Of a stretch of DNA of 42,105 bases, positions 1 through 42,105 are shown piece by piece. This DNA comes from Rotaria sp. Lineage: Eukaryota. How positions within the stretch are numbered: position 1 is the first letter of the stretch; each line of letters begins with the position of its first letter. Made by a program: the position numbers and the translations under genes. The notes below the pieces were generated by a model. That model ran no database searches. It had not been told where the DNA came from and was given only the letters and a program-made list of their open reading frames with translations. The DNA lies in NCBI GenBank assembly GCA_905330235.1, contig CAJNUA010000634.1:1-42105 (forward strand), in the 5' to 3' direction.

Positions 1-1439
1 TTCTCTCGAAGGAATCCGAAATGCTTGTCCATGAATAGATCTGAAGAGAATCCTGGAAACTCCAAGAAGAGCTATTCGTGACAGTAATGCCTAAGAAAAC
101 GAGATAGAATCGTGATTGAACCTTGCCAGAATCCACCACTTCAGGATTCTCTTTGCTCTTGTATTATCCTTCATAAGATTCTTGCCCGATTTAGTTTTGA
201 GTCAGGAAAAGATCATGATACAGAGATCCAAAAGTGCTGCTCGTAAAATCTTGATAATACCTAAGCAAAGTTCCATCTGCTATTCATATCAAGGTCTGGA
301 GTGAGATCAAGTGCGAATCTTTCATCCTTACATGATACCAAATCACTGTAGGAATTTGAAGAGATCTTGAAAAGGATCCTTTTTCAAAGAGAGACATCAT
401 GCAAATCTGTACTACCATAATTCGAAGTAGGATTCTGAATTAAACAGAACAGAAATCTCCAGATTCAGGATTCTGAGAGATTCTTCTGGGCTTGCTATAG
501 AAAAAGAAGAATTGAGACTACAATATCAGATGGCTTTAAATTCTGACACCCTTTGACCAAGAGACAAAAGTGGATCCAAGTGGATCCTTGAGCCCTAATA
601 GATTGCACAATAAATTTGTAAAAGTGTGCCAAAAGCTGTCACAACTTACCAGAATCGACTACAATTCAACAGAATCCATTAGGTACTACAAGACTATGAA
701 ATCGACGAAGGAAGCGTAGATCCTGATGAGTCACAAAACACGCGAAACCCATCATGATATGTCAAAAGTTACCGAAACATATGCGCATTTCAAACTCCTT
801 GCTTTGCTTTTTCTTCTTACGAGGGGACCTCACCAACTGATACGTGCTGTTTAAGTTCATATTGTGCTTATGATTTGAGCTTATAGCGCAGATAAAAATC
901 CGAAAAAGATTTCTTCCATTAAGCCTATCTTCTGGAGTTATGATCGTTTTATTAGCCTTTCAGCCTACTGTAGTGAATTGCGAGAAAAATCAAATAAAAG
1001 AATTTCAGTTTGAAATTTGGCCTGAACGTTATAACCATATGGTTCTAATAGTATCCAGAAAGTTTAATCAAAAATGGACGATTTCTTCTTAAAAGGTAGA
1101 ATGTTGATAAAAATCGGATTTTCTCGAATCTTTTGTGAAAAAAGATCTTGTTTACAAGCCTGTTATCTATGTAGTAAATCATCTATTTTCTCTGAAACTT
1201 TCAAAATATTATAAGAACCGTCAGATCCATGTTTTGGTTATCGAATTGCTATTCCTTTATTTGATTTTTCTTGTAATTCCCAGCTGTACACTGGTAATTC
1301 TGTAAAAGGATCATAACTTCAGAAGAAAGATCTAAAGTGAGGAATCTCGCAACGATTTTTGTTTCCGCCATAAGCTCTAATTACGGACAAAATATAAACT
1401 CAAATGGAATGTATTTTTATTGAGGTTCCCTTCTTAGGT

Positions 1440-1730
1440 CAAACAAACTCTGTCGTAAACGGCCGTTTTAGAGCGTTTTTCGCCTGTTTGGCAGCGACAG
1501 TATTACGGCTGTATTTCATCGTATCGTAAATGATCGTAAACGATCGGATACTCGATTTTCAGGCTATGTTACGACCGTTGATAATCGTATACCATGCGAT
1601 AAAAAACGGTCGTAATACTGTCGCTACCAAAACGTTAATTTATGTCTATATACGATCGTAAACTAAATCAAACGACAGTATACGTTATCGTCTTTGGTCG
1701 TTACAGCGGTCGTAATCATCGTCCTGGGTT
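1440..1730. repeat. CpG-dense cluster of palindromes and inverted repeats built on cgtaa/acgNcgt motifs (about 30 CpG in 300 bp inside AT-rich DNA)
   Basis: Inverted arms ttggcagcgacagtattacggctg (1488-1511) and cggtcgtaatactgtcgctaccaa (1607-1630). Perfect palindromes aaacggccgttt (1457-1468) and ttacgaccgtt/aacggtcgtaa. Repeated tcgtaaa/cgatcg units. Confidence 0.5.
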
Positions 1731-1860
1731 GTTAGTCACAAAGTCTGAAGATACATTGCCCTTTTTTCCTTTAATTTCATGGAACACTAAATAACACTAG
1801 CATTGATAAGGATCCGTTTCTGCCACTTTTTCTTCGGCACAGTTCAAATAATTTATTCTA

Positions 1861-1905
1861 CGATTCCTTAGGATCCACCAGGATCCATCAGGATCCGGGG
1901 ATCCA
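1861..1905. repeat. Short tandem array of a (C)AGGATCC(N) unit, 5 copies; a related aagtggatcc x2 lies at 561-586
   Basis: ggatccaccaggatccatcaggatccggggatccaggatc. Confidence 0.6.
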
Positions 1906-3299
1906 GGATCTGCTTTTTCCCCCTTGCATCGCCTAGTCTACCCAGTACGAAGAAACGTGTACACTGTAGAATGATAGAGTATACTATAAATAGTTCTATT
2001 AATTACGTAAGAATTTGACGACTTCAAATAGAATTCTGTCGAAAGTTGTCATATATTCAATCTGACAGCTAGAAAATTTCGAATGCAACCAAAATTCAAT
2101 CGAATCATGGTGAATTTATATCGACAGACCAAATATGTTGTGAATCTCTTCTTATCATATTCGCTCACTCCCATTACTCTATGCAGTTGATTGAAAATTA
2201 TCAAATTGTTTTCAATGAAAATCAGTACTGAAGAGCCAGCATTCTAGTGAAAGGTAGTAATTGTAGTAAATTTCAGATATCACTGTTGTAGGTGAACATT
2301 ATGCTGACACTATGATATCTCTAAACCCAGCAAACAGATCAACCATATACTATAGTTAATACGACGCGTAGACGAAAATAAACAATCTAAAGAACATGAG
2401 AACAGAATATCTGAGTAGAAAATACTAAGAGAATTCTTGCACGTTTCGTTTCATTGTACTTTCAAAAGAAAGACATAAAAAGTAGTGTTAAGAATACTTC
2501 ATATTCATTCAAATTGGCTATTTTCTAACTTCGTTGAAAAGAAATTAGAACGTTCATCGTTCAACGACAAGAGGCAACAAACTGATTTCTTGGTTGCTAA
2601 TGATTTCTGTCAGCAGAAATCAGTTTTATGTAATCGCTGCAAATCAACAGAAGTCATTGAAGAAGCTCAGAAGTCAAGGAGAATTAGAAGAAATAATTAA
2701 AAAATAAAAGGAGCCACTAACGATATTAGAGATCAATAGAAATTAGAGCACTTAACTTTAAACTTAGTACTATTGATTTTAAATGATTTCTAATATTTTC
2801 TGATAGAGTTTTCTGTAAAGCTCAATAAAATCCAGTTATTTTCTCATATTTAATGTTTTATAATGATTTCTAGCAATTGAAGTCGGTTTGTTTCTCCTTC
2901 CTTAACGATACAAAATAAATATTCAATGCGTATGCACGAGCGGAATTTTCTCTAATTTAATAGATGAGATTGAAAATTCTAAAATATTCCACAAGTGAAA
3001 TTATAAAACTTAATTTTACTTTCATATAACGAAAAGCTGTTGATGAATTGCAATCGCTTATTTGAGATGATTTGTTAGTGATTCACAACGATTTAAAGTA
3101 ATTTATCTGAGTTAAAATGAGTTAAGATGAATTAATTTTGATTTTCAGCTGATCTAAATCAGTTGTTTCCCCCTTGGTTCATATGCATAGTAGACTTCTT
3201 CAAATACTTTTCGAAACCCTTTCCGAAAGGGTAGATGAAAATACAATATCCGATTATCGCATTTCGAAAGGATATTTGAAAGGATTTATGGTTATCTTC

Positions 3300-3390
3300 A
3301 ATGATGTCAAGGGTTTATGATAAGATGTATGAAGAGAATTATTGACTTCATCCATAATCTCAAGGGTTTATGATAAGGTATATGGAGTAT
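3300..3390. repeat. Direct repeat of ~53-bp period (tcaagggtttatgataagRtRtatgRag x2)
   Basis: The copy at 3307-3334 and the copy at 3360-3387 differ at 3 positions. Confidence 0.5.
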
Positions 3391-6273
3391 TCTAATAGCA
3401 GCATTAATCTCATCGAAGAATTGGTGAAAGACTGAGTGATATACTGTGATACAAAAAAAGTTCTATATTTCATACATACATTCGCCTACTTTAGTCTAAA
3501 ATATCGTCAAACATATGGCACAAATTGTTCATCAGACTGTTTTTGTCACTGCACAGCCGGTCGTTATCAATCCGTTCCATCAATTCACCGATAATTGGAG
3601 AGTAGGGCTTTGCAATTGTTGTGATGATTTCAAACAATGTGAGATAATTATTCTCTCAATTATTCATTATTCTATGTTTTGGTGTATTATTAGGTTGCTA
3701 CGCATATTGGTGTTGGCCTTGTTTTGTCTTATCGCTAGCAGGCAAGATTAATGAATCATGTGCATCGTGTTGGTGCGTTCCAAATGCACTTGCTGTATAT
3801 CGCATGAAAGTTCGGTCTACTCTGCGAATCCAAGTGAGTTACTCAAGACAAAAATAGAATAGAATTGAACGATTGTTTTCTATTCATCAGGGTGATTCCT
3901 ACAATGACTATTGTGTCGTTTGCTGTTGTCCATTCTGTGCCGGACTTCAGATGCGCAATGAACTGGCTCAGCGTGGTCTTGGTTAAAACGATCGAATATG
4001 CACTGAAACGATCGTTTTTACTTAAGAAAACAAACAGAATATCTATATCCCACACTAACAAGTAAAATCGCTGTTTATGTGATATCACTGCTGATATCAT
4101 CTGCAAACAGTACATAAATACAGATTTTGGCTTTTTAAGGAACAAAATATGTCAAAACAAAATGCAAAAGCAAAATGCTTTTTCTAGCAAGAGAATTTTT
4201 TTACTATTTGTTTCTAACTGATTGAATTTTGACTTGAAGCGTTTCTGCAGAGATGAACAATTCATATTGTATCAAATGCAAATATTGCATCGTATGTGAG
4301 ACAGTTGCGAATGGTGAGTAACGTGCCTATGTCACCCCGTGTAAAAACAAGAGTGTAAGCGTGAAGTGAGTGTGGCGTGGCTATGTGGTATGGATGTTGG
4401 TGTGGGCATAGGTCATCTCGTTGTTAACTCCCACATTCGAGTGTAATAATTCAACAATTAAAATTCATAGCAATGATGACAATACGTTTTACAAGGAAAT
4501 CCTTTCGCCTGTTACTTTGAAAATAATATAAAAATAAATGATCACATGCGACATTCTCTATTCTATAACATGTTTATCTAAAAATTCAATACCTTTGAAG
4601 TTCTAAATTTCTAACAATTGTCTCGAAACTTATGCAAAGTGTAGAAATTCACTAGCAAAATCAATCATTTTTTCGCGTTTAAAGTTCTGTAGGTAAAAAC
4701 CAATCATACTAAGAGAATTAGCTTGTCAAGCTCTACAAACTGGTATATATTCCATTCAAAACTGAGACTGACACTTCCGTATGTTTCCTCGTAATTAGAA
4801 AGGTTATTTCTTCAATCGAACTGCTGTTTTGCCTAAAACTATACTAAAAATATTGCTTGGATCATGTACTCGACTCAAAATACATTTCTATCAAAACCAT
4901 TAGCTAATTTCAATCTTGCGAAGAGGCCTAGAGTGGACTCTTCTTTATTATGATGTTAACATACGACGATGTGATGATCTTTTTACTTTAGTTGAAGGAA
5001 ATAATGTAGAAAAGTGGACTAGTAGTTTCTGAAATCTATGATTGTTTATGAAACGTTTTCTCCGAATTTAACAGAATTTTATTAGTTTCTATTTTAACAT
5101 AATAGAAAAACAATTGAGTTTGTAACAAGCTTAACCCGAGATTGAATGAAAATGTCAATGAATTTCACTTCAGTATTTTTGTATTCGACCTTTCTCTTAA
5201 AATCGATTCGGTTATGCAATACGTCGAATATGAATGCCATTTCACTTTGCATTCCGCATCTTTATCGATAACCTTCATGCTGTGAAAATGAACAATGTTA
5301 CATAATTTTCAATGAAATTCGTATTCAATCATAAATCAGATGTCTTCTTTGATTCATATTCATTTTGAATTCAATGTTGTAGAATATAGTTTGGCTTTAA
5401 TTTTGGCACATTTTCAAGCGTGAGTTTTTACCTTTTCATATGAAGCTCTTATTACAGACGATAACAACCAGGATTAAATTATTGATATATGTCACAACTT
5501 TATTTGGCATGTAATTCGATGCTTATAATAATCAACATGTTAATTGAGCAAAAAAAATAATTACGAAAATGAAACATACTGGGAGAATAGCAACAATGAA
5601 AGTGAAAAATAAGAGGACTGTTCCAGGAAAAAACAATAAAAAAATTCTTGATTTTATACTTTTTGGGTGTAGATACAAGAGACTAAATGACACACGCAGC
5701 CAGACTCACCCTTTACATCATATTATTAGAAATAACAAGAAAGAGATCCTCAAAGCAGTGATACTAGTGACAAGTCAAAGTGAAATTCATTAAAGTTAGC
5801 TACGCCAAGCTTAAAAATAGAATTCAATTAAAGTTTCAACTGTTCTCGGAATAAACGAGATATAGGTGATGGGAAATAGGCACTGCTAAAGTATTCGCCT
5901 TTATAAAACCTCTTTTTGAATGAAGAAAATAAGTAAACTATATAAAAATATAAACAAAAGAAAAGTCGGTGTTCAAAAAATATTTGTTAGTTCCAAATTT
6001 TATTTCGTACAATAATTTCAATTGAATATCGAATCTTTGATTCTAATTTCATTCGCACTAATGAAATTTGTCTGCATTGGCTAGCATATATATTGTCTAC
6101 TTTAGTAATCAACCATTTTGTGGCAGTACAATTTCTCAATCAATCGCATCTTGACAGAAAATCTATCACGCCATTTTCATCTCAAATTCTAGATCATTAT
6201 TTTACCATGAAAAAAAAATGAATACTTGCTCAAAAGCCTCGAAACTGTTTTGTATATTAAACAAAAGTGTTCA

Positions 6274-6365
6274 GGGTGTGGGACGTGGGGGTGAGTGTGT
6301 GTATGTTTTTGTGTCAGTCATCAGTCTACCCGCATCCCACATTCGCAGCACACGTACAGCCACAC
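6274..6365. repeat. GT-arm / AC-arm foldback element (family copy, diverged)
   Basis: gggtgtgggacgtgggggtgagtgtgtgtatg … cccgcatcccacattcgcagcacacgtacagccacac. Confidence 0.4.
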
Positions 6366-6850
6366 TTGAGACGCACTTCATATCTAGTATATGTTGGTGT
6401 CGAAATAAGACGCTAGACGCATAAATCGTCTTGGAAGACGTGTGACATTTTTTAGAGCGTTATTAGTGTAATACATATGCCTGTTCTGTCATATATAGAT
6501 GAATAAAGAATCCATTTTCCTTTTAATAATCACTCTTTGCGTTTCTGTAGTTCTATCGAACAAATACTATGTATCTGAACTACATAACATAAAATGGAAC
6601 ACTACTGAGAGAAAAAAAACCGGCTAATATAAAGGAAGATTTATGTTACATGTTATTTTACATAGAGTGACACAATTCGATTTTATCTTTGTTCGATAGT
6701 AACTCATTCAATTCGTTAGTGTCGACAAAATTCGCGAACACATTTTTATTGAAAACAATATTCTTTGTATAGTGTTGAATGTTTCACGTTTGTGTAAACA
6801 TTTTCATAGTCAACTTATTTATTTTTATTGATAAGATATATATGAAGAAA

Positions 6851-7801
6851 CTAATATTTACAATTGAAATATCGCAAGTGTTGTACGCGATTCAATAATT
6901 CAAAATCTGCGTATATTATAAAACAATTATTAACATGAAAATATATCAGTAGAAGAGAAAATTCCATCGATATTTTTGATTGATTTGGATTACAACGGTA
7001 TGTTACAGTATTTATAATGCCGCAAAGTGATTGTTGTTGACATGATGCATAACATGATGTACAATCTTTGTTCGTATTAGCTATATAATTTCGACATCCA
7101 TTCATGTTACAACACCGACATTGACAACGTGTATTTACATTACTTTGACTTATACATGTACCATTAGTTTGACCCAGATAAAATGAAGATGGACAGAGTG
7201 AAGGATATTTCTTGTGACATGATTCTGTACAAGCCGATGACGAACATGAAAATGCTGTTGTGAAACCCACATCGATATTTGGTGAGCAGTTTGAACCCGA
7301 TTGACAGCCCATGCATGAACAAGTGTTACGGGTTAAAGAACGAATACTTGCTATACTGCTTCTCATTGTTGATGTTGCTGTAATAGGACCAGTACACGTA
7401 TCATTTGTTTGTCCATTTTGATTTCATACACATCGATTCGGATATTGTGCAGCACATGAAATACTACAGGAACCTGGTTGACATAAATAAGCAGCACTAT
7501 AACCAACAAAAGCGGGAGTACAGGCAGTTGAACCTGTATTGCAACAATCACAACGACAATTGCACAAAAAGTTAGGAGACGATGAACATTGTGCTGAAAA
7601 ATGACCGCTTCGATTATTTATTTGACATTGAGAATATCAAATGAAACAGTGTCGAGGACATGTCCTTGTATCACATGATTGCAGGATAACATTACCAAGG
7701 ACTACTGGACTGCAAAAACGACCAATACAACAAGAACATAAACAAGCATTTTGTTGAGCTTGAGAATATCTTATTAACAAGAATATAATCAGTATATACA
7801 T
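6851..7801 (-). CDS. Candidate secreted cysteine-rich protein gene: one 317-codon frame from ATG 7799-7801 to stop 6851-6853, interrupted only by TGA at 7637-7639 and 7424-7426
   Basis: N-terminus MYILIIFLLIRYSQAQQ is signal-peptide-like. It is followed by Cys-rich text (…CLCSCCIGRFC…CNCRCDCC…CSCMGCQSGSNC…CQCRCCNMNGC…). AATAAA lies ~25 nt downstream of the stop. Each TGA sits in a possible 54-nt GT…AG phase-0 intron (7594-7647 and 7378-7431). Confidence 0.35.
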
Positions 7802-9056
7802 TATTGTTACTCTTTACTAGTACATACAGTATCTAATATATAACTATTTTGCACAAGCGAATAATATAACAACAGATGAGATTAAGATATTTGCTTGGCA
7901 GACGGTAGAGGAACTAACAAGAAAAAAAAGTGATCTCTGTTAGCGTACTTCAATTTTTTATTTTTGTAATCCTCCGTTCTATTATTTTTCACGTCTTAGA
8001 TACCAGCGTCCAAAACAATGATGCGATGAGCAGCGAGAGAAAAGAATTCAAGAATGTTAACAGAACAAAGTAACATAGATACGAATAGAATGCACTATGA
8101 CGTATGAAATGTGTGTCTATAGTATAGTTCTCCATCGACAAAAATATGTGTCCACACACATTCCAAATGACGAGAAAAAAACACGAAAGAAAAAAAAGAC
8201 AACGAAGAAAGAAATTATCGAGTAAAATGCAAAACAAAATCAAGTTCGTGAACAAGAATGAATGTATAAATTAGAATTTGTGGGACCGTATAGAGGATTC
8301 ATGAGAAATAGACCGAGTCAAAGAAGAAAGAGCGGATAATGATCGAAATGTCTCGGGGAATTGATAATTGGATTGCATCGAGTCGAGACATTGTAGTAGA
8401 TTCATAAAAGAATTCGCTATGGGATGGATTTGTGCTGAGTCTGATAATTCAAGTGCTGTAAGAGTAGGTGTTTGACGACGACGGAATTAAAGTTGGATAC
8501 GATGACATAAATAAATGGTGATGGGAATTAATATGAAAAATATGATAGTAAAAGAAATGGTAGTACCAAAAGAAATTCTACTAAATCAATCAGTGCCATT
8601 AAGATGAGCAGCATAGAATTGTTCCAATATATGAATACAGTTATAAACTTTCGAATTCAGAACCCGTTTGACTCGATCTCCATGGATGTTCAGACCGTAA
8701 AATAAAAGACAGTATAAAATGGCTAATATAAACGAATGCATTAGTTAATAATTAGAAACAAATTGTAGAATAAAAGAAAGTATAAGAATTGTGTGTGATG
8801 CGTGAGAAGAATACTAGAAATGAAGTGGGAAATAAGAATGATACATGAGTATATGAAATGAAAATCAAATTACTCAGAAATATTTAGGACGCAATGTGAA
8901 ATACGTAACAAGCTGTTGAAAATCAGCATAGAATCAGTCGACTATTGTAGCGAGTTATACTGCAAACAAGGGAATGAGAGAGTTCACAGTGACTTTACGA
9001 ATGACAGCACTTAACTTGACATATTGAACAATATATGTTTTATCAACCAAACTAGA

Positions 9057-9118
9057 GTGTGGGTGTGAGTGTTGGTCTTGTCTTCTCTTTGTGCACACCC
9101 ACACCCAAATCCACATCC
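9057..9118. repeat. GT-arm / AC-arm foldback element (family copy), in the MVP intron region
   Basis: gtgtgggtgtgagtgttgg – 18-nt loop – cacacccacacccaaatccacatcc. Confidence 0.55.
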
Positions 9119-9286
9119 TATAAAAACAAAAATCAACTGCTGTATAGGATTGAAAACAGCGTTCAACAAATATCGATACAAATCAGTTTAATTATTCGTA
9201 AAATCAGCATCAAACACTGTATTCGTATTTTATATCCTAACATACATTACTTAATAGTTTTCACTCGTTTGTAGCAGTCAACCTTA

Positions 9287-9368
9287 GGGATTGATTAGAC
9301 CAATCACGGTAGCACTAATTCGTTCTTCCATTGAAACTTCTTTGTGTGGCATATAAGTACATAAATCA
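9287..9368 (-). CDS. MVP: Candidate MVP exon 3 (…TYMPHKEVSMEERISATVIGLINP)
   Basis: Aligns with MVP '[25 protein letters not shown]'. Acceptor tttag|TGATTT. It ends with an in-frame TAA directly before a G|GTTGAC donor, so the exact 3' end is uncertain. Confidence 0.35.
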
Positions 9369-9453
9369 CTAAAGGCATTCAAAAACTACAAAACAATTCC
9401 CATAATTCGTAAAAGTAAATTGATTGGATATAGCTGAACATGTGGCTGTTTAC

Positions 9454-9553
9454 CTGATCCATTAGATAACCCTTCATCTCTAGCTTGTCGCTGTTTTCCA
9501 TTATCATCAAAATCTAAAAGAGCTTCCAATTTTAATACTGAATTAGTCGGAAT
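9454..9553 (-). CDS. MVP: Candidate MVP exon 2 (IPTNSVLKLEALLDFDDNGKQRQARDEGLSNGSG), followed by donor GTAAAC
   Basis: The minus-strand translation aligns with MVP '…[34 protein letters not shown]'. Acceptor …gtag|ATTCCG, donor G|GTAAAC. Boundaries are approximate. Confidence 0.4.
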
Positions 9554-9626
9554 CTACTTAACAAAGTGACAGACTAAAATAATGCAGACAGTTACTAGGA
9601 AAAATTAACTTTCATAAGGAAATTCA

Positions 9627-9980
9627 AAGCGCTTCTCTTAAAGTTTCACCAGGATATAATGGAAATGGTTCTTTATAATCTTTATTCAATCGGATTTCTA
9701 TATCACCATGTAACAATTTTACTTGGCCATTTTCATCCAATTGAACTTGACCAATGTCGTTTTTCACAACGGGATTTTCGACAACACAATAGTGTCTCGG
9801 TGGTAAGATGATCATTTTTTCTGGCCCTAGAGTAATTGTCTCATTGTCTTGTTTAAAAAATGTTTTCGGACCAATTTCCAACCGTGTTACCCCTGTATTT
9901 TGATCTAATACGTGAATATAATAAAACGATAGGATGTGATAGACGGGGCCGGTTTGAGATGGTAAACTTTCCGAAGACAT
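9627..9980 (-). CDS. MVP: Major vault protein (MVP), N-terminal coding exon (start ATG at 9978-9980; ORF-track start at 10013 is a TTG)
   Basis: The translation MSSESLPSQTGPVYHILSFYYIHVLDQNTGVTRLEIGPKTFFKQDNETITLGPEKMIILPPRHYCVVENPVVKNDIGQVQLDENGQVKLLHGDIEIRLNKDYKEPFPLYPGETLREAL matches the vertebrate MVP N-terminus (…YHYIHVLDQN…VGPKTY…DNE…PPRHYC…NP…G…LEIRL…PFPLYPGE.L…). The 3' boundary is unresolved because TGA follows REAL and there is no GT donor. Confidence 0.75.
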
Positions 9981-10523
9981 ATTAATGCCAAATTTTCGTT
10001 CTAGAATAAACAAACAAAAGAAAAGAAAATCGGATGTAACTGTCAGGGAAACTCGTTTTTTCAGAAGGATGACTTGTTTCTTTCAACTATGCTCGTCAAC
10101 ACATTGCACAACTGTTATGAAACAACTCTGCTGAATCAAAACAGTCATGCACGTAATTGCAAGAGCTTTTGTAATATTCTATTCTGTGCTGTCGCCATAC
10201 GTCATAGAATACGATAGAAAAGAATTTTTCTTTTTCTTGTCGACGTAAAACAGAGATTGTTTTGAAAGTGAATAAGTCGAAATACATGCTGCTACTTTCT
10301 GTTAGATTGAATGGTCACACTGTTTTGCCTCTTGAGCCGTTTCATACACCTCGTTCGTACTGCCAAAGACCTTCTCATACTATAACTACAAGACAAAATA
10401 TTGGTTCTAAGGAAATTAGAAATATTTGACAATGTGTGAAACTCGAATGTCACTACATCTATTTGTCTTTGCCCTTTATTGCAAAGAATTGAAATACAAA
10501 ATCCGTCTTATTCCTTCTCTATA

Positions 10524-10570
10524 GGGCGTGAGTGGTTTTCCAATGCATTCATACCCAAATCCATACCCAT
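10524..10570. repeat. GT-arm / AC-arm foldback element (short or partial copy)
   Basis: gggcgtgagtgg … catacccaaatccatacccat. Confidence 0.35.
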
Positions 10571-11219
10571 ATTGGTGAAGGCCTTGTCGATGAGAATGAT
10601 GTCGAACAAGCGCAGAAACATCGATTGTATATTAAAAAAAATTGAAAACAAGAAAAACAATCTTACAAAAAGAAGGCCTCAAAAGTATTGGCGTCAATTG
10701 AATTGCATGACTTCTCATAGATCTTAATCGTAACATAAGACCGCTTCACATAGACAAATTTTATGGCAATATTGCTTTTGCTTTGAAACATAATGTAGTT
10801 CTGAGAGACATATTCTATTTGAACATCATAACATATGAAAATTCGAAGAAAACTGCTAAAATTCTATTCAAGAGTGAAGATTCTAAGTTTGGAGATGAAA
10901 TAAAAGCTTACAATTACATTTAAATCTTCAATCGTAAACCAAAATAAACCATGAAGAAACAAAAAACATATAACATAATGTGATCATCGAATTTAAATCT
11001 AAAGGATTGTTCAGAGAATTCCTATGCTCGAAGCTGTGGCTGTAAATGTTGATGTAAGTGTGTAACTCTGGCTTTCGTTTACATTTTTGTGGAAAGTTGA
11101 CTTAACTTGTGAATTAATATTAAATGTATTTGCACTAAAATACCGAATATGACGACAATATAATGATGACAACAAGAATCGATAAACTTATATCTTATTA
11201 TTTGATTTCGTATTTTAAA

Positions 11220-11296
11220 GTGTGAGTGTGGGTGCGGACATAAAAAGAGAAAGATAACAGCCACAACCACACGCAACATCCCACCCACATCCACTC
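11220..11296. repeat. GT-arm / AC-arm foldback element (family copy)
   Basis: gtgtgagtgtgggtgcgg … ccacaaccacacgcaacatcccacccacatccactc. Confidence 0.55.
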
Positions 11297-12050
11297 TGCC
11301 TTTATTTTCAAATCATGCTCGTTATTTCTGCAATACATGTAAGACAAAACGATTATTGATTGTTAAATACAGTTATCCTTGTGAATTTCTCTTTCATGAA
11401 TTCTAGTTTCTCAAAGAAACAATTATGTCGAAAGATTTTTTTACATAGTAGAGTCTCAATGAATTGAATTCTCTTTTACATAATCGGCTTAAATACTTAG
11501 CCATTAGTCTTTCTAAAGATGATAAGATTCTTTTTATTTACAGGTATCTTCTTTGTACAAATCTGTATCTCGTGAAAATAATATTCGACATATTTGTGTC
11601 TTGGAAGGACTAAGGTTAATGAAGAGTCAGGGTTTAGACATAAATCGATATTATTTTATGTAGCATAATATAACTTTGTGCCCTTTCGTTGTCAATATGA
11701 AGACGAGTAGTTTAAATAAATTCGATAATCTGTCTTTATTTTAGAGTAATCTGAAGTATTATTCACGTAATAAAAGTATTTTCATACTGACTGGAAGAAC
11801 CATTTTAAAGTTTTTTGAGTTAATTAAAAATCGATTGATGAGTCTAGAATTTTATTTCGTAAATGAGATATTCGATGTTGATTATTTACAAATGTTCTAA
11901 GTTTATTAGAAAGTGTTATTAATTTTAACATAGAATTTCGTTTATCCGTAGAAAGGCTCGATAGCTTGAATCATTGATTAATAGTCGAATGTAGACTAAT
12001 GTCCATTTAAAAAAGAAGAGCTGTGACCATTTTCTGAATAACTTTTCATT

Positions 12051-12531
12051 GGAATGACATAGAGACCTGCGATTTTGACCGTTGGAAAGAGAAGATGAAG
12101 ACACATCGAATCGTATATTATAGCATTTTCCGGCAATTTTTATTGAGTGTTTTTAATCGAGATTTTGACAAACCGTGCATCGCGCTCAATCACCACAGGG
12201 AATTTTCGATTTTTAGGAGTGCATCAGAACCGCCAATCGAAGATCTACAAAACTGCGCAAGGCCTAAATTTTTAACTTGTAACGTTCAGGAGTTAAAGGT
12301 ATTTTTACTGTGGGCTTCTACATGATTTTTCGAGAAAATTAGACGAAATCTCCACTTTTTCGCTAAATTTTCATGAAAATTTATAGTACCAATCGAGCCC
12401 AAACATACACATTTAAAAAAAAATTCAATTGAAAGTTTCGAAACACTTGTCAGTAAAATCTGTAATATATGATTCGATGTGTCTTCATCTAACTTTCTAA
12501 CGGTGAAAACCGCAGTTCTCTACCCCATTCC
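12051..12531. mobile_element. MITE-like / foldback element, ~480 bp, with ~70-bp terminal inverted repeats (~85-90% identical)
   Basis: Left arm ggaatgacatagagacctgcgattttgaccgttggaaagagaagatgaagacacatcgaatcgtatatta. Reverse complement of the right arm ggaatggggtagagaactgcggttttcaccgttagaaagttagatgaagacacatcgaatcatatatta. The interior is more GC-rich than the flanks. Confidence 0.55.
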
Positions 12532-15500
12532 TATGAAATGTTATTCGAAAAATGATCAGGACTCTTCTTTTTTCAAATGGGCATTAGTATTTCGTCAAGA
12601 GCCGGTCGATGCTGGTCCAATGCCTTTTATTCGTAGAGATGCATCAATCGACTTCTGCTCATATTTCTCAATGATTTCTTTCACAGGAGTAGACTTATAC
12701 GATGATAATGATGGTGTGTTAAAATTTATTGTTGTATGTTTATGTAAGCAACGCTTTGACAAAGATCGAAGCCTGTAATAAACGATATTCAATGGAAAAT
12801 GAGAGAAAAACATTTATACACAGAAAGATGATCATAGTGAAAATACTTCTGAAAATATTCGATGCTGTCATTAAAACTTATTTGAATGCAATCGTTATAT
12901 TGATACGAATCCTATTTTAGCATCTTTCGATAACAAAACAATATTTTCTAGAAATAAATTTGTCGGACAATTTTTTTTGCTTGACAAATAATAATATAGA
13001 TTTAGTATAAGATATTGATCGAATAAGATTATATTTTTTGTACTTCTGTCAAGGAAAGAAAATTATAATTTTATTTTGATAAAAGTTTGTTTAATGAATA
13101 TTGTTTGAATTAGCTGCTTAATTGGTGATATTAATTTTTTTCGAATTTTTTCACGTTTAATATGAACTTCACATGAATGATACCAATCAGAAAACCTTAC
13201 TATCTCAACGTTTTGGAAATTTCATATATTCAATTAATAAAATGAGACTACTTAGACATTACAATGATATTTTTCTTGAAAAATTAACAGGACTAACGGC
13301 ATTAATGACTACTATGAGAGTTTTGAACGTTGATGATGTTGCTCAATATTAACCGTTAGGTATAAAATTCATAGTGCGGCGAATAACAGATGATCATTCG
13401 ATTCAAAAAACCTCCGATGGCTACAAATGATCGTTTTCAAACCATTTGAATATTGATGAACATTATTCAACTTTTCAATATTGTGATCATAAACGTTTGA
13501 TATTTCTTTATAATAAGTTGCTGCATTTATTGCCAATCCCATTTTGTAAAAGAAGTATAACATTAATAATGATGATGTTTCTAATTCCACAAATTTGTAT
13601 GTATGTATTCAATGTTAGATCAATGTCATAGTGAATGTTCATGCCAGCTGTTCCAACCTTTCTTTGACATGTCTGGTCATTGTTTTCTTTATCCTTGCTT
13701 CTATGATATCCTTCTATGTTGTTGACTACGTAGTTCATGATCAACTATGATTCAATCAACATATCGTTTCTTCCACATTATCACCTTGTTTTCTCATTTA
13801 GATTGTTATGATTTTAGAGGTTCAAAAGTTTGCAAGAGAAAAAATGAAGGCAAGTAGATGATAATAATAGACAAAGCACAACACTCAAACTTGGTTGATT
13901 CATTTCAATAAAATTTACACTGATGAGAAGAAGAAGAGAAATCAAAAGAATATATTATCATATATTCTGATAACATAATGCGCACTACATATAATTAGTG
14001 ACATCATTGATATACGATTTATAGGTAAAAGATAATAGATAGAGTAGAGGAAAGACAAGAACAGACTCTTGTATGGTGGTATGCATATATAGTATTCTGA
14101 TCATTATGACTGGTTATGAAGGTGTTACCTAATCATTTTATTCAATGTTTTCAGTTTCACTCATGTGCTCATTTTTGTTTACTGTTTGTACAGCATATAT
14201 TAATACGTGTTCAAGTTTTATTTGATATTAATTATGTACCTGTGTTTTTGATGAATTACTCATTGGTTTGATCTATAATTGTAATAAATAAAGAAAAAAA
14301 TTGTAGACGTATAGATTCAGGCATTGTGTATCTTTATAGTTGATATATCTTGACTTTATGTTTTCTCTGTTATTGGGTCGCTCTAACTTCGTTTTTCTTA
14401 TATAAATGAGTGTTTTGTTTCATAAGGAATTGATTTCTAATATACAGAAAGAAAATAGAAGGTAATCATATTCGAATCAGCTAATTAGTAAAATTTTTTA
14501 AAATCTACTTCTCACATAAAGTAGAAAATGAAAAATAAAAGTGTTTCTTTAATTTAGAACTTTCCTGAGACTTCTTAATGTGTAAGCTGATTGTGAAACT
14601 ATTAACAAATCAATAGAAACCACTAATATCCACGGAGTAATTTTGTAGCCCTACTCTATCTTATCTACCTTACTACAATCGACACAAGAGAAAAGATTTT
14701 GAGTAATATTATGAGCTAGATTAAAGTTTATATGCCTTACTATTTAAATTCATCGGAAAAAGTACTCAATAAAAAAAAGATAAAGATACATACTATAAAC
14801 AAGAATGAAACCAAAAAATATGTTACTTATAACTTCTATTGTATTTTCTTATCGAATTCACACAATTGATAAGTCTCTAATTAAAATATTAATACATTGA
14901 AAATCATCGTTTTGTATTATTAATAGTTATTTATTAGCAAGAGCATTTTAGTCTGCTCTTGGTGCTAGATGAACAAGATGAGATGAAATCATTTTGATAT
15001 AACACTAAGAACAAGATTAGACATAGAACAAACATCTTCATGCTCATTAAACGATATAGAACTTATAACTTAATTTTTTTATGTGAGGAAAAATTCTGAA
15101 TAAGAAGTGTAAATATTATTCTTCTATAATTATGTTGTATGTTTTAACTGTATCACATTCTCCAGTATAGCGTTCGACTTTGCCTTCGGAAGTTCATTCT
15201 TGAATTTTGACTCTCATCGACCTAAAAAAAGGTCTGATCCTAACCTGTAGACATTTCTAATAGCAACAAAACTGAGAAAAGATTTTCAGATAAAATGATA
15301 CAATATATCTTGACGTGGTACATTCCGTTTTTGTTCTCCGTGAGACTACGCTAGAATGTATCGAAACAACGTGAACACATACTTGTTAGTTTTGAATAGT
15401 CATATTCTTTCTATTACGAACGTGTAGAAGATCTCCGATGACTTTAAGTAAAACACTGTTGTTATTACATGTTTCTATTATATCGTGTTCGTATTGTATC

Positions 15501-16383
15501 AAGACATTTAAGAGTACATCCATGACAAATCATCGACTTAACTAGAGAAGATATTTATAACTTTTCCAGTTGTTAAGCATTTTGTTCGAATTGATTTTTC
15601 TTATTTCTTCCTTAAATTACACAAAAAATTCATATTATTATTGCCCATTACTTCGCTAAGAAGTTCGTTTTTCTTTTTCTTCAGTCTCACCGATAAAATT
15701 TGATGCCAACAAAGCATAAATCATTTTTCATTACCACATGCAATTCTTAAAGAATATATTTATTCGCCTTCCGAACTGTTCCATTTTAAATCTTTCCTTA
15801 TAAAATGTTTTTCTTTTTCTTTTCTAATACATATAGACGCTTGTATTTCTCTCCTTCCTGACCTTACAATGTAATTACAGCAGAACGAAAAAGACACATT
15901 CTCAAGCGTACACGCACTGAAGAAATGACAGTGAATCCTATATAAATATTTTTCTAAAGACCTATTCATCTATGTGGTAACAGTAAGAGGTAAGAAGTGA
16001 ATGGATTGATTAGTGAATAGATTTTCGTTGACGTTATCTATTCAGAATGAGCTTTTATGATAATGAAACGCGTTTTTATCTAATTTTAAATTAGAAACTA
16101 ATAAATCATAAGAGTAATTATAGTCCAATTGTTGATAAGTTTATACATATGACACCAGTTCGTACATTATCTAGTGAGTCAAAACATAAAAAAATCCGAT
16201 TAAAATTGAATTTATCTTAGATTCCGTTTGCATAGGTTCAGTACATTCATCTTTAAATTAGCGGCGTTTCTTATACATATTACCGGTAAATAGTTCTTGA
16301 ATGTTGAACGCAGAGATCTATAACTTCAAGGTTTATTACCTGTTTAGCGTTGACTTTATTGTCTAAATTCTAGATACTTCGTC

Positions 16384-16746
16384 ATGGATGCACGAACATC
16401 GGAATCCAGTAACGACAATGTCGTTCCATGCGGAGTCGATTGGAGCGATCGTGCTCATCCTTCATCTTACTGCTGGTTTCCTCTTACATCCAATGATTCA
16501 TCGACTGCTCCGTCATGTGCATACGGTTCATGTGCAAAGTGGAAGCAAACAGGTCAATCAGCACTTCTACAATGTCAATCATGTAATTTGATAATGTATG
16601 CACATCATTTGACTAATTCATCAACGTCAAATAATGATTCTATTCAATCGTGTCGTCCATCATTTGTCGATAATACAGAACAAGGAAACTCGCTGACGAA
16701 TAACAAAGATAGTCCATTGAAATTCGATCAACATTTTTGGTCTCAT
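16384..16746 (+). CDS. Diacylglycerol kinase, N-terminal region with a degenerate C1-like Cys/His cluster (tentative exon; possible donor CAT|GTATCA at 16747)
   Basis: Cys/His-rich segment HPSSYCWF…CAYGSC…LLQCQSCNLIMYAHH lies upstream of, and on the same strand as, the kinase catalytic exon. The C1 pattern is incomplete. Confidence 0.35.
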
Positions 16747-16804
16747 GTATCAACACTTCCAAAGCCATGAATGCATGCATTGCCAACCAACATCTATGGT
16801 CAGT

Positions 16805-16990
16805 GGTGGTCCGACTGGGGGGTGGAGGAGGTGGTGTCGGGGGTGTAACACCCACCCCTCCAATCGTCGAAATTGCCGTTTTTTTTCAAGCAAAATCCAA
16901 AGATTTTCTTGTGTTCTGTTTGAAAAAATAATAGTACATACCCCAAATATTCTCAACACTTCACTTCCCCTCCTCCCCCTCCCAATGTTG
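16805..16990. repeat. G-rich / C-rich inverted pair inside the putative DGK intron. A local hairpin (16808-16856) has a long-range C-rich partner at 16962-16982.
   Basis: ggggggtggaggaggtggtgtcgggggtgtaacacccacccctcc, then ~100 nt later cacttcccctcctccccctccc (reverse complement gggagggggaggagggg). Confidence 0.5.
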
Positions 16991-17428
16991 GTTGATTCGG
17001 GTCACCCCGGTCTATGGTATCTTTCTTAGATATTATCGATCAGATGAAATCGATGATCAGTTATATATCAGGAACTTTGGATGACGATCTGTCAGACGCT
17101 TCACATGGTCTCGTTTGCTTATGATGTTTCCGATGTTATCATAATTCGTGTTGGGAACAACTTACTCCTCAAGATAAGCTTCAATATGACTATGGTATCT
17201 TTCAGTAAGTTTCTCACGATATTTCTTCTAATTAAGTCGAGATAAATCAGTGTTCGTTGATGATTTGCTTTAAGATTTTCAAAAAAATTCCTTTAGTTCA
17301 GCGAGATAAATCATTCTAATTTTTGAGTTCATCTAGATGTTATCCACAATAATTTGATTGAACTGTCTTTGCCAATTGACATTAACATTTTGATTTTCAT
17401 CAACAGAAATATTATTGTTTGGCCACAG

Positions 17429-17911
17429 TGGTTCAGTCGTTCAAGTGAATCTTCAACTGATTTCAAAGCACGAGCATTTTCGTATTCAACCAACAATAAT
17501 GCTGAGTCAAACTCATTTCCATATACGCCTGTTCTTGTTTTTGTAAATAAACGCTCTGGTGGTCAAGTTGGTGAGAACATATATCCAGAACTCTTACAAA
17601 GACTCAATCCGCGTCAAGTATTTCTTCTAGAAAACAATGTCACAATTACTTATGCTCTGGATATCTACTCTTCGTTACTGAACATGCGTATTTGCATGTT
17701 CAGCGGTGATGGTACTGTTGATTGGATTTTTAGCTGCCTAGCCGAGGCCTATCCATCTAGACATAATCTTCCAGTAAGCATTTGTCCGTTGGGAACATGC
17801 AATGATCTTTAACGTGTCTTGGCTTGGGGTGAACAATACGATCCGAAATGTCTTTTTCGTACACTTCTACAGACTTCACAAGCTTAAGTTGCTGTACTTG
17901 ATCGTTGGGAA
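17429..17911 (+). CDS. Diacylglycerol kinase catalytic domain exon (DAGKc), containing two in-frame TAA codons at 17810-17812 and 17885-17887
   Basis: Motifs PVLVFVNKRSGGQVGE, LNPRQVF, FSGDGTVDW, ICPLGTCNDL[TAA]RVLAWG and LDRWEVQ match the DGK motifs PLLVFVNPKSGxxQG, LNPxQVF, GGDGTVGW, LPLGTGNDLARxLGWG and DRWKVQ. Acceptor …ccacag|TGG at 17429; candidate donor GAA|GTTCAG at 17912. Confidence 0.7.
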
Positions 17912-18002
17912 GTTCAGCTTGAAGAATTCGATGCAGAAAAATTAGCTTTGATAACACAACAACATCATGAAAGTGGTTTCAATATCAGCCGAAATATTTC
18001 AG

Positions 18003-18827
18003 CCATTACTCAACCCTCCTAAATTCATTCAAGAAACCAATCGATCTTCGTATGAAAACTATCAGAAATTGCCGAACATACGCTTTATTAACTACATGAG
18101 CTTTGACTTAGATGCTGCTATTGCACTCGATTTTCATGTTGAACGTACACGTGATCCATCGAAATTTTCGTTACCATTGAAAAATAAATTCATGTATGTG
18201 AACGAAAGTTGCAAATATTTCGATGATTTTGCTCGGACACAAATGTGAAATTTAGGCTCTCATATTTGTTTGATATGCGATGATCAAGATATCCCTGATA
18301 CAGTACTTAATTGTCACACATTGGTCATACTCAATATTCCAGGCTATGCATCTGGTACAAATCCATGGAGAAAATCATTGAGAAATTCAATAATGGATCG
18401 TGTCAATCAATTATCGACTCTTGAATTAAGCAGTACTTTTATCAACCAAATATCCATGAGGTCACTTGATCCATTGAATTGTGCAGGTGATACCCAAGAA
18501 AACAACGAATTAGAAAGTTTGGACGATAGGGATACGGATCAACCAGAGAGATTATCGACAACACAAACAACTTCAAGTAGTCGTTTTCAACCACAAAATT
18601 TTGGCGATCGAAAAGTTGAAGTTGTCGGATTGAGTACTACACATATGGCTGCAATCCATGCTGGTTTTCGTGGCAATCGAATCGCTCAATGCAACCGATT
18701 GTGTATTGAACTTCGTTGTCCAATGACAGCACAAATGGATGGTGAACCATTCTATCTTCCTACACCGGTAGCTGTCAATATTAGTCATGTTGATCAAGTA
18801 CTTGTGTTAAAAAATGAGAACAAATAA
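18003..18827 (+). CDS. Diacylglycerol kinase accessory domain and C-terminus (DAGKa), with an in-frame TGA at about 18246-18248; ends VLKNENK-TAA right after the kinase core, as in type III / epsilon
   Basis: NYMSFDLDAAIALDFHVERTRDPSKFSLPLKNKFMYV matches [23 protein letters not shown]…NK.VY. LVILNIPGYASGTNPW matches IIVLNIGYWGGG. RCPMTAQMDGEPFYLPTPVAVNISH matches [21 protein letters not shown]. Candidate 91-nt intron 17912-18002 ends (tttcag|CC). Confidence 0.7.
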
Positions 18828-18828
18828 A
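18823..18828 (+). promoter_or_regulatory. AATAAA polyadenylation signal overlapping the DGK stop codon
   Basis: caAATAAAtgac lies at the end of the DGK ORF. Confidence 0.3.
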
Positions 18829-19951
18829 TGACTCTGCACATGTGCATGTTTATTCACTTATATTATATTAATCATTTTTCTTTAAGTTAATCTGCCATTT
18901 TTCTTCTACCATTTTATGATTCAAAAATTAAAAACTTCTTGGGCTCTAAACGAAGTCCATTATTGATTTACAATTATGAAAACTATTGATTTTTTCTTGA
19001 AATGGAATGTTTGTTAAACTAGAAATCGTACTGTCCAAATTGGAATGATCTGAACTATACGAAAAGCTATTTCCATCGAAAGCTAATGATTTCGAAAAAG
19101 TGTATATATATCTGAAGAGAAAGTGCACCTCAAAATCCACACCCGACCGTGTATGAAACTCAAAGGTTGCTATTCTAAGCAAAGTTGAAATATATAATTA
19201 GTCATCTATAAATGAGAGTGAGTAGAATAGATTTGTTAACATATGCGTTCTTGATAGGAACTTGCATCGCCTTTCACTTCACCGTGGAGTACCGACGATT
19301 AATCGAGTTGACCCTCTTCATTGTGAGCGATAGAACTTTGCCATATGACAAACTTAACAAATATTTTGGTCGAAGTTTTTGTTTTATAGATAAGTCTTCA
19401 AGAATTGGATAAAGTATCTATTTTTCTCTGAAAACATTCTTGACCGATCTATCTATTCTCGTCGTAAGAACAAATATTTATAACTGTTTTCCAAACTCTC
19501 ATGCACTGCTGCCAACCAATAGGTGTATCTCCATATTCTTTTCCGCAAGGAACATAAGAGAAAACAAAATTTCTGAACGTTGCTATTCGAAATGACAGTT
19601 TACTCATTTTTAGTGCAACATTTCCAACGAACTCGATCTTAGTGTGATAGTTATAGTGTATCAGCACACGTATGATAACTTTTTATGATAATTCATCGAT
19701 ATTTCTCGACCAACTTCTAGATTTCTACACCAATAACTCTTACCCTTAGCTAATGGTCTTATACTAAATCCCGCCTCATTTATATCTGCCACCACTCAAA
19801 TAAAGCTCCTTAAATAAATAAAAATGTATTGTTACGTCGAAGAAAATATAAAATTTTTATTTCTAAATGAGAACAGTGCGAATGTAAATTTGTTACAGGT
19901 AAAACGTGTTTAAAACAAAATGACATCAAATTGTTTTGTTTATGAATCACT

Positions 19952-20427
19952 TCAATTTTTTGAAACGTATTCAGTAAATGGCGCTTCTATTTGTAAGTGT
20001 CCATCGTGTGTTAAATGAGTTTGCAAATGATCAGTTTGTGTGCCCGGTGGAAGGGTAATCGATCTGTAAAAATAAGTTTTTTCTAAATGTCGATTATCCT
20101 TTGATATGTGTTCACCTTGTATAATCAGATCATTATTTTTGACTGACACTTTAATGTGTTCAGGACGATAATTTTTCATAGGTATAGACATTTGTATTTT
20201 TTTTTTATTTTCTTCTGCATCAACAACTTTTGGTGCAAAAGCTGATGTATGAAAATGATGATAATTAAATGATTGATCACGATATTGACCATATGGAAGT
20301 AAATGATGGCTATGACTTGCTTGTGATGATGACTGAAGATAACGTTGTTCATGTTCACGATTAAGTAGTGGTATATCCACAATCAACAGATTGTTTGGTG
20401 TTACATAGGATACTAAGTGATCTGCAT
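19952..20427 (-). CDS. p40-like small heat-shock protein, exon 2 (second alpha-crystallin domain); stop at 19952-19954, AATAAA about 19860
   Basis: A 58-nt intron (20428-20485, GTGAGA…tttag) joins HAG|DADHLVSYVTPNNLL… in frame. Second alpha-crystallin domain: HIKVSVKNNDLIIQGEHISKDNRHLEKTYFYRSITLPPGTQTDHLQTHLTHDGHLQIEAP. Confidence 0.75.
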
Positions 20428-20485
20428 CTAAATATTAAAATTAAAAATATAAATTAGAAATTTTGGACAATTTTACACATCTCAC

Positions 20486-20876
20486 CAGCATGTTCATAAA
20501 CAGTTTCAGGTAAATCGTATATTTTTTGTTCTTTAGTATTCTCACTATTACTATGATGATGCTTCTTTTTCGCTTCTATAATTAAAAGACGACCTTCAAT
20601 TGTTGTTTTTATAGTCTCTGGATCAAAATCCGCAATGTCCAGTTTTACACGAAATCTTTCTCCATACGTTGGTATTTGTAATGCTGGCGCAACCTTATCC
20701 TTGTGTTCTTTTTTCAGTTTTGGTTGATTAATCCAACGAAATGATATTGGTGCACTTGAATTAATATTTGTCCATGGATCAAATAATTCAAAATCATTTC
20801 CGAAATTATCAGAGTCAAATTTCTTATCATTTGAACGACGACGATAGCGATTCACTGGTAATGATGACATTGTCAT
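20486..20876 (-). CDS. Small heat-shock protein with two alpha-crystallin domains (trematode p40 egg-antigen-like), exon 1
   Basis: First alpha-crystallin domain: FRVKLDIADFDPETIKTTIEGRLLIIEAKKK. The exon ends …VYEHAG with donor G|GTGAGA. Confidence 0.75.
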
Positions 20877-22035
20877 TTAACAAAATCTAGAATATGAATA
20901 GAACTTCGTCAAACGTCATGATCTAGAGCTGAAAATTTTACCACCGTCCCCTTAGTTCAGCCAGAACATATGCTACAAATTTCAAGTGACTTGAATCTTT
21001 TCAGTGTGGAAAAGTTTTTGAGGTGGATTAAATTCCAAATTGAATATCAGTTTTAAAAACTATGTTTCTCACACTTTTAAACGCTACCAAATTCTCTTTT
21101 GCGAAAGCTGCTCAGAGTTGTTGATTTCTCATGATAATTTGGGATTAATAACCTCTACCTCGTACCTCCCACACCTAAAGGCGGGCATTGGTTCCAGTGA
21201 CCCATATAAAAGAACCTACGCAAGATGATCACTGCAAAAGTCGATAAGAAAAAGTCTTACGACTTGTATATTAGATTTTTCATTATTGGATGCAAAAGTA
21301 TGCCCTGGCTCGAGATCATAGGGTCCATCAGCTAGAGGACCAAAGAATAGAAACATTTCACTTGACTTCGATTTACTGGAGCCTGCATATTTTGAAACCA
21401 AAAACTTTGATTGTATAGAAATAAAAAACAACAACGACATTCCATTAACTGAGATAGATTTGATGGGAAATGAGTTTCGATGTTGACATGTTCGATTTGT
21501 TAATTGAGGATCTTTTCCAATTGAGTTTGAGGGAAAAACGGAAATGTAATATTATCGATCGGATATTTTTATTTGTTTAAACAAACCGTATTTACTTCAT
21601 CAGTAGTGTTGAGTTTAGTGAACGAAAGAAGAGTCAGCTAGGATGAGGAAAACTGATGCACTAAGGAAAATGGTCGTTTTCAAGAGATGCTGGTTTTCAT
21701 TTTTACATACGCTTTTTAACATCTTTTACTGTTGCAACGTTCGAAGCTTCTAGACACTTTCAATAGTTGTGCGTGCTTCAAGTAATCAGCTATGTAAATA
21801 AACTGAACAGAGAAAAGAAAGTTGCTTTTTACTCTTGCCAGTTCTTAGCTGTTCTATGACGAAGAATGGTAGATACGAAAAAAAAATATTCTCAATTCTA
21901 TTTCAAACAGAAGCACGTGTCTGTGCAAGTGTCCTTGTTATTTTTACACAAACTACGAGCATCGCTTACTGATAGATGACGATGTGTCATACGGTGTATG
22001 AAAAAGTAAACACTAAACATATCGGATCAGCGTAC

Positions 22036-22080
22036 GGGTGTGGGTTGTTCTTCGTCAATCACCCACATCCACACCCACAC
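22036..22080. repeat. GT-arm / AC-arm foldback element (family copy)
   Basis: gggtgtgggttgtt–cttcgtcaat–cacccacatccacacccacac. Confidence 0.6.
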
Positions 22081-22797
22081 AATTGATTTTGTGTGAGTTT
22101 TTAAACGAGAAAATCAATGCTCAGATCATTCATGAGCATGTTCTAAGAAAAAGTGAAATGTTTGATCAAACGAACACTGATTAATATCTTCTGTGGGGCA
22201 TCAAATTTAATCATAAAATACAATTTTGTGGATTTCACAATTGAAATGTTTTCTTCACAACGAAATGAAGCAAACATTATGGTTGTATTTCTAATGTTGA
22301 TTGATCTTCTGCAAGTTTGGTCGTTAGTTATTTTAATCATCTAACAAAATGAATATATTATTATGCATTAATCACTCTTAGCAATTTGCAAAATTAATCT
22401 CACAAGAGAAATAAACGATGATAAATTTTTTACATTGAATTCTTGAATGAAATTTGAAAAAAAGACTTTTGTTGATGTGCCAAATCCTTCGATAATAATA
22501 AATGATGAAAAATAATCACATGGTAATAAAATCGTTCAGAATGTTTACTATGATTTGGTGAAGCATTTTTTCAAATAAGATCTCAGAGTAAAATCGCATT
22601 AAATAAAAAAAAATGTTGACGAAATCGCAAAAAGATAACTGTTAATAAAAAAATGAATTTTATTGACATGCCATTGTGTTATCTTTTAAAATAAAATTAT
22701 TTTTCGATCAGAATAAGAACTATCTTAACAAAAGTAACTAGATTGTTCATTCATAAAATTAACATTAGATAAATTTGAAAAGGCATGTGTGAATATT

Positions 22798-22869
22798 TGG
22801 GTGTGGGTGTGGGGTTTGGATGAGTTTAAATCTTCACCTCAACGACATCCGTATCCACACCCACATCCC
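22798..22869. repeat. GT-arm / AC-arm foldback element (family copy)
   Basis: gggtgtgggtgtggggtttgg … acatccgtatccacacccacatccc. Confidence 0.6.
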
Positions 22870-24106
22870 TTTTTGACTCATTGATTGGAAGATAAATCTT
22901 ATTAATACTTTGATAATTTATGGGACATTATAATTACCTGAGATTTCTTTGCAAATAAGACAGTTTTTGGGACATGAAACATTTGTAAAAATATATCCCT
23001 GGAAAATGTTCAGATGTTTTAAACTATTGTGTGATGAAATAGATTTAATAATGTTGAGGTATTGTCTCTTACTGGCTATTTGTATTAGTCGAATGACTGC
23101 AGAGGTTTTGTTCATCATATATTAATATGGTAGGAGAAACCTTGTGAATATCGCAGAAGAGACTATGTTGCCTACTTCTCAATCATCCCTTCAACATGCA
23201 GTGTCTAGAGAGAACGAATCACATAATGAATTATTCAATTGAATCAAATAATTTACATGTCACAATAAAAACGCATAAGCAAACTCAAAAGTTCTATTGA
23301 AAATGATTGTAAGAATGATATTCTATTCAATTTTTTACACTAAGCAACTCCAATAAAATCAAACTTGTTATGCTCAGCACTCTTCTACCACCTATTGCTT
23401 GAGGGGCTACCGGGATTTTGTGGAAATCATTTATATTTTCGAAGAAAATAGTAAGTGTAAGTATTAAGTTCAATTCTTTTACGACTTCTCCTTCCCATTA
23501 CAGACACATAGCAACGTAAGCCTCCATTAGAAACAGGCCACCATTACAGACCTGAGCAACTGCGCACAAAAGGCTTCAGATTTATTTAGCAATAAAAAAA
23601 CTACTTGAATAGTATGAAGAACATATAAGGTCTAAATAATCCGCTGATGTCATTATTGAATTAGATAGTAGTTACACTTATTTATATTTTCTAAGTCAAG
23701 TTTATCGTTTTCGAAAGAATTCAATACATATTATGCTAAAAATAAACAATTTATCATGCTTTCAAAACTACTTTGACCACTATACTCATGCTAAACAAAT
23801 GAGTTATTACGTTCTAACGAGTTATACCATGCAGCATTCAAGTCTGATTTCAAAATATTTAATTGAATATGAAAAATGTGTATTTAAAAGGACGAAATAA
23901 CAAAGTTTGACATGGTACAAAAAAAATTTTGACACAGACTCTAACAACCATTATTCATGAATCATATACTCAGTCGATCGTTTTGCACGATGATGTACAG
24001 GACGCTTGTTAACGTAAAATATTTTGCATGTTCTGTTCTGCATTGCAAGACATTGCATCAGATTTTGGAAATATACGAAAAGTTAAAAAATAATAAAAGT
24101 GTAAGA

Positions 24107-24178
24107 TAGCAGCGAGTAGTTTCGATCTACCGCCCTCTGAGTTATGAGCCCAGCACGCTTCCACTGCGCCACGCTGCT
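24107..24178 (-). tRNA. tRNA-iMet: Initiator tRNA-Met (anticodon CAT)
   Basis: Minus-strand sequence AGCAGCGTGGCGCAGTGGAAGCGTGCTGGGCTCATAACTCAGAGGGCGGTAGATCGAAACTACTCGCTGCTA is near-identical to vertebrate tRNAi-Met. It has A1:U72, the GATCGAAAC T-loop with A54/A60, CAT in the anticodon loop, a 7-bp acceptor stem and an A discriminator. Confidence 0.85.
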
Positions 24179-24189
24179 TGTATTTCTAT

Positions 24190-24241
24190 GGGTGTGGGTA
24201 TGGGTGTGGTTTTCTCTTTGTACACATCCACACGCATACAT
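24190..24241. repeat. GT-arm / AC-arm foldback element, 12 nt upstream of the 5' end of initiator tRNA-Met
   Basis: gggtgtgggtatgggtgtgg–ttttctctttgta–cacatccacacgcatacat. Confidence 0.6.
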
Positions 24242-24509
24242 TTCTGTTGCAAACCTCCATTTTTTGTGCCGATTAGAAAAGAAACTTCTCCTTAAACTAT
24301 AGCATACATATACAACGATGGCTGTACAAAAGTATCAACGTCAAATTTACTCTTAGGTCTACCTGTTCGCACGAATTCATTTTGTTAATAGCTCTCTGTA
24401 TGGATGTAGCACATTGAATGAAATAATTAGTTGTTTCATTCAGTGACTTTTGTAATGTATTGCGCGAGACCAGAAGATATGTGAAACGGTACAAGTAAAA
24501 AAGGAAAAG

Positions 24510-24581
24510 TAGCAGCAAGTAGCTTTGATCTACCCCAATCTGAGTTATGAGTTCAGCACGTTTCCACTGCCTCACGCTGCT
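24510..24581 (-). tRNA. Degenerate second copy of initiator tRNA-Met (possible tRNA pseudogene), 400 bp from the first
   Basis: AGCAGCGTGAGGCAGTGGAAACGTGCTGAACTCATAACTCAGATTGGGGTAGATCAAAGCTACTTGCTGCTA. It has the same architecture but carries an A:C mismatch in the anticodon stem, D-arm changes, a T-loop ATCAAAG and a G:U at the acceptor end. Confidence 0.5.
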
Positions 24582-24910
24582 TCTGTTCAACTTTCAGGTA
24601 AAAAAATCGTCATGATGCCAGCCTTTTTTTCAAAATTATTGCATTCATATAAATATCTTATCTAATCAAAACTATTCTGGAAATCTCTTACTTTTTTCTG
24701 TCTTTATATGTGAAGTCAATAATCTAGTATAAGATTGCATGTTTATTAGAAAAAAAATATGTGTTCATTTCCAATATTTAGTTTAATTAATCTCTTTTTT
24801 TAAATATCTATCTATAGTATTGGCTTTAATGAAGCAAAGAGAGGCATGATTAAATAAATTTTAGAGTACTGAACCAAACTAAGCTATAATCACAAAAGGT
24901 TGTAAGAGAT

Positions 24911-24950
24911 GAGTTGATCTGGGGTGGGTGTCGGTGGTGACTTTTTCTAC
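24911..24950. repeat. GT-arm / AC-arm foldback element (short copy)
   Basis: ggggtgggtgtcggtggtg–actttttctac–actcacaccc. Confidence 0.45.
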
Positions 24951-25070
24951 ACTCACACCCTTGGAGTCGTTTACGGTAGTTGTTGTCTTATGCAGATAGT
25001 GATGACCATCAAGTGACGCCTACATTACATTCGTTTTTTAAAGAAGAAAAGTTCGTAACAAACTGCATAG

Positions 25071-26490
25071 TTATCGATCAAAATAAGTGAGAAAAAACAA
25101 AATGGCCCAAATAAATCCAAAAAGAGTTCCTTCTGCTTGAAACATGGACGAGTTGATTACACTAGTTTCGAAACATTGAAAGAGTGTCACCTGAATATCT
25201 ACGATTGTACGATAAAGTTCTTTCGACGAATCTAGCGGTAAAAATGTATCTCCATTAGAGAGCAAAATCACGCTGATAGTGTTTTTCTCATTGACCAGCA
25301 TCAAATGAGTCATGCCTTGTAATCCACCACCATGTCAGACATATCGATGACCATTGCTCAACGTTTGCCAATGCCAACCAAGTCCAAACTTTAGTGATTC
25401 ACATAGTCCTGTAGAAGTATTGCTTGAATCTTCAATATAGTAAGGGATGAGACCACCGCCAACTATTGTTCGCATTTCGGCAATGGATCGAGGAGTAAGT
25501 AACGAAGATTCATTATTGATAAACATACGAAGAAATACAGATAGAGAACGAGATGGCATGCGAAAGAGGCCTGAAGGATAAGTATTGAGGCTGAAGAATG
25601 GAATTTACAGCCCTGTTGGAAGATTTCCCTAGACAGATGATTAATTATTAAATCAAATCAATGCTACGTAGTAAAACTATTGACGCGCTTACAGGAATCT
25701 GTGTGATATTCAGTTATGGCATTATTTGGTTCCATGCTTGAAGAAAGGATTCATTGAATGCATTCGTATAATGCTTAACAAAATCGTTTCTGTCTTCAAA
25801 ATCGGAGAGACGAAAATCTGTCTTGTGAATATCGATGCCCAACGGTTTCAGAATATTTTCTTTGACATGTTGATCACAAGGCGTTTTTGTTATTCGTTCG
25901 ACGACTAATGCAGCCAGAGATGAACCTTCATTTGAATAGAATGTTACACTGCCTGGTGGTTTTGGCAACCAATTCGACGTATCCGGATTCAGATATTGGA
26001 AACACATATCGGCCAAACTCGCTTGAGTGAATGCAATATCATCCGGTTGAAAGTAAGTGTCCAACGAATAGTTATTGACAGCGACTGAAGCTGAGTGTGA
26101 AAGTAATTTACGCAGAGTGATCGAATGAGAAGGTTACTGCGGATGAAAGATTCTTTAGTGAGGTTCCGACAAATATTGGTTGGTGTCTGTGTTGAGATCA
26201 ACAAGTTCTTTCTCGACAAGTTGCATGACAGCAACTCCAATAAATGTCTTTGAGATAGAGGCGAGAATAAAAATCGACTTATCGACATCCATAGACACTG
26301 CTGGTGAAAGAGACTGGTAACCAAAAGCTTGTTCGTAGAGTATATCACTAGCATTGACTACAATAATTACGGCACCTGGAATATGAACTTTATTGAAAGC
26401 CTTCTCGATAAATTGTCGATTTGGACAACTTGAACCATTGGTGGCAGCAATAATAAAACTAAGAACATGCAGACGCAACAATAAACACAT
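25071..26490 (-). pseudogene. LACTB / class-C beta-lactamase-fold serine hydrolase homolog, interrupted by 3 in-frame TAA and 1 TGA and one frame change (candidate pseudogene, or recoded)
   Basis: Ordered motifs on the minus strand: FILASISKTF (S-x-x-K), …YLSEPH[TAA]RIFHPQ[TAA]PSHSITLRKLLSHSAS…, YSNEG (Y-x-N), KFGLGWHWQ…GHRYV[TGA]HGGGLQG (H-x-G box), …VNEKNTISVILLSNGD. Stops at 26155-57, 26134-36, 25714-16 (TAA) and 25335-37 (TGA). Confidence 0.55.
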
Positions 26491-26790
26491 AATCTTTCGA
26501 TTCTATTTGACAAACAATAATCGTTTTATTTCTAGTGTAGGATTAAACTGTCATTAAATAGAGCATCTAAATTATGAATAGAAGAATAAATGGCAATAAA
26601 ATCATGTTGTTATCTTCGTCTTTCTTGTCTTTTTTATATTCTGAGGATAAAAGAAGTATTTTCAATATTTGAGAATAAAAGTATACTTTCTTTGATTCTC
26701 GATGATTAAATGTCACTCAGAATAGACAGTATGTGTTCACTGTTCTTTTATGGCTCAGTGACTTATCGCGTGAGTCGATGAAATACGACG

Positions 26791-26973
26791 AGGTGTGGGT
26801 GTCGACGTCGGTGTGATTGTGGGTCTTCTTTTAAGCCACATTCACACCTATACCCTTTGATTAAACAATGTGGGTGTGAATGTGGATGTGGGTACGGGTG
26901 TGGGATGGGGCGTGTGGGTGTGGGTGCATGTGGGTGTTGTTTAAGCGGTTATCAACACCCACACCCATACCCT
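26791..26973. repeat. Two adjacent GT-arm / AC-arm foldback elements; the second has an expanded ~70-nt GGGTGT-type arm with many GGG runs
   Basis: ggtgtgggtgtcgacgtcggtgtgattgtgggtc…gccacattcacacctataccc. Then tgtgggtgtgaatgtggatgtgggtacgggtgtgggatggggcgtgtgggtgtgggtgcatgtgggtgttg … caacacccacacccataccc. Confidence 0.6.
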
Positions 26974-28140
26974 TTTGAACCGGAGATTTGACACAACTTG
27001 TAGTATTTTTTTGAAAAAGTTTTTCTTTTATTGAGGGAGGAGGCGGATTGTGGATAGTGAGAGAATGACTTATTGAGCGTTATAGTGATGACAATTGCGA
27101 TCTATTGGTGGTACATAAAATGGCGGCGGAGGCATTGAGGCTCTGAGGCCTCAGTCTCATCTGGTTTTCATCAATGAAAGCTCAGTCTCACCTAATATTA
27201 AACTTAATATTTCATACGAATACATACTTTTCAAGGCTTTTATGCACTTGTGGTAGGCCATCCTAAGCAGGAAGGTAACTCGGTCAATAGTATAGAACTA
27301 TCGCATTTCCTAGCGGATTTCATTCTGGAAATCAGGATGCAAACGACTGTTTTCAAACAAAATATTGTCCAGAACTACTTTAAAAAATTATTGATTCGTT
27401 AGTATTTAACAGCTGTATGAAATCAGTTTAGTTTCACCATCTCTGGACATTTTCTACAGAGTTCTTTAATATGATTATTGCAAGCGAGGTCATATTTGGC
27501 AGCAGAAATATCGAACAACTTTTTTGAGTTGAATACAAATATGGGCGTCTTCCTATAAAAATTCGGTACCTACACGAGGGTCTATCGATCTGGAAAACCT
27601 GTAGACTGAGGCTTTTTGAAAAGTTTCGTTTTTTGTAATCATGGAGCGTCTTTGTTTACGATAAACGTCGCCAGAGTGACCGTTAGTTATGGCAAGAGTA
27701 TTCAGTCATTTCCTTGGTGCCGTTTTCTTCCGATGAAGCTGTAAGTAATAGTAGAGTTTCTAGAAGTTTGAAAAAACAATTTGCTTCACGATAAAATTCT
27801 ATTCACTTTGCTACGATTTTCCGGATTTTTCTCAAACCCTGACTTCTTGCATTAAAATTGGTTGAATATAAGAAGACGTCTTGTGCATTTTAGACCGCAG
27901 AAAATTTACCTTGTTATGACCTACATCTTATTAAGATGTAGTCATAAGGAATGTCTATCTGTATCGACAGGTTTATATATCTGTTTTAATTACACTCAGT
28001 CATTGAAAACTCACAATTAGTATAATTCTATCACAATTAGTAATTAACCAGTCAAGATTAAAATCTTTAAAAAATTTCAAGTAACCGAAACCGAGATAAA
28101 AACCTAATAAGTTTTGTGTTCTTTATTTTGAACTAAGTTT

Positions 28141-28206
28141 TGTGTGGGTGGGGATGTCAATCTTCTAGTCCGCTCACGCCCACACCCACTCACTTTCACA
28201 CCCACT
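28141..28206. repeat. GT-arm / AC-arm foldback element (family copy)
   Basis: tgtgtgggtggggatg … ctcacgcccacacccactcactttcacacccac. Confidence 0.55.
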
Positions 28207-28760
28207 AGAGCCCATCGGGTCCAAAAATTTTGCAGTCGGTCATATCTGATTTTGATATTCTCAATAAAAATTTTATAAACCTCACCCCGTAATGAAAGAC
28301 CCTGGTTCTTCTATTATGTCCAAGTATACAAAATTTTCAAAGTGATCTTCAATTGTATTCCATTTTTTTTCCATAATTTTTAATTAAAAAAGCTTTTCAG
28401 AAAATCAAAACAATTTTATGGATTTCAGATTAGATTTTTATGGTTTTAAAAGTTCAGGAAAACATTGATCACAGTCTTTTAAGATTTTCAGCTCGAAACC
28501 CTGGACATCAGGCATCTTTTAGCATAAAGGCACTTATTAAATTTCGAATGTTCGAAAAATTAATTAATATGGGACGTCTTCTATTATATCCACCGCATTG
28601 TTCCTCGAAGCAAAGTTTTCAATCATGATGGTTTTTATTTTGTGGGAAAAGGTTTAATTGTAATCAGATAGTTATACCGAAGATATCGGATGCTTTCTTT
28701 CGTTTTTTCCATTCGGTGACTTGCGATAAACTGCACATTTCTCATATCATTAGGAATCAC

Positions 28761-28820
28761 CGGGTCCAACATTTTTTCGAACTTGGACCCGGATCCGAGC
28801 GGGTTCGGAATCAATCCGAC
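28761..28820. other. Perfect 10-bp-stem hairpin ccgggtccaa–(13 nt)–ttggacccgg, followed by a second small hairpin (ccgagcgggttcgg). The motif cgggtccaa also occurs at 28215-28225.
   Basis: accgggtccaacattttttcgaacttggacccggatccgagcgggttcggaatc. Confidence 0.4.
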
Positions 28821-30927
28821 GGACTCTAACACCCACACTCTTAACATAGAAGATGTATTAGCATGTACATTGTTATTTGAATTAACTGCATGCAATAGAT
28901 TCGATGTTTCAGAAAAAAAACAAATCCTGGAGATGTTTCTGTGGATGTGAATAAGAGATGCATTTGTTGATCGTTAAACTTTTAATTTTTTCCGATGAGA
29001 ATTCTGGAAAGAGAAGTGCCATGTTTCTTTGTTTGGATGTATGCAGTCTCATAAATTATAATTATATCTTTTAATTGTGTATTTCAATATATTCATAGTT
29101 TTTCTTAGGAAGATATGTAACATAACATAAAACAAAATACTTAATAATGCTTTCATTATGTAATGGTTTCAAGGACGAAAAAATTACTATTTATCAAACG
29201 TCTTCAGAGAATACTAGACGCAAGATATTCTATCATGTCGCAGCGTACAGAATTTTTGAAGATGATTATGTGTTGCGGTCAATAAGTTTTCATAATTCCT
29301 AAAATAAGTTGCGTAAACCAAAGTTATTCTGTAGACCTAACAGGTAATCCATAAGGTTTTAGAAATTAGAAATAATGCTGATGATAATGTCTTAAGATGT
29401 TATGCTCAAAATCCTGAAAACGATTCATATTTTAATATAAATATTCTCATCAAGATTCCAATTTTTTGAGAAACGAATCAATCGCAGAAGGCCTTATATT
29501 GGATCAAAAGCATAATTTCCCAAAGAGGCATCCTATCATATCGAACTGTATTGATATGGAAGGGTAGTTTATTGTGGGGAGGCGTTTTCTTTCAGTCTAA
29601 AATAAAGCATACACTTTCAATAATTCAAGAGTTAAACCAGATTATTCTGATTGTTTTCATTGATTTTTTCTTTAAAAATTCGATCGAAAACGTGAAACTG
29701 CGGCTGGTAGGACTGAGTCTCACCTAACTCTACCCTAGTGATGCGACTACCATTTAGATAGTAAAATTTTGTTGCAATATCAAACTTTTCATCTTTTGAT
29801 TCATTATATGATTCAATTGTGACAACATTTTAGATTGTATAATCTTTGCTGAAAAAATAATTTATGCTGTTATTCATTTCTTTGAGTAATAATATAAAAA
29901 AATAAGCGCTATTTTTATGATTTTTGCTCTACTTCTTCTGTTGATAATATCTATTATCATATCCATGTTTGTTGTGATATGGACGCTGTTGATTCTGGCG
30001 AGGAGATGAAGTATAACTATTAGATGCTGAATTATTATTTCTATTATGTGGTGTCATTGATTGTTGTTGTTGGCGATAACAGTTACTATGATCTATAACT
30101 TCTTCGCTTCTGGAATTGCTATAGTTCGTAGACGATGACGGAATAATTCTGCATTGGTAACTGTTGGGATTGCCCTTCACCTTGTTGAAATCTTCACTCC
30201 TATAAAAAAAAAGACGTTAAATTAATATACATACGCTACATATCATATAACGATGACTCTTAAAAATATTCGATTAGGTTTATTTTCTAGTTTATTTCAG
30301 TTATTGCAAATGCTCATAAGAATTTCATTTCTAACAAAAGTTTTGAAGAAGAAAAATGATTTGCTGGTTTCCTAGAGGTTGGAATTCTGAAAACCTAAAA
30401 CAAAGTTTTCTGGCTGTTAAAGTTGGCAAATAGAATATTATTTAGGTTACCTTCAATAATAGAGCAAACAGCAGTGGGCAAAATTAAAGGTCTTCGAGTT
30501 CTCAACAACATTTTTTGACCGAGATATATCAATTCTAGAAAAATCACAAAAATCGTTTTTTGTTTTTTTTCGAATGAAGCCACCATTTTTGTGCCTGCGA
30601 TAGAATTGATATACGTTGATCAAAAAGTGTCGTGGGAAACTCGAAAATATTTAATTTCGTACACAATTGTCTGTTCCATAATTCAAAACATTTCAATAGA
30701 ATTCTATTTACCTATCCCATGAGCTTAAAAACTTTGTTTTAAGTTTTTCAGAAATCGTATCTTTAAGAAACTTAGCAATTGTTTTCATTTTGGAAAACTC
30801 TTGTTAGAATGAAATTCTCTATTCAAATTACTCTTAGGTTTCTTATTAGAGTTTGCCATAGCTGTGAAAAATTGAAAATAAAGTTGATTGAATAACTGTG
30901 TGACCTATTGTACTAATGCAATGTGAC

Positions 30928-33900
30928 CTACCAGTTAATTGCAGCAGCGAGAGAAATTTTTTCAGCATCAAGACAATTTTCAATAATAATAATAAAATAA
31001 GTTTCACGTTCTTGTTTTCTCCTATCATTTACAATTGATCGACACGTATCTAATTCATTTTGAGAAATATTAAAACGAGTATGTTCTTCATTAAATGATC
31101 CACTAGTGCCTTTGACTTCAAAATAACAATATTTAGTTGTTGGTCCTGATATATGAATAAATACTTGACGCGTATCTTGTAACTCGAAATCGAAACCAGT
31201 CGAATCATTTATATTATCACGACATTGTGGATAAGTAACAAGACGTGATGATGAACGCCAATTTTTTGTTGGTGTTACATCAACCGACCCATAATGATTT
31301 TGTAGATAGACGAAAAAGAAATGTTCGGCATTTTGACCAATACGTATTTGTTCGATACCATCTACAATTGATGGATCTCTCCAAATATTTGCCAAGTTCA
31401 CATTTCGAGGGATATTACTTTGTGTTTTTACTAGACTTCGATAAATTGTATCGTCAGCAATCCGATCAACAGCAACTGATTCTATTGTAATTTTTTCGGG
31501 ATCTTCTTCAATAGTACAATATTTTCCTATTGATATAATCATCGATTCAATAGAATGATGATCAGTAGGAAAAAGTATATCAGCAAATGAATAAATGCTA
31601 GATTCTGTACTAGCGACAGATGAGAGATATTCAGAACGAAATGCTGAACACGTGCTTATTTGTTTTTGAGCAATTGATTTTGCTTCTTCGAATGATTTAT
31701 GATTTCGTTTATGTAATAGAGTAGTTAAAGCTGATGTTGCAATAATTGCTTTTGAAGCATCGCCTCTTTCGTTACCAGTACAAAGAAGAATAGTTTTATT
31801 AAATATCCAGAAAGGATAATCAGTAGCAATCATATAACGATGAGTTTCATTTGTACATTCTTCATTGATCGAATCAATAACGAAAGAATCAGATAGAAGA
31901 ATAGATACACTAGCATATTTAGCTGTGATTACTTCCAGTTTTGGATCATTAAGAGTATTACAAAATATATCTGTTAATTGTTTGAGCGAATACTCAAGAT
32001 TATGATTTTGATGTATCCATTGAATTTTACTTCGTCGTTCAACATAATCAATACCAAATGCCGCTAAAACTAATGGACATGTACGAGCAATGGCTGGTAA
32101 AATAAAATAACGTTTACCAGTATCTTTAGATAAGTTTTGAATAATCATGGTTTCTAAACATGCATACATAATAGTATCTATCTTTTTTGTAATAATTTTC
32201 CGATCAATAGTAATAAGACCGATTTGTTTTTGTTGTGATTGTATGCGAGTCAATTTTTTTAATTGTTTTGATAAAGAATTACATGTAAAACTAAAACGCC
32301 ATTCTAAATCTTCTCGACTACCGTATGGAGCTGTTGGATGTTTACTTATTATAATAGCATTATATAAATCACTATTTGTCCCTTTATTTTTAACACATTT
32401 CCATATTAAATCTTCTAGATACTGATAAAGAGTTATCATTAATTCTGTACCATAATCGCTTAAAGTTGTCTTACAATCACCAAAAGCAATGAAATTATTT
32501 TTATCATGACTTGCGAAATAAATTGTGGTATAAATATAAGTAATACTAATTGTAGATGTCGATAAGCAACCTAAAAGATGAAAAAGATCTTTGAATTGCC
32601 AATAAATTTGATTGTTTAATGGTGAAATCAATTGTAATTTAAGATATTTAGAAATAAGTAAAATACCACGATCATGTTCTTCATTATCTGATTTAATTAA
32701 AAGATCTTTTAATAAATAAAAATTCTTTTCATCAGGAAGATACAATTGAAATGATGAAAGCAAAGTTTCCATATTCAATTCAGTATGTTGTTGACGAACG
32801 TATAATTGTAAATGGCTTAACCATTGAACATACAAATCAACATTTGTATTTTGTTCATTACTTAATAATTTTAAAATTTTAACACATGTAAGAAGATTAT
32901 ATTCAGTACAGATACCAAGACTTTTTGCTAATGCACGACAATGATGTGGAATAGTAATATGTGGTAATGATGGTAAATCAGGAACAATCATTTCATCAAA
33001 TGTAGCTGAAACTGGAATTATTTGTTGTTCGGTGTTCGAATTATTAACAATTGAAAATTGTCGAAGACACTCTTTTGTATTTTCTGTTTGATAAGAAAAA
33101 ATGAGTTCACCTAATTGTGCACATTTTTCATCTGTAAACATAGTTAATGTTGGTAAAAGTCGTAAATTAATGATAGAATAGTTTGAAGGAAGACGAATCG
33201 ATGGTCGTTGACAATTCATTTCAAGTAGAAAATATTCCCATTGAAGAATATCAAATAATTCATAATGATGAACATTACGATAAGGAAAAGAAATAATTGA
33301 TGAACTTATTGGATCTATAAATGATCGAATATCTACTCCTAATATTGATGGTAATATTGTATTTTGAATTGGAATAAGATTGAATGTTCCAGTAACGGGT
33401 ACAAGAAATGGAGTGAATTTATTTAATTTATCTAAATGAGATTTTAAATAGAATAAATCTTGCCATATTTCTTCGATTAATTGAATATTTGGATTAGAGA
33501 TAAGAGATGAAAGAGCTAATTGTAAATGATTTTGACGAATAATTTCAATCATTCGTTCTTCTGTAAGAAGTTGTACATGTTTTGATGTGAGAAGAGCAGT
33601 TCTTTCAAATTTCGAACAGTATCGTAAAAGTGTAAGTTTTGTTTTCCACATTCGAAATTGTGGATTATCACTAATGAAAAGAAGTCTAGGAGTATTATCA
33701 TTGACTGGCAAATATTGTCTGTAATGATGATTTTGAAAAAGAAAAATTGGCTTTTGTAAAATTTTTTGAGAAATTTCCGGTGTCATTATTTCAGTTACAT
33801 GATGAAAAAACAGGGACCACCATTGTTCATCTTGATTTTGTGTCCATAATCGAAATTGTTGACGAAAATCATTCGTTGTTGTTGTTTCTTCTCGATTAGG

Positions 33901-34073
33901 AAAACAATTTAGTATGTCTATAATTGAAACTGATTGTATTTGAAAAGATTTTAAATGCTCAAATGTTAAGAAAGAAGTATTTGAATCAATCACATGAATA
34001 TTAGCACAATTATATAATTGTTCATTTGATACAAGTAATGATAGATCTTTATTAAAGTAACGAATTGTTTTAT
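30928..34073 (-). CDS. Sacsin / NO VEIN-like protein, exon 4 (1048 codons, stop TAG 30928-30930). Its C-terminus (…FEVKGTSGSF…) may be a restriction-endonuclease-like (DUF3883-type) domain.
   Basis: A 57-nt intron (34074-34130, GTAAAG…tatttag) joins in frame (…DIRT|D|KTIRYF…). One uninterrupted 3.1-kb open frame in 67% AT DNA. Confidence 0.8.
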
Positions 34074-34130
34074 CTAAATATAATTATTCGGTTTTTTTTC
34101 AAAAGATTATTTTCAAAAATTTTTCTTTAC

Positions 34131-35196
34131 CTGTTCGAATATCAAGTAATACTGAAATATATTTCTTTATTAATAGATTAATATTATCAATCATAACAAG
34201 CCACCATGATGAATGTTTTCCTTGATGTATATTTGATGTTGGACAATATCGATTGATATCTTTTCTTAAGTCTATATCATTTAATAAAACATAAAAAAAA
34301 AGAGTTGATAAATGATCACGAATAAACGTATTAAATGGAACATTTTCTCGAACACTTTCACGATTTGTAACTAATTGAAAATCAGCATTGAATAAAAAAT
34401 TAAAACCAAGATCACAAACAGGTAAACCGGTATAAACTGTACTTGTTAAATCATAATCTTTTTCACAAGGAAATGCTAAAATCAGTCGTGTGTTTGGAGA
34501 CTGTCGTTGTTCAATTGAGTTTGGTATATTAATATAGCATGTATACACTCGAAAAGTATTATATCCTGTTGATGTATGTAATTCCATGATAGATCCAGTA
34601 AGATTAAAAAATGTAAAATCTTCAAATGTCACATTTGCTTGTTCTGCTAATTTTGTTGGGCCTATGTGTTGTTTCTCAATCAGTGTTTCTTTATTTTGTC
34701 TTTTATCAATGATTTCAAGTCTTTTTAGTTGACGCATGTTAAGTAAAACACATGGATCGATAGCTTTGATAACTTGATCAAGAAATAGATTAGCTTCGGA
34801 TGTTTGTGCTTCTAATTTTAGTGGTAGATAAAGATGAGTATGTTGAACATTTCTTGAGATTTGATTGGAAATACAATCTGGAATATCTTGATCTGTTATC
34901 CATAATGGCGTAATATATGACATAGCATCAAGGCCTGGCACTTGAAAACAAAATTTCCAAGCATGTGAAATAAGCATTGGTTGATTTGAAGCAGCAAAGA
35001 CTGATTTGAAACCAACACCTTTTTCACCAATATGTTCTTGTAAATTTGTTTTTGTAGTAACAGATAAACTACAAATAGCTAATACATCTTTTGCTCGAAA
35101 ACCTTGTTCATTATTTGATAAAAGTATATAATTATGATTAAGTTCAATACGTAAACATGGAATGATTGAATTATCATAAAAATTATCTTCAGCATT
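34131..35196 (-). CDS. Sacsin / NO VEIN-like protein, exon 3 (starts NAEDNFYDNS…; carries the G-box IGEKGVGFKSVFAASNQP)
   Basis: NAEDN…IGEKGVGFKSVF is the diagnostic GHKL/Hsp90-like ATPase signature of sacsin repeat regions and NO VEIN proteins. The exon ends with donor ACAG|GTAAAG. Confidence 0.8.
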
Positions 35197-35249
35197 CTAT
35201 AGATAAAAAAAGAACTCTATTGAATGCGAAAAAACAAAGAAAAATCAAC

Positions 35250-36363
35250 CTGAATAAGTTCATGTAAAAAATGTACAGGTGAACTATAAAGATCAGAGCC
35301 AAGATTTTTCAGTGATCCACAAATAGATTCTCGCATATCATTATATGTTGTTCGTCGATGACAAATTTCTCGAATACATTTTTCTGCTTGTTCTTTAGTA
35401 ATTTCATTTGGAGAAAGATTGTGCAATTCATCAATTATATTATTCTGATTGTTATTGTTATTAGAAGTAGAAATAGAAGCTGATAATTGTTGGGATTCTT
35501 CATTTTTGTTAATAATTGGTCTTAGTTTAAGGTTATCTATTTCTTGAGCCATTCGTCTATTCTCTTTGCTAAATTGATCTCTTTCTGATTGAGTACGTTG
35601 TAATTCATTTCTTAATTTTGTTAGTTCTTCATTAAGTGATTTGTTTTCATTTTCAACTTGTTTATAATTATGTTGAAGTTGTTGAATATCGAGTTTTTTC
35701 CATTCTTCATCGAATAATGTTTGAATTTGATTTTTTTGTACTGATTTCTCTTCACGTAAACATGTCTCTTGAATTTGTCGATATAAATTATAATATGATA
35801 CAATCAAATCTTGAGAAATTTGTAAAGGAACAAATGATTCTATGTTCTGTTCAATTGTTTTTGTATCAGGTTGTTCTTTTTTCTCTTCATCTTGTATATC
35901 ATCGATAAGTTCGTTTCGTTTAAATTTCGATTTAATAAATTGTGTATAGAAACAAATGCATGTATCTATCATATTCTGATCACTACTTTTCATTTTCAAC
36001 AAATAATGAATAGCTCTGGGAACAGTCCATAATAGACTATCTTCATTTACTAATGCCAAATTAACAGCAGGTGAACTGTAGAGAATAATGGGTGTTAGAA
36101 GAGCACATAATTCACTTATAAGCATTGAAGTAAAACGAGATTTTTTTTCTCCTTGAATCCATTTAGTCATGCGAGGATGTGTTAACACTTCAATCACTTC
36201 AGCAAGATTGTGTACATCATCTTCTGTTACCTGTGTACAATGATCTGCTGAGCCATAGAACAATGATGCAAGAGTGCTAATGGAATATCGTTCAAGCAGA
36301 ATGCCTGTATGACGAAAGCAATCTCTTTCGAAAATATTTGATTTCGATTCTTCTTCACTTGAT
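35250..36363 (-). CDS. Sacsin / NO VEIN-like protein, exon 2 (coiled-coil segment; ends …HFLHELIQ)
   Basis: The exon ends with ELIQ and donor CAG|GTTGAT. A 53-nt intron (35197-35249) ends ctatag|. The splice rebuilds the sacsin-type N-box ELIQNAEDN. Confidence 0.8.
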
Positions 36364-36423
36364 CTAATGACGAAGGAAATAATCAATTAATACAAGTATA
36401 TCACAATGGATAATTATACTCAC

Positions 36424-37877
36424 TCAGAATTATTGTCTTCTTCTTCTTCTTCTTTCCATAAGTTTTTTAGAGTTTGATATGGTGAAAGAAGCCATTTGAT
36501 TGCATCTAATATTTTACGTGCTACTAATGGATCATAAGTCAAATAAGTAATCGCATATTTATGTTCGCTTTGATCACCATCTAGAATAGTTGAACAAAGT
36601 CGAAGACCAGATAATGTGAGAGCATACTGTCGTTGACTGATAAGTAATAAACTTAATTTGTATATTTCAGGAGTATAATTAAACAAGTCATGACGAAAGA
36701 AAAAATGAGTACCTAATATACATATAACTAAAACTATTGAATAGATAAAAGGCGTTAATGCATCATTTTGGTTTTTAAGTAATTGAAGAGCATAAAGTAT
36801 TAGTTGAGCAGCGATTGTATTTCCATGCTTGAAATCATCAGGATTAAGACCGAGTATCAATTGTTTTTTATATGCTCGTAATTCCTCATCATTTATACGT
36901 CCAAGTTCATCGAGAACAAGATAAACAATTTTACGAGCAGCATTAGCAGCTGTATCTGGTTGCTGAAGATCGTTAAGAAGTGGTTTTAATCGATCACTGA
37001 TGACACGATGATAGCACTTTTGCAAATTATTTCGAACATCTCGTACATCACGTGCTGTTCGTTGGCGAAATGAAAGTAGTTTTGCCATATCAGAACGAAG
37101 TTTATTATTATTAGCTAGATACTTTGATGATTCATTATGAAAAAGGCTTTGGATTAATTTTTCAAGTGAAGTATCAAGTAAAACAGTTTGTTCGTCAATA
37201 AGTAATGTATTGTTTTGAAGATATTTTGAAGAGTTTAAAAATGAGAAGAAACTCTTAATTCGATGATCATATACAGGATAAGTATTTGTTTGATAATCTT
37301 GAATAGATTGACTTTGAAATAGCCAATTTTCGAAAAGTCGTTGTTCATTAACAAGAAAACAAAGTACTTTCAATGTAAAATTCAGTAATGATGAGTTTGA
37401 CTCATTGAGTTGAAGAAATATGTTAATAAATGCCGGTTCTAAACATACTGATCCACTGAGCAGAATCCAACTTGCTGATTTATGTTGTATTTCTTGTTCT
37501 TCATTTGTTGGATTTAATAATTCAAGAATATTCTTCCGAAATTCATCTACCTGTAAAGAATTTGATGTATCAGTAATACCAATTGACATAGAATTGAATC
37601 CATTACAACATGTTGGTGTCAGAGTAGTTGACATGGATTGATCAGTTGATGATGACTGATTTTGACGGCTAAAGAGTTGATCACTGATATCCATCAATGT
37701 TTCAAACTTTGTTAGATGAATATCATTGGTATATGAAGAAATTTCGGAATAATTTCTAAGTAAATATTTGATTCGTTGATACACTAAACTGACTGGTGAT
37801 CCTGTAGTGATGATAAAATTTATTCGACCTGGAGGCTTTCCAAGTAACTTGCAGCATGAGCAAAGCAAGTCTGTCAT
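36424..37877 (-). CDS. Sacsin / NO VEIN-like Hsp90-type ATPase-domain protein, exon 1 (ATG 37875-37877; an acceptor-like tttcag directly upstream means the true start could lie further 5')
   Basis: Long open frame. Ends …EDNNS with donor GA|GTGAGT. A 60-nt intron (36364-36423) gives an in-frame join to exon 2. Confidence 0.75.
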
Positions 37878-40800
37878 ATTATTTATCTGAAATGTAATGC
37901 ATTACTATCAAAGAGTTTATGAATAACAAATGAACTGTTCTTTTTTTTCGTTCTTTGTTGTTATAGAGATGATGAAATGTATTATTCAGAGATTAATACA
38001 AAAAAAGAATGTTGTTTAAAAAAAAATAGAAAAAGCTATAGTTAATATTGTTGTCATCTTAGAATAGTACGAACTGTTCTCATTTATACCATTTTGGTTT
38101 TATATTCACATCGAGCTTATAGTGATAGACAAAAAGTGTAAGGTATTAATAATTTTCAGTTTTCTTCTCGATGGTAAAGAATCTAAAAAAGCATTTGAGT
38201 AGTTGAAACCATATTGTCTATTAAAATTCTTAGGCCTGAAAATTTCAACAAAATTTTTCAGATGAGGATTTACAAAAAGCCAAGATCATCAAAACCAGTA
38301 TTCTGGCTTTCATTAGAAAATTTTGAAGAAAGTGTAAACAATTCTAAGCAAAATGAGACGTCTCTGATTTTCCTTCGTTGAGCTGTATTCCATCGATCAA
38401 CGATCCAAGAAGCACTTTTCTCTTGTTTTTATGGAAAATTTCAATGTTTTAACCATATTTGATGGTTTGAAGCTTTCTGTAAATTGATTACAGTTCACTG
38501 AAGGGAAATCATAGACATCTCAGTTTACTCAGGCTTATTTGACTCTTTTCCCAAAAACTTCGAATGAAAGCCACAAAATCTGTTGTGAATTGCTTGCTTT
38601 TTCAGACATCCTCGTCCAAGCAATCCTGATGGAGTTATCGATCCCGCCAATCTAATAAAGAATCTGCTCAGTTACTCAAATGTTTTTCAGATTCTTTTTA
38701 TCTATTACCATCAAGAGGAAAAATAAAAAATACGACTGTCCTAAGTCATCGTCCGCCACTATACTGTATGTATTTTCTACGTTTCGTTTTTGCATTTATG
38801 ATTACATTTAACCTGTCCTTATTAATTATTCGTATTTTTACGGATCCTTTGAGCTTCTGTAACGTTTGTTCGATCTTAAAAAATATGATTTAACTCAGAC
38901 TTAGGAGTCGACTAGCTCTCTGTTGAGATCAAATGCGAGAAAGTCCTGTTCGAACAATTCTTCCGATAGGAGCTGAGTGGTTCAAAATTTTTTTTTCCTA
39001 TGTTATGTGAATAGAATTTCATTAACGGACAAAAGCTTTTCTGTATACCTAGAAGTGTCATTCTCAAAAATAAAACAAAAAGGCATTCGGACAAATCAGA
39101 AAATATTTTCAACAGTTTCTAAAATCTGAATTAGCACAGAACTTGTCAGCGTCTATCCTAAACACGAAATTCTTCTACTTACTAGATTGTAAATATTGCA
39201 ACTTTCTTCAAAACAATCTATGATTTACAAAAATAAATCATAGTTGAAAATTTTTTACCTCTACTAATTTCATTTTTCAACAAAAACTCTCTAGTATATA
39301 TTCACATTGATAAATGTTTAAAACAAACATGCTCACTGTGATCCAGTTGTGTGGAACTTCATATTTGATGCCATTTGATTTTGAACTTCAATTTACTTTA
39401 ATCATACTCTTTATAAACTTGATGTAATTGTTACATCATTCAAACAATGTTCGAATAGAGAATTTCATCAAAATAAAGAAATAAATCATTCTAATATATC
39501 AATCATGAGTTCATTTTAATCACTATAATGAATCACACGTAAATTGCTTTTCATTGGACTAATATTATTCTTTTTCTGCAAACAGGAATTCAGTGATAAA
39601 TTATTTTCACTTACAGAACAGCATATTTTATTTGAAAAGAAGTATCAAATATTGATGAGTGATCAGTGAATATCGTTTGTTCTAACCGCTCCATTAGGTC
39701 GAAACTCAAAAGACATAATACCGGGCTGAACTCTGAATTGTTTCGCAATTATAGACAGAATTTCAATCTATAATCATCTAGAAAATATTTTTTATCTAGT
39801 GTTAGAAATTTAATCCTAAACCCATTCGACCAATTAGCACTGGATTAAGCAATATGACTGATGTTAAGTGGAAACAGCATTCATATGTTTTACCCATTTC
39901 ACACGGTCTTCACTAGAAAAGTTAACGTTAAATTAAAATATCTAGCTGAAAGAAAATTTAATTCGTGTTTGAGAGACGAATTATATTTAATGCATCACTT
40001 GAATAAAGAATTTGATCAATTCATTAAAATGATGAAAGTATCTCAATGAAATCATCTATGTTTAATGTAATATACTACTAATTATAATAAAATAAAACCA
40101 GAGAGATACGAATGAAGAGAAAATGGCTTTCTTAAAGAAATTATTTAACGACCAACTGAACAATAAATCCTGTGAGGACATTTATGAAAACTGATTTGTG
40201 TATTATATAGGTGGCAATTTGTTTGATGAAATGTCATAGAATGATGTATTTTCAACGTTAGATTTCAATTCCTATCAACGAATTAAAATAACAGATGAAG
40301 ATTTAATACAGCATTATTTTATATAAAAGACCAGATCTTCCTTATAAGCACGTCGAGCATTTGCAATGAAAGTCTGCTGAAAGTTGTTATCTTACATTTT
40401 CTTTTCGCCACTAAAGTGTACAAAAACCAAGTTTTTTTACAATCTGAAAAAATACAAAAAAACACGTTTGTATTTTTTTCTTGTATGAAAAATAATAATT
40501 TATACTTACAAAGGTAAATATGCGTACGATTTCAGCAGCTATAATACGCGAATAAGACAATCAGAGCAGAAACACAATGCAAATTAATACCAACATAATC
40601 TCTCATTTAACATTGTGGGCAGATTTTAATCTTGTAAACTCTTCTTCTGGAAAGTGTACAGCTTATTGAGTGTTCTTTTAAGCATAAGAAGTAGTAGATG
40701 CTCTGTACATATTGCTTCTGTGTCATACACTTTCTATGGCTGTCAAAGAGTATTTTTCTTTCTGACTTTTTTCAGTCGTTTGAGAAACATGAGTTGTATG

Positions 40801-42105
40801 GATTGTTCAGCATCCAATCAATAGTAAAAAGAAATGGAGTTGATCGTCAATGACATCTTTAATTCATACTCATATTTTAATTCCTACATATTCTCTCAAT
40901 TCTGAATTTATATATAAACTATAATTTAATATTATACTACTAGCCAAAACCATTCTCTTCTGGAATCCAAGACTCCATGAGAGTGAAAGATCGAATAATT
41001 CGTCTGCAGACAGTCCATAGAGAATGTTGGTCAACGGTAGCATCAACACTAAAATCGCCCAAGCTAGAACGAACTTATAATAATTGAGATCTACGATCAC
41101 TGCGATTCTCGTAACTGAAGAACAGATAGACTGTTTTCGAGGCGTTCAATCTTTATTTTGTTGTCCTGTATTAAGACTGTTTTAGATATAGATCTAATCA
41201 GTTTTCATCAAGTAATTGATAGTTGAGTCATTTTGTCTTAAAATATGGATATGAAAAAAAAAATGTCGTTCAGCGGTCAATGGTCCAGCGAGACTTTCAT
41301 GAATATATCTCAAATTCTCAGAAGGCGTTGTACAACGGTTGGTATCCACACTCTTTACTGAATTATGTGCTGTTTATAAGATTATATAAGTAATTGTCAA
41401 TCCCATTGCATGAAACTGTAGCCTAATATATGGTCTTTTATTGTTTCAAAGATGATTTCAATATGCTTAAATAATGGAGACTTCGGATCTTAGACAAGTT
41501 CATGATAATCATCGTTTGTAAGATGCTAGAGCTTCTGAAACTTTTATACACAATTGTCAACCATGGTCCAATACCTCCTAAGAATTTCAGATGGACCTAG
41601 CAAACTATCACTACAGGGTTGACTACTCTATATGATATTCTATGAATTCTTCTTTTTACAGATTCATGCTTTTAGTAAAAATAATTCAGTTCGTCAGTAG
41701 CTTTATGAACATCAATTAAATTAATATCAGCAATAATTATAATCCAGGACTGCAAAATAAAAGATTGAACGGCTTCAAAAGCCTATCTATTCTTGGATTA
41801 TAAGATTCGTAGTGGCTGTATATGTTACTCATTATAAAAATTTGTTTTAATTTGAGCGAATTTGCTGCCACTGTGTAAATGCGATGTCTTAAATTCTCCT
41901 TACATTTACGATGATACATTTAACAAATAATTTTACAGTTGTCACCTTGATAAAACCTCGTGTCATCTCATTTGCGAACATAAAAATCAAAATCCAAAAT
42001 CTGTTAAATTCAATTCGAGTTGTTTTTTAAATTTAAATTTTCGATTTTCAAATTTCAAAAGAATTACTGACAACAATTTTAATACAGCTTAAACTTTCAG
42101 TTATA

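Follow-up and report, generated by a model that had tools for sequence, protein, structure and literature searches.

The diacylglycerol kinase (DGK) gene within the 42,105 nucleotides of Rotaria sp. DNA analysed here (the window) is almost certainly a non-processed, duplicated pseudogene undergoing neutral decay in Rotaria sp. 'Silwood-2'. It has an intact relative in the genome, keeps its intron and the collinearity of its flanks, and has been released from much of the constraint under which that relative evolves. Pseudogenisation had been the default explanation in an earlier sequence-only reading, and the presence of an intact close paralogue together with a dN/dS near 1 bears it out. The same reading had found it odd that the gene carried stops only and no frameshifts. 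This oddity disappears on comparison with intact relatives: the locus contains two frameshifting insertions, a transposon-like insertion and four nonsense substitutions. Loci of this kind are already known, and the present one is predicted to yield no functional protein product.

Gene structure and lesions

The window is 99.3% identical to locus L001 (GCA_905330535.1) of Rotaria sp. 'Silwood-2' across positions 7956-28828 (20.9 kb), and the top protein matches of its gene are Rotaria DGKs. A DGK-like gene had been proposed at 16384-18827, and this extent proved exact; the gene lies on the plus strand, with DAGK_cat and DAGK_acc as its Pfam domains. In a frame-corrected translation of the locus, DAGK_cat (PF00781) scores 66.3 bits against a Pfam cut-off of 23.6, and DAGK_acc (PF00609) scores 117.6 bits against a cut-off of 27. 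With both domains above their Pfam gathering scores, the locus is a eukaryotic DGK homologue or derivative. Pfam found no domains other than these two, which is compatible with the epsilon (type III) subtype, a class marked by an N-terminal hydrophobic helix, two C1 domains and no further regulatory domains. The intact copy, used as query against PDB sequences, matched nothing.

The gene has two exons separated by a single intron (Table 1). Exon 1 was delimited by alignment to the intact orthologues L002, L004 and L009, and the intron was mapped in L002 through its exact translation to protein P0001, as well as by alignment with the window. Translated conceptually without its insertions, exon 1 is collinear with P0001 and P0130; taking all three insertions out of the gene leaves one frame collinear with the intact 672-aa orthologues, which served as the reference for lesions.

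Table 1. Coordinates of the DGK pseudogene, its lesions and the collinear segment in the window
Feature	Position	Strand	Remarks
Segment collinear with intact Silwood-2 locus	10974..19661		~85-93% identity; visible extent of duplicated block
Exon 1	16384..17204	+	N-terminal Cys-rich, C1-like region; split by 4-bp and 218-bp insertions
4-bp insertion ATGA	16767..16770	+	Frameshift; creates in-frame TGA 16768-16770; in all pseudogene haplotypes
Target-site duplication, left copy TCTATGGT	16793..16800	+	8 bp
Transposon-like (MITE-like) 210-bp insertion	16801..17010		Imperfect inverted-repeat ends; complementary G/C-rich arms
Target-site duplication, right copy TCTATGGT	17011..17018	+	8 bp
TGA for Trp (TGG)	17122..17124	+	CLWC motif of C1-like region; window and L008 only
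Single intron, GTAAGT...AG	17205..17406	+	Retained; position as in intact orthologues
Exon 2	17407..18827	+	DAGK_cat and DAGK_acc; three stops and +1 frameshift
AGC (Ser) for first Gly of GGDG, G299S	17702..17704	+	Gly in 96/96 homologues
TAA for Ser (TCA)	17810..17812	+	Haplotype A only (window, L005); TCA in haplotype B and all orthologues
TAA for Gln (CAA)	17885..17887	+	Common to all pseudogene haplotypes
A-run with one extra A, +1 frameshift	17990..17992	+	Common to all pseudogene haplotypes
GAC (Asp) for Gly of SFGLDA, G433D	18105..18107	+	Gly in 90/90 homologues
TGA for Trp (TGG)	18246..18248	+	Common to all pseudogene haplotypes
Ancestral stop codon TAA	18825..18827	+	

The three stops described in exon 2 lie where they had been placed, namely a TAA after GTCNDL, a TAA before VAVLDRWEVQ and a TGA after ARTQM, and the open reading frames 17967-18248 and 18270-18827 do belong to one frame. 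The accompanying claim that no frameshifting indel separates the stops is false. Codon starts place stops 1 and 2 in frame 2 mod 3 and stop 3 in frame 0 mod 3, because an extra A, found in no intact orthologue, lies in the run between stops 2 and 3. Nor is the frame otherwise continuous, as exon 1 also contains the 4-bp insertion, the 218-bp insertion and a further TGA. The uninterrupted reading frame of a functional DGK is therefore lost to four nonsense substitutions and to insertions of 4, 1 and 218 bp. A micro-intron was considered for the frame change near 17990, where candidate GT..AG pairs span only 16 or 30 nt, and was rejected because the orthologues differ by a plain single nucleotide in the A run. 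When 120 substitutions were simulated at the observed spectrum, 6.7 ± 2.4 stops were expected, so the four stops are consistent with neutral expectation; the excess of stops arising via G>A and C>T is attributed to the GC-to-AT-biased mutation spectrum of an AT-rich genome.

Within exon 1, the ATGA insertion aligns to a gap in L002 and L004 and is present in L001, and the 128-aa ORF that ends at it occurs on seven contigs of Silwood-2 assemblies. Of the 218-bp insertion (16799-17016), 210 bp are the element itself and 8 bp a target-site duplication, the length of duplication expected of a hAT-like MITE. The duplicated TCTATGGT is single-copy in the orthologues, and both flanks of the insertion map to overlapping positions of L002 (10406-10413). 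Two sub-terminal arms of the element (16816-16831 and 16969-16984, 16 nt) are 88% complementary (inverted repeat I7), and its terminal 14 nt pair at 10/14 positions as judged by eye. The element is missing from L002, L003, L004, L009, L010 and L014, and every pseudogene haplotype has it, the haplotype B version lacking 8 bp internally; neither the window nor the DGK loci compared contained a second copy. Reading the insertion as an intron (GTCAGT at 16799 to TTAG at 17029) would remove 231 nt without restoring the frame, with a stop six codons later, and this candidate was rejected because the gene becomes collinear with its orthologues once 218 bp are excised at the perfect 8-bp duplication.

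The gene had also been called motif-perfect. The window copy in fact deviates at 8 of the 89 columns that are conserved at ≥95%, compared with 0-2 in intact homologues. The invariant glycines of GGDG and SFGLDA in the catalytic domain are not kept, a further change (S455L) falls in a column that is Ser in 90/90 homologues, and in haplotype B the codon at 17705-17707 in the GGDG region reads GAT (Asp) as well. The reported Gly-to-Cys change that turns GTGNDL into GTCNDL is present (TGC, 17798-17800, plus strand), but is not decisive alone because the same column varies among homologues (Gly in 88/96, Ala in 5, Cys in 2). The degeneracy noted in the C1 cluster is a trait of the family: the intact paralogue also scores below the cut-off (19.4 versus 26.5 bits, in a match to the second half of C1_1). 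Beyond this, the C1-like region of the window is altered by the TGA, by a Cys>Tyr substitution and by both insertions of exon 1.

Haplotypes, intact paralogue and selection

The pseudogene exists as two haplotypes, A and B, that are ~1% apart, and the copies compared derive from at least four assemblies. Five lesions are common to all pseudogene haplotypes (the 4-bp insertion, the 210-bp element with its 8-bp duplication, CAA>TAA, the extra A, and TGG>TGA). Full-length copies (window, L001/L007, L005 and L006) have all five, and L008, which departs from the locus at 17821, has those lying upstream of that point. Other lesions vary: only some Silwood-2 assemblies carry the TGA at 17122-17124 (window, L008) and the TAA at 17810-17812 (window, L005), haplotype B has a private TGA at 17431, and in L006 the terminal stop TAA has become TTA (18826), which results in the 291-aa model P0123. 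Variants at 17124 and 17420 occur in all four combinations across the window, L005, L001 and L008. Haplotype switching in collapsed short-read assemblies is the trivial explanation for this mosaic. We consider it a long shot that the mosaic records real recombination or gene conversion between homologues of a putatively asexual bdelloid at a neutral locus or, separately, that the dead copy is still transcribed, its product acting either as non-coding RNA or as a short peptide from the N-terminus. Transcriptomes exist for Rotaria species other than Silwood-2, which the list in PMC7943196 does not include.

An intact paralogue, for which the sequence-only reading had advised a search, is present in the assembly of the same individual. 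Assembly GCA_905329745.1 holds the pseudogene on CAJNSZ010000715.1 and the intact P0130 gene on CAJNSZ010002745.1, at a gene-wide nucleotide distance of 0.083 (~8% diverged). In Silwood-2, the intact 672-aa copies are P0130, P0132 and P0142, which are near-identical variants. Collinearity between the window and the intact Silwood-2 locus spans at least ~8.7 kb, non-coding flanks included, and ends at ~10974 and ~19661; with the intact locus of Silwood-1 it reaches further left, from 9118, and takes in a vault-protein gene. A beta-lactamase-like ORF also neighbours the gene, and a homology search with it gave short fragments only. One scaffold, CAJNWK010000734.1, places the dead and intact copies side by side, an adjacency we do not trust because this mis-joined scaffold exits the locus at 17821 via a 68-bp inverted piece and an N.

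Synonymous distances (dS 0.13-0.19) are about equal among the pseudogene, its intact Silwood-2 counterpart and the orthologues of two other species; at 0.129, the dS that separates the dead from the intact copy in Silwood-2 does not exceed the between-species values. A basal pseudogene clade in an NJ tree was not trusted, as dS shows that the extra distance is nonsynonymous; the duplication therefore cannot be ordered relative to the speciations. The two copies could stem from a segmental duplication or from retention of a very divergent homologue.

Selective constraint on the window copy is relaxed relative to its functional relatives. Intact lineages evolve at ω ~0.22 (77 synonymous and 61 nonsynonymous changes), compared with ~0.74 on the pseudogene stem (15 and 40) and ~1.2 on the private branches that follow the haplotype split (4 and 18). 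Both classes of pseudogene branch differ from the intact lineages by Fisher's test (stem, p = 4e-4; private branches, p = 1e-3), and dN/dS between the two pseudogene haplotypes is 1.2-1.3. Because ω on the stem is below 1, the dead copy was probably functional during part of its past.

On this reading, a block of at least ~8.7 kb bearing a two-exon DGK gene is present in the genome as two diverged copies. The P0130 copy (672 aa) remains intact under purifying selection, and the window copy has lost constraint and is decaying neutrally. Judging from their distribution, the five shared lesions probably arose first, before haplotypes A and B separated, and each haplotype would subsequently have gained private nonsense and missense changes.

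Alternative readings

The long stretches of DGK frame that can still be read, the two domains above Pfam cut-offs and the intact splice sites of the intron would all be expected of a working gene in which in-frame TAA and TGA are translated, whether by programmed read-through, by insertion of selenocysteine or under a variant genetic code. Such decoding is extremely improbable here. It would leave a frame that is also broken by two frameshifting insertions and the 218-bp insertion, as well as a mutated invariant glycine in GGDG, and ω is ~1 with no sign of purifying selection. The stops, moreover, occupy Trp, Gln and Ser codons for which the intact paralogue in the same genome has TGG, CAA and TCA. 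Orthologues read the same three codons, so the stops, which had been put forward for a conservation check, are not conserved, and two of them are present in only some assemblies. No SECIS or other Rfam element matched at E ≤ 1 within 15500-20500 on both strands. The test for recoding that had been urged is thus negative, and a variant genetic code was rejected on the standard codons of the paralogue, the lack of an Rfam or SECIS match and the frameshifts. Exon 2, which forms one long uninterrupted coding stretch, might suggest that a DGK mRNA was retrocopied to give a processed pseudogene, but retention of the parent gene's single intron at the same position, and of non-coding flanks collinear with the intact locus across ~8.7 kb, refutes that origin.

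Errors of sequencing or assembly that make an intact gene look broken deserve mention because the assemblies rest on short-read data from single individuals caught in the wild (PMC7943196) and at least one scaffold at the locus is mis-joined at an N. However, the five shared lesions appear in every full-length pseudogene copy, the seemingly private lesions of the window each recur in one other assembly (TAA 17811 in L005; TGA 17124 in L008), and the intact copy assembles separately from the same individual. Since no lesion is confined to one assembly, each being found in two or more independent ones, assembly error is excluded as an explanation for them, and we assign this reading a negligible likelihood. 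A different view accepts the pseudogene and concerns only its origin, holding that the dead and intact copies are very divergent homologues ('alleles') of a single locus in an asexual lineage, or were joined by hybridisation, with no segmental duplication. Collinearity that includes non-coding DNA at ~85-93% identity, its leftward extension in Silwood-1 through the vault-protein gene, and a dS no larger than that between species are compatible with this view. We nevertheless think it unlikely, as the pseudogene already has its own haplotype pair, near-identical variants likewise exist of the intact copy, and collinearity with the intact Silwood-2 locus comes to an end on both sides. Paired haplotypes A and B alongside P0130, P0132 and P0142 fit two loci with two homologues each.

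Annotation and relation to known systems

In the annotators' gene models, P0017 for example, an invented intron removes the TGA at 18246. The public models at this locus, one of 128 aa and one a 'DAGK_acc' protein of 270/291 aa with such an intron, are artefacts of predicting genes on a pseudogene and should be annotated as fragments of one. Beyond annotation, the locus has little significance. It is a clean neutral marker that combines dated shared lesions with haplotype-specific ones, so that, given phased data, it could serve for mutation spectra or recombination tests among Silwood-2 individuals.

With eukaryotic DGKs of the short type III or epsilon-like architecture, the window copy shares the order of DAGK_cat and then DAGK_acc after a Cys-rich N-terminal region, along with recognisable GGDG and GTGNDL boxes. 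It differs from them in its broken frame and in the mutated invariant glycines of GGDG and SFGLDA; the intact rotifer copies too have only a sub-threshold, insertion-bearing C1-like region. Read-through, selenoprotein recoding and stop reassignment likewise involve in-frame TGA or TAA codons inside conserved protein segments. Unlike the stops of those systems, the window stops are not conserved, fall at Trp, Gln and Ser sites and occur alongside frameshifts and an inserted transposon, with no SECIS match, no purifying selection and an intact copy that uses standard codons. The closest likeness is to non-processed pseudogenes of expanded gene families. In these, as here, the genome still has the parent gene, both the intron and the collinear flanks survive, nonsense substitutions are mixed with a transposon insertion and with small indels that shift the frame, dN/dS climbs to ~1, and lesions vary among haplotypes. 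Bdelloids are degenerate tetraploid, putatively asexual animals. From such pseudogenes the window copy shows no substantive difference, and what sets it apart is its bdelloid setting, in which two haplotypes ~1% apart are decaying independently.

The diacylglycerol kinase gene and its lesions

The AT-rich eukaryotic DNA of the window (G+C ~27-39%) holds a diacylglycerol kinase (DGK) gene whose span, 16384-18827, an earlier sequence-only reading had given exactly. The frame-corrected translation of 17408-18827 matches more than 120 diacylglycerol kinases in a homology search, all from bdelloid rotifers or environmental contigs, with a Rotaria sordida protein (P0001, 672 aa, 86% identity) as the top match, and Pfam identifies DAGK_cat as well as DAGK_acc once the frame is corrected. 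Intact 672-aa orthologue loci from R. sordida (L002, L003, L011, and L013) and Silwood-1 (L014) were aligned to the window, together with a more distant Silwood-1 paralogue (L004). The intact loci reveal a parent gene of two exons and one intron. Against them, the window gene carries four nonsense substitutions and three insertion events (see table). Both flanks of the 218-bp insertion align to overlapping orthologue positions, and once the three insertions are excised a single frame is collinear with the 672-aa proteins.

Features of the window DGK gene relative to intact copies
Feature	Coordinates	Strand	Basis
4-bp insertion, creating TGA at 16768 by itself	16767-16770		absent from all intact copies
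218-bp insertion: 210-bp element (16801-17010) plus perfect 8-bp duplication TCTATGGT	16799-17016		alignment with intact copies
Nonsense TGG>TGA	17122-17124		comparison with all intact copies
Retained intron, GTAAGT...AG	17205-17406	+	alignment with intact orthologues
Nonsense TCA>TAA	17810-17812		comparison with all intact copies
Nonsense CAA>TAA	17885-17887		comparison with all intact copies
Run with one extra A	17990-17992		comparison with all intact copies
Nonsense TGG>TGA	18246-18248		comparison with all intact copies

The sequence-only reading had placed the last three of these stops exactly, and raised read-through or recoding on the grounds that no frameshift separated them. Its third stop, however, is not in the reading frame of the first two, so that claim is wrong, and the supposed pattern of stops only is not real, as three insertions stand beside the four nonsense substitutions. 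Nor are the stops shared with intact orthologues, which carry TGG, TCA, CAA, and TGG instead. Recoding or read-through is rejected because the frame is broken by indels, because the stops stand at ordinary Trp, Gln, and Ser codons that the genome's own intact copy still uses, because two stops are present in some assemblies only, and because purifying selection is absent. A search of window 15500-20500 against Rfam families, including SECIS, gave no match at E <= 1. The number of stops is not unusual: a simulation that drew 120 substitutions from the observed spectrum, starting from the reconstructed ancestor, yields 6.7 ± 2.4 stops, compared with the four observed. Changes on the pseudogene lineage are predominantly G>A and C>T, types that include five of the six nonsense changes found across any haplotype.

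Haplotypes and relaxed selection

Window 7956-28828 is 99.3% identical to contig CAJNVN010000668.1 (GCA_905330535.1) of Rotaria sp. 'Silwood-2', which makes this species the source of the window. The assemblies are short-read, and each derives from a single wild-caught individual (PMC7943196). A 128-aa ORF ending at the 4-bp insertion occurs on seven Silwood-2 contigs. Five aligned pseudogene copies resolve into two haplotypes ~1% apart, A (window and L005) and B (L001 = L007, and L006). Common to all pseudogene haplotypes are the insertions of 4 bp and of the 210-bp element, TAA 17885, the extra A, and TGA 18246; TAA 17811 is limited to haplotype A, and TGA 17124 to the window and L008. Haplotype B carries a private TGG>TGA at 17429-17431 together with an additional change in GGDG (Gly>Asp at 17706), and in L006 the terminal stop is gone (TAA>TTA at 18826), giving a 291-aa model (P0123). 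Each window lesion is present in at least one other assembly, which excludes sequencing error as their source. Old lesions common to all copies and young private ones are nested in the way expected of continuing neutral decay.

Haplotypes A and B are mosaic across individuals' assemblies (window 17094-17420 against L005, L001/L007, L006, and L008), and the variants at 17124 and 17420 occur in every one of their four combinations. The mosaics stem either from exchange between homologues, by recombination or gene conversion, or from collapsed short-read assemblies that switch between haplotypes. At L008 (GCA_905330805.1 CAJNWK010000734.1, 4439-4496), the sequence departs from the pseudogene at window 17821 into 68 bp of inverted sequence from this gene, followed by an N, and an intact DGK copy sits further along the scaffold. 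The junction is probably a scaffolding mis-join between two 91%-identical copies, making the apparent linkage of dead and intact copies there unreliable. Together with its perfect 8-bp target-site duplication, the 210-bp transposon-like element in exon 1 occupies window 16793-17018, and its ends are imperfect inverted repeats. In haplotype B it differs by several SNPs and has lost 8 bp internally. A search of the window and all fetched loci turned up no further copy of the element, which may represent a hAT-type MITE.

Changes were assigned to branches by parsimony, with the topology ((window, L001), Silwood-2 intact, R. sordida, Silwood-1; outgroup L004). The dN/dS comparison proposed by the sequence-only reading gave ω ~0.74 on the pseudogene stem (15 synonymous, 40 nonsynonymous) and ~1.2 on the two private branches combined (4 and 18), versus ~0.22 on the three intact terminal branches (77 and 61; Fisher tests against these intact branches, p = 4e-4 for the stem, p = 1e-3 for the private pair). 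Pairwise dN/dS between A and B is 1.2-1.3. If ω rose from 0.22 to 1 in a single step, the stem would have been unconstrained for about two-thirds of its length. Of the 89 columns that are ≥95% conserved across 96 homologues, 8 are altered in the window, against 0-2 in intact homologues; the altered sites include the first Gly of GGDG (96/96), the Gly of SFGLDA (90/90), and a Ser (90/90). The Gly>Cys change in GTGNDL is less telling, since that column is Gly in 88/96 homologues and Cys in two others.

The intact copy and its surroundings

A search for an intact paralogue recovered full-length 672-aa Silwood-2 proteins (P0130, P0132, and P0142), members of the P0001 90%-identity cluster, and Silwood-2 has further intact DGK paralogues that are more distant (e.g., P0007). 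One assembly, GCA_905329745.1, holds both the pseudogene (CAJNSZ010000715.1) and the intact gene (CAJNSZ010002745.1). Window ~10974-19661 is collinear with the intact locus at ~85-93% identity, non-coding sequence included, and collinearity ends there. We favor two loci over two divergent alleles, because haplotypes A and B form a pair belonging to the dead copy and separate variants exist for the intact one. An all-site tree makes the pseudogene clade sister to the intact-copy clade of three species. Synonymous distances among the four lineages are roughly equal (dS 0.13-0.19; lowest for pseudogene versus Silwood-2 intact, 0.129, and Silwood-2 intact versus Silwood-1, 0.126), so the duplication dates from about the time these species separated, and the data allow no finer ordering.

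Upstream of the pseudogene lies a major-vault-protein repeat exon (9624-10013 (-)). The duplicated block stops at ~19661, right before a tandem HSP20/alpha-crystallin ORF pair directly downstream (19952-20876 (-)), annotated in L001 as a single 289-aa gene. A 471-aa MULE-transposase/FLYWCH gene follows the intact Silwood-2 DGK (L009 14766-16252; L010 11169-12655) and is absent downstream of both the window copy and the R. sordida orthologue, where R. sordida has a helicase/zf-CCHC gene. Mobile elements have reshaped the flanks of these DGK loci. Further along, beta-lactamase-family (PF00144) ORF fragments in differing frames at 25714-26490 (-), for which every database homologue found is likewise short (103-182 aa), represent either a short-intron gene or another pseudogene. 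Four large consecutive same-strand ORFs at 30928-37877 (-) (1021, 292, 389, and 485 aa), for which Pfam gives nothing at E <= 0.01, probably make up the exons of a single very large gene, whose C-terminal end presumably resembles a NO VEIN/DUF3883-type domain.

Public models at the DGK locus comprise a 128-aa protein and 270-aa proteins (P0017, P0121, and P0122) that skip 'CKYFDDFARTQM*NLG' via an invented intron; these are prediction artefacts on a pseudogene. The host is a degenerate-tetraploid animal, and the window DGK is an ordinary non-processed pseudogene of an expanded gene family.

Follow-up and report, generated by a model that had tools for sequence, protein, structure and literature searches.

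The window, a stretch of 42,105 nucleotides analysed on one strand, comes from a bdelloid rotifer close to Rotaria. The sHSP and sacsin-like ORFs have their best named matches in Rotaria by protein and DNA homology, and Rotaria sordida is 82% identical to the window at the nucleotide level across 7 kb. Synteny with R. sordida stops at about 29.7 kb. The elements described here occupy the part of the window that is non-syntenic with R. sordida, the copy at 28141 being nearest to the point where synteny stops. This part also contains a beta-lactamase-like gene interrupted by two in-frame stops, a truncated MVP pseudogene and a pseudo-tRNA. A tRNA-Met(CAT) gene is located at 24107–24178 on the minus strand (ARAGORN; Rfam RF00005, 57 bits) and is given as context only. 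The initial annotation had placed one element beside an initiator tRNA, and the copy at 24190 indeed begins at a distance of 11 nt from tRNA-iMet, on the side of its 5′ end; of the tRNA pair that it described, one is a real tRNA and the other is a degenerate, 85% identical copy at 24510–24582, for which neither ARAGORN nor Rfam gives a call.

Each element is made up of a G-strand tract, a short spacer and a C-strand tract. On the plus strand, the first copy (9057–9118) has its G tract at 9057–9067, degenerating to 9079, and its C tract at 9094–9118, with the spacer core GTCTTCTCTTTG at 9080–9091 (11/12 match to the core sequence described below). The copy at 22036–22080 is divided into G 22036–22045, spacer 22046–22059 and C 22060–22080, and the copy at 22798–22876 into G 22798–22813, spacer 22814–22854, C 22855–22869 and the flank motif TTTTTGA at 22870–22876. 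Beside the tRNA, the copy at 24190–24241 (G 24190–24209, C 24223–24241) carries the core-bearing spacer TTTTCTCTTTGTA at 24210–24222 (10/12 match). Two copies then follow in tandem. The first, at 26791–26860, has G 26791–26824, the spacer CTTCTTTTAAG at 26825–26835 (10/12 match), C 26836–26855 and the flank TTTGA at 26856–26860; the second, at 26869–26979, has the longest G tract (26869–26937), spacer 26938–26954, C 26955–26973 and the flank TTTGAA at 26974–26979. The last copy on this strand is located at 28141–28206 (G 28141–28152, spacer 28153–28178, C 28179–28206). The copy at 11220–11296 (G 11220–11234, C 11261–11296) has its spacer in the opposite orientation and is assigned to the minus strand; this spacer, at 11235–11260, includes AAAAAGAGAAAGA. 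At 6274–6365 a degenerate head-to-head telomere-like tract, not assigned to a strand, shows a G block (about 6274–6305) followed by a C block (about 6330–6365). Two further tracts are weak as copies: 10524–10570, a decayed candidate of no assigned strand in which the C block alone was detected, and 24911–24960, in which a G-like tract (24918–24931), a spacer (24932–24950) and a short C tract (24951–24960) can be traced on the plus strand. The tracts at 4351–4439 and 16805–16990 were rejected as family members; the fold signal is absent in both. Of the 13 tracts listed for the foldback family first proposed, some 9 prove to be true head-to-head interstitial telomeric tracts, and the remainder are weak or excluded. 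Seven elements fall within 6.2 kb of the window. None overlaps a Pfam-supported ORF, in agreement with the earlier remark that coding exons are avoided, and no intron behaviour of the elements was found when it was looked for.

Judged by sequence, the GGGTGT unit reported initially is the bdelloid telomere repeat TGTGGG, (TGTGGG)n having been described as the telomere repeat of bdelloids (PMC8494291, PMC7943196). The arms match the host's own repeat down to its TGAGGG variant. The internal position of the tracts is also clear, as every copy has genes on either side and the window extends more than 13 kb past the outermost copies. By repeat identity and internal position, both read from the DNA, the tracts qualify as interstitial telomeric sequence of the host. 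A closing remark of the initial annotation, that the units resemble interstitial telomere-like tracts, was the right lead; its premise of a TTAGGG-telomere animal was wrong, since the Rotaria homology identifies the host as a bdelloid rotifer.

The two tracts are arranged with a fixed polarity. The pattern GTGGGT-N(5–35)-CCACA has 13 matches at 8 loci in the window, compared with 0.07 expected by chance from 100 dinucleotide shuffles, and the single match in the reverse order is the gap between the two tandem copies (26836–26875). Rotaria sp. Silwood1 has the same architecture, as do about 45 metagenome contigs of rotifer-like character, and the C-to-G order was not seen in any of these contigs. 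Counted over 57 low-GC loci and the window, there are 67 G-to-C pairs and 0 C-to-G pairs. About 9 of the 67 had not been picked by the search pattern, and the polarity holds at these loci as well. Direct abutment of G and C tracts was not encountered; the spacers measure 11–41 nt in the window and 7–41 nt outside it.

The arms are independent of one another. For each of them the fit to canonical (TGTGGG)n exceeds the fit to the arm opposite, and the mean rank of the true partner is 6.9 of 11. Covariation and partner-specific or compensatory pairing were tested across the arm pairs and not found. Long arms are alike only close to the spacer (loci L052 and L018). Arm length varies from 10 to about 300 nt and is often unequal within an element, as in the 215/22 and 40/250 pairs of Silwood1, and solo tracts also occur. 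The lengths of the two arms are weakly correlated (Spearman 0.37), which independent telomerase additions would not predict.

Hairpins had been predicted for all copies. When 90-nt DNA hairpins are ranked by stability over the entire window, the top two do belong to the family, and folding is strong for four copies (z = −3.93 for 24190, −3.86 for 22798, −3.30 for 26791 and −2.80 for 26869) and modest, between −2.0 and −1.2, for four others (22036, −1.97; 11220, −1.84; 9057; 28141, −1.22). For five of the listed tracts no signal is seen: besides the two rejected tracts these are 10524 (+0.79), 24911 (−0.96) and 6274, which has no notable hairpin because its z is 0.03. Taking at least four runs of at least three G (or C) with loops of up to 7 nt, a single canonical G4 motif is present in the whole window (26890–26910, within the G tract of copy 26869), and no C-side run passes. 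The G-quadruplex potential suggested earlier holds for this one copy only, and no canonical i-motif run was found. A selected structural or RNA element, whether a small-RNA hairpin precursor, a terminator- or insulator-like hairpin or a G4/i-motif regulator, could account for the four copies that fold far better than shuffles (z −2.8 to −3.9), for the T run that follows three window copies and for the several metagenome copies located within tens of nucleotides of ORF ends. We regard it as highly improbable. Shuffled sequence folds as well as five of the listed copies, arms ranging from 10 to 300 nt cannot belong to a defined RNA, neither the window nor 20 element-bearing loci gave an Rfam match for the elements, and the lack of intron behaviour, of partner-specific pairing and of G4 or i-motif runs beyond the one motif points the same way. 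The proposed hairpin RNA precursor finds no support, as partner-specific arm complementarity and an Rfam match are both missing. The ability to form hairpins follows from the head-to-head arrangement and would be a by-product rather than a selected structure.

The spacer is partly conserved. A core, GTCTTCTCTTTA, is common to about a quarter of the spacers and lies flush against the G tract, on its 3′ side; its form in Rotaria-like genomes is that of the spacer of copy 26791. A match of at least 10/12 is found in 16 of 59 elements, compared with 2.4% of random segments. The core keeps a fixed phase to the G tract, GGGT(GT)|CTTCTC, whereas the phase is variable where the spacer meets the C tract, and spacers range from 8 to 35 nt in length. 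In two exceptions (L002 11257 and L127 6701, the latter in Silwood1), the pyrimidine core adjoins the C tract and not the G tract, a point against the explanation that we prefer below. Longer similarities exist: loci L013 and L070, from different samples, have about 28 nt of spacer in common, and the window copies 9057 and 24190 can be aligned at 81% across 48 nt, spacer included. Outside the arms, ATCTTGA is flush with 15 of 122 ends (about 12%) against 5 of 931 background sites (0.5%), mostly at one end only and missing from most copies, and the flank CCC-TTT(TT)GA is common to the window copies 22798, 26791 and 26869. In several contigs the elements cluster at intervals of 0.25–1.9 kb.

Conserved spacer and flank motifs would also be expected if the elements were mobile and had defined ends. 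The rotifer elements resemble foldback (FB) transposons and MITEs in being dispersed in many copies, capable of forming hairpins and built of inverted arms, each a run of short tandem repeats that varies in length, around a small centre. The MITE-like foldback family suggested at the outset is kept as the main rival. The elements would then be tiny non-autonomous foldback-type DNA transposons whose terminal inverted repeats are telomere-hexamer arrays (outer end ATCTTGA-GGGTG...) and whose internal sequence is the short spacer, slippage or unequal exchange altering arm length as in Drosophila FB elements. The recurrence of the core across unrelated loci and samples, the long spacer shared by L013 and L070, the alignment of 9057 with 24190, the two flank motifs and the clustering all speak for this. 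We nevertheless consider it unlikely. Target-site duplications give no signal, the mean longest shared flank word being 3.51 against 3.46 for mismatched flanks, although the comparison loses power because the arm ends are fuzzy. Continuation of the inverted repeat into the flanks was checked and not found, and neither a transposase nor an RT domain is present in 65 flanking ORFs of element-bearing loci, which lie on short contigs. Uniform arms and an autonomous partner are lacking; arms so heterogeneous and unequal, no closer to their partners than to non-partners and accompanied by solo tracts, speak against a foldback element, and here they consist of the host telomere repeat, TGAGGG variant included. 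The spacer is in fixed phase on one side only.

The elements are tied to rearrangement edges in a relative. In Silwood1 (L127), tracts bracket a conserved two-gene block exactly where synteny ends, and homology to four other genomes ends at the edges of the block. A segment downstream of the block in L128 is upstream and inverted in L127, and it ends 14 nt from a tract. The closest relative compared with the window, about 82% identical in coding DNA, is non-syntenic across the element-rich part, and elements looked for in syntenic gene-dense loci of relatives were not found. Other settings fit a rearrangement junction less well: the MVP pseudogene ends not at an element but with its last recognisable exon about 270 nt from the nearest one (copy 9057), and many metagenome copies adjoin ordinary, intact metazoan genes.

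Our best explanation, to which we give about an even chance, is that the elements are scars left at junctions where DNA ends extended by telomerase were joined, with RNA-templated filler. Two DNA ends, either broken ends or captured fragments, would each gain telomerase-added repeats as neo-telomeres, and the joining of two capped ends would set G-strand (TGTGGG)n facing C-strand (CCCACA)n across a short spacer. The spacer would be partly templated filler, produced when reverse transcription continues past the telomere template into adjacent RNA, which may be that of telomerase or one that has an (ACACCC)n tail; ligation of this extended end to the second capped end would follow, at a position that varies. 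Read-through past the template is proposed as the reason why the core continues straight on where the G tract ends on its 3′ side. The sequences themselves show what the tracts are, their polarity, that the arms do not covary, the motifs of spacer and flanks and the tie to rearrangement edges in a relative; that telomerase made these tracts, which RNA supplied the spacer and that ends were joined is what we infer. Among the candidates first offered, a recombination-associated element comes closest to this break-and-join junction. Human 2q13, (TTAGGG)n-(CCCTAA)n, is the relic of a head-to-head telomere fusion and likewise has a G-strand array and then a C-strand array on the same strand, both degenerate. 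The rotifer elements differ in being tiny, numerous and locally clustered, with a spacer that is conserved in part; a separate whole-chromosome fusion behind every one of them is not possible.

A precedent is the vertebrate TERC-ITS, in which double-strand breaks received telomeric repeats together with retrotranscribed telomerase-RNA fragments (Nergadze 2007, PMC2246262; Sola 2021, PMC8537989). In type B, the repeats are read through into the RNA next to the template, and 3 of 41 loci are head-to-head, which was explained by another telomerase having acted at the opposite end of the break (PMC8537989). Both systems have short internal host-telomere tracts of similar length (6–205 bp in TERC-ITS) abutted by conserved non-telomeric sequence. 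In the rotifer, however, head-to-head is the rule and not the exception, the density is very high, the non-telomeric part is 8–41 nt rather than 25–98 nt, and a telomerase-RNA origin of the spacer is only an inferred one.

Within bdelloids, subtelomeres are described as carrying short interstitial telomeric stretches and Athena/Terminon additions (Gladyshev and Arkhipova 2007, as cited in PMC6431247, PMC2861651, PMC3846280), and telomeric repeats with Athena fragments were found at Adineta vaga deletion breakpoints (PMC13564844). The subtelomeric stretches share with our elements the host group, the hexamer with its TGAGGG/TCACCC variant and a tie to rearranged DNA rich in gene fragments or foreign genes; terminal Athena additions that telomerase has capped, by contrast, yield tracts of one orientation. 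No description of an inverted tract pair around a conserved spacer was found in the accessible literature. The elements might instead be products of an endonuclease-deficient Penelope-like reverse transcriptase of the Athena/Terminon type, which would in effect make them a SINE-like Athena passenger. A short RNA ending in (ACACCC)n would anneal to an exposed G-rich 3′ end and be copied, and snap-back or template jumping would yield the inverted tract. Endonuclease-deficient Penelope-like elements prime on exposed G-rich telomere or break ends via reverse-complement telomeric repeats, and Penelope-like elements tend to prime on themselves, with head-to-head inverted repeats as the outcome (PMC3846280, PMC6431247, PMC8557442). 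The A. vaga breakpoints agree with this, as does a spacer whose start keeps a constant phase to the preceding G tract while its length differs between elements, as 5′ truncation would give. Yet simple Athena addition gives direct, not inverted, tracts, the spacers are non-palindromic where snap-back predicts palindromes, and no RT ORF lies nearby. No hammerhead ribozyme upstream of (ACACCC)n, nor any other Rfam family, reaches the gathering score in the window or the 20 loci, and the spacers are too short to leave room for a hammerhead. We think this origin quite improbable. For the joining of telomerase-capped ends, the filler step carries a consequence in the host: if it is true, UAAAGAGAAGAC would lie beside the template of the bdelloid telomerase RNA or beside the tail at Athena/Terminon 3′ ends.

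The window has a G+C content of about 32% and carries ordinary animal genes: one is diacylglycerol-kinase-like, two belong to the small heat-shock genes, and one large gene is sacsin/NOV-like. The best named relatives of the small heat-shock ORF and of the 1021-aa sacsin-like ORF are Rotaria species, and a 7.2-kb alignment of the sacsin region to a contig of Rotaria sordida shows 82% of nucleotides to be identical; judged from these ORFs and this alignment, the host is a bdelloid rotifer close to Rotaria. The initial annotation had assumed a TTAGGG-telomere animal. The bdelloid telomere repeat is (TGTGGG)n, which is carried at the ends of every chromosome-scale Adineta vaga scaffold (PMC8494291) and serves as a telomere marker across bdelloids (PMC7943196, PMC11258130). 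The GGGTGT unit in which the foldback arms had been described is the same hexamer in another phase.

Each element consists of a G-strand (TGTGGG)n tract, a short spacer and a C-strand (CCCACA)n tract, and is named here by its start coordinate. The proposed GGGTGT/ACACCC foldback family was recovered at nine positions by a word-based scan, with G blocks followed by C blocks within 60 nt at 6274, 9057, 11220, 22036, 22798, 24190 (with a degenerate C side), 26791, 26869 and 28141. Copies 10524 and 24911 are weak members, and 4351 and 16805 were dropped from the family. The pattern GTGGGT-N(5-35)-CCACA matches 13 times in the window (0.07 expected from shuffles); the one match in the reverse (C to G) order is the gap separating two tandem copies. 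The segment 16805-16990, which probably falls within an intron of the diacylglycerol-kinase-like gene, does not belong to the telomere-repeat family; its G-rich arm (GGGGGGTGGAGGAGG) and C-rich arm (CCTCCTCCCCCTCCC) are about 150 nt apart, and it holds a small GGGGGTGTAACACCCACCCC palindrome.

When a 90-nt DNA fold was slid along the entire window, the top two hairpins in stability were members of the telomere-repeat family. Stable folding had been expected of all copies; four fold very well (z -2.8 to -3.9) and four modestly, but five (4351, 6274, 10524, 16805 and 24911) fold no better than their own dinucleotide shuffles. G-quadruplex potential, also ascribed to the G-rich arms in general, is restricted to one canonical G4 motif in the window, in a single copy. 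A very stable non-telomeric hairpin at 28760-28793 (CACCGGGTCCAA...TTGGACCCGG) and, at 1860-1910, clustered GGATCC palindromes that overlap one another likewise rank among the most stable local folds of the window. Long imperfect inverted repeats are located at 30452-30686 (105-nt arms, 71%), 1487-1631 (60-nt, 78%) and 41051-41863 (212-nt, 68.5%), none of them related to telomere repeats. A further inverted repeat, 11995-12129 / 12455-12588 (136 nt, 83% identity, about 330 nt apart), is similar in part to positions 17825-17914 of L127, a locus of Rotaria sp. Silwood1, and may represent a different, MITE-like family common to Rotaria.

Non-canonical variants that seemed to recur in both partner arms gave a first impression of covariation, which was rejected by a partner-versus-non-partner test. 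Among the window copies, a G arm pairs with its own C arm no better than with the C arms of other copies (mean rank 6.9/11), the canonical repeat fits every arm better than its partner does, and long arms agree only near the spacer. The elements are not maintained stems. That they are selected as a hairpin RNA or a G4 element is highly improbable.

The metagenome collection was scanned with GGGTGTGGGTG-N(8-38)-CACCCACACCC, which gave at least 120 loci. About half of the matches listed were left out as high-GC bacterial hairpins or members of an unrelated AT-rich family (L054, L059, L064, L077, L089, L106). In about 45 low-GC, rotifer-like contigs among the matches listed, the arms extend into longer telomere-like arrays, the TGAGGG variant included. 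The low-GC metagenome loci listed and the window together contain 67 G to C pairs versus no C to G pair, about nine of the 67 lying outside selection by the search pattern, and the shortest arms measure 10 nt, the longest about 180 nt. The loci retrieved by protein homology are a sample unbiased for the element; four gene-dense loci (84 kb in total) have none, and L002 has two. L127, retrieved in the same way, contains at least five elements with arms of up to 215-250 nt in very unequal pairs (215/22, 40/250), together with solo tracts that have no partner, one of which is followed by an assembly gap. Set against these loci, the density in the window, where seven elements are located within 6.2 kb, represents a local enrichment. 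Long telomere-like tracts are found at contig ends (L013, L018, L024, L027, L042, L085, L098) and, in L127 (17192-17366), at an assembly gap. The elements seem to break short-read assemblies, and their true number is therefore probably under-counted. They would also inflate the TGTGGG hexamer counts that are used as a marker of subtelomeric DNA.

Synteny of the window with R. sordida begins at about 29.7 kb and stops at about 40.5 kb, and all elements fall in the part that is not syntenic. The same part holds an MVP pseudogene, a beta-lactamase-like gene with stops and a pseudo-tRNA. The MVP pseudogene (9389-10013, minus strand) comprises the N-terminal 129 aa (Vault_2 domain) and a second exon that has decayed; the window lacks the other ~700 aa that a typical MVP has. 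The beta-lactamase-family gene (25074-26490, minus strand) encodes a signal peptide and SxxK and YSN motifs, is interrupted by TAA codons in frame at two places (26155-26157 and 26134-26136) and by other breaks of the frame, and is probably a decaying gene; head-to-head tracts flank it on either side. In the metagenome contig L102, a 223-codon ORF without a Pfam match (510-1240) almost exactly spans the gap between two head-to-head tracts and so resembles the beta-lactamase-like gene, likewise flanked on both sides. The tandem small heat-shock pair (window 19914-20894; L001 9509-10456; L002 4989-5963) is the sole block common to three bdelloid loci; all flanking DNA differs, so the pair occupies a different neighbourhood in each genome. 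With only this 1-kb pair in common, synteny of the locus with the relatives L001 and L002 was not informative.

In L127, head-to-head tracts lie on either side (6564-7003 and 15056-15398) of a conserved two-gene block (7442-14727), and the homology of L127 to the window, R. sordida, L124 and L128 stops at the block edges. The segment located downstream of the gene in L128 is upstream and inverted in L127, where it ends 14 nt from a 250-nt C tract. In the Rotaria sp. Silwood1 genome, as aligned here, the tracts occupy rearrangement junctions.

The spacers are partly conserved. Sixteen of 59 elements match GTCTTCTCTTTA at no fewer than 10 of 12 positions, compared with 2.4% of 70-nt segments taken at random from the same loci, a test that is partly circular because the motif was derived from the same data. 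The pyrimidine core is flush against the G tract's 3' end in the phase GGGT(GT)/CTTCTC in nearly all cases (exceptions, L002 11257 and L127 6701), and the join to the C tract is variable in phase, with spacer lengths of 8-35 nt. Longer spacers continue as ...TTTAACCGAC in both L013 and L070, which are from different samples, and as ...TTTAAGC in the window and L127. With a core at fixed phase, a variable join and common sequence in the longer forms, the spacers look like nested copies of one template, read outward from the telomere-repeat junction. In the window, the core is present in copies 9057, 24190 and 26791, all in plus orientation, and copies 9057 and 24190 can be aligned over 48 nt, spacer included. 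Arm length shows no asymmetry relative to the core (medians 26 and 25 nt). At the outer side, ATCTTGA is flush with the arm at 15 of 122 ends versus 5 of 931 background GGG sites; a variant, CCC-TTT(TT)GA, is common to three window copies. No target-site duplication was found, nor any inverted complementarity running into the flanks. A foldback-type transposon with telomere-repeat arms would account for the conserved spacer and the ATCTTGA ends but not for the lack of duplications, the extreme inequality of the arms, the solo tracts or a phase fixed on one side only, and we regard it as rather unlikely.

Excision of the elements at GT..AG joins ORFs no more often than excision at control positions (median 20 codons for both; 40 codons or more in 6% versus 14.5% of controls), and an intron or introner-like nature was rejected. 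No Rfam family, hammerheads included, was detected in the window and 20 element-bearing loci, and 65 neighbouring ORFs from element-bearing loci include no reverse transcriptase or transposase. These neighbours are ordinary animal genes mixed with typically non-metazoan families (ADP-ribosyl exotoxin-like, LicD, LCIB-type carbonic anhydrase and beta-lactamase). Endonuclease-deficient Penelope-like elements, to which the Athena elements of bdelloids belong, are known to use exposed G-rich ends as primers (PMC3846280, PMC6431247). Copying of a short tailed RNA by an Athena-type reverse transcriptase, with snap-back, would be a variant of the joined-ends model set out below; with no hammerhead or reverse transcriptase in the element-bearing loci examined, and with spacers that are not palindromic, it is improbable.

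The start of one copy lies 11 nt from where the tRNA-iMet gene has its 5' end, much as in the initial annotation, which gave 12 nt. The second member of the reported tRNA pair is a degenerate copy (24510-24582, 85% identity over 73 nt) called by neither ARAGORN nor Rfam. Besides the tRNA itself, the duplication takes in only about 60 nt, on the 3' side; as it stops at the tRNA 5' end it is silent on insertion, and it was rejected as an empty site. The L050 and L117 alleles are locally identical. Only two further loci, both metagenome contigs with head-to-head tracts, carry a tRNA, in each case tRNA-Ser(GGA) genes (L013 399-471; L027 640-713), 330-490 nt away. Together with tRNA-iMet these hint at a tRNA association; the numbers are too small, and the link is not convincing.

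The elements are most likely joints of two DNA ends, each extended by telomerase. Telomerase would add repeats (neo-telomeres) to chromosome breaks or captured fragments, and the joining of two such ends would leave a G-strand tract pointing at a C-strand tract. This mechanism fits the inverted polarity, the independent and unequal arms, the absence of target-site duplications, the solo tracts and the junction location. Under this model, the segment between successive elements has a C tract on its left and a G tract on its right, the polarity that a linear fragment capped at both ends would show. For the spacer, reverse transcription would continue beyond the telomere template into neighbouring RNA, and end joining would then close the junction; such read-through fits a core that abuts one G tract at a constant phase and is joined variably on its other side. 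The identity and polarity of the tracts, the independence of the arms, the motifs and the junctions in L127 are observed, and the part played by telomerase, the RNA template of the spacer and the closing by end joining are inferred. In vertebrates, TERC-ITS are insertions at double-strand breaks made up of telomeric repeats and fragments retrotranscribed from telomerase RNA; in type B the repeats run on into RNA beside the template, and three of 41 loci are head-to-head, for which the authors invoke a second telomerase on the other break end (PMC8537989, PMC2246262). They are a direct precedent for read-through into telomerase RNA beside the template. Deletion breakpoints in A. vaga carry telomeric repeats and Athena fragments, which a 2026 study read, by inference only, as transient neo-telomeres (PMC13564844). 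Tentatively, and with more doubt than confidence, the spacer core and the outer flank motif may be cDNA of both sides of the template region of the bdelloid telomerase RNA, the elements being TERC-ITS-like repair products. The RNA could then read 5'-...UAAAGAGAAGAC-(ACACCC)n-UCAAGAU...-3', and this type of repair would be unusually frequent in an animal for which the shattering and rebuilding of chromosomes is routine.

Telomeric repeats at interstitial sites in bdelloids, relics of head-to-head fusion and break repair templated by telomerase RNA were all known before; in an incomplete literature search, we found no published description of recurrent, widespread head-to-head tracts with a conserved spacer in bdelloids. 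Were the elements a foldback transposon of telomere repeats, they would be an unusual transposable element in an animal group with few.

Bdelloid rotifers survive massive chromosome breakage and have unusually many foreign genes, and the elements may bear on the way in which these animals stabilise and rejoin the ends of broken or foreign DNA. If they are lasting scars of joined neo-telomeres, sequence alone would suffice to map past breaks and captured fragments, desiccating and non-desiccating species could be compared in how often telomerase assists repair, and the telomerase RNA could be traced through the conserved spacer. Should the cDNA reading hold, the elements would provide a direct key, TAAAGAGAAGAC-ACCCACACCC(-TCAAGAT), with which to search for the rotifer telomerase RNA, and they would be a sequence-readable record of past chromosome breaks, of fragment capture, foreign genes included, and of neo-telomere fusion.

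Follow-up and report, generated by a model that had tools for sequence, protein, structure and literature searches.

A beta-lactamase-fold hydrolase locus with five premature stop codons in a bdelloid rotifer is very probably an ordinary unprocessed pseudogene

Introduction

How is a locus to be read when it keeps every catalytic box of a serine hydrolase and its reading frame is broken by nothing other than stop codons? The question is raised by a minus-strand gene at positions 25071-26490 of a 42,105-nt stretch of Rotaria sp. DNA (GenBank assembly GCA_905330235.1, contig CAJNUA010000634.1, positions 1 to 42,105), which is referred to here in its entirety as the window. An earlier note on this DNA, made from the letters alone, had recognized a homolog of LACTB or another beta-lactamase-fold hydrolase, and had raised the prospect that its in-frame stops reflect read-through, recoding, or a systematic base-calling artefact. 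In principle, the gene could be a dead copy, an intact gene misrepresented by the assembly, a gene whose stop codons are decoded, or the victim of directed hypermutation.

The analysis presented here indicates that the locus is, with high probability, an ordinary and fairly young unprocessed pseudogene of a many-copy bdelloid family of PF00144 / MEROPS S12-type hydrolases. It is considered a pseudogene because clear family homology is combined with five disabling mutations, and unprocessed, as opposed to a retrocopy, because an intron has been kept at the codon boundary that its relatives use. The importance of this reading beyond annotation is small: annotation should record the locus as a bdelloid PF00144 pseudogene, and neither as a functional hydrolase nor as a LACTB orthologue, and a false lead is removed, since the window provides no evidence that stop codons are recoded or read through or that bases were systematically miscalled.

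Gene Structure and Catalytic Boxes

Frame translation and codon location define a minus-strand gene of two exons that spans positions 25071-26490 and has a conceptual product of 451 residues. Exon 1 (25693-26490, minus strand) comprises 266 codons, running from the ATG at 26488-26490 to the sequence NITQIP, and forms one tblastn HSP with P0006 and P0040; it encodes a hydrophobic, signal-peptide-like N-terminus together with the first two catalytic boxes. The GTAAGC donor that had been seen straight after NITQIP was verified, and it opens a 64-nt phase 0 intron (25629-25692, minus strand) of the GT-AG type that closes with TCTAG. Exon 2 (25071-25628, minus strand) contributes a further 185 codons and the terminal TAA (25071-25073), carries the third catalytic box and a hydrophobic C-terminal tail, and is likewise covered by a single tblastn HSP, over 25625-25089.

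The DNA relatives available for comparison were L002 from Rotaria sp. Silwood2, L003-L007 from metagenomic rotifer contigs, and L026 and L027, with L003-L007 being 79% identical to the window gene at the nucleotide level. The intron occupies the same codon boundary in L003, L007, and L002, where it measures 60, 51, and 59 nt, respectively, and the metagenome gene calls P0039 and P0040 end at the intron. Upstream of the ATG, approximately 30 nt can still be aligned with L003; beyond the gene and about 30 nt to either side, L003-L006, L002, and L007 have no sequence in common with the window.

All three catalytic boxes reported previously are present, intact, and aligned with those of the family. 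The SxxK box (S78-I-S-K81) lies at 26248-26259, the YxN box (Y185-S-N187) at 25930-25938, and the HxG box (H365-G-G367) at 25326-25334, all on the minus strand. Both Y185 and N187 are invariant in the family alignment, and the HxG box is immediately preceded by a TGA codon.

A Bdelloid Family of PF00144 Hydrolases

The assignment to the beta-lactamase-fold hydrolases was borne out by a match to Pfam PF00144 with an E-value of 1.5e-38 and a score of 133.2 bits against a curated gathering score of 27, covering residues 27-400 and profile positions 4-318 of 329. At E <= 1e-5, 207 homologs were retrieved from a large protein database. Among the best 120 of these 207, all named matches belong to Adineta or Rotaria, both bdelloid rotifers, those without a name being fragments from metagenomes or read archives, some of them truncated at the intron. 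At least seven Adineta vaga paralogs are included among the matches. Most loci of bdelloids are present in 2-4 copies, allelic and ohnologous. The bdelloid relatives are named 'Beta-lactamase-related domain-containing proteins'.

Full-length family members from A. vaga, A. ricciae, A. steineri, and Rotaria spp. (e.g., I4U23_027438 of A. vaga) share 58-62% amino acid identity with the window copy, and a partial protein of Rotaria sp. Silwood2, P0004, shares 76%. Typical members are approximately 430-465 amino acids in length and have the intron position, the SxxK/YxN/HxG boxes, and the hydrophobic termini in common with the window copy, which differs from them in its five premature stops and its additional radical replacements at conserved columns. 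No allele or ortholog exceeding 80% identity was found, the best match being 76% (partial) in the protein database and 72% in a metagenome scan. The window copy itself is unannotated and has no protein database entry, and the best database match to anything in the window is at 73-76% identity. The nearest relatives in Rotaria sp. Silwood2 are 5'-truncated or chimeric gene models devoid of SxxK, a condition in keeping with a family that turns over by birth and death. The N-terminus, MCLLLRLHVLSFIIAATNG, resembles a secretory signal, and the hydrophobic N- and C-termini suggest that family proteins may be secreted or membrane-anchored.

Relationship to LACTB and Other Characterized Proteins

The proposed homology to LACTB holds at the level of the superfamily only, LACTB ranking 11th when the family profile was searched against PDB sequences. 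With a single-sequence query, LACTB was not among the PDB matches at E <= 1e-5. LACTB was therefore rejected as an orthologue, given an E-value of 1e-8 over residues 28-142 only and far better scores for PBP-like bacterial and archaeal proteins. This mitochondrial serine beta-lactamase-like protein (7ulw, 7v1y) has the PF00144 superfamily, the fold, and the SxxK box in common with the rotifer family, whose apparently signal-peptide-like N-terminus and hydrophobic C-tail, unlike LACTB, do not suggest a mitochondrial presequence.

The best matches of solved structure are Staphylococcus aureus Flp (4gdn), the Pbp-related beta-lactamase of Pyrococcus abyssi (2qmi), and alkaline D-peptidase (4y7p), followed by the Streptomyces R61 DD-peptidase (1cef) and EstB (1ci8). 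In the profile search, these bacterial and archaeal S12 structures had E-values of 2.9e-24 to 1e-13. The S12 / class-C PBP-like hydrolases share the SxxK / YxN / (H/K)xG arrangement with the rotifer proteins, but align well with them only in the N-terminal two-thirds. None of the NCBIfam equivalogs came near its cut-off, the highest score being 46 bits where at least 266 is required, so that a specific enzymatic subfamily is not assignable, and no close relative emerged when bacterial and archaeal genomes were scanned by pattern, the sole match being at 21% identity. The family is an expansion, in rotifers, of generic serine hydrolases of the S12 / class-C fold.

The Five Premature Stops and Their Origins

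Besides its natural TAA terminator, the locus contains five premature stops, namely four TAA codons and one TGA. Three TAA and one TGA had been counted previously; those four are real, but an additional TAA at 25605-25607 had been missed. All are on the minus strand. The first, a TAA at codon 112 (26155-26157, SEPH-stop-RIF), falls between the SxxK and YxN boxes and faces CAA (Q), AAA (K), or TAT (Y) in the relatives, so that the change which produced it is ambiguous. At codon 119 (26134-26136, HPQ-stop-PSH), all three DNA relatives have TAT, the residue is Tyr in nearly all members of the family alignment, and the TAA represents a T>A transversion. The TAA at codon 259 (25714-25716, IMP-stop-LNIT) replaces CAA or CAG (Q) through C>T, and the previously overlooked TAA at codon 274 (PTGL-stop-IPFF) replaces CAC (H) or TAC (Y) through C>A; the conserved Trp adjacent to the latter has also gone (W272G, TGG>GGG). 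The TGA that had been noted directly before HGG was confirmed at codon 364 (25335-25337, RYV-stop-HGG), where relatives have GGA or GGT; it is a G>T transversion at a position that is Gly in every aligned full-length relative.

The codon alignments thus give the stops heterogeneous origins, with at least four of the five explained by a one-step change and at least three being transversions. The 54 substitutions specific to this copy likewise include every class, with 13 T>C, 11 A>G, 8 G>A, 5 T>A, and 3 C>T changes among them. Owing to the stops at codons 112, 119, 259, 274, and 364, no uninterrupted frame brings all three boxes into one polypeptide, and the first stop would truncate the product ahead of both YxN and HxG; therefore, no active enzyme can be made. 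We infer that the copy probably lacks both function and expression.

Constraint and the Extent of Decay

Decay is also visible outside the stop codons. The window copy is altered at 11 of the 102 columns conserved in at least 90% of the family, including W272G, Y208H, S291P, P370Q, and the Gly>stop change, whereas most full-length relatives are altered at 0-5, and just two sequences exceed it, a chimeric gene model and a member that is highly divergent. Its terminal-branch dN/dS is about 0.29-0.38 (Nei-Gojobori, three-point branch estimates), compared with 0.15-0.19, 0.21-0.27, and 0.25-0.31 for three intact relatives. This value is modestly elevated, not near 1, and is similar to that of the open-frame L003; constraint on the copy thus appears mildly relaxed, and relaxation is not proven by rates alone. 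A dN/dS that is elevated without approaching 1 is what is expected with a short neutral phase, on a branch leading to a copy whose dS to its nearest relatives is 0.44-0.58.

Taken together, dN/dS and the conserved columns are consistent with roughly 3-4.5% neutral divergence, or about 45-60 substitutions, an estimate as opposed to a fitted model. Since 4.2-5.6% of random substitutions in the window gene sequence create stops, as computed, 2-3 stops are expected at this divergence and five are observed. The two are compatible, a joint fit with the excess of altered conserved columns giving a chi-square of approximately 1.8 (P approximately 0.18).

Absence of Indels and Comparison with the DGK Locus

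The claim that the frame is broken by stop codons alone holds at the beta-lactamase locus. A 37-sequence family alignment contains no copy-specific indels, the 1353 coding nt and the intron were scored as free of them, and each exon is matched by five relatives in a single unbroken tblastn HSP, with no frameshifts. At a ratio of frameshifting indels to substitutions of 0.05-0.1, 3-6 indels would be expected over some 59 neutral substitutions, and the probability of seeing none would be approximately 0.05-0.003; at a ratio of 0.03, it is approximately 0.17. That indels do occur in this lineage is suggested by the intron, which when aligned by eye with L003 differs by about 2 indels per 12 substitutions.

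The DGK locus, which had been described as showing the same nonsense-only pattern, contradicts that description. Mapped against the 665-aa homolog P0155, its reading frame is shifted twice by small insertions and broken by a large one, in addition to four point stops. One frameshift is a 4-nt insertion at 16768-16771, part of which had been read as a TGA, and the other is a single nucleotide added to a run of A at approximately 17989-17991. The large insertion, of 218 nt (16801-17018), is flanked by an 8-bp direct duplication, TCTATGGT. Pooling of the beta-lactamase and DGK loci gives nine nonsense lesions and two small frameshifts, a count that fits a frameshifting-indel to substitution ratio of up to about 0.04. 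The lack of indels at the beta-lactamase locus taken alone is a mild oddity and not a finding.

Alternative Explanations

Error in the sequence would leave the gene functional, with its stops arising in base calling or assembly and any frameshifts perhaps having been corrected by protein guidance while substitutions were left in place. Five stops yet not one frameshift or indel is the pattern that such treatment would leave. However, T>A, C>T, C>A, and G>T all occur among the changes that produced the stops, beside the one that is ambiguous, and at least four substitution classes do not amount to one type of error. The radical missense changes at conserved columns are not accounted for either, and the frameshifts of 1 and 4 nt that persist at the adjacent DGK locus imply that frameshifts were not scrubbed from the assembly. 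Furthermore, the sacsin-like / NO VEIN-like gene approximately 5 kb away is clean, its four ORFs, totalling 2191 codons, each being uninterrupted. Base-calling or assembly error is thus unsupported and is regarded as very unlikely.

Still more improbable is that translation continues through TAA and TGA in this organism or gene, whether by codon reassignment, context-dependent read-through, or RNA editing, such that a full-length enzyme is made. The attraction of this proposal lies in the preserved frame, the intact catalytic boxes, and the absence of TAG from all nine point stops at the two loci. Motif retention turns out to be uninformative: copy-specific replacement affects approximately 13% of otherwise conserved residues, and the chance that all six motif residues survive is therefore about 0.87^6 = 0.43. 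It is also correct that the stops are TAA or TGA and never TAG, but the significance attached to this is not upheld. In this sequence the expected shares are 42-48% for TAA, 24-27% for TGA, and 28-31% for TAG, and the probability of no TAG is 0.15-0.20 among the five stops of the beta-lactamase locus and approximately 0.04-0.07 among the nine of both loci, the latter being a post hoc comparison.

The aligned residues argue directly against decoding. The four TAA codons stand opposite Q/K/Y, Y, Q, and H/Y, respectively, and the TGA opposite an invariant Gly, whereas an in-frame TGA at the DGK locus is aligned with Trp; no single decoding restores the consensus. Both codons also terminate neighbouring genes in the normal way at conserved C-termini, with the DGK TAA falling exactly where P0155 ends and the sHSP gene terminating with TGA, and the sHSP ORFs are, like the sacsin-like ORFs, uninterrupted. 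Recoding is therefore not supported.

Least probable of all is an RIP- or deaminase-type directed hypermutation that inactivated the copy and its neighbours and gave stops free of indels. The substitution-only decay here and in a nearby tRNA-Met copy, whose 73 nt show 11 mismatches without a gap, could be cited in its favour. It is contradicted by the mutation spectrum, with transversions among the stop-creating changes and no C>T or G>A dominance among the copy-specific substitutions, and a terminal-branch dN/dS well under 1 and the indels of the DGK locus also stand against it.

Origin and Decay of the Pseudogene

The reading preferred here, an ordinary unprocessed pseudogene, accommodates these observations in a simple sequence of events. 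For most of the terminal branch, the copy would have been under purifying selection. Constraint would then have been lost, redundancy provided by the many paralogs being the likely reason. During the neutral phase that followed, amounting to some 3-4.5% nucleotide divergence, five independent nonsense substitutions would have accumulated together with radical replacements at conserved positions.

Duplicated pseudogenes of birth-and-death multigene families typically retain their introns, carry disablements, and coexist with many intact paralogs, as is the case here. The locus differs from the usual unprocessed pseudogene in that all five of its disablements are nonsense mutations and none is a frameshift, an outcome of low probability that lies within the range of a low indel:substitution ratio.

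A broader suggestion is that bdelloid pseudogenes decay almost wholly by substitution and acquire small indels unusually seldom, for which the peculiar DNA-repair biology of bdelloids could be the cause. The idea derives from the five stops and zero indels at this locus, the gapless decay of the tRNA-Met copy, and metagenomic rotifer haplotypes that over 4.5-6.8 kb are separated by 2-11 SNPs without a single indel. We regard it as unlikely, the same data being compatible with an ordinary, mammal-like indel:substitution ratio of approximately 0.03-0.05, and the single beta-lactamase locus cannot establish low-indel decay; a search of the literature yielded nothing usable on bdelloid pseudogenes or indel rates. 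If true genome-wide, a low ratio of frameshift to nonsense lesions would have implications for the mutation spectrum of these asexual animals, which are proficient in DNA repair.

Regional Context

The surroundings of the gene are rich in relics and repeats and poor in genes. The other genes of the window had been described as lacking in-frame stops, which is true of the sacsin-like gene, whose ORF has its best match, at 73% identity, in a Rotaria sordida protein. The MVP 'exon' is a truncated relic and no intact gene. Inspection of ORF fragments accounts for only the first ~170 residues, with a second piece visibly decayed; a full-length MVP gene encodes roughly 850 residues. Neither beta-lactamase-like nor sHSP sequence is present in L001, the 23-kb Rotaria sordida locus from which the best sacsin-like homolog comes. 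The tRNA-Met gene at 24107-24178 is intact and lies 400 nt from the decayed copy mentioned above, which, with the disrupted DGK and the truncated MVP, makes up the relics of the region.

The window is AT-rich, with a GC content of approximately 27-39% in 1-kb bins. Short GT-rich/AC-rich hairpin-like elements composed of degenerate copies of TGTGGG, the bdelloid telomeric hexamer (PMC7943196), are scattered through it and flank the beta-lactamase gene, and a scan of the window for elements of the TGTGGG type gave 7 strict matches against 0.08 expected.

Lesions in the DGK locus

The DGK locus of the window (16384-18827, plus strand) is a heavily disrupted pseudogene, and its lesions are of more than one kind. 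The earlier note described its decay as consisting of nonsense changes only, a description that is contradicted by two plus-strand insertions lying beside the point stops, one of 4 nt at 16768-16771 (LPKP[TGAA]CMHCQ) and one of 1 nt at about 17989-17991 (NISR|IFQPLL). The point stops, all on the plus strand, comprise TGA codons at 17122 and 18246, both where the 665-residue homolog P0155 has Trp, and TAA codons at 17810 and 17885, where the homolog has Ser and Gln, respectively. The damage extends to the GTGNDL motif and to the zinc-finger Cys.

A larger insertion of 218 nt also interrupts the DGK coding sequence on the plus strand at 16801-17018 (16793-17018 with its flank). It is bordered by an 8-bp direct duplication, TCTATGGT, each copy of which codes for the S-M-V within TSMVSTLDIIDQ of the homolog, its terminal stretches are G-rich and C-rich, and it carries a ACACCCAC motif internally. 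It looks like the insertion of a MITE or transposon accompanied by a target-site duplication.

Relatives of the beta-lactamase pseudogene and a hint of indel scarcity

The nearest named relatives of the window's beta-lactamase copy are themselves defective. In the Rotaria sp. Silwood2 contig CAJNWK010004162.1 (L002, 1-1300), homology begins at residue ~93, past the SxxK box, and the part containing that box is absent even though 125 nt of contig lie upstream of the point where homology starts. The gene model behind the database protein P0034 is chimeric: its N-terminus is unrelated, and it includes an intron read as coding sequence. The closest relative, the metagenomic rotifer contig L003, has GTG (Val) at 3001-3003 opposite the ATG start of the window gene and is otherwise intact. 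L003, L005, and L006 represent one rotifer locus recovered from different metagenomes, and they differ by 2-11 single-base changes and 0 indels across 4.5-6.8 kb, a small hint of small indels being scarce in bdelloids compared with substitutions.

Dispersed telomere-hexamer hairpin-like elements

Short, hairpin-like elements of one family are dispersed across the window. Their 5' arm consists of TGTGGG/GTGGGT repeats in degenerate form, and a spacer of 10-60 nt separates it from a complementary CCCACA/ACCCAC arm. The repeat of the 5' arm is a degenerate form of the bdelloid telomeric hexamer (PMC7943196). Elements are located at approximately 4401-4436, 6277-6342, 8111, 9058-9110, 11227-11290, 22039-22080, 22802-22866, 24187-24245, 24920-24962, 26794-26860, 26869-26975, and 28143-28205, and two to three copies flank the beta-lactamase pseudogene. 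Strict matches in the window number 7, against 0.08 expected from Markov simulations, and the reversed arm order occurs in 0 cases. They could be a MITE, relics left by the capture of telomere repeats, or hairpins with a regulatory role.

Other relics and reading frames

An intact tRNA-Met (CAT) gene lies on the minus strand at 24107-24178 (Rfam, 57 bits); about 400 nt from it, at 24498-24587, is another copy, which is recognised by neither ARAGORN nor Rfam. The two differ by 11 mismatches and 0 gaps over the 73 nt compared, and the second copy is a decayed tRNA duplicate. The major vault protein (MVP) fragment (9389-10082, minus strand) contains a Vault_2 match at 9624-10013 (E 4.9e-24), followed by a visibly decayed piece at 9389-9553; the locus is a truncated gene relic, since only the N-terminal ~170 residues are represented and the window contains no MVP sequence beyond that piece. 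Cys-rich ORFs on the minus strand (171 aa plus neighbouring fragments; 6851-7366 and 7427-7813) have no match in Pfam and may belong to a gene for a lineage-specific secreted Cys-rich protein.
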